This document shows positions 1-64,000 of a DNA stretch of 64,000 nt, piece by piece. Origin of the DNA: Chloroflexi bacterium CSP1-4 (lineage in GTDB: Bacteria; Chloroflexota; Limnocylindria; Limnocylindrales; CSP1-4); NCBI GenBank assembly GCA_001443375.1, contig LDXM01000006.1, positions 18,133-82,132 on the forward strand, read 5' to 3'. A model generated the notes under the pieces. It saw only the letters and a list, made by a program, of their open reading frames with translations. It made no database searches and was not told the DNA's origin. The stretch's first letter is position 1. Every line of letters starts with the position of its first letter. The translations under genes were made by a program, and so were the position numbers.

Positions 1-4
1 CCGC

Positions 5-1858
5 GTGACGCTGGTGGACACGCCCGGCTACGCCGACTTCGTGGGCGAGGTCGTGGAAGGTTTTGCGGCCGTCGACGCGTCCCTGTTGGCGATGGACGCC
101 TCCGGCGGCGTCGAGGCCGGCACCGAGACGGCCATCGCCCTGGCCCGCCGCATGGGCCGGGCCGCGCTCTTCGTGCTCACGAAGTGCGACCGAGAGAACG
201 CCGACCCGAACCGTGCCCTGGACCGGTTGCGAGAGCAGTTCGGCACCAAGATCGCGCCGCTGCAGCTGGCGATCGGCGCCGGCGATGCGTTCAGCGGCTA
301 CGTCGATCTCGTCCACCGCACGGCGTATCGCTTCGAGAAGGGCGCACGTCAGGAGATGCCGATCCCGACCGAGCTGGAGCCCGAGGTCGCCCGGCGTCGC
401 GACCAACTCCTCGAGGCCGCCGCCGAGGCGGATGACGAGGTGCTGGCCAAGTACCTCGAGGGCGAGGACGTCAGCGACGCGGAGCTTGACGCGTGCCTCC
501 ACAAGGGGGTGCGCGAGAGCATCCTGGCACCGGTCGTGGTCTGCAGCGCCGAGCGGCACATCGGCATCGACGGCGTGCTCGACGCGATCATCCGCTACCT
601 GCCCTCCCCCGACGAGGAGGCGCCCGTCACCGCCCTGGACAAGGGAGGCGACGATATCCTCATGGCCGCAGACCGCGACGGCGCGCTGCTCGTGCGCGTC
701 TTCAAGACGACCGCCGACCCGTTCGTCGGCCGGCTCACCTACCTGCGCGTGCTGTCCGGCGTCCTGAAGAACAACGACCACGCCTGGAATCCTGCGCGCG
801 GGGAGGATGAGCGCATCGGCCAGCTCCTGCTCCTCCACGGCAAGGAGCAGGAGGCTGTCGGCGAGATCGGCGCCGGGGAGATCGGCGCCGTGGCCAAACT
901 CGTGTATACGAAGACCGGGGACTCGCTCTCGAGCCGCGAGCGCCCGCTGCGCCTCCCGCCCCTCGAGTTCCCCGGGCCGACGCTGCCGGTGGCCATCGAG
1001 CCGCAGACGAAGGCCGACCTCGACAAGCTGGGCACCGCGCTGGCACGGCTGCTCGAGGAGGAGCCCACGATCCGCCTCGAACGGCCCGTCGAGACCGGCG
1101 AGCAGGTGCTCTACGCGCAGGGCGAGAACCAGATCGCCGTCATCGGCGAACGCCTGAAGCGCAAGTTCGGGGCGGCCGTGGTGACCCGGCAGCCGCACAT
1201 CCCCTACCGCGAGACGATCCGAAGCCGTTCCAGGGTCGAAGGCCGCTACAAGAAACAGACCGGCGGGCACGGCATGTTCGGGCACGTCTGGCTGGAGATC
1301 GAGCCGAATAACGGCGGCGGTGTCGAGTTCGTCGAGAAGGTCGTCGGCGGCTCCGTGCCCAGGGGCTTCTTCCCCGGCGTGGAGAAGGGCGTGCGCGAGG
1401 TCGCCGCCGAGGGCGCGCTGGCCGGCTACCCGGTCATCGACTTCAAGGCCACACTCGTGGACGGCTCGTTCCACACCGTCGACTCCAACGAGCTCTCCTT
1501 CAAGATCGCCGCCTCGATGGCCACCAAGAAAGGTATCCAGGATTCGAACCCGGTGCTCCTCGAGCCGATCATGGACGTCGTGGTGCGCGTGCCCGAGCAG
1601 TACATGGGCGACGTGAACCGCGACCTCAACACGCGGCGGGGCCGCGTCCTCGGTCTCGACAGCGAGGACGGGATGCAGGTCGTGCGTGCACAGGTGCCGA
1701 TGGCCGAGCTGCCGACGTACGCGACCGAGCTGCGCTCGCTCACCCACGGCCGCGGCTCCTTCAGCGCCGAGCTGGCGACCTACGAGGAGGTGCCGGCGCA
1801 CATCGCGCAGAAGGTCATCGACCTGCACCGCAAGGAACTCGAGGCTGCCGGCCACTAG
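5..1858 (+). CDS. elongation factor G family GTPase (N-terminus truncated by window edge)
   Basis: ORF begins inside the G domain (DTPGYADF = G3 motif) and continues through EF-G domains II-V. About 85 aa including G1/G2 lie upstream of the window. Not in a visible rpsL-rpsG-fusA-tuf context, so possibly an EF-G paralogue. Confidence 0.8.
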   Translation: MTLVDTPGYADFVGEVVEGFAAVDASLLAMDASGGVEAGTETAIALARRMGRAALFVLTKCDRENADPNRALDRLREQFGTKIAPLQLAIGAGDAFSGYVDLVHRTAYRFEKGARQEMPIPTELEPEVARRRDQLLEAAAEADDEVLAKYLEGEDVSDAELDACLHKGVRESILAPVVVCSAERHIGIDGVLDAIIRYLPSPDEEAPVTALDKGGDDILMAADRDGALLVRVFKTTADPFVGRLTYLRVLSGVLKNNDHAWNPARGEDERIGQLLLLHGKEQEAVGEIGAGEIGAVAKLVYTKTGDSLSSRERPLRLPPLEFPGPTLPVAIEPQTKADLDKLGTALARLLEEEPTIRLERPVETGEQVLYAQGENQIAVIGERLKRKFGAAVVTRQPHIPYRETIRSRSRVEGRYKKQTGGHGMFGHVWLEIEPNNGGGVEFVEKVVGGSVPRGFFPGVEKGVREVAAEGALAGYPVIDFKATLVDGSFHTVDSNELSFKIAASMATKKGIQDSNPVLLEPIMDVVVRVPEQYMGDVNRDLNTRRGRVLGLDSEDGMQVVRAQVPMAELPTYATELRSLTHGRGSFSAELATYEEVPAHIAQKVIDLHRKELEAAGH

Positions 1859-1870
1859 GACCGGCGCCGC

Positions 1871-2596
1871 TCACCCCGCCGTGGCGGTCAGGGCCATCGC
1901 GAGATCCAGGCGCCCCTCGTAGAGGGCGCGTCCCAGGATCGCCCCGTCGCAGCCCGCATCCGCGAGCCGACGCAGGTCGTCGATCGTCGTCACACCGCCC
2001 GACGCGATGAGGGTGGCCTCCGGGGCGGCCGATCGGAAACCCCGGTACAGGTCGAGGTCGGGCCCGCCGAGGAGCCCGTCGCGCTCGATGGCGGTGACGG
2101 CCAGGACACGCAGGCCCGCGGCGATGAGGTCGCCCAGCACCTCGAGCGCCGGTCGGCCCGCGGCCCCCTGCCGCCAGGCCTCGCCAACGACGCTCCCGGC
2201 GCGCACGTCGAGGGCGGCGACGATGCGCTCGACACCGTGGCCGGCGACGAGCCGGGATGCGAACCCCGGATCACGCAGGAGCGCCGTGCCCAGCACGACG
2301 CGATCCGCGCCTGCCGCGAGCGCCGCCTCCACACTCGCGGCGTCCCGCAGGCCGCCGGCGACCTGACAGGGCACGCCGGCCCCCGCGATCACCCGCGCCA
2401 CCAGGTCCGCCTGGACGGGACGGCCCTCACGCGCGCCGTCGAGGTCGACGATGTGCAGGCGGGTCGCCCCCTCCCCCACCCACCGCCGGGCGATCAGCAG
2501 CGCGTCGTCGCCATACGTGGTCTCGCGCGCGAAATCGCCCGCCACGAGCCGCACGACGCGGCCTCCGCGCAGGTCGATGGCGGGGATCAGCTCCAC
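1871..2596 (-). CDS. hisA: 1-(5-phosphoribosyl)-5-[(5-phosphoribosylamino)methylideneamino]imidazole-4-carboxamide isomerase HisA/PriA
   Basis: N-terminal IPAIDLRGG and (beta/alpha)8 HisA signature along 241 aa. GTG start. Divergent from the rest of the his operon. Confidence 0.85.
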   Translation of the reverse strand: MELIPAIDLRGGRVVRLVAGDFARETTYGDDALLIARRWVGEGATRLHIVDLDGAREGRPVQADLVARVIAGAGVPCQVAGGLRDAASVEAALAAGADRVVLGTALLRDPGFASRLVAGHGVERIVAALDVRAGSVVGEAWRQGAAGRPALEVLGDLIAAGLRVLAVTAIERDGLLGGPDLDLYRGFRSAAPEATLIASGGVTTIDDLRRLADAGCDGAILGRALYEGRLDLAMALTATAG

Positions 2597-2610
2597 GGGT
2601 TGACGGGCCG

Positions 2611-2660
2611 TGCAGTCATCTGATAGCGTTGTACCATGCTACAACGATACCATGACTGCA
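2611..2660. promoter_or_regulatory. 50-bp nested palindrome in the hisA / yerC-hisG divergent intergenic region (candidate operator or RNA hairpin)
   Basis: Perfect 9-bp inverted repeat TGCAGTCAT...ATGACTGCA (2611-2619 / 2652-2660) enclosing a 26-bp near-palindrome TAGCGTTGTACCATGCTACAACGATA (2624-2649, 22/26 symmetric). TTGACG hexamer at 2599-2604 just upstream. Confidence 0.5.
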
Positions 2661-2685
2661 CGTCCTTCCGGTCGAGGCGCCCCTG

Positions 2686-3003
2686 ATGCGCGAGTTCGAG
2701 GACTGGCGGACCCCGGCCACGGGGGATCTCCTGGACGCGATCCTGGCCCTCCCCGACCGAGACGAGGCCGAACGGTTCCTGCGCGACCTGTGCACGCTGC
2801 GTGAGATCCACGACCTGGCGCAGCGCTGGCAGGTCGTCCGGCTGCTCCAGGAAGGGCTCCATTACGCCGAGATCTCGGGTCGCACCGGCGCGAGCACGGC
2901 GACGATCACCCGCATCGCCTCCTGGCTCCACCACGGGACCGGCGGCTACAGGGCCGCCCTGGCGCGGACGAAGGGCCGGGCGGCCACGGCGACCGGTCGA
3001 TGA
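2686..3003 (+). CDS. TrpR-like / YerC-YecD family DNA-binding protein
   Basis: 105-aa ORF with TrpR-family helix-turn-helix region (HYAEISGRTGASTATITRIASWL). Stop overlaps hisG start (ATGA). Confidence 0.7.
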   Translation: MREFEDWRTPATGDLLDAILALPDRDEAERFLRDLCTLREIHDLAQRWQVVRLLQEGLHYAEISGRTGASTATITRIASWLHHGTGGYRAALARTKGRAATATGR

Positions 3004-3863
3004 CACCGGATCGCCTGCGCCTGGCCGTCCCCAACAAGGGCCGGCTGCTCGAGCCGACCCTGCGCCTCCTGCGCGACGCCGGGCTCGAGTTCGAGGACCA
3101 GTCGCGCGCGCTCGTCAGTCACGCCGAGAACGTGCCGCTCGACATCCTGCACGTTCGTACCGAGGACATCGTCGAGCTGGTGGGCGACGGCGTCGCCGAC
3201 CTCGGCATCACCGGTACGAATCTGCTGGCGGAGGCCGACGTCCAGCTTCCCGTGCGCCTGGAGCTGGGCTACGGCCGTTGTCGTCTCGAAGCCGCAGTCC
3301 CGGTTGACGATGAGGCGGTCTCATTCGAGCAGCTCGCCGGCCGGCGCCTGGCCACGAGCCACCCTGCGACGACGCGACGCTTCTTCGGCGAGCGCGGCAT
3401 CGACGTCGCCATCGTGCCGCTCAGTGGTTCCGTCGAGGTGGCGCCCCGTCTGGGCCTGGCCGAGGGGATCGTCGACCTCGTCTCCACGGGCTCGACACTG
3501 ATCATGAACGGGCTGCGCTCGGTCGGCTGTCTGCTCGAGAGCCAGGCCGTGCTGGTCGGCCGGCCCTCGGCCGTGGCGCGACGCGACGCCACGGTCGACG
3601 AGGTCGTGACGGTGCTCGGCGCGGTCGTCGCCGGCCGGCGCCGGAAGTACCTGATGATGAACGCACCGCGCCGAGCGCTCAGCGCCATCGAGGCGATCCT
3701 GCCCGGGCTCGCATCGCCGAGCGTCATCCCGCTCGCCCACGACGACATGGTCGCCGTCCACGCCGTGGTCGAGGACGCGGACGTATGGCGCATGCTCCCG
3801 CCGCTGCGCGCGGCCGGGGCGTCGGGCATCCTCGTGGTGCCCATCGAGAAGCTCGTCCCGTGA
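3000..3863 (+). CDS. hisG: ATP phosphoribosyltransferase, long form
   Basis: 287 aa. Catalytic HisG domains plus C-terminal regulatory domain. First gene of a chain of overlapping his genes. Confidence 0.9.
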   Translation: MTPDRLRLAVPNKGRLLEPTLRLLRDAGLEFEDQSRALVSHAENVPLDILHVRTEDIVELVGDGVADLGITGTNLLAEADVQLPVRLELGYGRCRLEAAVPVDDEAVSFEQLAGRRLATSHPATTRRFFGERGIDVAIVPLSGSVEVAPRLGLAEGIVDLVSTGSTLIMNGLRSVGCLLESQAVLVGRPSAVARRDATVDEVVTVLGAVVAGRRRKYLMMNAPRRALSAIEAILPGLASPSVIPLAHDDMVAVHAVVEDADVWRMLPPLRAAGASGILVVPIEKLVP

Positions 3864-5200
3864 GCGTCGCCTTCGCGCGCCTCCGCCGCGTCCGCCTGGC
3901 CGACTGCTCCGTGACCGAGCGCGCCGCGCTCGTCGAGCGCAGCGCGAGCGCCTCGTCGGACGTGCGGGAGGGCGCCCGTGCGATCGTCGACGAGGTTCGG
4001 CGCGGCGGGGACGCCGCCCTGCGCGCGGCGAACGCCCGGTTCGGCGGTGGGCTTGCCCCCAGCGCCGGCGTGCCGGCACCGCTGCGCGTCTCCGCCACGG
4101 AGCTGGCCGCCGCCCGGGATGCCCTGCCCGATGTTCTGCGGGACGCCCTGCTCGCGATGGCCCGCAACATCGAGGCCTTCCACGCCGTCCAGGTGCCGCC
4201 ACGCGAGCAATGGGTCCAGGTCGCCCCGGGCATCCGGGTCGGGCGCGCCTGGCGAGCGCTCGACCGCGTCGGCGCCTACGTCCCCGGTGGCGAAGCCTCC
4301 TACCCCTCGTCACTCCTCATGAGCGCCATCCCGGCTCGCCTGGCGGGTGTCCGGGAGCTGGTCGTGGCCAGCCCCGCCGGGCGCGACGGACGCGTCTCAA
4401 CGGCGCTCCTCGGCGCCGCGGGGCTCATGGGCGTCGACGAGTTCTACGCCATGGGCGGAGCCCAGGCCATCGGCGCCCTGGCCCACGGCACGGAGAGCAT
4501 CGGGCCTGTGGACCGCATCGTCGGTCCGGGCAACGCCTGGGTGACGGCGGCCAAGCTGGAGGTCCTGGGCACAACCTCGATCGACTTCCCCGCCGGTCCG
4601 TCCGAGGTGATGGTCCTTGCCGACGGGACCGCCGAGCCGGCCCACGTCGCCGCCGACCTGCTCAGCCAGGCTGAGCACGGGCCCGATTCGGCTGCCGTCC
4701 TCGTGACCACCTCGCCCGTCCTCGCCGACGCCGTCGAGGCCGAGGTCGCCCGCCAGCTGCCGGCCCTGCCTCGCCAGGCGTTCCTGCAGGCCTCACTGGC
4801 CTCGGCCGGCCTCGTAGTGGAGGCAGCCGACCTCGACGAAGCGCTCGACTTCGTCAACGCCTACGCACCGGAGCACCTGTCGATCGTCGTGGCCCGCGAT
4901 GATCGGGCGTTCGCGGCGGTCCGGCACGCGGGCTCCGTCTTCCTCGGTGCCTGGGCGCCCGAGTCGGCCGGGGACTATGCGACGGGATCGAACCATGTCC
5001 TGCCCACCGGCCGCCTGGCGCGCGCCTACGGTGCGCTCGGCGTGGAGTCCTTCGGCAAGTGGGTCCAGGTGCAGCGGGTGACGCGCGAGGGCTTGGCCGC
5101 CATCCGGCACACGGTCGCGGTCGTGGCGGAAGCGGAGGGCCTGACCGCCCACCGCCGCGCCGTGGACATCCGCTTCGAGATGGGAGACGCCGCGCCATGA
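3860..5200 (+). CDS. hisD: histidinol dehydrogenase
   Basis: Conserved HisD core (GPGNAWVTAAK, SQAEHGPDS). Start placed at GTG 3860 overlapping the hisG stop. The ORF-track Met at 3785 lies inside hisG. Confidence 0.85.
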   Translation: MSVAFARLRRVRLADCSVTERAALVERSASASSDVREGARAIVDEVRRGGDAALRAANARFGGGLAPSAGVPAPLRVSATELAAARDALPDVLRDALLAMARNIEAFHAVQVPPREQWVQVAPGIRVGRAWRALDRVGAYVPGGEASYPSSLLMSAIPARLAGVRELVVASPAGRDGRVSTALLGAAGLMGVDEFYAMGGAQAIGALAHGTESIGPVDRIVGPGNAWVTAAKLEVLGTTSIDFPAGPSEVMVLADGTAEPAHVAADLLSQAEHGPDSAAVLVTTSPVLADAVEAEVARQLPALPRQAFLQASLASAGLVVEAADLDEALDFVNAYAPEHLSIVVARDDRAFAAVRHAGSVFLGAWAPESAGDYATGSNHVLPTGRLARAYGALGVESFGKWVQVQRVTREGLAAIRHTVAVVAEAEGLTAHRRAVDIRFEMGDAAP

Positions 5201-6297
5201 CCGATGCCGCCCGCCGCACCGGTACCACCCAGGTCTACACCTGGGAACCCTCCAACCAGGCCATCGCCGCGCGGTACGGCGTGCGCCCCGAGGATGTCGT
5301 GCGCTTCGACACGAACACCTCGCCGGCCGAGCCGGCCGGGCTGGCCGGCGCGCTCGCGGGGCCGTTCGACCCGAGCCTCAACGAGTACCCCGACAGCGAG
5401 TACGCGGAGCTCACCGCGGCGGCCGCCGCGTACACGGGCGTCGACCCGGGCGAGATCGTCGTCGGCGCCGGCGCCGACGAGGTCCTCGACATCATCGCCA
5501 AGACCTTCCTGCCGGCCGCCGGCGCGGCGATCGTGCCCATCCCGACCTACGGCATGTACGGTGTCCTGACATCGCAGCGTGCCGCCCGGGCGATCGCGGT
5601 CCCCCGGCGCGGGACAGACGGCGCCTTCGGGCTCGACCTGGATCGCCTCCTCCCCCTCCTGGCCGAGGCGCAGGTCGTGTGGCTCGCGGTGCCCAACAAC
5701 CCGACCGGCGCGGATGAGCCGGAGGCCAACCTGCTGGCGCTCCTCGACGCCGCCGCGGCGCTCGGGCCCCAGGCACCGGCGATCGTCGTGGACGAGGCCT
5801 ACCACGAGTTCACCGGACGGACGGCCATCCCGCTGCGCGACCGCTATCCGCATCTCATCGTCGTGCGCACGCTCTCCAAGGCCTTCGCCCTGCCCGGCAT
5901 CCGCATCGGCTATGCCGTGGCCGCCCGCGCGACGATCGCGCGCCTCGAACGCGTCCGGCCGCCGGGCAGCGTCTCCACGGTCTCGGCGACCATCGGCGCG
6001 GCGGCGCTGCGAGCGCCGGCGACCGCCGTCGAGAATGTGCGGCGGCTGGTCGAGGAACGGAGCCGCTTCGCCGCCGCGCTCACCGCCGCCGGGTGGACGC
6101 CGCATCCCTCGGTCACGAACTTCCTCCTCGTGCGCATCGGCAGCCACGAGCAGGCCGAGGAAGCCGCCGAGCGGCTGCTGCACCGCGGCCTGGTGCCGCG
6201 CACGTTCGGGCCGGCCAACCCGCTGCGCGGCCACCTGCGCCTGACGGTGCGCTCCGCGGCCGAAAACGCGCGGCTCGTCGAGGCCATCGGCGCATGA
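5197..6297 (+). CDS. hisC: histidinol-phosphate aminotransferase
   Basis: Class II aminotransferase with the PLP lysine in TLSKAFALPGIRIGY. ATG 5197 overlaps the hisD stop (ATGA). Confidence 0.85.
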   Translation: MTDAARRTGTTQVYTWEPSNQAIAARYGVRPEDVVRFDTNTSPAEPAGLAGALAGPFDPSLNEYPDSEYAELTAAAAAYTGVDPGEIVVGAGADEVLDIIAKTFLPAAGAAIVPIPTYGMYGVLTSQRAARAIAVPRRGTDGAFGLDLDRLLPLLAEAQVVWLAVPNNPTGADEPEANLLALLDAAAALGPQAPAIVVDEAYHEFTGRTAIPLRDRYPHLIVVRTLSKAFALPGIRIGYAVAARATIARLERVRPPGSVSTVSATIGAAALRAPATAVENVRRLVEERSRFAAALTAAGWTPHPSVTNFLLVRIGSHEQAEEAAERLLHRGLVPRTFGPANPLRGHLRLTVRSAAENARLVEAIGA

Positions 6298-6914
6298 GCG
6301 GCACGATCGGTCGAGCGCGCACGGCCGAGGTCCGCCGCACCACGCGGGAGACCGACGTGACCGTGCGCCTCGACCTCGACGGCATCGGCACGGCCGACGT
6401 GCGCACCGGCGTGGGCCTCTACGACCACCTGTGGACCTCGTTCGCCCACCACGCCCTGGTGGACCTCGCCGTGGCCGCGACCGGCGACCTCGAGGTGGAC
6501 GAGCACCACACGGTCGAGGACGTCGCCCTCGTCGTGGGCAGTGCCCTCTCGCAGGCGCTCGGCGACCGCTCCGGTATCCGCCGCTTCGGCGACGCGTCCG
6601 TGCCCATGGACGAGGCGTTCGCGAGCGCCGTCGTGGACTGCTCCGGGCGGCCGTACGCCGTGCTCGACCTGGCCTTCCGCGGCGAGCGGATCGGCGCCCT
6701 CTCGACGCAGCTCATCGAGCACGCCCTCGAGGCGTTCGCGCGCTCGGCCGGCCTGACGCTCCACCTCCGCGCCGCCGGCCGCAACGACCACCACGTCGCC
6801 GAGGCCGCCTTCAAGGCGCTCGCGCTCGCCGTGCGCGAGGCCACCGAGTCCGATCCGCGGCGCAGCGGCATCGCCTCCACGAAGGGGACCCTCGACCCGG
6901 GGTCCGCCACGTGA
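6294..6914 (+). CDS. hisB: imidazoleglycerol-phosphate dehydratase
   Basis: 206 aa with the duplicated HisB motifs (RTTRETDV, DxHH, HHxxE). ATG 6294 overlaps the hisC stop. Confidence 0.9.
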   Translation: MSGTIGRARTAEVRRTTRETDVTVRLDLDGIGTADVRTGVGLYDHLWTSFAHHALVDLAVAATGDLEVDEHHTVEDVALVVGSALSQALGDRSGIRRFGDASVPMDEAFASAVVDCSGRPYAVLDLAFRGERIGALSTQLIEHALEAFARSAGLTLHLRAAGRNDHHVAEAAFKALALAVREATESDPRRSGIASTKGTLDPGSAT

Positions 6915-7528
6915 CCCCGGTGCGCGCGGCGGTCGTCGATCACGGCGCCGGCAACCTCGTCAGCGTGCGCGCCGCGCTCGAGGCGGCCGGAGCCGTCGTC
7001 ACCATCGCCAGCCGGCCCTCCGGCCTGGCCGGCGTGTCGCTCATCGTGGTCCCGGGCGTCGGCGCCAGCCGGCCGGCCATGGCGCGGCTGCGCCGGAGCG
7101 GGCTCGACGACGCGATCCGCGCGTCGCTCGACGACGGCGCCTGGTACCTCGGCATCTGCCTCGGCCTGCAACTCCTCTTCGAGCGCTCCGAGGAGGACGG
7201 TGCGGAACTGCTCGGCCTGCTCGGCGGCACGGTGCGCCCCATCGTCGGCGCGCCGCGGCTGCCACACATCGGCTGGAACGCCATCGAGCGTCGCCGCCGC
7301 CACTCCCTCCTCGAGGGCATCCCCGATGGAGCCGCCGCCTACTTCGTCCACTCCTTCGTGGGCGTCCCCGACGACCCGTCGGTGGTCCTCGCCCAGACCG
7401 AGCACGGGGGGCGCTTCCCGAGCGTCGTCGCGTCGGGCCGGCTGCTCGGCACGCAGTTCCACCCGGAGCGTTCCGGGAGCCGCGGGCTGCGCCTGCTCGC
7501 CAACGCCGTGGCCCTCGCGGGCGCCTGA
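6911..7528 (+). CDS. hisH: imidazole glycerol phosphate synthase, glutamine amidotransferase subunit
   Basis: Class I GATase with the catalytic Cys in LGICLGLQLL and the C-terminal HPE triad. GTG 6911 overlaps the hisB stop. Confidence 0.85.
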   Translation: MTPVRAAVVDHGAGNLVSVRAALEAAGAVVTIASRPSGLAGVSLIVVPGVGASRPAMARLRRSGLDDAIRASLDDGAWYLGICLGLQLLFERSEEDGAELLGLLGGTVRPIVGAPRLPHIGWNAIERRRRHSLLEGIPDGAAAYFVHSFVGVPDDPSVVLAQTEHGGRFPSVVASGRLLGTQFHPERSGSRGLRLLANAVALAGA

Positions 7529-7531
7529 GCG

Positions 7532-8308
7532 ATGCTGCTCCGTCGCGTCATCCCCTGCCTCGACGTGGCCGGCGGCCGCGTCGTGAAGGGCACGCGCTTC
7601 GTGGACTTGCGGGATGCGGGGGATCCGGCCGAGCTGGCGGCCCGCTATGCTGCGGCCGGTGCCGACGAGATCGTCCTCCTCGACATCACCGCCGCGCCGG
7701 AGGGCCGCGCGACGCTGCTGGAGCTGGTCGAGCGGACCGCGCGGCGGCTGTTCGTGCCCCTCACCGTGGGCGGCGGCGTGCGCTCCACGGCGGGCATGCG
7801 AGCGGTGCTCCGCGCCGGCGCCGACAAAGTGGCCGTGAACACGGCCGCCATCGCCGACCCGGGACTCATCCGTCGCTGCGCGCGCGTCTTCGGGCGGCAG
7901 TGCGTCGTCGTCGCCGTTGACGTGCGGGCCGTGTCGGCGGACGGCGGCTGGGAGGTGCTTGCCCGCGGCGGCCGGGACGCGACCGGCCTGGATGCCGTGG
8001 CCTGGGTTCGCCGCGCCGCCGGGCTGGGGGCCGGTGAGATCCTCCTCACGTCGATCGACCGCGACGGCACGCGCTCGGGGTTCGACCTGGACCTGCTGCG
8101 CGCCGTGACGGCGGTCGTGGATGTGCCGCTCATCGCGTCGGGCGGTGCGGGCACGCCCGCCGACATGGTGGCGGCCATCGTCGAGGGCGGCGCCGACGCC
8201 GTCCTCGCCGCGTCGGTCTTCCATCGCGGCATCCACTCGATCGCCTCGGTCAAGGCCGCCCTGGCGGCCGCGGGCGTGCCGGTGCGGCCCGTGGAGGAGG
8301 CCGCCTGA
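7532..8308 (+). CDS. hisF: imidazole glycerol phosphate synthase, cyclase subunit
   Basis: HisF (beta/alpha)8 barrel: [19 protein letters not shown]. Confidence 0.9.
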
Positions 8309-8985
8309 TGGCCGCCGCCCGAGTCGTCCCCCGCTGGGGCGCGGATGGGCTCGTCCCGGGCATCGTGCAGGACGCCGCCGATGGTCGGGTGCTGATGCTC
8401 GGCTGGCTCGACGCGGAGGCTCTCGCCGCGACGCTGGACAGCGGCCAGGTCCACTTCCACTCCCGCTCCCGCGACCGGCTGTGGCGGAAGGGCGAGGAGA
8501 GCGGCAACGTTCTGCGGCTCGTCGGGCTCGCCCTCGACTGCGACGGCGACGCGCTCCTGCTGACGGTGGAGCCGGCCGGCCCCGCCTGCCACACGGGCGA
8601 TCGCTCCTGCTTCGATGCCGGGCTCGCCCACGGGCGCACGGCGTTCGCCGCCGGGACGCCGCAGGGCTTCGGCTGGCTCGAGACCCTCTGGGCGACCATC
8701 GGCGATCGAGCCGAGCGGATGCCCCCGGACTCCTACACGACGAGCCTGCTGCGCGGCGGCGTGGACGCCGTGGCGCGCAAGGTCGCCGAGGAGGCGGTCG
8801 AGGTCGTCATCGCGGCCAAGGACGACGCTCATGCGGAGGCGGCCGATGCAGATCGCCCCTGGGCCAGTGCAGCGCTGGCCGGCGAGGTTGCCGACCTGCT
8901 GTACCACGCGCTGGTGCTGTGCGCCCAGCGGGGCCTCTCCCCGAGCGCAGTGCTCAACGTCCTCCGCGGCCGCCACGCGGCCTGA
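8308..8985 (+). CDS. hisIE: bifunctional phosphoribosyl-AMP cyclohydrolase / phosphoribosyl-ATP pyrophosphatase
   Basis: N-terminal HisI signature ([17 protein letters not shown]) fused to a C-terminal HisE MazG-like domain. ATGA overlap with hisF. Confidence 0.85.
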
Positions 8986-8987
8986 GC

Positions 8988-10277
8988 TCAGCGCCGGACG
9001 CGCCCGATGGCCAACCGCTTCTTCCCGGCACGCACCACGAGCCACTCCCCGGCGATCGGGGTCACGGCCTCATCCGTGGCCGTCACGCGCCGCTCGTTGA
9101 GGGAGAGCCCGCCCTGGGCGATGGCACGCCGTACCTCGCCGCTCGAGGCGTAGAGGCCCGACGCGAGCGCCACGGCCAGCGCCCCGGCGCGCAGGGCCTC
9201 GTCGCCGATCTCGAAGCCCCCGAGCGCGGCGTGAAGGTCGGCCAGCACCGCCGGGTCCTCGATGGGCCCGCCGCCGCCAAAGGCTGCTTCGGCCACGTGC
9301 ACCTGGCGCTGCGCCTCGTCGTTGCCGTGGACGCGCGCGGTCAGGTCGAACGCAAATGCGCGCTGGCCCGGGCGGCGTTCCGGGTGGGCGGCCTGCTCGG
9401 CCTCGAGCGCTTCGACCTCCTCGCGCCCGAGCAGCGTCAGCCAGCGCAGCAGCGTGCTCACCATCGCGTCCGGCTGGTTGAGCAAGTACTGGTAGAAGTC
9501 GTACGGCCGCGTCAGCTCCGGGTCGAGGAAGACGGCGCCCTGCTCGGTCTTGCCCATCTTCTCGCCGCCCGGCGCGATCAGCAGCGGGCTGCACAGCGCG
9601 TACGCGGCTGGCTCCTCCCCCTCTTCACGCCCCTCGACGCGCCGGATCAGCTCCAGACCGGCAGTGATGTTGCCCCACTGGTCGGCGCCGCCCATCTGCA
9701 TCTCCACCCCGTGCTCACGGAAGAGGTGCAGGAAGTCGGCCGCCTGCAGGGTCATGTAGCTGAACTCGGTGAAGGAGAGTCCCGCCGCCATGCGCTGCTG
9801 GACGGATTCCTTGGACAACATGTAGGCGACGGTGAAATGCTTCCCGATGTCGCGCAGGAACTCGAGCAGCGACCATCGGCCCAACCAGGCGCGGTTGTCG
9901 AGCATGACCGCCCCGGCGGAGCCGGCGGAGAAGTCGAGGAAGCGCCCCAGCTGGGTGCGGAACCGCGCCCCGTTCGCGTCGAGCGTCGCATCGTCGAGGA
10001 GGTTCCGCTCGGCGCTCTTGCCCGTCGGGTCGCCGATCATGCCGGTGCCGCCGCCGATCAGGGCGACCGGCCGCCCTCCGGCCCGCTGGAGGTGCGTGAG
10101 CAGGAAGACCTGCACGAGATGCCCGACGTGCAGTGAGGGCCCGGTCGGGTCGAAGCCGACGTAGGCGCTGATCGGTCCGCGCGCGAGGCGGGTCTCGAGA
10201 CCGGCCGTGCGGTCCTGGATCAGGCCGCGCCAGCCGAGCTCCTCGATGAACCGGCGGGAGTCGAGGGGGGCGGGCAT
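8988..10277 (-). CDS. tyrS: tyrosine--tRNA ligase
   Basis: Class I aaRS with HIGH-type motif (HVGHL), KMSKS-type motif (KMGKT) and a C-terminal S4 domain. Confidence 0.9.
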   Translation of the reverse strand: MPAPLDSRRFIEELGWRGLIQDRTAGLETRLARGPISAYVGFDPTGPSLHVGHLVQVFLLTHLQRAGGRPVALIGGGTGMIGDPTGKSAERNLLDDATLDANGARFRTQLGRFLDFSAGSAGAVMLDNRAWLGRWSLLEFLRDIGKHFTVAYMLSKESVQQRMAAGLSFTEFSYMTLQAADFLHLFREHGVEMQMGGADQWGNITAGLELIRRVEGREEGEEPAAYALCSPLLIAPGGEKMGKTEQGAVFLDPELTRPYDFYQYLLNQPDAMVSTLLRWLTLLGREEVEALEAEQAAHPERRPGQRAFAFDLTARVHGNDEAQRQVHVAEAAFGGGGPIEDPAVLADLHAALGGFEIGDEALRAGALAVALASGLYASSGEVRRAIAQGGLSLNERRVTATDEAVTPIAGEWLVVRAGKKRLAIGRVRR

Positions 10278-10411
10278 CGGCGGGCGAGCGGACCTCGGTG
10301 CAGCGGCCTGGGCGGAACGACGCGATCCCGTCGCGCGTCACTACCGAGCGCGGGTCGCCGGCGCCCATGAGAACGGAACAGCCGGCTGAGTATGGTAGAG
10401 TCCCGGGCCGT

Positions 10412-13126
10412 ATGCAAACCAGCCTCGCGCGCCGCAACGCGCGTCGCCGCAACGGCGGCCGACGGCGCGGCGGAGGGGCGGCTCGTGCCGCCGCTGTCAT
10501 TCTCCCTCTGTTCCTCTTCGTCACCTTCGTCGCGGTCGCCGGCGTGGCCTTCGTGGGGGCCGTTTCGGCCTATGCGTTCTACAGCCGGGACCTGCCCGAC
10601 GCCACGGACCTCGAGAAGATCGCCTTCAACGAGCAGTCGATCATCTACGACCGCACCGGCATCGTGGAGCTGGCGCGCTTCGGCGACCAGCGGCGCGAGA
10701 CGGTCACCTTCAACGAGATCCCGCCCGTCCTGCTCGACGCCACGACGGCGGTCGAAGACCGGTCCTTCTGGACCAACACCGGCTTCGACCCGGTGGGCAT
10801 CGCCGCCGCGGCCGTCGCCACCCTGAGGGGCGACCCTCGCGGCGGGTCGACGATCACCCAGCAGCTCGTGCGCCAGCGGCTCCTCGACGCGACGCTGGTG
10901 CAGGACCCGGCGCGCACGGTCGAGCGGAAGATCAAGGAGATCATCCAGTCGGTGCGCGTCACGCAGGCCTACCCCGGCCTCGAGGGCAAACAGCGCATCA
11001 TCACCGCGTACCTGAACCAGAACTTCTACGGCAACAACGATTACGGCATCAAGGCAGCCGCGAAGGACTACTTCGCCGTGGCCGACCTCAAGGACCTGAC
11101 GCTGGTCCAGGCGGCCGTCCTGGCCGCCATCCCCAAGTCGCCCACGAGCTTCGACCTCGTCCGCAACGCCGTCGCCCAGGAGGACGGGACGCTCATCGTG
11201 CCGGCCGACACGGACATCGCCAGGCGCCGCAACCTCGTGCTCGACCTCATGGAGGAGGGGCGCACGCCGATCAGCGACGAACGCGGCATCCGCTACTCCG
11301 CCGCCGACTTCGACGAGGCCCGGGCGTCGCCGATCATCCTCGCCCCGCGTGCCGTGCCCACCTGGAAGGCGCCGCACTTCGTGTGGCAGGTGCGCGAGCA
11401 GCTGACGTCGGTCCTCTGCGATCCCGGGGCCGGGACCTGCCCGGCCCTCGAGCACGGCGGCCTCAAGATCATCACCACCCTCGACTGGCGCCTCCAGGTG
11501 CTCGGCGAGCGTTGGGTCAGGGCCGCCGCCATCCTGCCCCACGCCAAGGATCCCGAGGCCTACGCGGCGAAGATCGGCGTCAAGTACCAGTCCTGGATGG
11601 CCAAACTGCGGACCAAGAACGTCTTCAACGGCGCGCTGGTCGCGATGGACTACGAGACCGGCGAGATCGTCGCCTACGTCGGATCGGCCGACTACTACGC
11701 GACCAAGGCCACGAAAGAGTTCCAGCCGCAGTTCGACGTCCTCGCCGACGGCTGGCGCCAGCCGGGCTCGGCCTTCAAGCCGTTCAACTACGTGACGGGC
11801 ATCGACGATCGCACGATCACCGCGGCGACGATGCTCATGGACGTCACGACGAACTTCGCCGCCAGCGGCAAGGAGTACGTGCCCACCGACTTCGACAACC
11901 TCGAGCGCGGTCCGGTCCGCGTCCGCAGCGCCCTGCAGTTCTCGCTCAACATCCCCTCCATCAAGACCCTCGCCTACAACGGCATCGACCACGTCTTCGA
12001 GGCGTCCAAGAAGATGGGCCTGCGCTTCCAGCGTGAGCGCACCGATGCCGGACTCTCGATGGCCATCGGGACGGTCGAGACGCATCCCGTGGATCTCGTG
12101 ACCGGCTACGCGACGATCGCCAACGGCGGTCGGTACATCGGCCACACGGCGATCCTGCGGGTGCTCGACGCGCAGGGGAAGGACGTCGTCTCGCCCTACA
12201 CCCCCCCGGCCGGGGAGCAGAGCGTCAGCCCGCAGGCGGCCTACATCATGACTGACATCCTCGAGGGGAACACCGACCCGAAGATCAACCCCTTCTGGGG
12301 CAAGTTCAACATCCTCGACAAGGACGGGAAGCGGCGGCCGGCGGCCCTCAAGACCGGTACCAACAACGACGCCAAGGACCTCAACGCTTACGGCTACATC
12401 GCGCCGCCCACGGCCGAGGGGCGCAAGCGCGGCGAGTACGCCCTCGCGGTGGGCGCCTGGAACGGCAACAGCGACAACACCGAGGTGAGTACGCCGCGCA
12501 ATCCGGTCTTCTCGCTCGACGTGCCGGCGCCCGTGTGGCAGGGCTTCCTGGTGCAGGCGACCAAGCAGTGGGAGATCCGCGATTTCGTGCGGCCCACGGG
12601 CATCACCGAGGCGACCGTGGATGCCTTCACCGGCATGGCGCCGGGCGCGTTCACGACCAGCACGATCGAGGAGCTGTTCATCGAGGGCACCGAGCCGCGC
12701 ATCCCCGACGACACGAAGTTCGCCCTCCAGATCGAGGAGGAGTCCGGGCTGCTGTGGGCCGAGGGCTGCAGCGGCACGCCGGTCACCCGCGGCTTCCTGG
12801 ACCTGTCTCGCGTGGAGTCGGCCTTCCCGCTCTGGCAGGAAGCGAACCGGGGCTGGATCGAGCGCGCGAAGCAGGGCCCCGGCGTCCGTGGCGGTCCCAA
12901 GGGCACCCGTACGACCTACTTCTACAATCTCGGCTACCACCCCTACGGCTCCACCTGGGGCGCCCCGTTCCCGCCCACAGAGACCTGTGTTCCTGCCCCC
13001 TCCCCGCTCCCGCCCGACACGCCGTTCCCGCCCGACACGCCGCTCCCGACCGACGCGCCACAAGCGAAGCACACGCCGAAGCCGAGGCCCACCGCGATCC
13101 CCGCACCGACGCCCGCCCCGACCTGA
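10412..13126 (+). CDS. class A penicillin-binding protein (bifunctional glycosyltransferase/transpeptidase)
   Basis: Arg-rich cytoplasmic N-terminus, one TM helix, GT51 motifs (EDRSFW, GGSTITQQL) and a transpeptidase domain. ATG 10412 is the first start clear of divergent tyrS. Pro-rich C-terminal tail. Confidence 0.85.
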   Translation: MQTSLARRNARRRNGGRRRGGGAARAAAVILPLFLFVTFVAVAGVAFVGAVSAYAFYSRDLPDATDLEKIAFNEQSIIYDRTGIVELARFGDQRRETVTFNEIPPVLLDATTAVEDRSFWTNTGFDPVGIAAAAVATLRGDPRGGSTITQQLVRQRLLDATLVQDPARTVERKIKEIIQSVRVTQAYPGLEGKQRIITAYLNQNFYGNNDYGIKAAAKDYFAVADLKDLTLVQAAVLAAIPKSPTSFDLVRNAVAQEDGTLIVPADTDIARRRNLVLDLMEEGRTPISDERGIRYSAADFDEARASPIILAPRAVPTWKAPHFVWQVREQLTSVLCDPGAGTCPALEHGGLKIITTLDWRLQVLGERWVRAAAILPHAKDPEAYAAKIGVKYQSWMAKLRTKNVFNGALVAMDYETGEIVAYVGSADYYATKATKEFQPQFDVLADGWRQPGSAFKPFNYVTGIDDRTITAATMLMDVTTNFAASGKEYVPTDFDNLERGPVRVRSALQFSLNIPSIKTLAYNGIDHVFEASKKMGLRFQRERTDAGLSMAIGTVETHPVDLVTGYATIANGGRYIGHTAILRVLDAQGKDVVSPYTPPAGEQSVSPQAAYIMTDILEGNTDPKINPFWGKFNILDKDGKRRPAALKTGTNNDAKDLNAYGYIAPPTAEGRKRGEYALAVGAWNGNSDNTEVSTPRNPVFSLDVPAPVWQGFLVQATKQWEIRDFVRPTGITEATVDAFTGMAPGAFTTSTIEELFIEGTEPRIPDDTKFALQIEEESGLLWAEGCSGTPVTRGFLDLSRVESAFPLWQEANRGWIERAKQGPGVRGGPKGTRTTYFYNLGYHPYGSTWGAPFPPTETCVPAPSPLPPDTPFPPDTPLPTDAPQAKHTPKPRPTAIPAPTPAPT

Positions 13127-13150
13127 TCGGGGGCTCGCCTGCGGGGACGC

Positions 13151-15544
13151 CTAGAGCAGGACGATGCTGGCGCCGTCGCCGCCCTCGCCGCGCTCACCCG
13201 GCCGCCACTCCTTCACCAGCGGGTGCCCCGACAGGAGTGCGCGGACCGCGTCGCGCAGCGCGCCCGAGCCATGGCCGTGCACGATCGTCAGGCGCACGGC
13301 GCCGGCGACCGCGGCCTGGTCCAGATAGCGGTCGAGGGTCTCGAGCGCCTCGTCCACCCGCGCCCCTCGCAGGTCGAGCGTGGCCTGGACGCCACGCGGC
13401 GGTGCCTCCCGCGTCGGGCGCGCGGCCCCCAGAGCACCCCGCCGGCCGGATCGTGGCTCGGCGGCGACGACCACTCCGTCGGCGCGCGCCGGCGTCGCCG
13501 CGCCGGTCGGTGCCACGAGGTCCGCCACCTCCACGGCGACGCGCATCCCGCCGGCCTCGAGCGTCGCCCGGCGGCCGTCCTTCTCGATCACGGCGATCCG
13601 GCCCTCCCACCCACCGCTCCCGCTGCGTGCGTGCATGCCGACACGCCAGGCCGGGGCCACCGCCTGCGCGGCCGATTCGGGGCGTGAGCGGGCTCGTCGC
13701 GGGGCGGGGATGGCCGCCAGGCGTCGGTCCAGCGCCGCGTCGAGGGCATCGAGCCGCTCCACGGTGAGCGCGCCGCGCTCGAGTGCAGCCCGGGTGACGC
13801 GGATCTCCTCACGCACGGCGGCCAGCGCCCGATCCGCCTCTTCGCGGGCGCTCATGAAGGCGTCGTCGCGCTCGCGGCGCGCTCGCGCCCGCTCGATCTC
13901 GGCGGCCTGTTGCGCCTCGCGCGCCCGGGCCTCGGCCAGACGGGCACGCTCGGTGGCAGCGTCGGCCGCTTCCCCCGCCTCGCGGATGCTGGCCAGCGTC
14001 GCCTCGAACTCGACCTGCGCCCGCGAGAGGCGCGAGCGGGCGTCGGCGACGAGGTCAGCCTGCAGTCCCAACCGCTCGGCGATGGCGAAGGCCTGGCTGG
14101 TGCCCGGCAGCCCGATCGTGAGACGGTATGTCGGGCTGAGCGTCTCGAGGTCGAACTCGACCGCGGCGTTGCGCGCCGCCGGGGTGTTGTGCGCGTACGT
14201 CTTCAGCTCCGCGTAATGGGTCGTGGCGGCCACGAGCGCCCCGGCGCGGATGAAGTGATCGAGCAGCGACTGGGCCAGTGCCGAACCCTCGGTCGGGTCG
14301 GTACCGGCGCCCAGCTCATCGAGGAGTACCAGGCAGCCCAGCCCGGCCGAGGCGACGATGCGCACGATCGAGCGCAGGTGCCCGGAGAAGGTGGACAGGG
14401 ACTGCGCCACCGACTGCTCGTCGCCGATGTCGGCGAAGATGTCACGGAAGACGGGTAGCCGGCTACCGGTCGCGGCGGGCACGTGGAGCCCCGCCTGGTG
14501 CATGAGGGCCAGCAGGCCGAGCGTGCGCAGCGCGACCGTCTTGCCGCCCGTGTTGGGCCCGGTGATGACGAGCGCGGTGTAGTCGCCGCCGAGCCGGACG
14601 TCGATGGGTACCACGCGCCCCGTCAACCCGGGATGACGGGCCCCGAGGAGTTCGACCTCGGGGACGGTCGCCGTCTCCGCGCGCACGCCGTCGAGCTCGC
14701 CGGCCAGGCGCGCCTTGGCCGACCAGAAGTCGAAGTCGGCAAGCGCGCCGAGGGTCGCGCGGAGCGCCGCGGCCTGCGCGCCCACCAGCGCCGAGAGCTC
14801 GTCGAGGACCCGCTCCTCCTCGACCTGCACGGCCAACTGGGCTTCGCGCCAGGCGTTGCCCAGCTCCACCACGGCGAGCGGCTCGATGAACAGGGTCTGG
14901 CCGCTGCCCGACTGGTCGCGCACGATGCCCTTCACCCGGCCCTTCGCCTCGGCGCGCACGGGGATGACGTAGCGGCCGTCGCGCAGCGTGACGATCGGCT
15001 CCTGCAGGGCGCCGGAGAACTCCGCGCCGTGGACCATCTGCTCGAGGCGTGAGCGCAACCGCTCGTAGGCGACGCGCACCGCGCGACGCAGCCCGCCCAG
15101 CGCCGGCGAGGCCGAGTCGAGCATCTCGCCCGCCGGATCGAAGCTCGTCTCCAGGCGCAGCCGCAGGTTCGGCAGCGGCTGGATGCGCCGGCCGAGCTCG
15201 CGCAGCAGCGGTCGCCGCTCGTCGCCCAGCGCGTCGGCGAGGCGCGTCGCCGCCTCGAGCGTGACCATCACGTCCACCAGCTGCGCCGCCTCGAGCCGCC
15301 CGGCCCGGGCAGCCCGCTCGATGGCCGGCCCGATGTCGCGCGCGCCACCGATGCCCACGCCGGGCCGCTCCGCGAGGAGTCCGCGGGCCTGGTCCGTCTC
15401 ATCGAGGCCCCGCCCCACGATGACCGGCTCCGGGCTCGGGCTCAGCGCATCGGCAAGCCGGCGGCTGGGCCCGAAGCTCGTGTTCGCCGCCAGCCGCTCG
15501 CGGACCTGTGGGAATTCCAGCAGCGCCTGGGACTTGGTGTCCAC
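13151..15544 (-). CDS. mutS2: endonuclease MutS2
   Basis: MutS domain with Walker A (GPNTGGKT) and a C-terminal Smr domain (LDLRGARVDEALE...TIVHGHGSGALR). Confidence 0.9.
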   Translation of the reverse strand: MDTKSQALLEFPQVRERLAANTSFGPSRRLADALSPSPEPVIVGRGLDETDQARGLLAERPGVGIGGARDIGPAIERAARAGRLEAAQLVDVMVTLEAATRLADALGDERRPLLRELGRRIQPLPNLRLRLETSFDPAGEMLDSASPALGGLRRAVRVAYERLRSRLEQMVHGAEFSGALQEPIVTLRDGRYVIPVRAEAKGRVKGIVRDQSGSGQTLFIEPLAVVELGNAWREAQLAVQVEEERVLDELSALVGAQAAALRATLGALADFDFWSAKARLAGELDGVRAETATVPEVELLGARHPGLTGRVVPIDVRLGGDYTALVITGPNTGGKTVALRTLGLLALMHQAGLHVPAATGSRLPVFRDIFADIGDEQSVAQSLSTFSGHLRSIVRIVASAGLGCLVLLDELGAGTDPTEGSALAQSLLDHFIRAGALVAATTHYAELKTYAHNTPAARNAAVEFDLETLSPTYRLTIGLPGTSQAFAIAERLGLQADLVADARSRLSRAQVEFEATLASIREAGEAADAATERARLAEARAREAQQAAEIERARARRERDDAFMSAREEADRALAAVREEIRVTRAALERGALTVERLDALDAALDRRLAAIPAPRRARSRPESAAQAVAPAWRVGMHARSGSGGWEGRIAVIEKDGRRATLEAGGMRVAVEVADLVAPTGAATPARADGVVVAAEPRSGRRGALGAARPTREAPPRGVQATLDLRGARVDEALETLDRYLDQAAVAGAVRLTIVHGHGSGALRDAVRALLSGHPLVKEWRPGERGEGGDGASIVLL

Positions 15545-16207
15545 TCAGCCGCTCCGCGGAAAGGGGCGCGACAGCGAGGCGTGATCGCGCACGCCGAAGC
15601 GCCAGGGCCGGTCGGACCAGCCGGCGCCGGCATAGGCGACGCCGACACGCGCGGCAGCCGCCACACCGTCGGCCAGCAGCGCCTCCCGCATGCCCGCCGC
15701 CGGCGCCGCCAGCCAGAGCGGCCCGGGAGCCGTGAGGTCGGCGCCGTCGAGCTCGAGGCCGATGCCGAAGGCCGCCCCGACGTTGCCCGGGCCCGCCGCC
15801 AGCCGTGCCCGCGGCGGTGCTGTCCGAGCGGGGGGCGTCCGGCGGACAGCCAGGGCCACGATGCCCTCGAGCGGAGCCACCGCCCGCACCAGCACGGCGC
15901 CCACCCCACCGTCAGCGGCGCCCACGACGTTCAGGCATGTGTGCAGTCCGTACACGCGGTAGACGTAGGCGTGGCCCGGCGGCCCGAACATCGCCGCGTT
16001 CCGCCGGGTCGGCCCGGCGCGGGCGTGGCTGGCGCGATCCGCGGGACCGCCGTATGCCTCCGTCTCGACGATCACGCCGACGCTCGCGGTGCCGTCCTCC
16101 CAGCGCCGCACGAGGCGCACGCCGAGGAGGGCCACCGCCAGCTCGATGGTCGGGCGCGTGAAGAAGGACCGCGGCAGCGGAGAGAGGCCGGTCCTCGACT
16201 CGTGCAT
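15545..16207 (-). CDS. DNA-3-methyladenine glycosylase (MPG/AAG family)
   Basis: VETEAYGG...HAYVYRVYGLHTCLNVV matches the MPG family. Start placed at the internal ATG 16207. Upstream part of ORF 15545..16888 overlaps cvpA in another frame. Confidence 0.75.
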   Translation of the reverse strand: MHESRTGLSPLPRSFFTRPTIELAVALLGVRLVRRWEDGTASVGVIVETEAYGGPADRASHARAGPTRRNAAMFGPPGHAYVYRVYGLHTCLNVVGAADGGVGAVLVRAVAPLEGIVALAVRRTPPARTAPPRARLAAGPGNVGAAFGIGLELDGADLTAPGPLWLAAPAAGMREALLADGVAAAARVGVAYAGAGWSDRPWRFGVRDHASLSRPFPRSG

Positions 16208-16245
16208 CCCGGTCGCGCGCCCGTCGGGCCGCGCATCGGCGGGGC

Positions 16246-16827
16246 TCAGCCGAGGACGAGCTGTCGGATCTCGCCCGGGATGAACGGGGCGAGCACCGCC
16301 AGGACGAACGGCACGATCGTGTCCCGGACCCAGCCGCCGACGACCGAATCGACGAGGGCGGTGTGCAGTCCCGTGACCCAGGAGACGTCGACGATCCCCT
16401 GGAGTGGGCGCCCGGCGTAGAAGGTGTCGAGGCCGATGATCGCACCGGCGACCAGGAGCAGGGCGACGGCCAGCATGAGGAACCCGCCCAGGACTTCGTC
16501 GAGGATCGGCCAGCGGCCGAGCAGCGGGGCGCGCTTGGTGAAGACGGCGACGGCAATGCTGGCCAGCACGAGGGCGACCGTGAAAGCGATGCCGAAGGCC
16601 AGCATCTCGCTGTACCCGGTCTCGAACTGCGTCCAGTAGCCCGACAGCCAGGTGCCCAGGGGCTGCCACAGGTTCGCCGCCAGGACGAAGGCGAAGGCCC
16701 ACGTGCCGAACACCATCAGGCCGCGCGTCACGCCCTGGAAGAAGCCGAAGACGAACGCCGCGGCGAAGAACAGCAGGAGGAGGATGTCCGCTGCGGTCAT
16801 GCTCTGGACGAGACCGACGATGTCCAT
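16246..16827 (-). CDS. cvpA: CvpA family membrane protein
   Basis: 193 aa with four predicted TM helices and CvpA-like organisation. Confidence 0.65.
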   Translation of the reverse strand: MDIVGLVQSMTAADILLLLFFAAAFVFGFFQGVTRGLMVFGTWAFAFVLAANLWQPLGTWLSGYWTQFETGYSEMLAFGIAFTVALVLASIAVAVFTKRAPLLGRWPILDEVLGGFLMLAVALLLVAGAIIGLDTFYAGRPLQGIVDVSWVTGLHTALVDSVVGGWVRDTIVPFVLAVLAPFIPGEIRQLVLG

Positions 16828-16905
16828 GACGACTCCGTGTTCGGGGACTCGGTGGCCTAGCGTAGCAGCGCGTCATCCCCACGGGCAACAGACCCGGACC
16901 GGCCC

Positions 16906-19371
16906 TCAGGACCGCAGACGCGCCCCGAGACGTTCGCCCAGGGCGGTCACGACGCCGGCGACGATGGCCTCGATCTCGGCGTCGGTGAGCGTCCGGCCGG
17001 CCTGCAGGCGCAGCCGATAGGCGAGGCTCGACTCCTCCGCCCCCAGCGGCGCGCCCCGGTAGCGATCGAAGAGCCGGACGTCGCGCAGCATCGGCCCGGC
17101 CGCGTCGCGGATGACCGCCTCGACCGCGCCGGCGGGCACATCGTCGCCCACGACCACCGCCAGGTCACGCTCGACGGCCGGTACGCGAGCCAGGGGCACG
17201 AGCCGGCGCACGGCTGGCACGGCCCCCAGCAGCGCGGCTACGTCCACCGTCGCGAAGGCCGCTCGGCTCGCCCGCGCGTCGACGGCGGCCAGGAGTCGCG
17301 GATCCAGCTCGCCGGCACGCCCCACCTCGGCACCTGACGACACGAGGCGAAGGAGCGCCGTCCGACCCGGGTGCTCGACGGTGGGCAACGACGCGGTCGT
17401 CTCGGCCACGAGGCGTCCGGCGCCTGCGCGGTCCACCAGCCAGGCCAGGAGGCCCACGACATCGGCCATCTCCGCGCCGCGGGCAGCCTGGTCCCAGGCC
17501 CCGGGCACCCAGTCCCCGGCGAGCAGGATGCCGAGCACGAGCGACTCGACCGGTGCGCCGTCCCGGAAGCGATGGATCGACCCGACCTCGAACAGGGCCA
17601 CGTCATGCCGGCGCTGGTGCTCGTTCTCGATCAGGACCCGCAGGAGCCCCGGCAACAGCGAGCGGCGAAGCTGCGAGTGCTCCAGGGAGACCGGGTTCGC
17701 GACGCGGATCGTGGCCGGGTCGTCGGCGGCAAGGCCGAGCCGGCCGTGGTCTTCGGGCCCGATCAGCGCATGGGTCACGACCTCGTCGAGGCCTCGACCG
17801 GCGAGCAGCTCGCGCAGGTCGTCGAGACCGCGGCGCGGGTCGGGACGGTAGCCGGGCATCGAGCTCGCCGGCCGCTCGCCGGGGATCGTCTCGTAACCGC
17901 GTACGCGGGCGACCTCCTCGATGAGGTCCGTCTCGATCGCGATGTCGCGGCGGTGACCGGGGACGATGGCCACGAGCGCCGCAGCCGCCGAGACCGCGTC
18001 GAGTGCCATCAGGTCGGAGCTTCTGGCGATGGGCACCAGGTCGCCTGCCACCGCGCCCTCGGTGGCGATCCCGACGCGCGCGAGCAGCGCCTGCTGCTCG
18101 TCAGCGGTCACGTCCACGCCGAGCAGGCGGCCGACGCGGGACGGCCGGAACGGGACCCGGCGCGGCGGCGGCTCGACGGGGTCGGTGTCCACCACGCCGC
18201 GCGCCACGCGCCCGCCGGCCCAGGCCGCGATGAGCTGCGCCGTGCGGTCCGCGCCCAGGCGGGCGAGGCGATGCTCCTGGCCCTTCTCGAAGCGCAGGCT
18301 GGCCTCGCTGCGCAGGCCGTAGCGCTGCCCGGTGCGGCGGATGCTGACCGGATCGAAGATGGCCGACTCGATGACGATGGCCGTCGTCCCCTCGCCGACC
18401 TCGCTCGCGGCGCCGCCCATGACCCCGGCGATGGCCAGCGGTCCCGTCCGGTCCGCGATGAGCAGCGTGTCGGTCGTCAGCTCGCGCACGACGTGGTCGA
18501 GCGTCTCCAGCCGCTCGCCGGCGCGGGCGTGGCGCACGATGAGGCGGCCGCCCGCAACGGCGGCGGCATCGAAGGTATGGATCGGCTTGCCCAGCTCGAG
18601 CATGACGTAGTTGCTCGCGTCCACGACGTTCGAGATGGGGCGCATCCCGGCCGCCATCAGCCGCAGCTGGACGTCGAGCGGCGAGGGGCCGATGGCCACG
18701 CCATCCATCCAGCGCCCGACGAACCGGGGACAGAGGGCCGGGTCCTCGACCTCGACGACCAGGTGGGAAGCCGCCTCGTCGCCACTCTCCGCGACGTCGA
18801 TCGCGGGCCAGCGCACCATGGCGCCGGTGGCCGCGGCCACCTCGCGGGCCAGCCCCAGCAGCGACAGCGCATCGCCGCGGTTCGGCTTGACGTCCACGTC
18901 GAGCACGACATCGCCATAGACGTCCGCGAGTCGCGCTCCCAGCGGCGTGCCGGCGGGCAGGATGAGGATCCCCTCGGCGTCGGTCGTCAGGCGCAGCTCG
19001 TCGCCGGAGCAGAGCATGCCTTCGCTGACCACGCCCATCTTCGTCGTGCGCTCGATGCGCCGCTCGCCAGGCAGCATCGCACCGGGCAGGGCGACCGGGA
19101 CGCGCTGTCCCGGGGCGATGTTCGTGGCGCCGCAGACGATGGACAGCACGCCGCCGCCACCGTCCACGCGGACCCTCGTCAGCGAGAGCCGGTCGGCGTT
19201 GGGATGCGGCTCCACGGCCAGCAGCTCCCCCACTACGACATCGCGCCAATCGTCGCCGCGGCGCTCGATGCCCTTGACCTCCATGCCCAGCAGCGTCAGG
19301 CGCTCGGCGAGGGCCTCCGGGCTGAGGTCGACGTCGACGTACTCGCGCAGCCACGACAGCGGGACGCGCAT
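16906..19371 (-). CDS. pheT: phenylalanine--tRNA ligase beta subunit
   Basis: MRVPLSWLREYVDV N-terminus with tRNA-binding, B3/B4, B5 and FDX-ACB domains. ATG 19371 overlaps the pheS stop. The extra 191 aa in the ORF track overlap pheS and are rejected. Confidence 0.9.
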   Translation of the reverse strand: MRVPLSWLREYVDVDLSPEALAERLTLLGMEVKGIERRGDDWRDVVVGELLAVEPHPNADRLSLTRVRVDGGGGVLSIVCGATNIAPGQRVPVALPGAMLPGERRIERTTKMGVVSEGMLCSGDELRLTTDAEGILILPAGTPLGARLADVYGDVVLDVDVKPNRGDALSLLGLAREVAAATGAMVRWPAIDVAESGDEAASHLVVEVEDPALCPRFVGRWMDGVAIGPSPLDVQLRLMAAGMRPISNVVDASNYVMLELGKPIHTFDAAAVAGGRLIVRHARAGERLETLDHVVRELTTDTLLIADRTGPLAIAGVMGGAASEVGEGTTAIVIESAIFDPVSIRRTGQRYGLRSEASLRFEKGQEHRLARLGADRTAQLIAAWAGGRVARGVVDTDPVEPPPRRVPFRPSRVGRLLGVDVTADEQQALLARVGIATEGAVAGDLVPIARSSDLMALDAVSAAAALVAIVPGHRRDIAIETDLIEEVARVRGYETIPGERPASSMPGYRPDPRRGLDDLRELLAGRGLDEVVTHALIGPEDHGRLGLAADDPATIRVANPVSLEHSQLRRSLLPGLLRVLIENEHQRRHDVALFEVGSIHRFRDGAPVESLVLGILLAGDWVPGAWDQAARGAEMADVVGLLAWLVDRAGAGRLVAETTASLPTVEHPGRTALLRLVSSGAEVGRAGELDPRLLAAVDARASRAAFATVDVAALLGAVPAVRRLVPLARVPAVERDLAVVVGDDVPAGAVEAVIRDAAGPMLRDVRLFDRYRGAPLGAEESSLAYRLRLQAGRTLTDAEIEAIVAGVVTALGERLGARLRS

Positions 19372-20426
19372 CAGAACTGCTCCAGGAAGCGCGCGTCGTT
19401 CTCGAGGAAGTAGCGGATGTCGTTGATGCCGTAGCGGAGCATGGCGATGCGGTCGATGCCCATGCCGAAGGCGAAGCCCTGGTAGACCTCCGGGTCGATG
19501 CCGCCGTTGCGCAGGACGACGGGGTGGACCATGCCCGCGCCGAGGATCGTCATCCAGCCGCTGCGACCGCAGGCCGGGCAGCCCCCGCCGTCGCACACGA
19601 CGCACTGGATGTCGAACGCCACGGAGGGCTCGGTGAAGGGGTAGTAGCCGGGCCGGAAGCGCGTCGGGCGCCCGGCGCCGAAGAGCGCGTGGGCGAACTC
19701 GTCGAGCAGGCCACGCAGGTGGGCCATGGTCGTGCCCTCGTCCACCATGAGTCCCTCCACCTGGAAGAACTCGAAGCCGTGGCTGGCGTCGACCGCCTCG
19801 TGGCGGAAGCAGCGACCGGGCAGCAGGGCCCGGATGGGCGGCCGCGTCTGCCGCATCACCCGCATCTGGCCGGGCGAGGTGTGGGTGCGCAGCAGCAACC
19901 GATCCCCGTCGTTGGTGGGCGCGTCCACGTAGAGGGTGTCCCACAGGTCGCGGGCGGGATGGTCGGCGGGGATGTTGAGCGCCTGGAAGTTCAGGCTGTC
20001 GGTCTCGACCTCGGGGCTCTCGTAGACCACGAATCCGAACTGGCCGAAGATCCGCGCGATCTCGCGAGTGGTCTCGACGAGCGGGTGCAGCGAACCGCGG
20101 CGCAGGGGGCGTCCGGGCAGCGTGACGTCGACCCGCTCGGCGGCCAGGCGGACCTCGAGCGCGATCGCGGCGAGACGGGCGCGGCGCTCCGCGATGGCCT
20201 CCTCGACGGCCTCGCGCACCTCGTTGGCGATGGCGCCGACGCGCGGCCGATCCTCGGCCGGGAGGGCCCCGATGCCGCGCAGGACCGCCGTCAGGGCTCC
20301 CTGTTTGCGACCGACGAAGGCGGTCTCGGCCGCCTCCAGCTCCTTGAGATCGTCGGCGTCGGCCACCGCCGCCAGGGCGCGCTGGCGGAGCGCCGCGAGA
20401 TCGGCGCTGACCGAGGCGAGATCCAC
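19371..20426 (-). CDS. pheS: phenylalanine--tRNA ligase alpha subunit
   Basis: Class II aaRS core (motifs 1-3, FRPGYYPFTEPS) plus an N-terminal coiled coil. Confidence 0.9.
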   Translation of the reverse strand: MDLASVSADLAALRQRALAAVADADDLKELEAAETAFVGRKQGALTAVLRGIGALPAEDRPRVGAIANEVREAVEEAIAERRARLAAIALEVRLAAERVDVTLPGRPLRRGSLHPLVETTREIARIFGQFGFVVYESPEVETDSLNFQALNIPADHPARDLWDTLYVDAPTNDGDRLLLRTHTSPGQMRVMRQTRPPIRALLPGRCFRHEAVDASHGFEFFQVEGLMVDEGTTMAHLRGLLDEFAHALFGAGRPTRFRPGYYPFTEPSVAFDIQCVVCDGGGCPACGRSGWMTILGAGMVHPVVLRNGGIDPEVYQGFAFGMGIDRIAMLRYGINDIRYFLENDARFLEQF

Positions 20427-20447
20427 GACCGCCGGCTCAGCTCGCCG

Positions 20448-20798
20448 TCAGGACGGGCGGGCGACCTCGACGATGCGGGCGAAGGTCGCCGCATCGCGCA
20501 CGGCGATGTCGGCCAGGACCTTGCGGTCGAGGGCGACGCCCGCGGTCTTCAGCCCGTTGATGAGCTGTCCGTACGTCGTACCGTTGAGGCGCGCCGCGGC
20601 GTTCAGCCGAACCACCCAGAGGCCGCGCATCTGGCGCTTCCGCTGCTTGCGGCCCACGTAGCTGTAGGCCATCGCGTGGAGGAGTGCCTCTCGCGCCGGC
20701 TTGATGAGCTTCGAGCGCGTGCCCTTGCGGCCTTCGGCGGCCTTGAGGAGACGCTTGTGTCGCTTGTGGGCGGCGACGCCGCGCTTGACGCGTGCCAT
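20448..20798 (-). CDS. rplT: 50S ribosomal protein L20
   Basis: MARVKRGVAAHKRHKRLLK... is a canonical L20 sequence. Confidence 0.95.
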   Translation of the reverse strand: MARVKRGVAAHKRHKRLLKAAEGRKGTRSKLIKPAREALLHAMAYSYVGRKQRKRQMRGLWVVRLNAAARLNGTTYGQLINGLKTAGVALDRKVLADIAVRDAATFARIVEVARPS

Positions 20799-20813
20799 CG
20801 GTTCGTGGTGCTC

Positions 20814-21011
20814 CTAGAGGTACGGCAGCAGACGCCGGATCTGCGCGGCGTGCGTGGTGTCGAGGACCGCCTTGCCGGCGTACCGGCGCGTGCGGCGTGA
20901 GGACTTCAGCTCCAGATGGTGTCCCCGCCAGGCCTTGACCCGGACGACCTTGCCGCCCCCGGTCACGCCGAAGCGCTTCTGGGTCGCCTTGTGGCTCTTC
21001 ATCTTCGGCAC
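20814..21011 (-). CDS. rpmI: 50S ribosomal protein L35
   Basis: (M)PKMKSHKATQKRF... is a canonical L35 sequence. GTG start at 21011. The upstream part of ORF 20814..21311 is not coding. Confidence 0.9.
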   Translation of the reverse strand: MPKMKSHKATQKRFGVTGGGKVVRVKAWRGHHLELKSSRRTRRYAGKAVLDTTHAAQIRRLLPYL

Positions 21012-21016
21012 GGTCG

Positions 21017-21640
21017 TCAGTCTCCTGCGGGGGGCGGGGCCGGCGGGGCCTCGTCCGGTGCCGCACCCAGCCCTGAGGCCGGTGCGACGGGTAGTGGCGG
21101 GACCGGCAGCGGGGCGCCCGCCCCGTCGTCCGTCGGCCCGGCGGCATGGCTCTTCGGTTTGTGCGTCGAGGTGATCACGAGCCACATCGACTTCCCCTCG
21201 AGAAGGGGCTGGCGCTCGATGGCGCCGTGCTCGCCGACCTGCTCGGCGAACTTGAGGAGCAGATCGCGGCCCAGGTAGGCATGTGTCAACTCGCGTCCGC
21301 GGAAGCGACACGAGACCTTGATCCGGTCGCCGTCCTCCAGGAACTGGGTGGCGCGGCGGACCTTGGTATCGAAATCACCCTTGCCGATCTTCGGGCTGAG
21401 GCGGATCTCCTTGAACTCGACCGACCGCTGGTGGCGGCGGGCCTCCTTCTCACGGCGCGTCTGCTCGTATTTGTATTGGCCGTAGTCGAGCAGGCGGGTG
21501 ACCGGCGGGGCGGCCATGGGAGCCACCTCGACGAGGTCGACCCCCTTCTCCTGCGCGAGCCTGAGAGCCTCGACGGTGGGCATCACCCCGAGCTGGCTCC
21601 CGTCTTCGTCCACCACCCGCACCTGCGGGACGCGGATCAT
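21017..21640 (-). CDS. infC: translation initiation factor IF-3 (true start probably non-AUG, upstream of 21640)
   Basis: IF-3 N and C domains. The conserved RINE motif lies in frame upstream of the first ATG, so the start is probably a non-AUG codon near 21660-21670 after an AAGAGGAA ribosome-binding site. Pro/Ala-rich C-terminal tail. Confidence 0.85.
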   Translation of the reverse strand: MIRVPQVRVVDEDGSQLGVMPTVEALRLAQEKGVDLVEVAPMAAPPVTRLLDYGQYKYEQTRREKEARRHQRSVEFKEIRLSPKIGKGDFDTKVRRATQFLEDGDRIKVSCRFRGRELTHAYLGRDLLLKFAEQVGEHGAIERQPLLEGKSMWLVITSTHKPKSHAAGPTDDGAGAPLPVPPLPVAPASGLGAAPDEAPPAPPPAGD

Positions 21641-21743
21641 CTCGTTGATGCGCAGGTCTCGACTCAGGCTCGTTCCTCTTCCGTGCGTTTGGGGGCCGGC
21701 AGGCGCGCGAACAAGGCCGACTCTCGGCGTCGGTTGCCCGCGG

Positions 21744-21773
21744 GACTATAGCACGGGCTTTCCGAGAGCCGCA
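21744..21773 (-). promoter_or_regulatory. candidate infC promoter (TTGCGG-N18-TATAGT)
   Basis: On the minus strand a TATAGT -10 (plus 21744-21749) lies 18 nt after a TTGCGG -35 (plus 21768-21773), between the thrS stop and the infC RBS. Confidence 0.35.
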
Positions 21774-21786
21774 ACGCGAGCCGAAG

Positions 21787-21808
21787 GTGTTCGGTGCAAG
21801 CCGAACAC
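21787..21808 (-). terminator. 8-bp perfect hairpin immediately 3' of the thrS stop codon
   Basis: GTGTTCGG-N6-CCGAACAC, two nt after the thrS stop. No U-tract, so it may be a processing/stability element or a weak terminator. Confidence 0.35.
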
Positions 21809-21810
21809 GC

Positions 21811-23646
21811 TCAGTCCGGCCGCCGCGCGGCCGCCTCCTCCGCCAGCCGCTCGGCCAGCTCCTCCCAGCCCACCGCCGGCTGCTGCTCGCCGCCGCGCGT
21901 CCGCGGTGACGCCGTGCGTGCCTCGGCCTCGCGATCACCGAACACGAGCATGTAGGGCACCTTCTGCTCCTGCGCGAGCCGGATCTTGTTCTGCATGCGG
22001 TTCGAGCTGTTGTCCACCTCCACCCGCAGGCCGCGCGCGCGGAGGACCCCGGCCAGCTCGCCGGCCGCATCGAGATGCCGGTCGGCGATGGGTACGACGA
22101 CCGCCTGGACCGGCGCGCACCAGAAGGGGAACGCGCCGGCATAGTGCTCGGTGATGATGCCGATGAAACGCTCGAAGCTGCCGTAGATCGCATAGTGGAT
22201 GACGACCGGCCGCTCGACCCCGCCAGCGGCGGCGCGGTACTCCAGCTCGAACCGCTGAGGCAGCTGGTAGTCGAGCTGGATGGTGGCCATCTGCCACTCC
22301 CTGCCCAACGCATCCTCGACGAAGACGTCGATCTTGGGGGCGTAGAACGCACCGCCGCCCGAATCGACCGCGTAGGCGATGCCGGCCCCGTGGAGCGCCT
22401 CGGCCAGCTTGCCCTCCGCCATCTCCCAGAACTCATCGGTGCCCAGCTTTTTCTCCGGTCGCGTGGCGAGCTTGAAGCGAGGCTCGAAGCCGAACGGGCC
22501 GTACTGACGGCGCACCAGCCGGAGCGCCAGGTTCACTTCCTCGATCACCTGGTCGTCGCGGCAGATGACGTGACTGTCATCCTGGGTCAGCTGCCGTACG
22601 CGGAACATGCCGGCCAGCGCGCCGGTTCGCTCGTTGCGGAAGAGCCAGCTGTAGTCCGCCAGCCGCATCGGCAGGTCGCGATAGGAACGCACCTGCGTCC
22701 GGAAGATCAGCATCGATTCCGGGCAGTTCATCGGCTTGAGGCCCGAGAGGTGGTCGCCGTCCTCGAAGACGAACATGTTCTCGCGGTACAGGGCCCAGTG
22801 ACCGGAGGTCTCCCACAGCTCCTTGCGCACGACCGCAGGGGTGCGCACCTCCACGAAGCCGCCCTCCAGCCGCACCTGGCGTGACCAGGCCTCCAGGGCG
22901 CGCCAGAGGGCCATGCCCCGTGGGTGCCAGAAGGGGGCGGCCGGCGATTCGGCGTGGAAGCTGAACAGGTCCAGGTCGCGACCGAGCTTGCGGTGGTCGC
23001 GCTTCTTCGCCTCCTCGCGCCGCCACAGGTAGCGCTCCAGCTCCTCCTGGGTCGCCCACACCGTGCCGTAGATGCGCTGGAGCATCGGCCGCTTCTCGTC
23101 GCCGCGCCAGTAAGCACCGGCCACCGACAGCAGCCGGAAAGGGCCGATGCGCCCGGTGGAAGCCACGTGCGGACCTCGGCAGAGGTCGATGAACGGGCCG
23201 TGCTCGTAGGTCGTCACCGGCGGCATCGGCCGGCCGGCCGCCCGGGCGGCGACGCCCAGGTCGTCGAGGATCTCCACCTTGTACGGCTGACCGCGCTCGA
23301 CGAAGAAGGCCCTCCCCTCCTCCGGCGGCAGCTCGTGGCGCACGAAGGCATGGTCGGCCGCGACCGACGCCGCCATGCGCGCCTCGATGGCGGCGAGGTC
23401 ATCCGGCGTCAAGGCCCGCGGCAGTTCGAAGTCGTAGTAGAAGCCATCGGCGATGGCCGGACCGATGCCCAGCTTCGTGCCCGGGAAGAGGTCCATGACC
23501 GCCTCGGCCATGACGTGCGCGGCGGAGTGCCGCATGGGGTCGAGCGGGTCGCCCGCGCTCGCGTCGAGCAGCTCCTCGACCGACCCTCGCTCGGGCGCGA
23601 CGAGGACCTCCTCGTCCGGCGGGGCTTGCCCCTGCGCTTCTGCCAT
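21811..23646 (-). CDS. thrS: threonine--tRNA ligase
   Basis: Second additional (editing) domain (HSAAHVMAEAV) but no N-terminal TGS domain, class II catalytic core (FRNERTGALAGMFRVRQ, GGGAFYAPKID) and a C-terminal anticodon-binding domain. Confidence 0.9.
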   Translation of the reverse strand: MAEAQGQAPPDEEVLVAPERGSVEELLDASAGDPLDPMRHSAAHVMAEAVMDLFPGTKLGIGPAIADGFYYDFELPRALTPDDLAAIEARMAASVAADHAFVRHELPPEEGRAFFVERGQPYKVEILDDLGVAARAAGRPMPPVTTYEHGPFIDLCRGPHVASTGRIGPFRLLSVAGAYWRGDEKRPMLQRIYGTVWATQEELERYLWRREEAKKRDHRKLGRDLDLFSFHAESPAAPFWHPRGMALWRALEAWSRQVRLEGGFVEVRTPAVVRKELWETSGHWALYRENMFVFEDGDHLSGLKPMNCPESMLIFRTQVRSYRDLPMRLADYSWLFRNERTGALAGMFRVRQLTQDDSHVICRDDQVIEEVNLALRLVRRQYGPFGFEPRFKLATRPEKKLGTDEFWEMAEGKLAEALHGAGIAYAVDSGGGAFYAPKIDVFVEDALGREWQMATIQLDYQLPQRFELEYRAAAGGVERPVVIHYAIYGSFERFIGIITEHYAGAFPFWCAPVQAVVVPIADRHLDAAGELAGVLRARGLRVEVDNSSNRMQNKIRLAQEQKVPYMLVFGDREAEARTASPRTRGGEQQPAVGWEELAERLAEEAAARRPD

Positions 23647-23915
23647 CGTCCGACCTCCAGGAATCGAAACAGCCTCTCGTCCATCGACAGGACGAGAGGC
23701 TGTGCCTCCCGCGGTCCCACCCGCCTTCGCCGCCGGACGCGCCGGCGACGCTCTCGTGGCCGCGCTAACGGGCGGCGCCCGGGCCGGTTCACCGGCCGCT
23801 CACGGGTGGTGGCGACGTCCCGCCGCTCCGTCGGGGCTTCCAGCCTCGGCCCCGACTCTCTGGTGGATCGGCTCACTGCTGATCGTCGCGTCCCGCTCGG
23901 CGCGTTGCTTCGCGA
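23647..23915 (-). promoter_or_regulatory. T-box riboswitch leader of thrS
   Basis: Minus-strand leader has the T-box sequence GGGUGGGACCGCG (plus 23710-23722). Next comes a terminator hairpin CAGCCUCUCGUCC-N8-GGACGAGAGGCUG (plus 23670-23702) followed by UUUCGAUU, then GGAGG and the thrS AUG. An AGAGAG box and ACC triplets lie upstream. Confidence 0.6.
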
Positions 23916-23992
23916 TGGTGGGCGACACTGGACTCGAACCAGTGACCTCTTGCATGTCAAGCAAGTGCTCTAACCAGCTGAGCTAGCCGCCC
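23916..23992 (-). tRNA. tRNA-Val (anticodon GAC), CCA encoded
   Basis: Folds by hand as a cloverleaf: acceptor GGGCGGC/GTCGCCC, D arm GCTC/GAGC, anticodon stem CTTGC/GCAAG with loop TTGACAT, T arm ACTGG/CCAGT with loop TTCGAGT, 3' ACCA. Confidence 0.85.
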
Positions 23993-24194
23993 GCGGCTGC
24001 GGATGATACCAGAGGGTCCGTGGCGGGCTCTGTCGGCCGGGGAATCGAACGGCCCCCGCGACGAGCTGTCTCACCTGGGGAACCGGGTGACGTCGCGGAG
24101 GCCTTGGGCGCAATGGAACGCGCCGCTCCTTGCACGCAACCTTGCCGAACGGGGCCCGTCCGCGCTCGGCGGTGCGTCTGTGCAACAGCGCTGC

Positions 24195-25916
24195 TCACGC
24201 GTCGAAGCCGGCCTCCCGGTAGCGCTCTTCGCCGTCGAGCAGGGTCAGGCGCGGGCGCGCCAAGGCCAGCGCGCCGCCGGGGCGCACCGGCTCGTCGATG
24301 ACAGCCGCGTCGAGCACGACAAGGTCGGCCGGCGAACCGGCCACGAGGCGCCCGCCAAGCTCGTCCCGCGCGGCCCGCCAGGGACCCGAGGTCGCCGCGC
24401 GGAGCGCCCGGTCCAGGGTGATGGACTCCTCGGGCGTCGAGGGCGGGACCCCGTCACCCCACTCGGCGGCCTGCCGCGTCACGGCCATCGCGATGCCCGG
24501 CCAGGGGTCCGCCGGCTCCACGGGCGCGTCGGTGCCGAATGCGAGGAGGCCGCCCGTCGCCTCCAGGCTGGCCAGCGCGAACGCATGGCGCGTGCGGTCG
24601 CCCCATGCCCGCCGCATGATGGTCTCGTCGCTGCGCAGCTGGACCGGCTGCAGCGAAGCCACGACACCGAGCCGCCCGAAGCGGCCGACGTCGTCGGGGT
24701 GGATGAGCTGGGCGTGCTCGATGCGCGGCCGGTATGGCAGGTCGGCCAACCGCTCCGCCGTGACGGCGGCGAAGGCGTCGAGCGTCGTGCGCACGGCGCC
24801 GTCGCCGATGGCGTGGATCATCGTGGCGATGCCCGCCTCCGCAGCCGCGGTCACGCGCTCGATCATCCGCTCGCGCGACTCGAGCAGGCGTCCCCGTGGC
24901 CCGGCCGGGAACGCGCGACCCCCGGGGTCCGCCGCGTAGGGCTCGAGCATCGCCGCGGTGCGCGAGCCGACGCTGCCGTCGCCGAAGAGCTTCAGCCAGC
25001 CGACCCGGAAGCGCGCCGCTGAGAGCCTCGCCTGGGGGTCGCCCGGATCCGCCGGCGCCACGCCCTCGCCGCTGTGCAGACCGGCCGCCACGGCCGTTTC
25101 CAGCTGCTCGTCGCGGACGCCGGCATGGACGCGCAACAACAGGCGACCCGCGGCGGCGAGGCGCCGGTAGACGAGCAGGCCGCCTTCCAGGGTGGGGTCC
25201 GGCGCGGTCGCGCCGGGGTCATGGACGCCGGCGATGCCCAGGGCGGCCAGGCGGTCGGCGTGACGGACGACCGCCTCCGCGAGGCGCTCGGACGTGGGAC
25301 GTGGGACGGCCTCCACGCCGATGCGCGTGGCGTGCTCGAAGAGGACGCCGCTCGGCTGCCCGTCCGCATCCCGCCCCACCATGCCGCCGGGCGGATCCGG
25401 CGTGCCGGCGTCGATGCCGCACGCGGCCAGCGCCGCGGGGCTCATCCAGCGCGCATGGTGGTCGTGGGCCCAGAGGGCGATGGGGCGGCCGGGCGCCACG
25501 GCCTCCAGGGCCCCCGCGGCGGGCAGCCGGCCCCAACGATCGGCCAGCCAGCCGTGGCCGAACAGCCAACCCGCGCGGTCGCCGGCCCGGACCCGTGCCT
25601 CGTGCGCGCGGGCGACGATGGCCAGCGCTTCCTCCATGGTGGTCGTCCCCTCGAGGTCGATCTCATCCGCGGTGACCGCGGCCTCGAGGAAGTGGATGTG
25701 CGCGTCGGTGACCGCGGGCGCCACGACATGCCCGTCCGGGATCCGCAGCCAACGTGTGCCGCGGGTGACGAGCACCCCTACCTCGGCCAGCGGACCGGCG
25801 GCGAGCACCCGCCCCTCCCCGACCGCGAGCGCCTCGACCCAACCCAGGCCGGCCTCGCCGGCGAGGGTCGCGATGCGCCCGACGACCAGCAGGTCGGCGC
25901 GGCTCAGGTAGGTCAT
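24195..25916 (-). CDS. amidohydrolase family protein (amidohydrolase 3 / metal-dependent hydrolase)
   Basis: 573 aa with the HxH metal motif (VTDAHIHFLEA) and amidohydrolase-3 architecture. Confidence 0.7.
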   Translation of the reverse strand: MTYLSRADLLVVGRIATLAGEAGLGWVEALAVGEGRVLAAGPLAEVGVLVTRGTRWLRIPDGHVVAPAVTDAHIHFLEAAVTADEIDLEGTTTMEEALAIVARAHEARVRAGDRAGWLFGHGWLADRWGRLPAAGALEAVAPGRPIALWAHDHHARWMSPAALAACGIDAGTPDPPGGMVGRDADGQPSGVLFEHATRIGVEAVPRPTSERLAEAVVRHADRLAALGIAGVHDPGATAPDPTLEGGLLVYRRLAAAGRLLLRVHAGVRDEQLETAVAAGLHSGEGVAPADPGDPQARLSAARFRVGWLKLFGDGSVGSRTAAMLEPYAADPGGRAFPAGPRGRLLESRERMIERVTAAAEAGIATMIHAIGDGAVRTTLDAFAAVTAERLADLPYRPRIEHAQLIHPDDVGRFGRLGVVASLQPVQLRSDETIMRRAWGDRTRHAFALASLEATGGLLAFGTDAPVEPADPWPGIAMAVTRQAAEWGDGVPPSTPEESITLDRALRAATSGPWRAARDELGGRLVAGSPADLVVLDAAVIDEPVRPGGALALARPRLTLLDGEERYREAGFDA

Positions 25917-26893
25917 CCGGCGAAGAACCGCCGCAGCCCTCCGGGGTCGAGCCCGGCGCCGAGGCCGAGCGCCAGACCGATGCGCGCCTTCGCGCCGCCA
26001 AGCGGGCCGGCCAGGATCGCCCCGGCGCGGACCCAGTGCACCCCGCCGCCGGGGAACGCGTAGGCGGGGCGCGCCTCGCCCGCGGGACAGCGCGTCGTGA
26101 GCACCACGGGGATGCCGGCCGCGATCGCCTCCTTCGCCGCCTCGAGCAGGTCGGGATGCGTGTTGCCCGCGCCGGTGGCGGCCACGACGATGCCGCGCGT
26201 CTCCGACGCCAGCGCCAGCCGCAGCGGTCGCCCGTCCTGCCCGACGAGCGCGGTCACCAGGTCGATCGGCTCGGCCGCCGCCTCGGGGATGGCGGGCAGC
26301 CAGCGTCGGCGCGCCCGACGGCGCACGATCCGCACCCGGCCCCCGAGCACGGATCCGATGGGCCCCTCGTTGAGCGCCTGGAACGTGCCGTAGGCGTCCG
26401 TGTGGGTCTTGGTGGCGTCGTCGCCGGGCAGGATGGAACCGGCCATCACGACGAGGGCACCCTGATGGCGGGCCTCGGGAGCCGCGGCGACGCGCACCGC
26501 GTCGCGCAGGTTGGCCGGTCCGTCGTAGCCCTCCTCCCCGGCGTTGCGCATCGCGCCCGTGACGACCACCGGCTTCGAGCCCGGCACGAGCAGGTCGAGC
26601 GCGAAGACCGTTTCGTCGATCGTGTCGGTGCCCTGTACGACCACCGCTCCGACGACGTCGGGTGGTTCGAGCCGCAGGCGCACGGTCGCGGCGAGGTCCA
26701 GGATCTGCGCGAAGGAGAGGTGCGAGGCCGGCACGAGGCCCCAGTCGACGGCGTCGACGGCGGCGATCTCGGCCAGGCCGTCGGTGCGCGCCAGGATGGC
26801 GGCCCCGTCGAGGACCGGCACGGCGCCGCCCAGGACCGGGTCGACGCGCATCGCGATGGTGCCGCCGGTGAAGATGACCGCGACACGGCTCAT
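25913..26893 (-). CDS. L-asparaginase (type I family)
   Basis: VIFTGGTIAM threonine-active-site motif, GxVVxxGTDT and the full asparaginase/glutaminase fold (326 aa). ATG 26893. The remainder of ORF 25913..27754 overlaps the MFS gene and is rejected. Confidence 0.85.
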   Translation of the reverse strand: MSRVAVIFTGGTIAMRVDPVLGGAVPVLDGAAILARTDGLAEIAAVDAVDWGLVPASHLSFAQILDLAATVRLRLEPPDVVGAVVVQGTDTIDETVFALDLLVPGSKPVVVTGAMRNAGEEGYDGPANLRDAVRVAAAPEARHQGALVVMAGSILPGDDATKTHTDAYGTFQALNEGPIGSVLGGRVRIVRRRARRRWLPAIPEAAAEPIDLVTALVGQDGRPLRLALASETRGIVVAATGAGNTHPDLLEAAKEAIAAGIPVVLTTRCPAGEARPAYAFPGGGVHWVRAGAILAGPLGGAKARIGLALGLGAGLDPGGLRRFFAG

Positions 26894-28470
26894 CGGCGTG
26901 CCTCGCCTTCGGGTGCGTCGGGGCCCGCGCCAGCGGGGGGTCGGCGGCGGGGCCCCGTGGTCACCGTCACCGGATCGGCCGGTTCGAGGTGGCTGGGGAC
27001 GGCGGTGGCGAAGGCCAGCGTGGGCGCGGCGAGGATGGAGCGGAAGCCGGCCACCAGGACCAGGGCGGCGCAGGCGAGGATGACCAACTCCGGACCGATG
27101 AGGTCGGCGATCGGGCCGACGAGGATGATGGGCAGGAAGCTGGCCACGTTGACAAGCATGTTCAGCACGCCGAATACGCGCCCTCGGATCTCCTCGGGCA
27201 GCTCCTCCTGGAGCTGCGTCTGCGCCGGCACGGCCACCAGGGCGTAGGCCACCCCCGAGACGAGCGCCAGCATGACCACGATCCCGAGCAGCGAGACCAG
27301 GCCGCCGATGGTCGTCCCGTCGGTGGTGCCCTTGAGGAACATCGAGATCGGCTGGGCGAGGGCGAGCATGCCCAGCGAGACCGCCAGCGCGACCATGCCG
27401 CCCTCGATGACGCGCCGCCGGGAGAAGTAGCGCCCGTACGCGTTGAGCAACAGGATGCCGATCACCAAGCCGGCCCCGAGCGGCAGCAGCACGACCGCCA
27501 GGCCCTCGTCGGTCAGGCCCAGGGAGTTGCGTGCGAAGCCGGGCCCGAGGACGCCGAGGACGCCGATGAGGGAGGCGCTGATGGCCAGGTAGCTGAGCGA
27601 CCAGAAGATGCTGGGGTTGTCGCGGATGAAGCGCAGGCCCTCGCGCAGCTCGCCGAACGTCGAGGCGACCGCCTGCTCGGCCTCGCCGATGGCGCGCGTG
27701 GCCGAGAGCCTCTCGCCGGGCTGCGGGACTGGCGCCGGTGGCAGGATGAAGCACAGGACGGCCGCCCCGAAGTACAGCCCGGCCACCAGGATGATCAGCG
27801 CGTTCACGCTCGTGACGCCCACCACGAGCGGGCCGAGCAGCGCGAAGCCGATGGCGAACGAGGCCTGCAACGTCAGCGTGAAGAGGCTGTTCGCCGCGAG
27901 CAGCTGGCGCCGGTCCACGAGGACCGGGATCATCGAGGCCTCGGCCGGCGCGAAGAAGACGGTCAGCGTGGAGACCACGATGGTCAGCAGGTAGATGTAG
28001 GCCAGCTGGCTGTCCACGGCCACCATGGCCACGAAGGCGAGGCCACGCGCGACGTTGGTGGCGATGAGCACCTTGCGCCGATCGAGCCGGTCCACGTAGA
28101 CCCCGGCGAGGGCGCTGAAGACGACGGCCGGCACGAGGAAGCTGAGGATCAGCAGGCTGACCGCCGAGTTCGAGTTCGTCCTCGCACTGACCAGCACGGT
28201 CAGGCCGAAGAGGACCATGTTGCCGCCGATCTGGCTGGCGACCTGGGCCAGCCAGAGGGCGAGGAAGCGGCGGTTCCTGAGGACGCCGGCGACCGTGGTA
28301 TCGACCGCCGGGCCCTCGGCCTCCTCCTCGGCCACGGCCGGGCCGCGCAGCTCGACAGCGCGCTCCACCATGGACAGACCGGCCGCCTCTTCGGCGATGA
28401 AAGTGCTCGATGCGTGATCGGGCGCCGGCTCGTCGTCGAGCGCCAGCCGCGTCTGCTCGAGCTCGTTCAT
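26890..28470 (-). CDS. MFS transporter
   Basis: About 12 predicted TM helices, MFS-type layout, acidic N-terminal cytoplasmic region and Pro/Arg-rich C-terminal tail. Confidence 0.75.
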   Translation of the reverse strand: MNELEQTRLALDDEPAPDHASSTFIAEEAAGLSMVERAVELRGPAVAEEEAEGPAVDTTVAGVLRNRRFLALWLAQVASQIGGNMVLFGLTVLVSARTNSNSAVSLLILSFLVPAVVFSALAGVYVDRLDRRKVLIATNVARGLAFVAMVAVDSQLAYIYLLTIVVSTLTVFFAPAEASMIPVLVDRRQLLAANSLFTLTLQASFAIGFALLGPLVVGVTSVNALIILVAGLYFGAAVLCFILPPAPVPQPGERLSATRAIGEAEQAVASTFGELREGLRFIRDNPSIFWSLSYLAISASLIGVLGVLGPGFARNSLGLTDEGLAVVLLPLGAGLVIGILLLNAYGRYFSRRRVIEGGMVALAVSLGMLALAQPISMFLKGTTDGTTIGGLVSLLGIVVMLALVSGVAYALVAVPAQTQLQEELPEEIRGRVFGVLNMLVNVASFLPIILVGPIADLIGPELVILACAALVLVAGFRSILAAPTLAFATAVPSHLEPADPVTVTTGPRRRPPAGAGPDAPEGEARR

Positions 28471-28703
28471 GCGGTCGATCCGGGCTCGGGTCCGCGTTCG
28501 ACGTACCCGCGGAAGCGCCGCTCCAGGTCGCCGCGTGCGAGCAGGATACGGCGGCGGCAGCCGTCGCAGACGAGGCCGATGTCCGCGCCCAGGCGCACCA
28601 CCGACCAGCGGCGCTCGCCGCAGGGGTGGGGTCGGGCCAGCTCGATGCGGTCCCCCAGGCGGAGTTCGAGCACCGGCCGCGGCGTGGCCATGGTCCTGCT
28701 CAA
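28467..28703 (-). CDS. DUF951 family small protein
   Basis: 78 aa. GDRIELARPHPCG...WSVVRLGADIGLVCDGCRRRILLAR matches the DUF951 pattern. Overlaps both neighbours. Confidence 0.6.
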   Translation of the reverse strand: MSRTMATPRPVLELRLGDRIELARPHPCGERRWSVVRLGADIGLVCDGCRRRILLARGDLERRFRGYVERGPEPGSTA

Positions 28704-30052
28704 TGCTCCGTCGCCCCGGTGAACGTGAAGGCGCTCAGGCGCAGTGCCGGCACGACCACGGGCCCGAGGTATCCGCGCAGGAGCCGTCGCTCGCGGGATA
28801 CCGCCTCCACGCCGGCGAGCGCCGCCAGGTAGCTCTGCGTGAAGCGCAGGTTCCGCACCGGCCCCACGACCCGCCCGTCCTCGACCAGAAAGAGCCCGTC
28901 GCGCGTCATGCCGGTGATGATGGCCAGCTTCGGGTGCACGGTGTTCGTATAGTGGAAGCGCGTCACCAGCAGGCCCCGATCGAGGCCGGCAACGAGGTCA
29001 TCGCGCGGCGTCTCGCCGGCGGCCATGAGCTGGTTGAGCGGGAAGGGGCCCCAGGGGTTCGGCGCGGGCAGGCCGTGGCCCGTCGAGCGACGGCCGGCGC
29101 GGGCGGCCGTCTGTGCGTCGTAGACGACGTCGCGGCAGACACCGCGCTCGATGAGCGTCACGCGCTCCTTGGCGACCCCCTCGTAGTCGAACGAGGCAGG
29201 CATGCCGGCTGGGTCCCTCGCGTCGTCCACGATCGTCACCAACTCGGAGCCGACGACCCGCCCCGCTTCGTGGAACGAGCGCCCCTCCTGGACGGCGAGG
29301 GCGGAGAAGCCGATATAGCCGAGCGTATCGAGCACGTCGGCCACGGCGTACTCCTCGAGCACGACGGGGTAATCTCCGGGCTCCACGGCCACGGCGCCGC
29401 GAGAGTGGCGCGCCTTCGAGGCCGCCTCGCGTCCCACGGCAGCGGCATCGATCGTCGTCGCGTCGACCGCGTCCGCCTCCGCATAGCCAGCCTCGCCGTC
29501 CGGCCCCATGCACACCGTGATGAGCTGCGCCCAGGTCCGCTCCTCAAAGGCCCGCACGCCCTTCGAGTTGACGATCCCGACCCGCTCCAGGTGCGTGGCG
29601 AGGGAGCCGTAGGCGAGGACACCCGCCGCGTCGGCCGCGGCGATGACCTCGCGCGCGGCCGCGGCGCGCATCTCCGGCGACGTCGACGCGGTGCCGGGGC
29701 TGTAGGCGCCAGCCACGGGCGTGATGGGGCCCGGCTCGGGCAGCTCGACGGCCTCCTCCAGCTCTGGCTGGAGGCGCGCCGTGCGCGCCGCGCTGGCGGC
29801 CAGCCGCCGCAGCGACGCCTCGTCGAGGCGGTTGGTGGCCGCGCAGCCGACCCGCCGGCCATCGACGAAGCGAAGGCTGAGGCGCCGGTCGAGCGTGGCC
29901 ACGTTCTGATGGATCTCGCTGTTGGCGAAACGCGTCAGCGCCGACTCGTCGGCGTCGACGAGCACCTCGGCCTGGCTCGCGCCCTCGGCAGCGGCGAAGC
30001 CGAGCAGCCGATCCGCGAGCACGAGCATCTCCTCGCCCGCCGCGATCACCAT
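28700..30052 (-). CDS. pmbA: TldE/PmbA family metalloprotease component
   Basis: 450 aa TldD/PmbA fold lacking the HExxxH motif, consistent with PmbA/TldE. Overlaps tldD by 7 nt. Confidence 0.8.
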   Translation of the reverse strand: MVIAAGEEMLVLADRLLGFAAAEGASQAEVLVDADESALTRFANSEIHQNVATLDRRLSLRFVDGRRVGCAATNRLDEASLRRLAASAARTARLQPELEEAVELPEPGPITPVAGAYSPGTASTSPEMRAAAAREVIAAADAAGVLAYGSLATHLERVGIVNSKGVRAFEERTWAQLITVCMGPDGEAGYAEADAVDATTIDAAAVGREAASKARHSRGAVAVEPGDYPVVLEEYAVADVLDTLGYIGFSALAVQEGRSFHEAGRVVGSELVTIVDDARDPAGMPASFDYEGVAKERVTLIERGVCRDVVYDAQTAARAGRRSTGHGLPAPNPWGPFPLNQLMAAGETPRDDLVAGLDRGLLVTRFHYTNTVHPKLAIITGMTRDGLFLVEDGRVVGPVRNLRFTQSYLAALAGVEAVSRERRLLRGYLGPVVVPALRLSAFTFTGATEH

Positions 30053-31485
30053 CTGCCAACCCCGACCTGGACGTCGCGGAAGCGCGCGCCGCTCGTGCCG
30101 TGGCCGACGTGGCCGACCTGCCCCGGCTCGCCCTTGCCACAGTTCGGCGTGCCGATCATGACGTAGCTGCGGGCGTCGGCGACCGCGTCACAGGAGCGCC
30201 AGAACTCGTAGGTGATGCCCGTGTAGGTGGGGTTCTTGAAGAGCCGACCGAGCTTGCCGCCTTTGACCTCGTAGGCCACCTCCGTCGCGAACTGGAAGTT
30301 CAGGCGCCGGTCGTCGATGCTCCAGGAGCGGTTGGAGGCCAGGTAGAGGCCGTCGTCGGTGTCGGCCACGATGTCGTCGAGGCTCAGGCCCTCGCGGGGC
30401 AGGAGGTTGACGTTCGTCATGCGGATGAGCGGGATGCGGTCCCAGCCATCGGCGCGCATGGTGCCCCCGCTGCGCCGGCCGATGCGCGGCGCCGTCTCCC
30501 GCGAGCTGAGATAGCCGCTGAAGATGCCGTCCTGGACGAGCGGCACGCGCTGCGCGGCAACGCCCTCATCGTCCCAGCCGAAGGTGCCCATGCCGCCCGG
30601 CGCCGTCGCGTCGGCGACGATGGTCACGAGGTCCGAGCCGTAGCGGAAGCCGCTCTCGAGCTTGTCCGTGGTCAGGAAGCTCGTCCCCGCGTACGAGGCC
30701 TCGGTGCCGAAGACGCGGTCCAGCTCAGTGGGGTGGCCGCAGCTCTCGTGGACCTGCAGGTAGAGCTGTGACGGGTCGAGGATGATCGTGCGCCGGCCGG
30801 GCGGGCACTGCGGGGCCGAGAGGAGCGCCACCGCCTCGGGCGCGATGCGTTCGGCGTTGCCGGCGAGGTCGAGGCCGCGCACCCATTCGTAGCCCGCCGC
30901 CTGGCCCGAATCGGCGTAGCTGCGGCGCTGGAGCTCGTCGCCCGACACGGCATTGGCCTCGATGTTGGCCACCACGTGGGTGATCTCCTGGTCGGTCTCC
31001 GAGCCGTCGCTGGCGGCGAACGACTTCCACTCCCGCTGCGCGGAGTAGTTGGCCTCGGCGAAGGCGATGCCCGGAGTGCGCGTCATGGCGGCCTCGGCGG
31101 CCATCAGGTCGGCCACCTTCTCCTCGACGGGCACGGCGAAGGGGTCGACCTCGTACGGCGTGCGGTACGAGCCGTGCGCGGGAGGCCGGTCGTCCAGGAC
31201 GACGGGCCGGCGCAGGGTGGTCGCCGAGGCACGTGCGATGCGCACCGCATCGCCGGCCACGCGGTCGGCCTCGGTCATCGTCAGCCCGCTCGAGGCGGCG
31301 AAGCCCCACGCGCCGTCCACCAGCACGCGCACCCCGAAGCCCTCGCTCTCGCCGAAGGCCACGGCCTCGATACGGCCGGACTTCACGGAGATCGATTCCT
31401 CGGCACGGCGCACCACGCGCACGTCGGCATACGTGGCGCCCCGCTGGACCGCCGTGTCCAGGGCGCGCTGGCTGAGGTCTCGCAC
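30046..31485 (-). CDS. tldD: TldD family metalloprotease
   Basis: 479 aa with the HESCGH (HExxxH) zinc motif and C-terminal GxC/Gly-rich region. Confidence 0.85.
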   Translation of the reverse strand: MRDLSQRALDTAVQRGATYADVRVVRRAEESISVKSGRIEAVAFGESEGFGVRVLVDGAWGFAASSGLTMTEADRVAGDAVRIARASATTLRRPVVLDDRPPAHGSYRTPYEVDPFAVPVEEKVADLMAAEAAMTRTPGIAFAEANYSAQREWKSFAASDGSETDQEITHVVANIEANAVSGDELQRRSYADSGQAAGYEWVRGLDLAGNAERIAPEAVALLSAPQCPPGRRTIILDPSQLYLQVHESCGHPTELDRVFGTEASYAGTSFLTTDKLESGFRYGSDLVTIVADATAPGGMGTFGWDDEGVAAQRVPLVQDGIFSGYLSSRETAPRIGRRSGGTMRADGWDRIPLIRMTNVNLLPREGLSLDDIVADTDDGLYLASNRSWSIDDRRLNFQFATEVAYEVKGGKLGRLFKNPTYTGITYEFWRSCDAVADARSYVMIGTPNCGKGEPGQVGHVGHGTSGARFRDVQVGVGRW

Positions 31486-31508
31486 GACGCCGGAGGATAG
31501 CAGAGGCG

Positions 31509-32186
31509 TCAGATGCGGGGCTTCGCGTCCTGCGGGCGGAGGTCGCGCGTCGTGGCCGGGAGGACCAGCGGGGTCTCGCGCGGCATGACCTCGATGACCA
31601 CATCGGGCTGGGCCACGGCGATCCGCCCGATGATGCCGCCGGCACGGCTCAGGACGGCCTGCAGCGCCGAGGGCGAGCCGATGGCCTCGATCCGGATCTC
31701 CGGCCCGAGGGGCGCGCCGACCAGGACCAGCGCGCCGGGCTCGCCCCCGACCACGGAGCCGGGCACCACGCGGACATCCCCGATGGCGATCGCCTCAGCG
31801 CCGGCCAAGCGGAGCTCGTCCACCAGGTCGTTGACGGCATCGGCCGTGATCGGGCCGTCGATGACGACGACCACGCCCCTCCCCTGCACCGGCTCGAGCC
31901 CCGACCAGCGCCGCAGGCGCAGCAGATCTGCCTCCAGCTGTCCGACGTTGGTCCGGCCGCTGGCCGTCGCGTCGCTCATGTCGCGCAACTGCGCCTCCAG
32001 CTGGGCCACTTCGTCGCGCAGCTGGCCGTTGCCCAGGTTCAGGCTCGCGATGAGCGTCGTGAGGTCCTGCGTGCTGAGCTGCCCGAGGCCGCCGGCCGAA
32101 CCCTGGGCGCGCAGCTGGAGGACCAACAGCAGACCCATGATGAAGGCCACCACGGTCATGGCGGCCCGGGCGCGGGGCGCCTTCAC
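31509..32186 (-). CDS. DUF881 domain protein (YlxW/YlxX-like)
   Basis: N-terminal TM helix, coiled-coil segment and C-terminal DUF881-like domain. GTG 32186 overlaps the upstream stop (alternative ATG 32159). The upstream 106 aa of ORF 31509..32504 are rejected. Confidence 0.6.
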   Translation of the reverse strand: MKAPRARAAMTVVAFIMGLLLVLQLRAQGSAGGLGQLSTQDLTTLIASLNLGNGQLRDEVAQLEAQLRDMSDATASGRTNVGQLEADLLRLRRWSGLEPVQGRGVVVVIDGPITADAVNDLVDELRLAGAEAIAIGDVRVVPGSVVGGEPGALVLVGAPLGPEIRIEAIGSPSALQAVLSRAGGIIGRIAVAQPDVVIEVMPRETPLVLPATTRDLRPQDAKPRI

Positions 32187-32944
32187 GGCGCGCTCGACGG
32201 GCTGGGCACCGGGCGGGCCTGCACGAGGTTGATGACACCCGAGTAGGCCGCCACGACCACGTCGCCCGCCGGCACGAAGCCGAGCTGCAGGCCGTACCCC
32301 TGGACCCGGGTCCGGGTGAAGTCGATGAAGCCCGATGCGGTCGTCAGCCGGTCGTAGAGCTCCGGCGGCCCGATGACCGAGATGTCGTAGGGCGGCTGGA
32401 GGTAGGAGCTGTTGACGAGGACCGATGAGCCGATGTCGGTGAGCGCCGTGCTCGCCACGATGCGCTCGCTGTTCACGCTGATGGCCTCCGCACCGGCCAG
32501 CCACAGCTCGGTGAGGACGTCGCGCAGGTCGTTGGCCGAGACGAGGTAGTCGGCCGCCGCGACATCGGGTGGCACCGGCTGGGTCGAATCGTCGAGACGG
32601 ACGACGAGACCGGGACCCTCGAGCTCCACGAGCCCAGCTACCAGGCGCGCGTCGCGCAACTCGTCGTTCAGGCGGCGCACGCGCTCGTCGTTGCCCTCCG
32701 CCGAGGCCTCGGCGTCCCCGATCTGTGCCCGCAACTCGAGGATGCGCGCCTCAAGCTGCTCCTGCGCCGCGCGCAGCTCGTTGGCGGTCTCGAGGAGCGG
32801 CGGGCGCTCCGAACTGCTGTAGCGGATGCGCGGTCCTTCCGTGCCGAGCTGGATGGCGATGAGGAAACCGAGCGCGAGCAGGGCGACGCCGAGGGTCACC
32901 TGCCAGCTCGGGATGCGTCGGAGGCGCGCCAGCAGCCCGCTCAC
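32183..32944 (-). CDS. DUF881 domain protein (second paralogue)
   Basis: Same architecture as the downstream paralogue: TM helix, coiled coil, DUF881 core. 4-nt overlaps with both neighbours. Confidence 0.6.
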   Translation of the reverse strand: MSGLLARLRRIPSWQVTLGVALLALGFLIAIQLGTEGPRIRYSSSERPPLLETANELRAAQEQLEARILELRAQIGDAEASAEGNDERVRRLNDELRDARLVAGLVELEGPGLVVRLDDSTQPVPPDVAAADYLVSANDLRDVLTELWLAGAEAISVNSERIVASTALTDIGSSVLVNSSYLQPPYDISVIGPPELYDRLTTASGFIDFTRTRVQGYGLQLGFVPAGDVVVAAYSGVINLVQARPVPSPSSAP

Positions 32945-34338
32945 GGTCCGTCCTCCGGCCCGGCCGGCGGCGCCGCTGCGGACGACGCGGGACGGCCACG
33001 GCGCACGATGACGACGATGACGCCGGCCGCGATCACGAAGAGGGCCGCGACGATGACGCCGACCAGGAACCCGGTCTGGGCCGCGCCGCCGCCGTCGGGC
33101 CCGGGCGTGGCCGACGGCGTGGGGCCGCCGCTGCCCTCGGTCGGAGCGGGCGTGGCCGAACCGCCCCCGATCGCCCAGTCCGCTGGCGTCGGCCCGGGCG
33201 CCGGTGGCTGCGGGCCGTACGCCTTCGGCTCACGCGCACCGATGTCCTCGAGCCATGCCTGCCCGAAGGCCTCGATGCCGGCGCCGGTGGCGGCGCGGAA
33301 CGCTTCGTCGTCGGTGACGCCGTCCGCGTAGCTCCGGATGAGGTCCACGAGCTTCGCCTCGCTGTATCTCCGGATGAAGAAGTCGACCGCCGCGGTCCCC
33401 TCGGCGTAGCCGAGGTAGAACAGCTCCTCGCGCGCCTGCGGGAAGCCGGATGCCAGCGCATCGAGCGGCAGGAGCGTGCCGCGCTCGATCGCGTTGGCGA
33501 CGCGCTGCCGATCGCCGGAGCCGAAGCCTTCCGAGAGGTACGTCGCGAGGCCCTCGTTCAGCCAGTGGGGCGGATCATGGAAGACGTTCTGCGTGGCCGT
33601 GTCGAAGACGAGGTGGGTCAGCTCGTGCGTGATGAGGACGGGCACCCAGTCGCTGCCGATCTGGTCGGGCGCCACGGCCCCGAAGAGCGTCCGGATCTCG
33701 GCGATCGCGCGGCCGGCGACGAACTCCTTCGTGTTCGGCCCGATCGCGGTCTGCAGCAGCGTCGGGTCGCCGTAGACGTAGAAGTCGATCGGTTCGGTCT
33801 CCGTCACGCCGAGCAGAGCGGAGGCCGAGGCGACGGCTTCCTCGCCGAAGCGCAGGGCGCGCCGGGCGAAGGCTTCGCTGCCTTCGTACCAGTGGATGCG
33901 CACGACGTCACCCTCGAGCGTCTTCCACGTGACGCGATCGTCCTCGATGCGGACGGTCGCCCGCGGGCCGTCGACCACACCGTCGGGGGTGGTGACGCGG
34001 AAGCGGTAGTCGATGACGCCGTTGGGCAGGTAGAAGCCGCCATCGATGAAGTCGACCCGGTACGCGGAGCCGCCCGTCGTGGCCTGGCCGACCTCGCGCG
34101 CCTGGACCTCCTGGACGAACCACGTCTCGGTGCCGGTGAGGCGCGTCATCAACTCGACGCGGGCCGGCGGGGTCGCGGAACCGAACCCCTGTGACCAGGT
34201 GATCGCCTGGCCGAAGCGGACCTCGACCGACGGCGCCTCGAAGGTGACGCTCGTGGCGGCCCCTGCCACCGGCCCGGCGACCGATGCCCCGAACACCAGC
34301 CCCAGCACGGCGACCAGAAGTGCGAAGCGGCGCGTCAT
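32941..34338 (-). CDS. secreted zinc metallopeptidase-like protein (HExxH) with C-terminal membrane anchor
   Basis: Signal peptide, HELTH...NEGLATY zinc-binding arrangement, Pro/Gly/Thr-rich linker and a C-terminal TM helix with basic tail. Family not assignable by eye. Confidence 0.55.
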   Translation of the reverse strand: MTRRFALLVAVLGLVFGASVAGPVAGAATSVTFEAPSVEVRFGQAITWSQGFGSATPPARVELMTRLTGTETWFVQEVQAREVGQATTGGSAYRVDFIDGGFYLPNGVIDYRFRVTTPDGVVDGPRATVRIEDDRVTWKTLEGDVVRIHWYEGSEAFARRALRFGEEAVASASALLGVTETEPIDFYVYGDPTLLQTAIGPNTKEFVAGRAIAEIRTLFGAVAPDQIGSDWVPVLITHELTHLVFDTATQNVFHDPPHWLNEGLATYLSEGFGSGDRQRVANAIERGTLLPLDALASGFPQAREELFYLGYAEGTAAVDFFIRRYSEAKLVDLIRSYADGVTDDEAFRAATGAGIEAFGQAWLEDIGAREPKAYGPQPPAPGPTPADWAIGGGSATPAPTEGSGGPTPSATPGPDGGGAAQTGFLVGVIVAALFVIAAGVIVVIVRRGRPASSAAAPPAGPEDGP

Positions 34339-36008
34339 CGGTCGGCCCAGTCCAGGCCCGCGAAACGGAGGATGCCGGTGCCCGACACCGCGGTGCCCTC
34401 GAGGCCCGTACGGGCCAGCGCCCAGCCGGCGCGGTAGGCCACCGCGATGGCCGGCGCCTCGTCGCGGACGATCGCCTGGGCGTCAGCGTAGCGCGCCTGC
34501 TGCTCGGCGGGGTTACCCGTGGCAGCGGCCGCATCGAGCGCGGCGTCGTAGCGCGGCTCGCTCCAGCGACCGTAGTTGTTGGTGCTCCCGGTTTCGAGGA
34601 GGAGGCCCAGGAAGTCCTGCGGGGCGGGGTAGTCGGCGACCCAGGACATCGCCCAGAAGGCCGGCCGATCGGGCTCCTCGAGCCGCGCGAAGTACTCGGC
34701 GGACGGCATCAGCTCGAGGCGCAGTTGGACGCCGAGCACGCGAGCGATCTCGGCGGCGATGGGCTCGTCCCAGCTGTAGCCCTGCGTGACGAGTGCGACC
34801 TCGGGGAAGCCCGCTCCACCTGGATAGCCCGCCTCCGCAAGGGCGGCACGGGCGGCCTGGGGGTCGTACGAGGGCGTGAAGTCCGTGTCGCTGCGACCGG
34901 GTATGCCGGGTGGCAGCAGGGACGTGGCGCCGATGGCGTCGGGCGTCGTCAACTCGACGAGCCGGTGCCAGTCGATCGCCTGGGCGAAGGCCCGCCGGAC
35001 GCGGGCATCGTCGAAGGGCGGCTTCGTGGTGTCGAAGCCGTAGTAGTCGACGGTCAGCTCGGTGCGCTCCAGCAGCTGCGGCCCGAGGTCGGCGTCGTAG
35101 CGCACCCACCCGGCGTCGAAGGCGTCCAGCCGGCTGTAGTCGATGTCGCCCGCCTCGAAGGCCTCGACGATCGACGTCTCGCCGAGGTCGAAGACGATCT
35201 CGAGCACCTTCAGCGCAGGCGCGCCGGCCCAGTAGCGTGGGTTCGCCTCCAGCCGGATCGCCGTGGTGGTCTGGCTGGTCGGGACGTAGGCACCGGAGAC
35301 GACGAGACCGAGCGGCAGGAACGGACCCTGGCCCTGAAGGGCCACGATGGCGGCGGCGGGCAGCACGGCCAGCGACGGAGAGGCGGCCACCGAAGGGAAG
35401 TACGCGGCCGGGCGGCGGAAATCGACCACGACGCGATCGCCATCGGCCCGGATGCCCACGCCGTCAGGGCCGCTGCGCCCGGCAAGGCGCTCGTTGGCAC
35501 CCACGACGTCGGAGAGGAGCGAGGCCAGCGGTGAGGGCCGCGCCGGGTCGATCAGGCGCAGCCAGCTCGCGACCACGTCCGCGCTGGTGATCGGCGTGCC
35601 GGCCGAGTCGGTGATGCCCGGCCGCAGCGCGAACACGACGCGCCGGCCTCCGTCCTCTACCGACCAGGTCGCGGCGAGGGCGGGCTGCACGGCGCCTTGC
35701 GCGTCCACCGCGGTCAGCGACTCGAAGACCTGGGCGATCGTGATCGCCGAGCCGTAGTCGCTCTGCATGGCGGGGTCCCAGTCGGCGGGTGCAAAGCCGA
35801 CGATGCGGGCATCGACGTCACCACGGGGGGCCGCCGCGGCCGACTCGCCGCCCGTCGTGCTGGACGGCACGGCCGGTGCGGCCGGTGCTGACCCGTACCA
35901 CGTGGCGGCAGTGACGACCAGCGCGACGACCAGGAGCAGTGCCACCCCCGCGAGGCCCCGCCGGGCGCGTGGCTCGAGCGGCTCGTCGACATCGGCGGAG
36001 GACAGCAT
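34335..36008 (-). CDS. ABC-type substrate-binding protein, family 5 (peptide/nickel type), membrane-anchored
   Basis: SBP_bac_5 architecture over about 500 aa. N-terminal TM anchor instead of a lipobox. Start at ATG 36008. No permease or ATPase genes adjacent. Confidence 0.7.
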   Translation of the reverse strand: MLSSADVDEPLEPRARRGLAGVALLLVVALVVTAATWYGSAPAAPAVPSSTTGGESAAAAPRGDVDARIVGFAPADWDPAMQSDYGSAITIAQVFESLTAVDAQGAVQPALAATWSVEDGGRRVVFALRPGITDSAGTPITSADVVASWLRLIDPARPSPLASLLSDVVGANERLAGRSGPDGVGIRADGDRVVVDFRRPAAYFPSVAASPSLAVLPAAAIVALQGQGPFLPLGLVVSGAYVPTSQTTTAIRLEANPRYWAGAPALKVLEIVFDLGETSIVEAFEAGDIDYSRLDAFDAGWVRYDADLGPQLLERTELTVDYYGFDTTKPPFDDARVRRAFAQAIDWHRLVELTTPDAIGATSLLPPGIPGRSDTDFTPSYDPQAARAALAEAGYPGGAGFPEVALVTQGYSWDEPIAAEIARVLGVQLRLELMPSAEYFARLEEPDRPAFWAMSWVADYPAPQDFLGLLLETGSTNNYGRWSEPRYDAALDAAAATGNPAEQQARYADAQAIVRDEAPAIAVAYRAGWALARTGLEGTAVSGTGILRFAGLDWADR

Positions 36009-36045
36009 GGGATGCGAGTCTAGCCGGACTGGCGCCGGCCGCACC

Positions 36046-36384
36046 TCAGGCCGGGGGTTCGGGCCGGTCGCGCAGGAGCAGCAGGAGCATGACCACTGGC
36101 GTCCGCGCCGTGAGCGCGTGACGCATCCCGGCCGGCATGTGGATCCACGTGCCGGGGCCGGCCTCGCGCCGGTCATCGCCGAGCAGCACCTCGGCCTCTC
36201 CCTCGAGGATGTGGATGACCGCCGACATCGCCGCGGTGTGCTCGGACAGCTCCTGTCCGGCGTCGAAGCCGAAGATGACCACCTTCAGCCGGCCGTCGCT
36301 GAACACCGTCCGGCTGAGGATGCCGTCCTTGGGGATCTCCACCTCGGCCCGCAGATCGGCGAGGAACGCGTAAGGAGCCGTCAT
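36046..36384 (-). CDS. cupin domain protein
   Basis: 112 aa with cupin_2 motifs (G...H.H..E...VLLG, P.G..H). AAGGAG RBS. ATGA overlap with the upstream gene. Confidence 0.7.
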   Translation of the reverse strand: MTAPYAFLADLRAEVEIPKDGILSRTVFSDGRLKVVIFGFDAGQELSEHTAAMSAVIHILEGEAEVLLGDDRREAGPGTWIHMPAGMRHALTARTPVVMLLLLLRDRPEPPA

Positions 36385-37472
36385 GGCGCTGCTGAGACCC
36401 ACTCGATCGCCCCGCGCCGGCAGCGTGTGACGCACAGGCCGCAGCGCGTGCACAGCTGCTCGTCGATGACCGCCAGCTTGTCCACGACCGTGATGGCCTC
36501 GTAGGGGCACGACACCGCGCACAGGTCGCAACCGTTGCACGGTGCCTCCGAGACGACGGGCTTCCCGGCCGACCAAGCGGCGGGCTGATCGGCCATCGCC
36601 AGACCGCGCAGCTCCGCCGCCGTCGCATAGCCGTGCTCGTCGAGCCAGGCGTCCAGCTCGTGCGCGATCTTCCCGAAGACGCCCGGCCCACGCAGCATCG
36701 CGGCCGTGCAGACCTGGACTGCGGATGCGCCGGCCATGAGCATCTCGACGGCGTCGATCCCGTGACTGACGCCCCCGACGCCCATGATCGGCACGCGGAC
36801 GGCGCGAGCGATGTCGCGGACGCAGCGGAGCGCGAGTGGCTTCAACGCCGGCCCGGAGAGCCAGCCGTAGCCATCGGAGCCGCCGAGGTACGGCAGCCGG
36901 GTTTCGGGGTCGATGGCCAGCACCGGCCCGAACGAGTTGATGGCCACGATCCCGTCGGCTCCGGCGGCCTCGGCCTGCTCGGCGGCCCGGACCATCTCGC
37001 GGCCGAGCGGACTCAGCTTGACGAAGACGGGAACGTCGACCGCCGCCTTCGCCGCCCGGATCGCGGCGACCATCGGGCCCGCGTCCTCGCCGATGTAGTG
37101 CGTCGAGAGCTCGAGCGCATCGGCGAAGGGCCGGACCCGGGGCGCGAGCCAGGCGATCTCGTCCGGGCTGTAGCCCAGGCTGACGATGAGCGGCAGGCCG
37201 GTCTGGCGCGCCAGCGCGTACTCGTGCTCGAGCCACTGCTCCGGCGGCAACTCCGACCAGAGCTCGGTGTTGACCATGCCATGCGGGATCTCCGCGATGT
37301 TCGGCGTGGGCGGCTCGGCGGCTCGGGTCGAGATCGTCTTGGACACCAGCCCACCGGCGCCGCCCTCGGCGCAGCGGACCATCGCCCGGCCGTCGCGAAC
37401 GGGCGGCCCCGCCGCGGGCAGGATCGGGTTGGAGAAGCGGATGCCCGCGACCTCGACGCTCAGGTCCGCCAT
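36381..37472 (-). CDS. dihydroorotate/dihydropyrimidine dehydrogenase family protein (PreA-like TIM barrel with C-terminal 2x[4Fe-4S] ferredoxin domain)
   Basis: DHOD/DPD-B-like barrel (IAINSFGP, MGVGGV) followed by two CxxCxxCxxxCP clusters. ATG 37472 preceded by GGGGAGGG. Confidence 0.75.
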   Translation of the reverse strand: MADLSVEVAGIRFSNPILPAAGPPVRDGRAMVRCAEGGAGGLVSKTISTRAAEPPTPNIAEIPHGMVNTELWSELPPEQWLEHEYALARQTGLPLIVSLGYSPDEIAWLAPRVRPFADALELSTHYIGEDAGPMVAAIRAAKAAVDVPVFVKLSPLGREMVRAAEQAEAAGADGIVAINSFGPVLAIDPETRLPYLGGSDGYGWLSGPALKPLALRCVRDIARAVRVPIMGVGGVSHGIDAVEMLMAGASAVQVCTAAMLRGPGVFGKIAHELDAWLDEHGYATAAELRGLAMADQPAAWSAGKPVVSEAPCNGCDLCAVSCPYEAITVVDKLAVIDEQLCTRCGLCVTRCRRGAIEWVSAAP

Positions 37473-38821
37473 GGCGCACCCTCCCCGTGGCGACCGGGCT
37501 CGAAGGGATGGACGTCGATCTCCTCGAGCCGGCCCCACAACCGCGTCGCACCGGCCCGCGTTTGCGCTGCCAGCGCCTGCGGGTCCAGGCGGACCAACCG
37601 GCCGTCGCGGACCACCGGCTCGCCGGCCACGACGACGTCGCGGACCGACGCCGCGCCGATCCCGAACAGCCAGTGCGCGGCCAGGGTCGAGGCGTCGACC
37701 GGGGTGACCGCCGGGTACCCGAGCACGACCAGGTCCGCAGGCGCACCGGGCTCGATGCGACCCAGGAGCGGCTCGCCGAAGGCCTCGCCCGCGACCCGCG
37801 CGCCCTCGGCCAGTCGCTCGAGGGGCCAGGTCATGCCCGTCAGGACGTCCTCCTCACGACGCCGGAAGTAGGCCGCCCGACCCTCCTCGAACATGTCCGC
37901 CCCGATGCCGTCCGTGCCCAGCGCGACCCGCTCGCCGAGTGCGGCGAGGGCGGCCCGACCGACCGCGTTGTTCATGTTCGAGCGGGCGTTGTGGACGACG
38001 GTCGCACCCACCGAGCGGACGATCTCGATCTCGGCCGGGTCGAGGTGGACGCCGTGGGCCAGGATCGAGCGACGGTCGATGGCGCCGGACGCGGCGAGCC
38101 GCTGCACGACGCGCAGGCCGAAACGGGCCTCGGCGTCACGCTCGTCCGCGGCGTCCTCGGCCACGTGGACATGGAGGCCGACACCGCCCTCGCGGGACAG
38201 CTCGGCACAGGCTCCGAGCGTCTCTTCCGAGAGCGTGAACGAGGCGTGCGCCCCGACCATGGCCCGCGTTAGCGAACGAGCGCCGGACGTCGTCGTGGCG
38301 ACGAACCGGGCGTTCTCGGCGATCCCCTGGCGGGCGATCGCCGGTCCATCGCGATCGCTCGTCTCATAGCACAGCAGGGACCGGACCCCGAGCTCGCCGA
38401 GGGCGTCGGCGACGATATCGAGCGAGCCGTCGACGGCCCCCGGCGACGCGTGATGGTCGATGAGCGTCGTCGTCCCGGCCAGCAGCGCCTCCATGCCGCC
38501 GGCGAGGGCGGAGGCGCGGATGGTCGTCTCGTCGAGTGCCCGGTCGAGCCGCCACCAGATCCGCCGCAGGATCTCGACGAACGTCCGTGGCGACTCCAGC
38601 CGGTACGGCATGCCCCGTGCCAGTGCCGAATAGAGGTGGGTGTGGGCGCAGACGTTGCCCGGGATGACGAGGCACCCGCCGCAGTCGATGCGCCCGACGC
38701 CCTGCGGCGCCGCTCCGCCGACCGCGACGACCCGCCCGCCCTCGACGAGGACGTCACCCACCTCCACGACCGGCGGGGCCAGTGAGCGGACGACCGTCCC
38801 GCCGCTGAGGAGCAGCGTCAT
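37460..38821 (-). CDS. ssnA: SsnA-like aminohydrolase (TRZ/ATZ chlorohydrolase / guanine-deaminase superfamily)
   Basis: Amidohydrolase_1 with an N-terminal HTH metal motif (VCAHTHLYSALARGM) and HVHVAED. Same gene order as E. coli ssnA next to xdhD. Confidence 0.7.
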   Translation of the reverse strand: MTLLLSGGTVVRSLAPPVVEVGDVLVEGGRVVAVGGAAPQGVGRIDCGGCLVIPGNVCAHTHLYSALARGMPYRLESPRTFVEILRRIWWRLDRALDETTIRASALAGGMEALLAGTTTLIDHHASPGAVDGSLDIVADALGELGVRSLLCYETSDRDGPAIARQGIAENARFVATTTSGARSLTRAMVGAHASFTLSEETLGACAELSREGGVGLHVHVAEDAADERDAEARFGLRVVQRLAASGAIDRRSILAHGVHLDPAEIEIVRSVGATVVHNARSNMNNAVGRAALAALGERVALGTDGIGADMFEEGRAAYFRRREEDVLTGMTWPLERLAEGARVAGEAFGEPLLGRIEPGAPADLVVLGYPAVTPVDASTLAAHWLFGIGAASVRDVVVAGEPVVRDGRLVRLDPQALAAQTRAGATRLWGRLEEIDVHPFEPGRHGEGAPWRT

Positions 38822-41478
38822 CGTTCGCAGCCCGCCGCGACGGGCGCCCGCCGCGCCGTCAAGCGGTCCAGCCGCGGGACGGCGGCCCGAGCTGCGGCCG
38901 AGTCGCGCATCGGGAGGCGCGTGCGCCGCACGCCGTCGAACGCGTGCAGGGCACCGGCCACCGCGGCCGCCGTCGGGACGAGGACCGCCTCCCCTGCCCC
39001 CTTCGCCCCGTACGGGCCTTCCGGTTGGGCCTCCTCGACGAGGATGCACTCGACCGCTGGCATCGCGGCGGCGGGGATGATCCCCAGCGACTTCAACGAC
39101 TCGCTGACCGGCACGCCATCCTCGACGAGGTACGCCTCGCTGAGCGCGTAGCCGAGGCCCATGTGTACGCCGCCCTCGACCTGGCCCTCGAGCACGAGCG
39201 GGTTGATCGCCCGTCCGACGTCCTGGGCCGCGACGACCCGCTCGATGCGGCCCTCGTCGTCGAGCACCACGACCTGCGTCGCCCAGCCGTACGCGAGGTG
39301 CGTCACTGGCTCTTCGGTCGCCGACTCCGGGGCGGTCGTCCAGTCGACGACGAACTCACCCGGGAACTCGCGTCCGACGAGGTCCTCCAGCGACCCGTGG
39401 CCGAGCGCCTCGCGCAGCCGCCGGGTCGCGTCGAGCACCGCCCGGCCGCCCAGGACCGTGGCGCGCGACGCGGTCGTCTGGCCGGTGTCGAGCTCATGGT
39501 CCGTATCGACGACGACGCGGACGCGATCGGCGGGCAGGCCCAGTTCCCCGCACACGATCTGGCGCAGCGCGGTGTGGATCCCCTGCCCCATCTCCGTCCA
39601 GGAGTGGAAGAGCGTGACGGTGCCGTCCGGTTCGGGCCGGAGCACGGCGCGCCCACGCTCGGTCACGCCGTTGCCGATGCCGGTGTTCTTGGCTCCGCAG
39701 GCGATCCCCGCGTAGCGGGCGGAGCGGAACGCGTCGCGGACCGCGAGGAGCGTCCGCTTGAGGCCGACCCCGGGGCCCAGCCGCTGTCCGGTCCCGAACC
39801 GGTCACCGGCCTCGAGGGCGTTCCGCCAGCGCATCTCCCAGCGGTCGAGACCGACCCGCTCGGCGAGGACGTCGACTAGCCCCTCGACGGCGAAGGTGAC
39901 CTGCGGCACGCCGAATCCGCGCATCGCCCCACCGGGCGCGTTGTTCGTGTAGACCGCCCGCGCCTCGACATCCACGTTCGGGACGCGGTAGGCGCCGCAG
40001 GCGTGGCCGGCGGCCCGTTCGAGCACCTTCGCCCCGACGCTGGCGTACGCGCCGGTGTCACCGACGATGCGGGCCCGGACCGCGGTCAGTCGTCCGTCCT
40101 CGTCGCAGCCCACCGAGTAGGTCATCGTCAGCGGGTGGCGCTTGGGGTGGAAGCGCAGGCTCTCGCGCCGGGAGAGCGCCATGAGGACCGGCCGACCGGT
40201 CGACCACGCCAGGAGCGCCGCATGGCCCTGGACCCCCAGGTCCTCCTTGCCCCCGAACGCCCCGCCGGTCGCGACCTGCGTCACCCGGACCGAGCGCTCC
40301 GGCAGGCCCAGGATCGAGGAGATCTGGCGGCGATCCTCCCAGGCGCCCTGGCCCTGCGAGAAGACGCGCAAGGCGGGCTCCCCCGCCCCGCCGGCGTCGT
40401 CGAGACCGCCGCTCCGCGGCACGGCAAGGGCGGCCTCTGGCTCGAGGAACGCGTGCTCGACGCGCTGCGTCTCGAACGTCTCGGTCGCCACGTGCGCGGC
40501 CGCGGCAAGAGCGGCGTCCACGTCACCGTGACGGATCGCGCTGACCGAGAGCAGGTTGCCCGAGTCGTGGATGCGCGGGGCGCCGTCCACGAGTGCCACG
40601 ATCGGATCGGTCAGCGGCTCCAGGACGTCGTACTCGACGTCGACGAGCGCGGCGGCCTGACGGGCGGCGTGGCGGCTGGTCGCCGCCACGGCCGCCAACG
40701 CGTCCCCGACATAGCGGGTGGTCTCACCCTCGGCGACGAGCAGCGGCCAGTCGCGTGTCAGCAGGCCCTGGACCCGCTCGCCCGGGACGTCACGCCACGT
40801 GACGACCCGCACCACGCCGGGGTGGACGGCGGCCCGCGACACGTCGATCCGGCGGACGAGTGCGCGCGGATGATCGGCGAAGCGCAGCGCCCCGTGGAGC
40901 ATCCCGGGGACGGCCATGTCCGCCACGAACGCGTGCTCACCGAGGGCCAGCGCGGCCCCGTCGTAGCGCACGCTCCGATCCCCCACCCCGTCGCCCGGGC
41001 CCGCCCGGGTGTCGAGCGCGGGCGCCTGCCGGCCGTCGGCGACCGACGCGATGGCGTCGATCACCTTGACGTACCCGGTGCAGCGGCAGAGGTTGCCGGT
41101 GAGCGCCCGGGCGATCTCGTCGCGCGTCGGGGCCGGCCGCCGACCCAGGAGGGCCTCCGCCTTCATGACGATCCCCGGCGAGCAGAACCCGCACTGCGCG
41201 GCGCCGCTCGCCTGGAATGCCGCCGCCCACTGCGCGCGCGCGTCCGGCGCAAGCCCCTCGAGGGTGACCACCGAGCGGCCGGCGACGCGGCCGGCCGGCT
41301 GGGCGCAGGAGACGATGGCCCGACCGTCGACCACGACGGTACAGGCCCCGCACGAACCCTCCGGGGCACAGCCGTCCTTCATGGAGCGCAGGCCGCACTC
41401 CTCGCGGAGCACCTCGAGGAGGCTCGCATCCGGCCGGGGCCGGATGTCGACCGTGCGCCCGTTGAGCGTGAACTCCAT
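38818..41478 (-). CDS. xdhD: fused [2Fe-2S]-binding / molybdopterin-binding molybdenum hydroxylase (XdhD-like)
   Basis: N-terminal CoxS-type 2Fe-2S domain (CGACTV...QCGFCSPG...CRCTGY) fused to a CoxL/XdhB-type MoCo domain (GGAFGGKE), 886 aa. No FAD domain. ATG 41478 overlaps the ssnA-like start. Confidence 0.85.
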
Positions 41479-41651
41479 CGAGATATCCTTCGCGCCATGG
41501 GCGGGCCATGTGGCCCTTTCGGGGGCGCTCGTCCCGTCCGAATCTAAACACAGCCGACGGTCGTGACCCATGCTGTTGGTCCCGGCCTCGGTCCCTTTGG
41601 TCCCGATCGCCACCGGATGATACCGGCGCCGACCCGGGGCGGGAGCCGACG

Positions 41652-43150
<1,499 letters not shown>

Positions 43151-43154
<4 letters not shown>

Positions 43155-44599
43155 GCCGCGTCGGCGGGGCCGCGGCGACCCCCGCGGCGTCAGCGGGGAC
43201 CGCGCTTCCGTTCGGCCCGCGTCCGATCGAGCTGGTCTGCGCCGGCTGCGGCCATCGCGTCGCCCCCGGGGAGCCGGCTCCGCTGCGCTGCCCGCGCGCC
43301 GTGGTCGGCGATGACATCGACCACGTCATCGGCCGCGTCCTGGACCCGGCCCGCCTGCCCTTCCCGAGCGGCGATGAGCCGAACCCCTTCGTCCGTTACC
43401 GCACGCTCTTCCACGCCTTTCACGTCGCAACAGCGAGCGGCTGGACGGATCGCGACTACGTCGGCATGGTCGAGCGGCTCGACCGGGCCGTCGCGGCGGT
43501 GGACGGGGCAGGGTTCCGGGTGACGCCGTTCGCCCGCGGTGCCGCCCTGGGCCAACGCCTGGGCTTCAGCGCCGGCGGCGGGGTGTACGTCAAGGACGAG
43601 ACGGGCAACGTCTCGGGCTCCCACAAGGCGCGCCACCTGATGGGCACGATCCTCGAGCTGGAGGTGGCCGAGGCGCTCGCGGGCAGTGGCGCCGACCGAC
43701 GCCCGCTGGCGATCGCCAGCTGTGGCAACGCCGCGCTGGCCGCGGCGGTCATCGCGCGGGCCGCCGGCCGCGACCTCGAGGTGTTCATCCCGCCCGACGC
43801 CCATCCCACGGTCGTCGCCCGCCTGCGAACGCTGGGCGCGCACCTGACGGTGTGCCAGCGCGAGCCCGGGGTCCCCGGTGACCCGACCTACCGGCGGCTC
43901 CGCGAGGCGATCGAACGCGGCGCCGTCCCGTTCACGTGCCAGGGCAACGAGAACGGCTTCGCCATCGAGGGGGGCCTGACCCTGGGCTACGAGCTGGCCG
44001 CCTACCTCGCCGCCGCGGGCACGACCCTCGACCGGCTGTTCATCCAGGTCGGCGGGGGCGCGCTGGCCTCGGCGTGCATCCAGGGCCTCGCGGAGGCGCG
44101 ACTGCTGGGCTCGGGCAAGGCGGACCCGCGGATCCATCCCGTCCAGGCCGGGGCCGTCGCACCGCTCGCCCGAGCCTATGAGCGCCTGACGCGGCGGCTG
44201 GACGAGAAGCCGCCCAGCGAGGCTGACTTCGCCTGGGCCGCCCGTCACCGCTCGGCGTTCATGTGGCCCTGGGAGCACGAGCCCCACAGCGTCGCCGGCG
44301 GGATCCTCGACGACGAAACGTACGACTGGCTGGCCATCGTGCGCGGAACGCTGGCCAGCGGCGGCCGCCCCGTGGTCGTCGACGAGGCCACGCTGCTGGA
44401 GGCGAACGAACTCGGTCGCGCGGCGACCGGCATCGACTGCGATCCGACCGGCACCGCCGGCCTGGCCGGACTGCTGGAGCTGCGGCGCCACGGCGTCGTC
44501 GGCTCCGGCGAGACGGTCGCCGTCCTGTTCACCGGCGTCCGACGAGACGGCGCGCCGGCCACCGACCCGTCCCATGCACATGAGGGAGAACGACGATGA
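43151..44599 (+). CDS. PLP-dependent enzyme, threonine-synthase-like (N-terminal Cys4 ribbon)
   Basis: Zn-ribbon-like CAGCGHRV...LRCP, then [14 protein letters not shown] (PLP lysine). GTG 43151 overlaps the upstream stop. The N-terminal 216 aa of ORF 42503..44599 are rejected. Confidence 0.7.
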
Positions 44600-45549
44600 G
44601 GAGCTTTCTCGGCCGCGACATCCTGTCTCTGAAGGACTTCAGCCGCGACGACTTCCTCCGCGTCTTCGAGGTCGCCGACGACCTTCGCCCGCACGCCACC
44701 GACCGGCGCAACGGCGACCTGCTCAAGGACAAGACGCTGCTCACGGCCTTCTACCAACCGAGCACCCGGACACGCCTCTCGACGGAGGCCGCGATGCACC
44801 GGCTGGGTGGTCACGTCCTGGGCTTCGCGGACGCCAAGATGACCCGCGCCGGCGACTTCTACCAGGAGTCGATCAAGGACACCTTCCACATGCTGGAGTA
44901 CTACGGCGACGTCATCGCCATGCGGCACTTCGAGCAGGGCGCCCCAGCTGAAGCGGCGCGCTGGGCGTCCGTCCCGGTCATCAACTGCGGCGACGGGTGG
45001 GGCGAGCACCCCACCCAGGTCCTGACCGACCTGTACACGGTCCAGCGCGAGTTGGGGACCCTCGACGGGCTCACCTACCTGCTCGTGGGCGACATGCGCA
45101 TGCGAACGATGCACTCGCTCCTCTACGCCCTGTCGCAGTTCGACGCGGAGGCGATCGTGGTCAGCCCGCCGGACATGGCCCTCCTGCCCGAGTTCAAGGC
45201 CGAGCTCGATGAGCTGAACGTCGCCTACCGCGAGGCGCCCTCGGTCGCCGACGCGATCGCCGACGCGGACATCATCTACATGGAGCCGGTCGTCCAGGCC
45301 GACTACACGCAGTCGCGCGTCGAGCGCGGCGGCGAGACCGGCCGAACGCCGGAGGCATACCGGGTCACCCGGCAGCTGCTCCGCGACAAGGCCAAGCGCA
45401 GCTCGATCATCCTCCACTCGCTGCCCCGGATGGACGAGCTGCCGGCCGATGTCGACGGGACCCGACACCAGCGCTACTGGGCCGAGGCCTTCAACGGCGT
45501 TCCCCTCCGGATGGCGCTCCTCGCGCTCGTCCTCGGCGCGGTGGAGTGA
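44596..45549 (+). CDS. carbamoyltransferase, aspartate/ornithine carbamoyltransferase superfamily (paralogue 1)
   Basis: STRTR carbamoyl-phosphate motif, HPTQ and HSLP motifs. 317 aa. ATGA overlap with the upstream PLP gene. GAGGGAGAA RBS. Confidence 0.8.
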   Translation: MRSFLGRDILSLKDFSRDDFLRVFEVADDLRPHATDRRNGDLLKDKTLLTAFYQPSTRTRLSTEAAMHRLGGHVLGFADAKMTRAGDFYQESIKDTFHMLEYYGDVIAMRHFEQGAPAEAARWASVPVINCGDGWGEHPTQVLTDLYTVQRELGTLDGLTYLLVGDMRMRTMHSLLYALSQFDAEAIVVSPPDMALLPEFKAELDELNVAYREAPSVADAIADADIIYMEPVVQADYTQSRVERGGETGRTPEAYRVTRQLLRDKAKRSSIILHSLPRMDELPADVDGTRHQRYWAEAFNGVPLRMALLALVLGAVE

Positions 45550-45553
45550 GGAC

Positions 45554-46537
45554 ATGACGATGCAGACGAACCTTCGCGGTCGCGACCTGATCAGCCTCCG
45601 GGAGTGGACCCGCGAGGAGATCGAGACCGTGCTCGACGTGGCCATGGACCTGAAGCGCCAGCGCGCCCTCGGGTTGCCGCATCCGTACCTCCGCGACAAG
45701 GTCCTGGCGATGCTCTTCTTCTACTCGAGCACGCGCACCCGGGCCTCGTTCGAGGCGGGCATGGCCCAGCTCGGTGGGCACGCCCAGTTCATCGAGTCCC
45801 GCACGACCCAGATCGCCCACGGCGACACGGCCCGCGAGATCGGCGAGATCCTGGGTCGCTACAACGACGGGATCGCCATCCGCCACGTCGAGTGGGGCGT
45901 GGGCAACCAGTACATCCGCGAGGTGGCCCAGGCGAGCCGCGTGCCGGTCCTCAACATGCAATGCGACCTCTATCACCCGCACCAGGTCCTGGCCGACCTG
46001 CTGACCATCCGCGAGAAGCTGGGCGACCCGCGCGGCCGGACGCTCACCGTCTCGTGGGCCTACGCCGCGAGCTACCAGAAGCCCATCAGCGTGCCCCAGG
46101 ACCTCGTCCTGCTGGCCACGCGCTTCGGGATGCACGTCCGGCTGGTCCATCCGCCCGAGTTCCAGCTCATGGACGACGTCCTGGCCGAGGCGGCCGAGAA
46201 CGCCCGGCGCTCCGGCGGTGCGTTCGAGCTGATGGACGACTTCGACGCCGGGATGCGCGACTCGGACGTCGTCTACGCCAAGAGCTGGGGTCCCCTGCTC
46301 GTGGCCAAGGACGACGCGGAGGGAGCGGCGATCTCGGCGCGCTACACCGACTGGATCACCGACGAGCGCCGCATGGCGCTGGCCGGCCCGGACGCGATCT
46401 ACATGCACCCGCTGCCGGCCGACCGGAACATCGAGGTCGCCGATGCGGTCATCGACGGTCCTCATTCGGTCGTCTACGACGAGGCGGAGAACCGCCTCCA
46501 CGTCCAGAAGGCGGTCATGGCCCTCACGATGGCCTGA
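45554..46537 (+). CDS. carbamoyltransferase, ornithine/putrescine/oxamate carbamoyltransferase-like (paralogue 2)
   Basis: STRTR, HPHQ and HPLP motifs. 327 aa. Start ATG 45554 (the ORF-track start 45449 lies inside the preceding gene). Confidence 0.8.
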   Translation: MTMQTNLRGRDLISLREWTREEIETVLDVAMDLKRQRALGLPHPYLRDKVLAMLFFYSSTRTRASFEAGMAQLGGHAQFIESRTTQIAHGDTAREIGEILGRYNDGIAIRHVEWGVGNQYIREVAQASRVPVLNMQCDLYHPHQVLADLLTIREKLGDPRGRTLTVSWAYAASYQKPISVPQDLVLLATRFGMHVRLVHPPEFQLMDDVLAEAAENARRSGGAFELMDDFDAGMRDSDVVYAKSWGPLLVAKDDAEGAAISARYTDWITDERRMALAGPDAIYMHPLPADRNIEVADAVIDGPHSVVYDEAENRLHVQKAVMALTMA

Positions 46538-46572
46538 CGGCACGGGCGCCGCGCCCGCAAGGAGAGCGAACG

Positions 46573-47520
46573 ATGGGCGACAGGACCCTCGTGGTCGCGA
46601 TCGGCGGCAACTCGCTGATCAAGGACCCACGCCACCAGACGGTGCCGGACCAGATCGCCGCCCTGGCCGAGACGAGCGTGCACATCGCCAACGCCATCCG
46701 CGATGGCTGGCAGGTGGCCATCGGCCATGGCAACGGCCCCCAGGTCGGGTTCATCCTGCGCCGTTCCGAACTCGCCGCCCACGAACTCCACGAGGTCCCG
46801 CTCGACGTGTGCGACGCGGACACCCAGGGCGCCATCGGCTACGAGCTCCAGCAGAGCCTGGGCAACGACTTCCGGCGCATGGGCCTCGACCGCCAGGCGG
46901 TCACCGTGGTCACGCAGGTCGAGGTGGCGCGCGACGATCCGGCCTTCGGGCGCCCGACCAAGCCGATCGGCACGTTCATGGACGAGGCGCGCGCCATGCA
47001 GCGGCGCGACGGGGACGGCTGGGACGTCGTCGAGGACGCCGGCCGGGGCTGGCGGCGCGTCGTCGCCTCGCCACGCCCGCTGCGCATCGTCGAGGAACGT
47101 GCGGTCAAGGCCCTCCTGGCGGACGGGTTCGTGGTCATCACCGTGGGTGGCGGCGGGATCCCCGTCGTGGCCGACGAGACCGGCAGCCTGCACGGTGTCG
47201 CCGCGGTCATCGACAAGGACTACGCGTCCTCGCTGCTGGGCACGGTCGTGGGGGCAGAGGTCTTCGCCATCACCACCGCGGTCGAGCGGGTGGCGCTCGA
47301 CTGGGGCAAGCCGAGCCAGACCTGGGTGGATCGCCTGACCGTCGCCGAGGCGCGCGCCTACCTCGCCGAGGGCGGCCACTTCATGCCCGGCAGCATGGCA
47401 CCGAAGATCGAGGCCTGCCTCGAGTTCCTGGAGCGCGGCGGCTCGGAGGCGATCATCACCGCGCCGGCGAACCTGGAACTTGCCCTGGCCGGCCGGGCGG
47501 GGACGCGCATCGTCCCCTGA
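46573..47520 (+). CDS. arcC: carbamate kinase
   Basis: VVAIGGNSL, GHGNGPQVG and the amino-acid kinase fold. 315 aa. AAGGAGAG RBS. Confidence 0.85.
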   Translation: MGDRTLVVAIGGNSLIKDPRHQTVPDQIAALAETSVHIANAIRDGWQVAIGHGNGPQVGFILRRSELAAHELHEVPLDVCDADTQGAIGYELQQSLGNDFRRMGLDRQAVTVVTQVEVARDDPAFGRPTKPIGTFMDEARAMQRRDGDGWDVVEDAGRGWRRVVASPRPLRIVEERAVKALLADGFVVITVGGGGIPVVADETGSLHGVAAVIDKDYASSLLGTVVGAEVFAITTAVERVALDWGKPSQTWVDRLTVAEARAYLAEGGHFMPGSMAPKIEACLEFLERGGSEAIITAPANLELALAGRAGTRIVP

Positions 47521-47568
47521 GCCGGCCCCACGCGGTCGGTCCGGCGGTCGAACCGCTCGGTGGGAGTT

Positions 47569-47590
47569 CCCCCGCTACAGTGGGGGTTTC
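47569..47590 (+). terminator. candidate intrinsic terminator after carbamate kinase
   Basis: CCCCC-GCTACAGT-GGGGG stem-loop followed by TTTC, 50 nt after the arcC stop. Confidence 0.4.
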
Positions 47591-47682
47591 GGGAGCGCCC
47601 GAGGTGCGGCATGATAGCCCGCGTGGCACGCGCGGCGCCGCGGAGCGCCGACCGCTACGCAGGGACATCAGAGGAGGGTTCG

Positions 47683-47976
47683 ATGGCCACCTACGTTTCG
47701 CTGCTCAACTGGACCGATCAGGGGATCAAGGGGTACCGGGAAACGACGGCCAGGGCCGAGGCTGGGAAGGCGTTGGCTGCCAAGTTCGGAGGCCGCATCG
47801 TATCGATCTGGTGGACCATCGGGCCGTGCGACCTCGTTGCCGTGTCAGAGTTCCCGGACGACGAGTCGGCGACCGCGTTCGCGCTCGCTCTCGGCGCCGC
47901 CGGCAACATCCGGACGACCACGATGCGCGCCTTCGGGGCGGACGAGATGTCGGCGATCATCGCCCGGACTGGCTAG
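47683..47976 (+). CDS. GYD domain protein
   Basis: 97-aa ORF MATYVSLLNWTDQG...GNIRTTTMRAF matches the GYD family. AGAGGAGGG RBS. Confidence 0.65.
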   Translation: MATYVSLLNWTDQGIKGYRETTARAEAGKALAAKFGGRIVSIWWTIGPCDLVAVSEFPDDESATAFALALGAAGNIRTTTMRAFGADEMSAIIARTG

Positions 47977-47988
47977 CGCCCGGCGCCC

Positions 47989-48474
47989 GTGGAGGATCAA
48001 GAGTCGGCCGGCGCCCTGTCAACGCTCACCGCTCTCGTGGGCACCTGGCGCGGCAAGGGCACGGCCAGGCTTCCGTCGATGGGGGCGGTGGACTTCGACG
48101 AAGTGGTCCGCTTCTCGCGACGGAGCCCGAACTCGCTCGACTCCTGGCAGCGGGCCGTAGCCGCGGGCGACGGAACGATGCTCCACAGCGAGTCGGGGAT
48201 CTGGCGCGTGACCTCCACCGGTTCGCTGGAGGTCACGGTCGCCCTGCCCGGTGCGACCGAGGTGTCCGAAGGGAGCGTTGACGGGGCGACGATCCGGCTC
48301 GAGTCGACGGCGATCGGCCTGGCCGCCACCGGTGCCAAGCTCCGGCAGGCGACTCGGCGCTACGAGCTCCGCGGCGACTCGCTCGGCTACGACATCTCGA
48401 TCGCGACAGCGGAGCTCGCGCTTACCGCCCATATCAGCGCTGAGCTGCATCGGTCGGAGAGCCCCAGCCGCTGA
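47989..48474 (+). CDS. hypothetical protein, possibly nitrobindin-like beta-barrel (DUF1794)
   Basis: LVGTWRGKGT N-terminal motif typical of nitrobindin/THAP4-C-terminal-like barrels. GTG start. Weak assignment. Confidence 0.4.
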   Translation: MEDQESAGALSTLTALVGTWRGKGTARLPSMGAVDFDEVVRFSRRSPNSLDSWQRAVAAGDGTMLHSESGIWRVTSTGSLEVTVALPGATEVSEGSVDGATIRLESTAIGLAATGAKLRQATRRYELRGDSLGYDISIATAELALTAHISAELHRSESPSR

Positions 48475-48537
48475 TCGATGGCGCCCCCGGAAGCCATCAG
48501 GCGGTCGGGGTCAGCCCGAACACGATCCTGCGGAGGC

Positions 48538-48576
48538 CCAGCACGCGGACGACGCATTCGCGTGGGACGCGACGGC
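48538..48576. repeat. 39-bp imperfect direct repeat, copy R1
   Basis: CCAGCACGCGGACGACGCATTCGCGTGGGACGCGACGGC. 33/39 identical to the copy at 49944-49982. Contains CACGCG-N11-CGCGTG inverted repeat. Confidence 0.6.
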
Positions 48577-48636
48577 GGCTTCCTCCGCGAGGGCCGAGAT
48601 CCTGACCGCGGCGCAGCCGGCCGTCACATCTATTCG

Positions 48637-48664
48637 TTGACAATGCATCAGAGTCTGATATAGT
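48637..48664 (+). promoter_or_regulatory. near-consensus sigma-70-type promoter (TTGACA-N16-TATAGT) driving a leaderless padR transcript
   Basis: TTGACA 48637-48642 and TATAGT 48659-48664 in an unusually AT-rich patch. padR ATG at 48672, 7 nt after the -10 and with no RBS, implies a leaderless mRNA. Confidence 0.6.
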
Positions 48665-48671
48665 CCGCGCC

Positions 48672-49028
48672 ATGGAAGCCGTCGAACAGCCGCAACGAGT
48701 CCCACCGTTGTCGCGGACGGCGATGCACGTCCTCATCGCGATCGGCCCGGAGGAGCGGCACGGGTACGCGATCATGCGCGAGATCGTGCGGATGACCGAG
48801 GGGGCGACGCGGCTCGGACCCGGCGGCGTCTACACCACGATCAGGCGACTCCTGGACGACGGGCTGATCGAGGAGTGCGACGAGCGTCCGGACCCCGAGC
48901 TGGACGATCAGCGCCGACGCTACTACCGGCTCACTGGGACCGGGCGGGCCGTGGCGGGGGCGGAGGTCCGTCGCCTCGAGAGCCTCGTCCGCGCGGCACG
49001 CCCGTGGGCGCTCGAGGCCGTCGAGTGA
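48672..49028 (+). CDS. PadR family transcriptional regulator
   Basis: Winged HTH PadR signature (HGYAIMREI...GVYTTIRRLLDDGLIE...RRRYYRLT). Confidence 0.85.
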   Translation: MEAVEQPQRVPPLSRTAMHVLIAIGPEERHGYAIMREIVRMTEGATRLGPGGVYTTIRRLLDDGLIEECDERPDPELDDQRRRYYRLTGTGRAVAGAEVRRLESLVRAARPWALEAVE

Positions 49029-49873
49029 TCCCGCGGGACGGGGGCCACGAGCGCGTGTACCGCTGGCTCCTGCGCCTGTACCCGGCCAAGTTCCGGGCCC
49101 GGTTCTCGAACGAGATGGTGCAGCTCTTCAGCGACCAGCTCCGCGATGCGCGAACCGGCGGTGCGCCGGCCGGGGCCGCGAGAACGTGGCTGAGGACCCT
49201 CGGCGACCTGGCCGTCACTGCCGCGGCCGAGCACGTACGGAGGGATCGAACCGTGGCTCATTCGCTTGCCGCACCGTCGATCACGAGCCGGGCCCTCGGG
49301 ACCCTCGGGATCCTGGGCGGCGCCGTCCTGGTGGCGGCCTTCCTGCCCTTCATCCCCTGGGGCCCGGACTTCTTCAACCTCCGGCTGGCGTTGTTCAACG
49401 CAGGCGCGATGGCGATCGTCATCGCCCTGCATCGCCGACAGGCGTCGGTTGCTCCGGCGCTCGCGCTGCTGGCCGCGGTCCCGGCCTTGCTTGCCAACGC
49501 GTGGCACCTCGTCATGATCGTCATCGTGGTCAGCCGGCCCGGGCCACCGGGCGTCGGGGACTACGGGCCCGTCTACATGGCCGCGAGCTCGGCCATGTGG
49601 CTGTCCGACGCCTGGTTCGGGCTGGTGACCCTGCGCCTGGGTGTCGTGAGCCGCTTGGGCCCGCTCGCGCTGACGATCGGCTCCGTGCTCCCGTTCTTCG
49701 GACAGGACCAGGTGCTCGCGTTCCTCGGACCGGACCTGTCGGCGATCATCGGCCCCCTGGCGCTCGCCGGCGTGGCCCTGAACGGGCTCGGCTGGATCGT
49801 CCTGGGGATCGTCGTGGCCACCCGACGCCGCGCGTCGAAGACGCCGTCGCAGGAGGTCCGGCCCGAAGGCTAG
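49025..49873 (+). CDS. PadR-associated integral membrane protein
   Basis: GTG 49025 overlaps the padR stop. N-terminal YRWLLRLYPAKFRARFSNEM (permease-prefix-like) then 5-6 TM helices. Confidence 0.6.
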   Translation: MIPRDGGHERVYRWLLRLYPAKFRARFSNEMVQLFSDQLRDARTGGAPAGAARTWLRTLGDLAVTAAAEHVRRDRTVAHSLAAPSITSRALGTLGILGGAVLVAAFLPFIPWGPDFFNLRLALFNAGAMAIVIALHRRQASVAPALALLAAVPALLANAWHLVMIVIVVSRPGPPGVGDYGPVYMAASSAMWLSDAWFGLVTLRLGVVSRLGPLALTIGSVLPFFGQDQVLAFLGPDLSAIIGPLALAGVALNGLGWIVLGIVVATRRRASKTPSQEVRPEG

Positions 49874-49900
49874 CGTAGGGCGCCGGATGCGAAACCCGAC

Positions 49901-49927
49901 CGTGCTGTTCTGGCGCCCTCCGGACGG
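49901..49927. repeat. duplicate of tRNA-Arg 3' end plus trailer (att-like direct repeat, left copy)
   Basis: CGTGCTGTTCTGGCGCCCTCCGGACGG matches 51096-51122 (CGTGCTGTTTCTGGCGCCCCCGGACGG), which spans the last 16 nt of tRNA-Arg and 11 nt of trailer. Confidence 0.6.
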
Positions 49928-49943
49928 CCTTGGGGGAACGGCA

Positions 49944-49982
49944 CCAGCACGCGGACGACGCACTCGTGTAGTACGCGGCAGC
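49944..49982. repeat. 39-bp imperfect direct repeat, copy R2
   Basis: CCAGCACGCGGACGACGCACTCGTGTAGTACGCGGCAGC. The first 19 nt are identical to R1. Confidence 0.6.
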
Positions 49983-50005
49983 ATCCAAGCGAAGGACCGA
50001 GCCGA

Positions 50006-50935
50006 TCAGACCTCGCCTTCGAAGTAGCCGTCGTCGACTCGTTTCACGGCAAGGCTTCGACCCGCTCGGACGCCGATGCCGTAGTCGTACATGAGCCGAG
50101 TAAGGGTGCGCCCATCGACAAGGACGATCCGTCGGCTGATTCGCCTCACGTACTCCTCGGCTTCCGGTGTGAAGTGCGACGTCGTCAAGAACACTCCCTT
50201 GCTGGCCCGTTGGCCCTCGAGGCTCCCAGCGAAGGCCTGGAGTGCCGGCCGGCCAACCCCGGTCTTCGCCTGGTACTTCTTAGCCTGGATGTACACAGCG
50301 TCGAGACCGAGCTTGTCCTCATCGATCACGCCGTCGATACCCTCATCGCCGGTCAGCTTGGTAACGCGCAGCGACGTCTCGTCGGTAGAACTCCCGTAAC
50401 CCATCGCCCCGAGGAGTTCGACCACGAGGCGCTCGAACGCCTCCCATGGGTATCCCGGCGCCTGGAGCCGGTCCAGCATGTCCGCCTCGATCGACCGACG
50501 GAGGGCGTCATAGGTCAGGTAGAGGAGTTCCTCTGGATTCTGATCGGGGATCGGGACCGGAGCCCCTTCGCTCCCGGTCTTCGGCTTCGACTTCGCCCGG
50601 AAGGCCTCGAAACCCGGGTAGCCCATGAGGAATGCGACGTTGACCTTGGCAGGCTTCTTGGCAAGGGCCTCACGTCCCACGTCGGTGATCTGCACCCGAC
50701 CCCGAGCCGGACGTGAGAGCAGTCCCGCCTTGCTCAGGTAGGTCACGGCCCAATGGGTCCGGTTGACGAAGATCGACTGACTCCCGGACAGGAGCATCCG
50801 CTGATGATCTTCCGAGGTCAGGTGGAACTGCTCAGCGAGCGGGTCCGTGATGTCGGGGACGATCCGTCGCACTTGGCCGTCGCTGAGCAGTTGGAGCACC
50901 GGAAGCATCAGCGTCTGGTAGTCCGGGATCGCCAT
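50006..50935 (-). CDS. mrr: Mrr family Type IV restriction endonuclease
   Basis: N-terminal Mrr_N winged helix (MAIPDYQTLMLPVLQLL) and C-terminal Mrr catalytic domain (DGVIDEDKLGLDAVYIQAKKY). Start ATG 50935. The upstream 27 aa of the ORF track are rejected. Confidence 0.8.
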   Translation of the reverse strand: MAIPDYQTLMLPVLQLLSDGQVRRIVPDITDPLAEQFHLTSEDHQRMLLSGSQSIFVNRTHWAVTYLSKAGLLSRPARGRVQITDVGREALAKKPAKVNVAFLMGYPGFEAFRAKSKPKTGSEGAPVPIPDQNPEELLYLTYDALRRSIEADMLDRLQAPGYPWEAFERLVVELLGAMGYGSSTDETSLRVTKLTGDEGIDGVIDEDKLGLDAVYIQAKKYQAKTGVGRPALQAFAGSLEGQRASKGVFLTTSHFTPEAEEYVRRISRRIVLVDGRTLTRLMYDYGIGVRAGRSLAVKRVDDGYFEGEV

Positions 50936-51106
50936 GGCCGGGAGTATGGCACCGGACGCGACGTCGGAGGCGTTCTTGGCGCGCTCCTCTGACGCCCCCG
51001 ACGCCCCTTCGCGCACGCTTCCAGCACTGTGACGATTAAACTGGCTTGATATTCGGCGGCAACCACTTGACAGCTGAGGCCGCCGACGACCCTGGCGTGC
51101 TGTTTC

Positions 51107-51182
51107 TGGCGCCCCCGGACGGACTCGAACCGCCGACGCAGGCCTTAGGACGGCCTCGCTCTATCCACTGAGCTACGGGGGC
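51107..51182 (-). tRNA. tRNA-Arg (anticodon CCT), CCA encoded
   Basis: Hand-folded cloverleaf: acceptor GCCCCCG/CGGGGGC, D arm GCTC/GAGC, anticodon stem AGGCC/GGCCT with loop GTCCTAA, T arm GGCGG/CCGTC with loop TTCGAGT, 3' GCCA. Confidence 0.85.
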
Positions 51183-51252
51183 GCGCTCCCATCATCCTAC
51201 GCTGCCGCCGGAAAACGGCTGACGGAGCCGGCCGCCCTACAATCCCCGGGCG

Positions 51253-51534
51253 ATGGAGTCCCGACCGACGATCCGCTTCCTCACCCGGCCCGGCTGCCAT
51301 CTCTGCGTCGAGGCGCGCGCCGGTCTCCAGGCCATCCTGGAAGAGCGGGGCGCGACCGGACGGCCCCCGGCGCAGGTGCGCGAGGTGGACATCACCGCCG
51401 ACGCGGAGCTCGAGCGCCTGAACTTCGAGCGCATCCCGGTCCTTATCGTGGGTGACGAGGAACTGCCCCTCGCGACGAGCGTCCGGGCCATGCGCGTCTT
51501 CCTCGAGCGGACGCTCGACGGCCACCTGGCCTGA
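51253..51534 (+). CDS. glutaredoxin-like thioredoxin-fold protein (DUF836/Grx2-like)
   Basis: 93 aa with a CxxC motif (PGCHLCVEA) and thioredoxin-fold features. Confidence 0.6.
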   Translation: MESRPTIRFLTRPGCHLCVEARAGLQAILEERGATGRPPAQVREVDITADAELERLNFERIPVLIVGDEELPLATSVRAMRVFLERTLDGHLA

Positions 51535-51540
51535 CCCGGG

Positions 51541-52287
51541 ATGCCCGACCTGACCCTCGCGGCCGCGTTCGTAGCGGGCATCATCAGCTTCCTCTCCCCG
51601 TGCGTGCTGCCGGTCGTGCCGGCCTACCTCGGCCAGCTTGGGGTCATCACGGTGGCCGGCGCGCCGGCCGGCACGACCGACCTGCTGGGGACCCGTCGCT
51701 GGCGGGCGCTGCGGGCGGCCCTGGCCTTCGTGCTCGGCTTCGGGGCGATCTTCACGCTGCTCGGCCTGACCGTCTACGTCGGCGGCTCGATCGGCGTCTC
51801 GCTGCCGCTCCTGCGCCAGGCCGGCGGGCTGATCCTCATCGTCCTGGGGCTGAACATGATGGGCGTCATCCGGCTGACCGCGCTGGCCCGCTCCTGGCGG
51901 CCGCTGGACCGCGTCGCGGCGCGAAGGTCGACGGCAGGCCTGGCTGCGTCCCCCGCGGGCGCCTTCGGGCTGGGCGCCATCTTCGCCATCGGCTGGACCC
52001 CCTGCATCGGGCCCACCCTGGGCGCCATCCTCGGCCTCGCCTCGCTCGGGCCGAGCGCCCAGGCGGTGGCCCTCTTCGTCTTCTACTCGATCGGGCTGGC
52101 CATCCCGTTCCTGGCCCTGGCGCTGACGCTCGACCGGGCTCCGGCCCTCGTCCGGCCCCTGCTGCGCCACAGTCGGACGGTCGAGATCGTGGGGGGTGGG
52201 CTCATCGTCATCATCGGCGTGGCGATGGTGTTCGACTGGCTGTTCGTCCTCGCCTCGACGTTCAGCTGGCTGTGGCCGCGGGTCTGA
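51541..52287 (+). CDS. ccdA: cytochrome c biogenesis / thiol-disulfide transporter CcdA (DsbD family)
   Basis: Six TM helices with the two conserved Cys (SPCVLP and TPCIGP). Confidence 0.85.
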   Translation: MPDLTLAAAFVAGIISFLSPCVLPVVPAYLGQLGVITVAGAPAGTTDLLGTRRWRALRAALAFVLGFGAIFTLLGLTVYVGGSIGVSLPLLRQAGGLILIVLGLNMMGVIRLTALARSWRPLDRVAARRSTAGLAASPAGAFGLGAIFAIGWTPCIGPTLGAILGLASLGPSAQAVALFVFYSIGLAIPFLALALTLDRAPALVRPLLRHSRTVEIVGGGLIVIIGVAMVFDWLFVLASTFSWLWPRV

Positions 52288-52291
52288 GCGG

Positions 52292-52939
52292 ATGACCGAA
52301 CCCGCGCGCACTCGGCGCCCCGGGCTCATCGGGCCCTTCAGCGGGCGGCACATCGCGCTCGCGCTGGTGATCGTCCTCGGTACCGCCGCCGTCATCGCCC
52401 TCGTCACGGCGCCGATCACGAACCCGGCCGTGCCGCAGCCGTCGCCGGGCACCACCTTCTTCGCCATCGGTCCGCCGGTCGAGGGACTGAAGCCGGGCGA
52501 TCGAGCGCCCGAGCTGGAGGGCGAGGTCGAGGGCGTCGTCCAGCCGCTCCTCGACCTTGACGGCCGCCCGGTCCGCCTGGCCGACCTGCGCGGCCGGCCG
52601 GTCTGGCTGAACTTCTTCGCCACCTGGTGTCCGCCCTGCCAGTACGAGACGCCGGTGCTGCAACAGGTCTACGAGGCGCATGCGGCCGACGGGCTGGCGC
52701 TGGTCGGCGTGAGCGTCCAGGAGACGGTGCCAGAGGACGTCGCGGCGTACGCCTCCACGTACGGTCTCACCTACACCATCGGCTTCGACGCGACCTCGGC
52801 CATCTTCCGCACCTACAAGGCCTACGGGCTGCCCACGCACTACTTCATCGACCGCGAGGGTGTCATCCGCGCCGTGTGGCGGGGGCCGCTGACCGTCGCG
52901 CAGGCCGAGGCCTTCCTGGCGCCGCTGCTGGCGCCCTAG
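52292..52939 (+). CDS. TlpA/ResA-like thiol-disulfide oxidoreductase (redoxin)
   Basis: N-terminal TM anchor and thioredoxin fold with WCPPC active site. ATG 52292. The upstream 32 aa of the ORF track are rejected. Confidence 0.8.
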   Translation: MTEPARTRRPGLIGPFSGRHIALALVIVLGTAAVIALVTAPITNPAVPQPSPGTTFFAIGPPVEGLKPGDRAPELEGEVEGVVQPLLDLDGRPVRLADLRGRPVWLNFFATWCPPCQYETPVLQQVYEAHAADGLALVGVSVQETVPEDVAAYASTYGLTYTIGFDATSAIFRTYKAYGLPTHYFIDREGVIRAVWRGPLTVAQAEAFLAPLLAP

Positions 52940-53796
52940 ACGATCGGCTCGAAGCGGAAGCGGTCGCGGTCGGCGAGGAGGCGACCGACCGGGCGCCGCG
53001 GCTCGTGGGAGAGGACGACGGTCCAGCCCTCCTCGGCGGCGCGGCGGAAGAGCGAGGCCTTGACTTCGACGCTGGTCAGCGGGAAGTCGTCGAAGCTGGG
53101 CACCCAGCGCGGGTTGGCGCTCCAGGGGCGCATGCACAGGTCGCCGAAGAAGCCGACCGTGCCGCCCGGTCCATGGACGACGATGGCCTGGTGGCCGCCG
53201 GAATGGCCGCCCGTGCGGATGACCTCGACGCCGGGGATCAGCTCCTCCTGGCCGTCGGCGGCGCCGGCGAGGCCCATCGCCTCGACCAGCCGCAGCTCCT
53301 CCTGCTCGTACGAGGCGACGAGGCGCGGGTTGTCCCCCAGCGCGAACGACCACTCCACGCGCTGGGCGACGAAGCGGGCGCGCGGGAAGGCCGGCGCGCC
53401 GTCGGCGGCGAGGATGCCGCCGGCGTGGTCCCAGTGGAGGTGGCTGACCGCCACCGCGTCCACCGTCCCCGGATCGAACCCGGCCTGGCGCAGGGCGGGC
53501 AGGATGGCCGGGCCGCTCACGCCCCGCTGGGCGCTGCGCTTCTCGTCGAAGCGCTCCCCCACCCCGGTCTCCACGAGCACGCGCCCCGCCGGCGTCTCGA
53601 CGAGCAGGCAGTTGAGCGCCTGCGTCAGCGTCGCGTCGGGGTTCAGCTCGTCGGCGACCAGGCGCTCCCAGAGGACGCGCGGCACAGGCCCGAAGACAGT
53701 GCCCGCGTCGGAGGTGAAGGTGCCTGCCTGGATGAGCGCGACGCGCACGCCGCCGCCCAGCTCGGTCCGCCAGTCCACGCGCTCGTTGATGGCCAC
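52936..53796 (-). CDS. MBL-fold metallo-hydrolase
   Basis: HLHWDHAGG (HxHxDH) motif and later GGHSGGH. 286 aa. Confidence 0.75.
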   Translation of the reverse strand: MAINERVDWRTELGGGVRVALIQAGTFTSDAGTVFGPVPRVLWERLVADELNPDATLTQALNCLLVETPAGRVLVETGVGERFDEKRSAQRGVSGPAILPALRQAGFDPGTVDAVAVSHLHWDHAGGILAADGAPAFPRARFVAQRVEWSFALGDNPRLVASYEQEELRLVEAMGLAGAADGQEELIPGVEVIRTGGHSGGHQAIVVHGPGGTVGFFGDLCMRPWSANPRWVPSFDDFPLTSVEVKASLFRRAAEEGWTVVLSHEPRRPVGRLLADRDRFRFEPIV

Positions 53797-53814
53797 GGCC
53801 GCCTTCTCGCGCCG

Positions 53815-54420
53815 CTAACCGCGGCGCGGACCGCCCTTGACGGCGCGGCGGTCGCGCTCGAAGTCGCGGTAGAAGGCGGAGGCGGTGGGGGTGGACTGGC
53901 CCTGGTATTTCGAGCCCAGCTCCTTCGAGCCGTAGGGGCGCTCGACCGGGCTGGTCATGGCGAAGAAGCTGATCTGGCCGATCTTCATGCCGAAGTAGAG
54001 CGCGATGGGCAGGTTGGCCACGTTCGACAGCTCGAGGGTGAGGTTGCCCTTCCAGCCGGGATCCACGTAGCCGGCCGTGGAGTGGATGAGCAGCCCCAGC
54101 CGGCCTAGCGAGCTCTTTCCCTCGAGGCGCGCGACGATGTCGTCGGGCAGCTCCACCCACTCGAGCGTCTGGCCCAGCACGAACTCACCGGGATGGAGGA
54201 TGAAGGCCTCCTCGTCCTCGACCGTCACCAGCTCGGTCAGGTCCGGCTGCGCGGTCCGCGGGTCGATGTAGGGGTAGCGATTGTTGCGGAAGACGCGGAA
54301 CTCGCGATCGAGGTGGAGGTCCACCGAGGAGGGCTGCAGGCAGCTCGGGTCGTAGGGGTCGATGCGCACGCGCCCATCCTCGAGGGCGGCGCGGATGTCG
54401 CGATCGGACAGGACGGCCAT
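53815..54420 (-). CDS. dcd: dCTP deaminase (possibly bifunctional dCTP deaminase/dUTPase)
   Basis: Dcd/dUTPase fold: [28 protein letters not shown]. Confidence 0.85.
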
Positions 54421-54428
54421 GCGCTCGA

Positions 54429-54938
54429 TCAGGCTCTCTTGGGGCGGACATAGCCGACGGTCTGGGGCTCGGCGCCCGGCGTGGCTCGCTCGGCGAGCAG
54501 CGTATCGACCTCGCGCTTGAGCTGCTCGATGTCCTCGAAGCTCTGGTACACGCTGGCGAAGCGGATGTAGGCGATCTGGTCGAGCTGGCGCAGACGATCC
54601 ATGGCCAGCTCCCCGATGCGGCTCGAGGGCACCTCGGAGGTCCCGGAGGCGCGCAGGGTGGCCTCGATAGCGTCGGCCGCGGCCTCGGCCGCGTCGGGCG
54701 GCACGGGCCGCCGGGTGAGTGCCTTGGCCAGGCCGGCAGCGAGCTTGTCGCGGTCGAACTCGACGCGGCTGCCGTCACGCTTCAGCACGGTCAGGCGGGC
54801 CGCCTCGACGCGCTCGAAGGTGGTGAAGCGCGATTCGCAGGCGACACACTCCCGGCGACGGCGGATGGTCACGCCGTCGTCCTGGTCGCGCGAGTCGATC
54901 ACTCGGGTCTGGGTCGCCCCGCATGTCGGGCAGCGCAC
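54429..54938 (-). CDS. nrdR: transcriptional repressor NrdR
   Basis: MRCPTCG...[14 protein letters not shown] zinc ribbon plus ATP-cone. 169 aa. Confidence 0.9.
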
Positions 54939-54966
54939 GCTCGGGTCCTGGCCTCCTCGAGACCGA

Positions 54967-54982
54967 CCACAAGGGCTTGTGG
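54967..54982. promoter_or_regulatory. candidate NrdR box (16-bp palindrome CCACAAGGGCTTGTGG)
   Basis: Perfect 7-bp arms around a 2-bp spacer, resembling the aCAC...GTGt NrdR-box consensus. Lies 29 nt upstream of the nrdR start. A weaker TCTAG-N7-CTAGA lies at 54990-55006. Confidence 0.45.
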
Positions 54983-55001
54983 TGGCAGCTCTAGGCTACC
55001 A

Positions 55002-55550
55002 CTAGATGCGGGACGCTCGCGAGCCCTTGACGGCGGCGGCGGCGAGCCCGGGCACGGCCGCCGCATGATCGACGAAGGCCTGCCGGGCGTGGAGCAGGTT
55101 GAGGTAGCCACGCTTGATCGCGGTCTGCGCCTCGAGTTCGCGCTGACGCCCGTCGCCGTCGCCGGCGAGGTCCGTCCCGAAGTCGATCATCTCCAGCGAA
55201 CGGGCCAGGCGGTCGAGGTCGCCGGCGATCGCCTCGCGCGCCGCGACGAAGCCGCGCGGCGTCCGCCAGCGCTCGATCGCCTCCCGCGCCGCGACGAACT
55301 CGCCGTGCGCGGCGGCCAGCTCCCCGCGGACCTCGTCGGCCGGCACCTGGTGGCGGCGCACCGCGTCGAGGCGCTCGAGGAGCGGATCGACGACCGACCC
55401 CATGCGCCGGGAGAGCGCATCCGTCTCCCGCGCGAAGGCGACCGCCTCGCGGGCCCGGGCCAGGGCGGCCGCAGCGCGGCGCACGAAGACGACGAGGACG
55501 AACACGACGAGGACCAGGAGGACGAGCGGCAGGACGACGCTCAGCGACAC
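55002..55550 (-). CDS. hypothetical membrane-anchored coiled-coil protein
   Basis: N-terminal hydrophobic helix ([21 protein letters not shown]) followed by Ala/Arg/Glu-rich helical region. No recognisable family. Confidence 0.45.
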
Positions 55551-55578
55551 GTTGCGGCTCCCGGCCTCATCCCCGCCG

Positions 55579-56553
55579 CTATCCGCGCCGCGCGCGAACG
55601 GCGGCCGTCAGTCGGGGCACGATCTCGAAGAGGTCGCCCACGACGACGAGGTCGGCGAACTCGACGATCGGCGCGTCCGGGTCGCGGTTGATGGCCACGA
55701 TGGTGCCCGAGGTCTGCATGCCGACCTTGTGCTGGATGGCGCCGCTGATGCCGGTCGCGACATACAGCGCCGGCTTGATGATCTTGCCCGTCTGGCCGAT
55801 CTGCTGGCTGTAGGGCAGCCAGCCGGCATCGACCACCGCGCGCGTCCCGCCCACCGCGCCGCCGAAGGCGTCGGCGAGCTCTTCCACGATGCGGAAGCCC
55901 TCGGGGCCACCGACGCCGCGGCCGCCGGCGACGACGACGCGGGCGTCGTCGATCGAGGCCGCCGCGCCGGCCTGGACGACCCGCTCGACGACACGGACCG
56001 GGGGCAGCTCCGCGCTCGGCGCCGGGTCCGCGGTCTCCACGGCTCCGGGCGCCAGGGCCGGCTCGGCGGTCACGGTGCCTGGGCGCACGAGGACGATGCC
56101 CCGGCCGTGCGTGAAGGCGCTGTCGGTGCCCAGCCGCCCGCCGAACGTGCTCATCTGCACGACCGGGCCCCCGTCGGCCCAGCGCACGCCGGCGGCGTTG
56201 ACGAGGACGGGCAGGTCGAGCCGCGCCGAGAGGAAGCCGGCCACATCCTTGCCGTCGGGCGAGGCGGAGACGAGGAGGACGTCCGGTCGCGCCTCCCCGG
56301 CCAGCGCGGCCAGGCGCGGCGCGACCACCGAGGCCGCGGGCCGGTCGCCCTCGGTGGGCGCCTCCACGGCGATCACGCGCGGCCCGAGCGCGGCCAGTTC
56401 CTTGGCCGCCCCGGCGGCGCCACTGCCCACGGCGACGACCGTGGCCGTGCCGCCAGAAGCCTGGGCCAGCTGCCGGGCCAGCGTCGCCAGCTCGAGCGAG
56501 AGCCGCGTGGGCCGGCCGCCGGCCAGCTCGGCGACGGCCCAGATGGCGGCCAT
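55579..56553 (-). CDS. etfA: electron transfer flavoprotein alpha subunit
   Basis: ETF alpha N-domain plus FAD-binding C-domain ([25 protein letters not shown]). Confidence 0.9.
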
Positions 56554-57332
56554 CAGACGAGGCTCCGAGCGGCGAGGAAGTCGACGATGCGCTCCACCGC
56601 GACGTCTGGCGCATCACGGATGATGGTCGCGCCCGCGCGCGGCGGCGGCGGCGCGGCGGTCAGGACCCGCGTCGTGGCCGCGGCCGCGCCGACCCGCGCC
56701 GGGTCGATCCCCAGGTCGGCCAGCGACCAGGTCAGCGTCTCCTTGCCGCGTGCCTGCATGATCCCGCGCAGGGACGGGTAGCGCGGCTCGCCGAGCACCT
56801 GGGTGCCCATCACGAGTGCCGGCATGGGTGCCTCCAGGACGTCGTAGCCGGCCGGGCTGAGCCGATGGACGCGCACGGTCGCGCCGTCCGCGCCGGGCTC
56901 GATGTGCGCCGCGTAGGAGAGGTAGGGCAACCCGAGCCTGGCCGCGATCGCCGCGGCGACGATCCCGCCCTGGCCGTCCGACGTGTCGGCGCCGGCGAAG
57001 GCGAGGTCGTACTCGAGCCTGCGCAGGGCCGCGGCAAGGACCTCGGCCGTGGCCCGGGCACAGGACCCGGCAAGCGCCTCGTCGCTGACGTGGACGGCGC
57101 GCGTCGCGCCCATGGCCAGGCCCTTGCGCAGCGCGTCGGCGGCGGCCGCCGGTCCCATGGTCAGGAGCGTCACCTCACCGCCGTGCGCCTCGGTCAGCTT
57201 GAGCGCCGCCTCGAGGACGTACTCGTCGTTGCCGTTCGGCTCGAGGCCGCTGCCGCGGTCGACGCGGAAACCGTCGCCGAGGCGCTCGTTGCCGACGATC
57301 GGCACGGCCTTGACGAGGACGACGATGCGCAA
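56553..57332 (-). CDS. etfB: electron transfer flavoprotein beta subunit
   Basis: MRIVVLVKAVP...NGNDEYVLEAALKL is an ETF beta signature. Confidence 0.9.
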   Translation of the reverse strand: MRIVVLVKAVPIVGNERLGDGFRVDRGSGLEPNGNDEYVLEAALKLTEAHGGEVTLLTMGPAAAADALRKGLAMGATRAVHVSDEALAGSCARATAEVLAAALRRLEYDLAFAGADTSDGQGGIVAAAIAARLGLPYLSYAAHIEPGADGATVRVHRLSPAGYDVLEAPMPALVMGTQVLGEPRYPSLRGIMQARGKETLTWSLADLGIDPARVGAAAATTRVLTAAPPPPRAGATIIRDAPDVAVERIVDFLAARSLV

Positions 57333-57357
57333 GCTCGACCTCCCTGACGTGGCGCGC

Positions 57358-58518
57358 TCAGCCGCCGCGCGCGAGCACGTCGCGCCCGATGACGTGCCGC
57401 TGGATCTGCTGGGTCCCCTCGTAGAGCTGCGTGATCTTCGCGTCGCGCATCATGCGCTCCACGGGGTACTCGGTGATGTAGCCGTAGCCGCCGAGCACCT
57501 GGACCGCGTCGGTCGTCACGGCCATGGCGGTGTCGCCGGCGAAGAGTTTACACATCGCCGACCAGCGGGCCGCCGCCGGCGAGCCCGCCTCGATCTCCTC
57601 GCAGGCGGTGTACAGGAGCTGGCGCGCGGCTTCGGTGCGCGTGGCCATGTCGGCCAGCATCGCCGCCACCATCTGGTGCTCGCCGATGGCCTTGCCGAAC
57701 TGGCGCCGCTCGGCCGCGTAGCGCGTGGCCACCTCGAGGGCGCCCTGGGCGATGCCCACCGCCTGCGCGGCGACACCCGGCCGGCTGCGGTCGAGCGTGC
57801 GCATGGCGATCGACCAGCCCTCCCCGACGTCGCCGACCCGGTTCGCGTCCGGGACACGGACGTCCTGGAACAGCAGCTCGGCGGTGGGCGAGCCGCGGAT
57901 GCCCATCTTGTGCTCGAGGCGCACGGTCGTGAAGCCCGGCGTCCCCTGCTCGACGACGAAGCAGCTGATGTGCCGCTTGGCGCGGACCGCCTCGGGGGAC
58001 GGGTCGGTGACGGCGAAAACGGTCACGCATCGGGCCACGTTGCCCTGGCTGATGAAGCGCTTGGCGCCGTCGATGCGCCAGCCCTCGCCGTCGCGCACGG
58101 CGCGGGTGCGGATGGCCGCCGCGTCGGAACCCGCCTCCGACTCGGTGAGCGCGAAGGCGGCCAGCGCCCGCCCGGCCGCGAGGTCGGGGAACCAGCGCGC
58201 CTGCTGCTCGGGCGTCCCCGCCAGGAGCAGCGGCAGCGAGCCGAGCTCCTGGACGACGAGGATCAGGCCGCTCGTGGCGCAGACGCGGCTGACCTGCTCC
58301 ACGGCCAGGCAGACCGTGAGCAGCTCGCCGCCCAGCCCGCCGTGCGCGACGGGGTACGGCAGCGCCAGCACGTCCTGCGCGGCCAGCAGCTCGACCACGT
58401 CCCAGGGGAACTCGCCGCTGGCGTCGATGGCCGCGGCGCGGGGGGCGATGCGCTCGTCGGCCAGCTGGCGGACGGCGTCGCGGAGGGCGCGCTGCTCGTC
58501 GCTGAGGCGGATCGTCAT
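57358..58518 (-). CDS. acyl-CoA dehydrogenase
   Basis: ACAD N, middle and C domains (FALTESEAGSDAAA, catalytic-base region YGYITEYPVERMMRDAKITQLYEGT). ATG 58518. The upstream 108 aa of ORF 57358..58842 are rejected. Confidence 0.85.
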   Translation of the reverse strand: MTIRLSDEQRALRDAVRQLADERIAPRAAAIDASGEFPWDVVELLAAQDVLALPYPVAHGGLGGELLTVCLAVEQVSRVCATSGLILVVQELGSLPLLLAGTPEQQARWFPDLAAGRALAAFALTESEAGSDAAAIRTRAVRDGEGWRIDGAKRFISQGNVARCVTVFAVTDPSPEAVRAKRHISCFVVEQGTPGFTTVRLEHKMGIRGSPTAELLFQDVRVPDANRVGDVGEGWSIAMRTLDRSRPGVAAQAVGIAQGALEVATRYAAERRQFGKAIGEHQMVAAMLADMATRTEAARQLLYTACEEIEAGSPAAARWSAMCKLFAGDTAMAVTTDAVQVLGGYGYITEYPVERMMRDAKITQLYEGTQQIQRHVIGRDVLARGG

Positions 58519-58672
58519 GGGGTCCGTCGCCGGATCACGGGCGCATCGTACCCCAGCCGAAGTGGCGATCGACCCGTACGCCGTTCGGGTGATTGGCGGG
58601 CTCGACCGGGAGAGGTACGCTGTTCCGCGCTCGTCCGGGCGATGCGGCCCGGCGCCCGGAGGACAGGTGCTC

Positions 58673-58909
58673 ATGGACCAGGGCACGGCCATCGTGCTGA
58701 TCACGATCGCGGCGCTGCTCGGCATCACGGCCACGGTCGCCATCGTCGGGCGGCGGGACCGCGAGGTGGAGGAGGGTGCCGAATCGCCATTCGCCGTGTC
58801 GAGCGAGGGCATGACCGCCTGCCGCCATTGCGGCCGTGGCAACCTCGTGACCGACGACGTCTGTCTCTACTGCGGCACCCCCCTCCCCAACCACGAGGAG
58901 TTCGGCTAG
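58673..58909 (+). CDS. small membrane-anchored zinc-ribbon protein
   Basis: 78 aa: one TM helix (AIVLITIAALLGITATVAIV) then CRHCG...CLYCG Cys4 ribbon. GGAGGA RBS 8 nt upstream. Lies on the strand opposite to the etfD and ACAD genes. Confidence 0.5.
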   Translation: MDQGTAIVLITIAALLGITATVAIVGRRDREVEEGAESPFAVSSEGMTACRHCGRGNLVTDDVCLYCGTPLPNHEEFG

Positions 58910-61023
58910 GCCTGCACGACCGGCAGGCCCCGCCCGGCCCCGAAGCGATCCGCCGACAGGCTCGCCGCCAGCACCTCCGCCACGTCCTGGACGCCCACCG
59001 CGCCCGCGGAGGCATCGGCCAGGCCGTCGCGCATCATGACGATGCAGAAGGGGCACGCGGTGACGACGCCCTCGGCGCCGGTCTCGAGCGCCTGGCGTGT
59101 CCGCTCGGCGTTGATGCGCGTGCCCCGGGTCTCCTCCATCCACATCCGCCCGCCGCCCGCGCCGCAGCAGAAGCTTTCCCGGCCGCTGTGCTCCATCTCG
59201 CGCAACTCCACACCGGGGATCGCGCTCAACACGGCGCGCGGCTGGGCGATGACGTCGTTGTAGCGCGCCAGGTAGCACGAGTCGTGGAAGGTCAGGCTGC
59301 CCGAGCGCCCGAGTTCGGGGCGCAGGCGGCCGTCGGTCACCAGCCGCGCCAGGTAGGCACTGTGGTGCACGACCTCGTAACGGCCGCCGAACTGGGGGTA
59401 CTCGTTCGCGATCGTGTTGAAGCAGTGCGGGCAGGCGGTCACGATCGTCTTCGGCCGGTAGCGGTCGAGCGTCTCCACGTTGGCCATGGCCAGGATCTGG
59501 TAGACGTACTCGTTGCCCATGCGGCGCGCCGGGTCGCCGCTGCACGACTCCTCCTGGCCGAGCACGGCGAAGTCCACCCCGGCCGCGTCCAGGCAGGTCA
59601 CGAAGGCCCGAGCGACCTTGCGGTTGCGGTCGTCGAAGGAGGCGGCGCAGCCCACCCAGTAGAGGCAGTCGAGCTTCGCCACGGCGTCCGGCCCGCCTTC
59701 GGCGACGACCTCGGCGGCCGTGCGCACCACGAAGGGCAGGCTCCTCGCCCAGTCGAGGCGCGAACTCTGCGGCTGGCCCCAGACGTTGCCCTGGCGCTCG
59801 AGGTTCGTGAAGGCGCCGGCCAGCTCGGCCGGGAAGCGGCTGTCCTCCAGCACGAGGTTGCGGCGCAGGCCGACGATCTTGTCGACGTGCTCGATGAGCA
59901 CCGGGCAGGCCTCGACGCAGGCGCCGCAGGTGACGCAGTCCCAGACGGCGTCGTAGGGGATGGCGGTGTCGACGATGGGCCGCCCGAGGGCACCGGCGCT
60001 CGGGGCACCGGCCGGTTTGCCCGGGGCGTCCGAGGACCGGATGAAGGGGATCGCCGGCAGCAGCCCGATGCCCTTCTCGGCCTCGACCGCCATCTCGCGC
60101 AGGCCCATGATCAGCGTCTTCGGGTTGAGCGGCTTGCCCGTCGCCCAGGCCGGGCAGGCGTTCTGGCAACGTCCGCACTCGGTGCAGGTGAAGCCGTCGA
60201 GCAGGTCCTTCCAGCCCAGGTCCTCGATCGTCTTCACGCCGAAGCGCGCGGTCTCCGCCTCGAGGTCCATGGCGGGCAGCTCGCCGCGCGGGCGCAGCTT
60301 GCGGAAGGCCGTGTTGAAGAAGGCGGTCGCGATGTGCAGGTGCTTGGAGCGCGGCAGGTACACCAGGAAGAAGCAGACGATGAGCACGTTCGCCCACCAG
60401 GCGAGCGCGAAGAGCACCTCGACGAACTCCGGGGCGAGGGTGCCCAGGGGGCGGGCGAGCAGTTCGGAGACGACCTCCCAGGCGGAGTCCGGGTCGCCGT
60501 AGCGGGCGAGGCGGAAGGCCTCGGCGACCAGCTCGGTCGTGACCACGCCGCCGATCAGCAGCAGGATCGTCAGCGCGTCGCGCGAGAGCGTCAGTCGGGC
60601 GGGCCGTGTCAGGAGGCGGCGCGTGAGCGCCCAGCCCACGCCGAACAGCACGCCCAGCGCGAGCAGGTTGCTCCCCAGCAGGGTGAGTCGCCAGGGCCAG
60701 CCGTCGAGGGGCCAGCCGAGGATCGACTGCACGAGCCCGAACGTGACGCGGTTGGCCGTGCCGACCGTGAGCACGATGAAGCCCCAGAAGATCGCCGCGT
60801 GCAGGAGCCCCGGTCCGGGGTCGCGGAACATCCGCACCTGGATGATGGAGAAGCGGATGAGCGACGCGATGCGCGCCTCCGGCTGGTCGGCGACGGTGGA
60901 GGGCCGGGCAGCGGCGAAGACCCGCAGGTGGCGCGCCATCTCCAGCGCGAAGATCAGCGCGGCGACGGCGAAGACGAGGGGCGCGAGCGGGTAGAGCGGG
61001 ACCTGCTCGAGGAGCGCGGTCAC
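58906..61023 (-). CDS. etfD: membrane-bound heterodisulfide-reductase-like Fe-S oxidoreductase (EtfD-type)
   Basis: N-terminal 5-6 TM helices with conserved His, two CxxCxxCxxxCP ferredoxin motifs and two C-terminal CCG domains (CYLAR...CCGAGGG). Co-oriented with ACAD-etfBA. Confidence 0.8.
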   Translation of the reverse strand: MTALLEQVPLYPLAPLVFAVAALIFALEMARHLRVFAAARPSTVADQPEARIASLIRFSIIQVRMFRDPGPGLLHAAIFWGFIVLTVGTANRVTFGLVQSILGWPLDGWPWRLTLLGSNLLALGVLFGVGWALTRRLLTRPARLTLSRDALTILLLIGGVVTTELVAEAFRLARYGDPDSAWEVVSELLARPLGTLAPEFVEVLFALAWWANVLIVCFFLVYLPRSKHLHIATAFFNTAFRKLRPRGELPAMDLEAETARFGVKTIEDLGWKDLLDGFTCTECGRCQNACPAWATGKPLNPKTLIMGLREMAVEAEKGIGLLPAIPFIRSSDAPGKPAGAPSAGALGRPIVDTAIPYDAVWDCVTCGACVEACPVLIEHVDKIVGLRRNLVLEDSRFPAELAGAFTNLERQGNVWGQPQSSRLDWARSLPFVVRTAAEVVAEGGPDAVAKLDCLYWVGCAASFDDRNRKVARAFVTCLDAAGVDFAVLGQEESCSGDPARRMGNEYVYQILAMANVETLDRYRPKTIVTACPHCFNTIANEYPQFGGRYEVVHHSAYLARLVTDGRLRPELGRSGSLTFHDSCYLARYNDVIAQPRAVLSAIPGVELREMEHSGRESFCCGAGGGRMWMEETRGTRINAERTRQALETGAEGVVTACPFCIVMMRDGLADASAGAVGVQDVAEVLAASLSADRFGAGRGLPVVQA

Positions 61024-61547
61024 CGGCCCCGGTCCGCCGACCGGTCCGGCCCCCCTGCCGCCGCGTGGCGGCTGGAGTCGTTGGCCAGCGTCTCCAGCGC
61101 GTGGGCGAGCGCCGGCAGGACGGCCTCGAGCGATTCGCGGGCGCCGCCCGGGCTGCCGGGCACGGCCAGCACGAGGCAGTGGCCGATGACCCCGCCGAGC
61201 GAGCGCGAGAGCGACGCAAACGGCGTGGACCGGCGACCCTCGGAGCGCATCAGCTCACCGAAGCCGGGCACCTCGTAGTCGAGCAGCGGCCGCAGCGCCT
61301 GCGGCGTGACGTCGCGGGGGGTCATCCCCGTGCCGCCCGTCGTGACCACGAGGCGGTGGCGGACGGCGGCGGCGCGAACGGCCGCAGCGATGACCACGGC
61401 GTCATCGGGGACGGCGGCGCGCTCGACCTGGAAGCCTGCCGCCTCCAGCAGCTCGGCGAGGACCGGGCCGCTCTTGTCCGGACGGGTCCCGGCGATAACG
61501 CCGTCGCTGACCGTGAGGACGAGGGCGCCGGGCAGCAGGCCCGTCAT
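61020..61547 (-). CDS. mog: molybdenum cofactor biosynthesis protein MogA/MoaB family
   Basis: MoCF-biosynthesis fold with GGTG motif (LVVTTGGTGMTPRD). Confidence 0.8.
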   Translation of the reverse strand: MTGLLPGALVLTVSDGVIAGTRPDKSGPVLAELLEAAGFQVERAAVPDDAVVIAAAVRAAAVRHRLVVTTGGTGMTPRDVTPQALRPLLDYEVPGFGELMRSEGRRSTPFASLSRSLGGVIGHCLVLAVPGSPGGARESLEAVLPALAHALETLANDSSRHAAAGGPDRSADRGR

Positions 61548-61553
61548 CGGGGC

Positions 61554-62141
61554 TCAGCCGGTGCGACGCGGCCCGCGCACCCCCTTGGGACGGGGTGGCT
61601 TCGCGCTGGGGGAACCCGCCGGCTCGGCCGGTCGTCGCCATTCACCCGATCGGCCTCCCGACTTCTCGACGACCCGCAGGTGCCGGATCTCCGCACTGCG
61701 ATCGACGCCCTTGACCATATCGTAGACGGTGAGGGCGGCCACGGCGGCAGCCGTCAGCGCTTCCATCTCCACGCCGGTGCGGGCCACGGTGGCGGCCGTG
61801 GCGCGGATGAGGAGCGCGCCACGTGCACGATCGGGCTTGACCTCGACCACGAGGTCGGTCAGCGGCAGCGGGTGGCACAACGGGATGAGGTCCGAGGTGC
61901 GCTTGCCGCCCATCACGCCGGCCAGCTCGGCCACGGTCAGCACGTCACCCTTGGGGCCACCGCCGTCCACGATGAGGCTGATCGTCTCCTGCGCGAGGGC
62001 GACCTCGGCCTCGGCCACCGCGCGGCGGGCGGTGGGCGGCTTCTCGCTCACGTCCACCATGCGCGGCCGGCCGCTGCGGTCGACGTGGGTGAGGCGCCGG
62101 CGTTCGGTGCGCTTCGGGGGCTCCATGGGCATCGGGCTCAC
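61554..62141 (-). CDS. moaC: cyclic pyranopterin monophosphate synthase MoaC
   Basis: LTHVD...MVDVS...PLCHPL MoaC signature with an about 35-aa basic Pro-rich C-terminal extension. Confidence 0.85.
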   Translation of the reverse strand: MSPMPMEPPKRTERRRLTHVDRSGRPRMVDVSEKPPTARRAVAEAEVALAQETISLIVDGGGPKGDVLTVAELAGVMGGKRTSDLIPLCHPLPLTDLVVEVKPDRARGALLIRATAATVARTGVEMEALTAAAVAALTVYDMVKGVDRSAEIRHLRVVEKSGGRSGEWRRPAEPAGSPSAKPPRPKGVRGPRRTG

Positions 62142-63406
62142 GCTCCTTCCAGTTCCCAGACGTCGACCTCGGCGCCGGCCGGCAGGCCGTCCAGATCTTC
62201 GGGCACGACCGCCAGGCCGTCGGCGGCGGCGAGCGCCGAAAGCACGTGCGACCCCTGGCCGCCTGCCAGGAGCGCCAGTCGCTCGCCGGGTCGCCCGGGG
62301 TCGGGCGCCAGCTTCACGCGCAGAAAGGCGCGGCGCGGCGGGCTCTTGGTGACGGCCGAGGCGAGGCGCGCCCGCACGACCCGGCGCGCGGTAGGGTCGC
62401 GGTCGCCCGAGAGCGCCCGCAGCACGGGGCGGACGAACAGCTCGAACGTGACGAAGCTGCTCACGGGGTTGCCGGGCAGGCCGAACAACAGCGCTTCACG
62501 ACCGTCCGGCGACGGAGCGCGCCCGAACGCGACCGGTTTGCCGGGCTGGACGGCGACGCGCCACAGGTCCACGCGCCCCAGGCGCTCGAAGGCCGCCTTC
62601 ACCACGTCGCGGGCGCCGACCGAGACGCCGCCGCTGACGATGACGAGGTCCGCCCATCCGATCGCGCCGACCAGCGCAGTCTCGACCTCGGCGAGCGTGT
62701 CGCGGGCGACGCCGAGCCGCCGAACGTCCGCGCCGGCCGCTCGAGCCTGCGCCGCGAGCGCCGGCGAGTTGCTGTCGTGGATCTGCCCGGGACCCAGCTC
62801 CTCACCGGGTGAGACCAGCTCGTCGCCCGTGGCCAGGACGGCGACGCGCGGCCGGCGGTGGACGCGCAGCGTCCCGTGCCCGCCGGCGACGAGCAGGGCC
62901 AGCGCGGCGGGCGCGATGCGCGCGCCGGGCGGGAGGAGCGGAACGCCGGCGTGGAAGTCGCTGCCGGCTCGCCGAACATGCTGCCCGGGAAGGGCCGGGG
63001 CGCGTATCGCCACCGAGGCGGGCAGCGTCGCGAGGCCCGGCTCGCTGTCGGTCTCCTCGACCGGCACGACCGCGTCGGCGCCCTCGGGGAGCATCGCCCC
63101 GGTGAGGATGCGCACGGCGGTGCCGGGCTCGACCGGGGCGGTGGGGGCATAGCCGGCCGCCACCTCGCCCACGACGCGGAGGGTGACCGGGTGACCGGCG
63201 GAGGCGGTCGCGACATCGGCGCTGCGCACCGCGAAGCCATCCATGGCCGTGTTGTCCCAGGGCGGCAGCGTCAGGCGCGCCGCCAGGGGCTCGGCCAGGA
63301 CCCGCCCCACGGCGTCGTCCACGCCGACCTGCTCCACGGGCAGCGGCACGACCCCGGCGAGCATGCGCTCCAGGGCGCCTTCGAGCGAGAGGAGCTGCTC
63401 ACCCAT
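62138..63406 (-). CDS. moeA: molybdopterin molybdotransferase MoeA
   Basis: MoeA N and MoCF domains (PPWDNTAMDGFAV, GGVSVG). ATG 63406 overlaps the upstream stop. The ORF-track start at 63454 is less likely. Confidence 0.8.
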   Translation of the reverse strand: MGEQLLSLEGALERMLAGVVPLPVEQVGVDDAVGRVLAEPLAARLTLPPWDNTAMDGFAVRSADVATASAGHPVTLRVVGEVAAGYAPTAPVEPGTAVRILTGAMLPEGADAVVPVEETDSEPGLATLPASVAIRAPALPGQHVRRAGSDFHAGVPLLPPGARIAPAALALLVAGGHGTLRVHRRPRVAVLATGDELVSPGEELGPGQIHDSNSPALAAQARAAGADVRRLGVARDTLAEVETALVGAIGWADLVIVSGGVSVGARDVVKAAFERLGRVDLWRVAVQPGKPVAFGRAPSPDGREALLFGLPGNPVSSFVTFELFVRPVLRALSGDRDPTARRVVRARLASAVTKSPPRRAFLRVKLAPDPGRPGERLALLAGGQGSHVLSALAAADGLAVVPEDLDGLPAGAEVDVWELEGA

Positions 63407-63996
63407 CAGACCGCTCCCCGCTCCAGCGCGACCGCGCGGCGCCGGGCCAGCCACCAGGCGGCGAGCCCGAGGACGATGGTGAGTGCGCCAAGGACCGTCG
63501 CGGTGCGCTCCCAGAACGGGATCGGGTAGAGCTGGACCATGTGCTCGGTGCGCGGGTCGAAGGACCAGTTCCCGCCCGGGAAGAAGACCTGGTGGAAGAG
63601 CGTGAAGGCGGCATCGAAGGCCACCAGGAACAGCGCCCCGACGATCGCGAAGGCCACCGTCAGCCCCAGCGCACCACGCGAGACGGCGCGCCAGAAGGGC
63701 GCCGCGCGGCCGGATCGGACGACCCCCGCCGCGAGCACGACGAGCGCGACGGCGGCGGCGGCGAGCAGCCCGTAGAACACGGCCCGGGCATCCCGCAGGT
63801 GGCCGGCCTCGGCGGCGTTGTAGAAGCTCGGGCCCCCTTCCTCCATCGGGAAGGCGAACGTGGCCGGCCCGAAGACGAGCTCCCTGACCGTCCGGTCGGA
63901 CAGGTCGTGCGCCTGCGACGGGGTGACGCCGAGGAAGGCCGCCGACCCGGCGTCGTCGAGTGCCGCATGGATGTAGACCGGGGTGAGCAGCAGCAC
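63406..63996 (-). CDS. DUF1461 family integral membrane protein (N-terminus beyond window)
   Basis: C-terminal 196 aa with multiple TM helices and FHQVFFPGGNWSFDP motif typical of DUF1461/TIGR01906. Truncated at the window edge. Confidence 0.55.
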   Translation of the reverse strand: MLLLTPVYIHAALDDAGSAAFLGVTPSQAHDLSDRTVRELVFGPATFAFPMEEGGPSFYNAAEAGHLRDARAVFYGLLAAAAVALVVLAAGVVRSGRAAPFWRAVSRGALGLTVAFAIVGALFLVAFDAAFTLFHQVFFPGGNWSFDPRTEHMVQLYPIPFWERTATVLGALTIVLGLAAWWLARRRAVALERGAV

Positions 63997-64000
63997 GACC

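Follow-up and report, generated by a model that had tools for sequence, protein, structure and literature searches.

How did a gene for a modification-dependent restriction enzyme come to lie, with no integrase beside it, between two copies of the 3' end of a tRNA gene? The locus is part of the window, the whole 64-kb stretch of DNA that we analysed; its host is an uncultured member of the Chloroflexota (Ca. Limnocylindria). A preliminary description regarded it as a decayed integrative element that had kept only its defence cargo. We consider it likely that the islet is what was left stranded of the right end when an integrative element of the large serine recombinase (LSR) type, inserted at the 3' end of tRNA-Arg(CCT), decayed.

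A restriction gene between two copies of a tRNA end

The tRNA-Arg(CCT) gene reported beside the islet is called by ARAGORN on the minus strand (Table 1). The preliminary description also reported that the end of this tRNA and its trailer (copy B) recur beyond mrr (copy A) with two mismatches. The coordinates of both copies hold, but the mismatches do not: ungapped, 20 of 27 positions match, and a 1-nt indel in each copy, one in the T-run of the trailer and the other within the core (CCGTCCGG-A-GGGCGCC in tRNA orientation), brings 26 of 28 alignment columns into agreement. The local alignment score is 43; when the 12 kb 3' of the tRNA were Markov-shuffled 300 times, the mean was 23.5 (sd 2.3, maximum 34), and on the opposite strand the score is 23. 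The repeat is kept in all same-species contigs with an identical Mrr that still include the tRNA. A further, badly decayed core-like stretch aligns to the tRNA end with a score of 24, a value reached by 0.7% of 1000 shuffles, and we list it as a tentative and marginal fourth copy.

Table 1. Features of the tRNA-Arg(CCT) locus, by position in the window
Feature	Positions	Strand	Description
tRNA-Arg(CCT)	51107-51182	minus	intact, CCA encoded; integration target; ARAGORN
Copy B, attL-side repeat	51096-51122	minus	last 16 nt of tRNA (core CCGTCCGGGGGCGCCA) plus 11-nt trailer GAAACAGCACG
Spacer with AT-rich patch	50958-51095	none	138 nt; outside the conserved mrr module
Tentative fourth core-like copy	50977-51004	minus	badly decayed (CGTCGGGGGCGTCAGAGGAGCGCGCCA); local alignment to tRNA end
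Conserved mrr leader	50936-50957	minus	CCGGTGCCATACTCCCGGCC ahead of ATG; common to mrr of L092, L093 and L050
mrr	50006-50935	minus	Type IV (modification-dependent) restriction endonuclease, 309 aa; Pfam, PADLOC; only cargo gene
Right arm (P arm) of lost element	49928-50005	minus	aligns with right-end junctions of L050, L093, L008, L010 and L027
Copy A, attR-side repeat	49901-49927	minus	core with 1-nt insertion plus trailer GAACAGCACG
Second cassette	48495-49900	plus	membrane protein, PadR, promoter, arm remnant
Membrane protein gene	49025-49873	plus	second cassette
PadR gene	48672-49028	plus	Pfam PadR; second cassette
Near-consensus promoter	48637-48664	plus	second cassette
Arm remnant	48538-48576		second cassette; homologous to 49944-49982
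Copy C, outermost decayed core	48478-48494	minus	reverse complement GCTTCCGGGGGCGCCAT; abuts stop codon of nitrobindin-like gene
Nitrobindin-like (THAP4_heme-bd) gene	47989-48474	plus	Pfam; chromosomal flank beyond the array

As first proposed, a single gene lies between copies A and B: mrr is intact, and is the only open reading frame there with coding signal. Its product has both domains of Mrr-type enzymes in Pfam, the N-terminal winged-helix domain Mrr_N (PF14338; 3.6e-28, residues 6-92) and the C-terminal PD-(D/E)xK nuclease Mrr_cat (PF04471; 4.6e-33), and its match to the PADLOC profile mREase_IV (5.1e-76) covers profile positions 1-316 of 317, i.e., a full-length architecture. Presumably it acts as a stand-alone restriction enzyme on modified DNA, with its predicted activity retained. 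The publicly annotated GTG start at 51016, which gives 336 aa, is probably too long, because close homologues have 309-312 aa. The low GC content ascribed to mrr is borne out: at 63.5%, versus 72.6±2.5% for ~50 ORFs of the window, it is the lowest of them all (z = -3.6), and the islet, at 64.1%, is the lowest-GC 1-kb stretch within the 64 kb.

Conservation of the mrr leader is seen in pairwise alignments and in a BLAST boundary at 50957. The spacer beyond it is missing in L092, whose alignment with the window breaks off at 51097 and resumes at 50957, and it has a homologue in none of the loci compared. Both AT-rich strings that had been noticed near the 5' side of mrr are present (TTGACAGCTG at 51068 and GATATTCGG at 51049). 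Scored for a sigma-70-type promoter, this patch gave no consensus match; with no homologue elsewhere, and with its absence from L092, we rejected it both as the mrr promoter and as part of the mobile module.

The islet does carry only mrr, as the preliminary description stated, but it does not stand alone: a second cassette follows, and then a third, decayed core (copy C). The mrr islet is the inner unit of this two-cassette array (mrr, then PadR plus membrane protein). The second cassette has a native composition (71.7% GC), and its PadR and membrane protein genes are absent from the locus in all other species compared. Its arm remnant repeats 39 nt of the mrr islet's right arm at 85% identity, and in sister strains the repeat extends over 66 nt at 82%. 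At the position of copy C, strains L082 and L083 have a perfect 15-nt core match (CCGTCCGGGGGCGCC), and the nitrobindin-like gene adjoins the array in all same-species contigs. The PadR cassette, which has an arm like that of the mrr islet and a core that has decayed, would be the older unit; the mrr islet, being proximal to the tRNA, is probably the younger.

A tRNA-Arg(CCT) hotspot and its intact elements

The tRNA-Arg(CCT) gene is a lineage-wide insertion hotspot. In ~60 Limnocylindria species it adjoins Grx-CcdA-TlpA, and the order tRNA-Arg(CCT)-Grx-CcdA-TlpA...MBL-Dcd, on the 5' side of the tRNA, is conserved; on the 3' side, gene order is never kept, and in this comparison nothing there was in common with the window. 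The 15-nt core was searched for, with at most one error, in 465 kb of 3' side and 589 kb of 5' side: 41 direct copies, spread over 24 of ~62 loci, and one inverted copy were found on the 3' side, and none on the 5' side. The Mrr clade is present at tRNA-Arg in five species (the window, L092, L093/L094, L115 and L050).

These distributions bear on the reading that mrr is native or anciently resident, and that the 27-nt similarity is due to chance or to a common intergenic motif. High-GC genomes do yield many weak repeats, and in L092 mrr lies at the tRNA with no distal repeat. That reading is nevertheless extremely improbable: the repeat score is ~8 sd over the shuffled null, the 41 direct copies on the 3' side of the tRNA are set against one anywhere else, mrr is missing at the locus in ~57 related species, and it is a compositional outlier in L092, L093 and L050 as well as in the window. 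A widespread intergenic motif had been named in the preliminary description as a possible refutation; in the sequence searched, the core is nearly confined to the 3' side and to direct orientation. The other refutation named there was a relative with mrr at this site, no repeats and native composition; L092 fits the first part, in that the distal repeat is absent, but not the second, its mrr having 61.4% GC versus 69-70% in the flanks. Because mrr is compositionally foreign there, L092 looks like a locus that has lost its distal site, and not like one in which mrr is native.

Only two intact elements were found at tRNA-Arg, in L050 and L114, both 8-9 kb long and with the 3' end of the LSR gene reading into the tRNA. 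In L050 (complete chromosome OY970218.1) the element spans 8.7 kb: directly adjoining the tRNA is a 517-aa ORF whose product has Resolvase, Recombinase and Zn_ribbon_recom domains, and beyond it come genes for an HTH protein, an AAA_25 ATPase, Hypoth_Ymh and Mrr, and then a core at +8733. Its right end, in which mrr is the last gene and is followed by 77 nt and then the tRNA-end repeat, is like that of the window both in geometry and in sequence. L114 has a 511-aa LSR and the same backbone as L050; its first core copy lies 8.25 kb from the tRNA, with four more beyond. The set of Resolvase, Recombinase and zinc-ribbon recombinase domains that both elements possess is absent from the window, the feature of which is a remnant, not a member, of the LSR integrative elements.

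Between these extremes, LSR fragments are always immediately adjacent to the tRNA or to one of the core copies, and in one orientation, as seen in L027, L093, L024 (twice), L004, L047, L008, L060 and L115. L093 and L115, in which a recombinase fragment accompanies mrr, represent an intermediate stage; the intermediates L093, L115 and L027 have different deletions and different junction partners. We considered a deletion shared by L027 and L093, both of which lose LSR homology near codon 275, as evidence of mobilisation in trans, and rejected it: the sequences beyond the breakpoints differ, and the two deletions are separate.

The 78 nt from the mrr stop codon to copy A are homologous to five right-end junctions of other loci (Table 1), in which the opposite strand encodes WRPRTV(L/P)GER..(D)PL(G/A)WY...*, in frame with the LSR and with a conserved position of the stop. 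This frame is broken in the window, where we read the arm as the putative remnant of a C-terminal tail, 23-24 codons long, with which the recombinase ORF would end in the circular form. Database homologues of the LSR end in a tRNA-Arg antisense peptide (...WRPRTDSNRRR.P) or, in the case of P0144, in a peptide like the arm-encoded tail.

At the other end of the islet, the trailer of copy B resembles the 3' ends of LSR genes abutting the tRNA in L114, L115 and L092; the best outside match of copy A is the tRNA end plus trailer of L092 (96% over 26 nt). Both trailers look like left-arm remnants, each from the 3' end of a recombinase gene, that were left by two related elements in succession, that of copy A being probably the left end of the next cassette. 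The preliminary description had correctly seen that the repeat runs past the tRNA 3' end and had found this odd; we propose that the extension reflects the descent of the two trailers from left arms of elements that were related to each other. L115 offers a parallel, with the core and 12 nt of trailer repeated: the same extension as in the window, and clearer.

The origin in an integrative element is supported, with the lost integrase assigned to the LSR family and not to the tyrosine type usually assumed at tRNA sites. A tRNA island or prophage remnant of a tyrosine integrase, to which the LSR genes of the relatives would be unrelated passengers, might be suspected from the direct repeats of 16-27 nt of a tRNA 3' end, which are a textbook signature of that family; moreover, serine recombinases have been described as not known to target tRNA genes (PMC4383910) or as doing so rarely (PMC3218068). 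We rate this as highly unlikely, however: the scanned ORFs of the intact L050 and L114 elements contain no Phage_integrase domain, LSR genes or fragments are without exception placed right at the junction with the tRNA or core and are read into that junction, the arm encodes a continuation of the LSR ORF, and many LSR homologues end in tRNA-antisense peptides.

Serine integrases usually share a common core of 2-8 bp (PMC8092301; PMC5704250), whereas the core shared here is at least 16 nt, and up to 27-28 nt with the trailer in the window and L115. Such a core is atypical for serine integrases, and we therefore assume the chemistry of recombination. Nor is attL a normal target of serine integrases, which sits awkwardly with tandem arrays. 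In the integrase search that had been suggested, tblastn with the L050 LSR gave no homology in the 64 kb of the window; a Pfam scan of 41 other window ORFs gave housekeeping families among the 25 of 68 families listed, which leaves some room for a tyrosine recombinase elsewhere in the window. Since no LSR remnant can be recognised in the window, what ties it to the LSR family is the trailer, the mrr module and the right arm.

Origin and present state of the cassette

We propose that an ancestral element integrated at the 3' end of tRNA-Arg(CCT) via its LSR. In the intact relatives, the order from the tRNA is the LSR gene, which is transcribed toward the tRNA and whose final codons extend into the antisense strand of the tRNA, then small HTH and HNH-like genes, an AAA_25 ATPase, and cargo; in one relative the cargo ends with mrr, after which come a right arm of ~77 nt and the core of the tRNA end. 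Deletion of the recombinase and backbone in the window's lineage would have left behind mrr with its short leader, the right arm and both junction repeats. The repeats, the gene content, the composition, the homology of the arm, and the relatives with intact or intermediate elements were observed directly, whereas we infer the catalysis of integration by an LSR, the order of events and the activity of Mrr; the notion of a decayed element that kept its defence cargo is upheld by the intact element of L050, the intermediates L093 and L115, and the shared right end.

The cassette is probably no longer mobile, judging from an insertion in the distal core and a tail-coding arm that is out of frame. 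Alternatively, it might be an integrase-less unit that an incoming LSR still moves, in trans or together with a neighbour, arrays being built by capture. Both junctions are retained, most array cassettes have no recombinase (intact only in L050 and L114), the mrr genes of the window and L092, neither of which has an LSR, are 85.5% identical at the nucleotide level, with flanks at ~70%, and mobilisation of cis-mobilizable elements (CIMEs) by accretion has been documented in streptococci (PMC5704250). We think continued mobility unlikely, given not only the 1-nt insertion and the broken frame but also the complete loss of the distal site in L092, the absence of circular or empty forms from the contigs searched, and the differing deletions in L093, L115 and L027, which fit independent decay better than the spread of one defective unit.

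The searches for such forms covered several sources. The comparison with relatives with an empty tRNA-Arg site, proposed in the preliminary description, was run on 34 same-species contigs, gathered by exact protein matches to Mrr (12 contigs) and to the neighbouring GYD protein (22 contigs): the occupied arrangement was present wherever the site was reached, any other variation being unrelated, with no empty site and no strain without mrr. The junction defined as empty joins 51107 to 49900 (tRNA|GAACAGCACGG, i.e., the tRNA and then GAACAGCACGGTCGGG). The 346 nt beyond the L050 element have no match at any other locus and so yield no comparison with an empty site. As for attP or a circular form, the pattern GTTCCCCNNGGNCCGTCCGGGGGCGCC has 0 matches in viral contigs and five in metagenome contigs, all of them right-end junction or array forms and none attP; no circular junction or excision product was seen in the contigs searched.

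The nucleotide identity of mrr between the window and L093 is 77%, and LSR fragments are 88.5-91% identical between species; the conserved tRNA side is only 66-73% identical in the species pairs compared for mrr or LSR. This excess over the flanks, together with low GC, is a signature suggestive of horizontal transfer, though not proof of it; slow evolution of the Mrr protein could be an alternative cause of the identity excess.

Relation to known systems

CIMEs are ICE/IME remnants that keep attL and attR without integration or transfer genes, and often occur in tandem (PMC5704250); by that definition the islet matches a CIME-like remnant. Both att sites are kept (copies B and A), there are no integration or transfer genes, and a deletion origin is indicated by comparison, with L050 and L114 intact, L093, L115 and L027 intermediate, and the right arm shared. 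Its tandem position at a tRNA 3' end and its accessory restriction cargo are further likenesses. In contrast to CIMEs, the islet's parent uses a serine rather than a tyrosine recombinase, no conjugation genes were recognised, the host belongs to the Chloroflexota and not the Firmicutes, and the distal site is damaged.

The tycheposons of Prochlorococcus tRNA islands (bioRxiv 10.1101/2020.12.28.424599) are alike in that successive insertions at one tRNA push older elements outward, and in their partial tRNA copies between units, degenerate elements, defence cargo and replication-type ATPase. They differ in lineage, backbone and att organisation, the recombinase ORF spanning the att site in the tRNA-Arg elements, and 910 of 937 tycheposon-type elements have tyrosine recombinases (bioRxiv 10.1101/2020.12.28.424599). 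Serine-recombinase elements at tRNA genes have been described as rare, examples being mycobacterial AICEs (tRNA-Leu) and phage phiRSM1 (tRNA-Ser) (PMC3218068). These share a serine-family recombinase with site-specific insertion into a tRNA gene, but our elements are distinguished by tRNA-Arg(CCT), phylum and backbone, by arrays of up to five core copies, by a core of at least 16 nt, and by an att site predicted to lie inside the 3' end of the recombinase gene. In the islands collected by Islander (PMC4383910), as here, an intact tRNA and a displaced direct 3' fragment bracket foreign DNA; that method requires a tyrosine integrase inside the island, however, and the islet, having none, is filtered out. 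An array like those of integrons, which are defined by an IntI tyrosine integrase, attI, and attC hairpins that bound the cassettes, was considered and rejected, as the boundaries are tRNA-end direct repeats preceded by coding-type arms and no IntI was seen.

In the integration-dependent immunity of mycobacteriophages, attP lies inside a gene and integration alters the C-terminus of the protein (PMC8092301). Here too the 3' end of a coding sequence would contain an att site, and the integrated and circular forms would encode different C-terminal tails; the phage gene is a repressor (with an int that bears a degradation tag) in a tyrosine-integrase system, whereas in our case the gene would be that of the serine recombinase itself. 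Because the att site is inside the recombinase gene, the last 23-24 residues of the LSR would be rewritten on integration. One might go further, and see in the locus a cargo-accumulating platform of a clade of LSRs specific for tRNA 3' ends, in which integration rewrites these residues and integrase-less cassettes are still substrates; we doubt that this is so. If it were, the rewriting of the tail could switch the direction of recombination or the stability of the enzyme, and incoming elements may move integrase-less cassettes, including that of Mrr, in an analogue of integrons built on a serine recombinase.

Taken alone, the islet is nothing out of the ordinary: a defence gene has outlived the mobile element that delivered it. 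Island finders in which an integrase is compulsory will easily overlook remnants of this kind. It points to a family of serine-recombinase elements that targets a tRNA gene, a combination that has been called unknown or rare, with an unusually long core and an att site that appears to lie inside the recombinase gene. The graded series from intact element through truncated recombinase to cargo only illustrates how defence genes become fixed chromosomal residents, in a class of abundant, uncultured soil and freshwater Chloroflexota with arrays of up to five small cassettes at one tRNA. There is a practical side as well, since serine integrases whose natural targets are defined and conserved are of interest for genome engineering. 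Finally, the Mrr clade also occurs away from tRNA-Arg: in L116/L117 it neighbours an IS3-family transposase, and in L118 its locus is an unrelated one; mrr therefore has more than one route of spread.

The Mrr islet beside tRNA-Arg(CCT)

Sequence comparison with related loci (L numbers: related species, same-species strains and contigs) supports a reading of the islet as an integrase-less, Mrr-only remnant of an element that used a serine recombinase and was specific for tRNA-Arg(CCT); of the two cassettes in the array, the islet is the inner one. A preliminary description had proposed a decayed integrative element that kept its defence cargo, and this idea is strengthened by the intact and intermediate relatives described below, which share its right arm (the arm being the sequence between the last cargo gene and the core, i.e., the tRNA 3'-end repeat). 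It had also reported a duplication of the tRNA end and trailer, and this holds: the local alignment of copy A with copy B scores 43, against 23.5±2.3 (maximum 34) for shuffles of 12 kb on the tRNA 3' side. The copies were said to differ by two mismatches; we find instead two single-base indels, one per copy (26/28 columns match with gaps, 20/27 ungapped).

Table. Features of the array and its surroundings (window positions)
Feature	Position	Strand	Remark
tRNA-Arg(CCT)	51107-51182	minus	ARAGORN
Copy B	51096-51122	minus	last 16 nt of tRNA + 11 nt trailer; recurs as copy A
Copy A	49901-49927		
mrr	50006-50935	minus	309 aa; sole intact gene between copies; Mrr_N + Mrr_cat domains
Annotated Mrr extension	50936-51016		
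Core-like stretch	~50977-51004		marginal
Arm stretch, 39 nt	49944-49982		
Arm repeat	48538-48576		85% identity
Decayed core	48478-48494		abuts stop codon of nitrobindin-like gene
PadR promoter up to ATG	48637-48672		
Carbamate kinase to GYD gene	47520-47683		
tRNA 5' side to Grx	51183-51252		~70 nt
dcd	53815-54420		intact

The single gene of lower GC that had been described between the copies is indeed one intact mrr, whose product matches PADLOC mREase_IV over its full length (5e-76). Its GC deviation, then proposed for calculation, is z = -3.6 (63.5% vs 72.6±2.5%), the lowest among about 50 window ORFs, and no other kilobase of the 64-kb window is as low in GC as the islet. In L092, L093 and L050, too, mrr stands out by its low GC. 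In public annotation, Mrr begins at a GTG and is 336 aa long; since close homologues have 309-312 aa and homology begins ~22 nt upstream of the ATG at 50935, the N-terminal extension is probably spurious. The core-like stretch, whose score is reached by 0.7% of shuffles, is a possible further core remnant; a 138-nt AT-rich spacer adjoins it.

Intact elements at a recurrently used tRNA

Flanking proteins and Mrr homologues assign the window to an uncultured Chloroflexota of class Ca. Limnocylindria; CcdA of the nearest species representative is only 66% identical to the window's. The order tRNA-Arg(CCT)-Grx-CcdA-TlpA...MBL-Dcd is kept 5' of the tRNA in ~60 species, among which no gene on the 3' side is shared with the window; the tRNA thus marks a break in gene order. 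With at most one error allowed, the 15-nt core CCGTCCGGGGGCGCC was sought across non-redundant loci; there are 41 copies in the tRNA orientation and one inverted in 465 kb on the 3' side, and none in either orientation in 589 kb on the 5' side. At least one extra copy occurs in 24 loci, several of which have three or four at 0.4-4 kb spacing, and L114 has five. This distribution marks a lineage-wide hotspot and is the trace left by repeated site-specific insertion.

Two loci retain intact elements. In L050, a complete MAG chromosome, the first core copy lies 8.7 kb from the tRNA, and the element encodes a 517-aa large serine recombinase (LSR; Resolvase, Recombinase and Zn_ribbon_recom domains), an HTH protein, an AAA_25 ATPase, a Hypoth_Ymh protein and, last, an Mrr that shares 64% identity with that of the window. 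The L114 element combines a related 511-aa LSR and the same backbone order with different cargo, its first core copy being 8.25 kb from the tRNA. In both, the first gene past the tRNA is the LSR; its transcription is directed at the tRNA, and its 3' end extends into the tRNA antisense strand. LSR fragments placed and oriented in just this way occur in L027, L093, L024 (two of them, one past an internal core copy), L004, L047, L008, L060 and L115. The scanned ORFs of these elements contain no tyrosine integrase domain. In L114 (JGI 3300086005, locus 638-11570), the intact 8.3-kb element by the tRNA is followed by four more core copies that bound small recombinase-less cassettes (SnoaL-like, Tricorn-like, one empty); this is the clearest case of a new element stacked before old remnants. 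In L027 and L093, recombinase homology breaks off at nearly the same point, only a few bases apart (~+725 to +733 nt past the tRNA end, near codon 275), beyond which the two sequences differ; these breakpoints could reflect a deletion hotspot, or selection that keeps the C-terminal DNA-binding half.

Several observations tie these elements to the window. The mrr stop codon lies 78 nt from copy A in the window and 77 nt in L050, and the homologous right end ...GCCGTTCCCC(C)AAGG(A)|CCGTCCGG... is common to the window, L050 and L093; in L008, L010 and L027, the right-end homology is ~50 nt longer. In L093 and L115, a truncated LSR remnant is followed by mrr (identity to that of the window 82% and 81%, respectively) and then by the same arm and core as in the window. 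The mrr of L092 (88% identical) lies 44 nt past the tRNA, and the distal repeat is lost. These arrangements line up as a graded series: intact in L050, truncated LSR plus mrr in L093/L115, mrr with both junctions in the window, and mrr with one junction in L092. The integrase that the preliminary description would have sought elsewhere is represented by LSRs in relatives' elements; the 64-kb window itself holds no LSR homologue. The empty tRNA-Arg site that it hoped to find in relatives did not emerge from the comparison loci and metagenome/viral contigs, nor did a circular junction.

Sequence identities suggest horizontal transfer. Nucleotide identity on the conserved tRNA side is 66-73% among the window, L050, L027, L092 and L093; it is 88.5-91% for LSR remnants between species, and 85.5% and 77% for the window mrr against L092 and L093, respectively. 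Members of this Mrr clade are also present at two loci unconnected to tRNA-Arg(CCT), one by an IS3-family transposase, so mrr has more than one means of transport. These Mrr proteins share 77-80% identity with that of the window and have no tRNA-Arg or core repeat nearby; they lie beside the IS3-family transposase and a SLFN_AlbA_2 gene (L116/L117) and beside a split rarA-like gene (L118).

A probable attachment site within the recombinase gene

We translated the arms that precede the core copies from the strand opposite the tRNA, using the frame in which the LSR ORF passes into the core (WRPRT); they fall into classes. The mrr-type class encodes WRPRTV(L/P)GER(R/A)S(H/R)AD(P/A)L(G/A)WY(V/A)(G/A)A(A), and a second class WRPRTDSGPQ(Q/Y)(Q/P)R(S/G)VLDWYLEVG; the stop codon position is conserved inside each. 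Joining the right arm of L050 or L114 to its own left end yields one continuous LSR frame with such a tail. For some LSR homologues in databases, the C-terminus is the tRNA-Arg antisense peptide ...WRPRTDSNRRR.P (the integrated form), and homologue P0144 ends in an arm-type tail (...RPRTDSEVRWGEALDWWVGAS...). The continuous joined frame and these alternative C-termini suggest that the recombinase gene contains the att site within its 3' end, with integration swapping the last 23-24 LSR residues. The window's arm frame is broken by a 1-nt insertion in copy A, which agrees with an inactive remnant. Other LSR homologues (P0123, P0128, P0131, P0134, P0141, P0166) end in peptides resembling the antisense of other tRNA 3' ends (..PQGDSNP, ..EGFEPPT, ..WDSNPRHED); the entire LSR clade may target tRNA genes.

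The repeat does extend into the trailer, as first described, and the feature that seemed odd can be explained. L115 shows it more plainly: there the repeat spans the core and 12 nt of trailer, with recognisable LSR-3' coding remnants after both copies. The window trailers (tRNA GAAACAGCACGCC...; copy A GAACAGCACGGTC...) resemble post-tRNA LSR 3' ends in L114 (GAACAACGCAGCC), L115 (TAAGCAACGCAGC) and L092 (GAACAGCAC). The most likely reading is therefore that two successive related elements contributed the extra 11 nt as their left ends, probably outside the mrr cassette's own right boundary.

The islet is a known kind of object: it fits the published definition of a CIME (cis-mobilizable element; PMC5704250), likewise an integrase-less remnant, and it resembles the tandem, degenerate elements of Prochlorococcus tRNA-linked islands (bioRxiv 10.1101/2020.12.28.424599). 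Its parent family is an unusual variant. According to one account, no serine recombinase was known to target tRNA genes (PMC4383910); another calls such targeting rare and has mycobacterial AICEs (tRNA-Leu) and phage phiRSM1 as precedents (PMC3218068). Serine integrases normally have cores of only 5-8 bp in common with their targets and disrupt ORFs (PMC8092301). It is this family and its hotspot, rather than the ordinary islet, that deserve a dedicated look.

The outer cassette and flanking variation

The repeated arm stretch (66 nt at 82% in sister strains) and the decayed core indicate that PadR and a membrane protein form an outer cassette, presumably older than the mrr islet and native in composition (71.7% GC). 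In strains L082 and L083, the equivalent of the decayed core is a perfect 15-nt match and the cassette is ~1 kb longer. The near-consensus PadR promoter (TTGACA, 16 nt, TATAGT, 7 nt to the ATG) would yield a leaderless transcript and is conspicuous in a 72% GC genome. In L106 (JGI 3300025160), the nitrobindin-like gene, which flanks the array in the window, is interrupted by an IS630-type DDE_3 transposase.

Between the carbamate kinase and GYD genes, the same-species contigs L099, L101 and L102 carry a 920-aa NB-ARC/TPR (STAND) gene and an SCO4226-like gene, both absent from the window and L100; this is an insertion/deletion at strain level that involves a possible defence gene. The gap from the tRNA 5' side to Grx (L002-L061, L093) ranges from the window's length up to ~4 kb, with three unannotated ORFs in L093, and may be a second variable spot. 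Finally, dcd matches as two pieces ~1.03 kb apart in six related species (L002, L008, L035, L043, L048 and L057), which suggests an intein or other insertion within.
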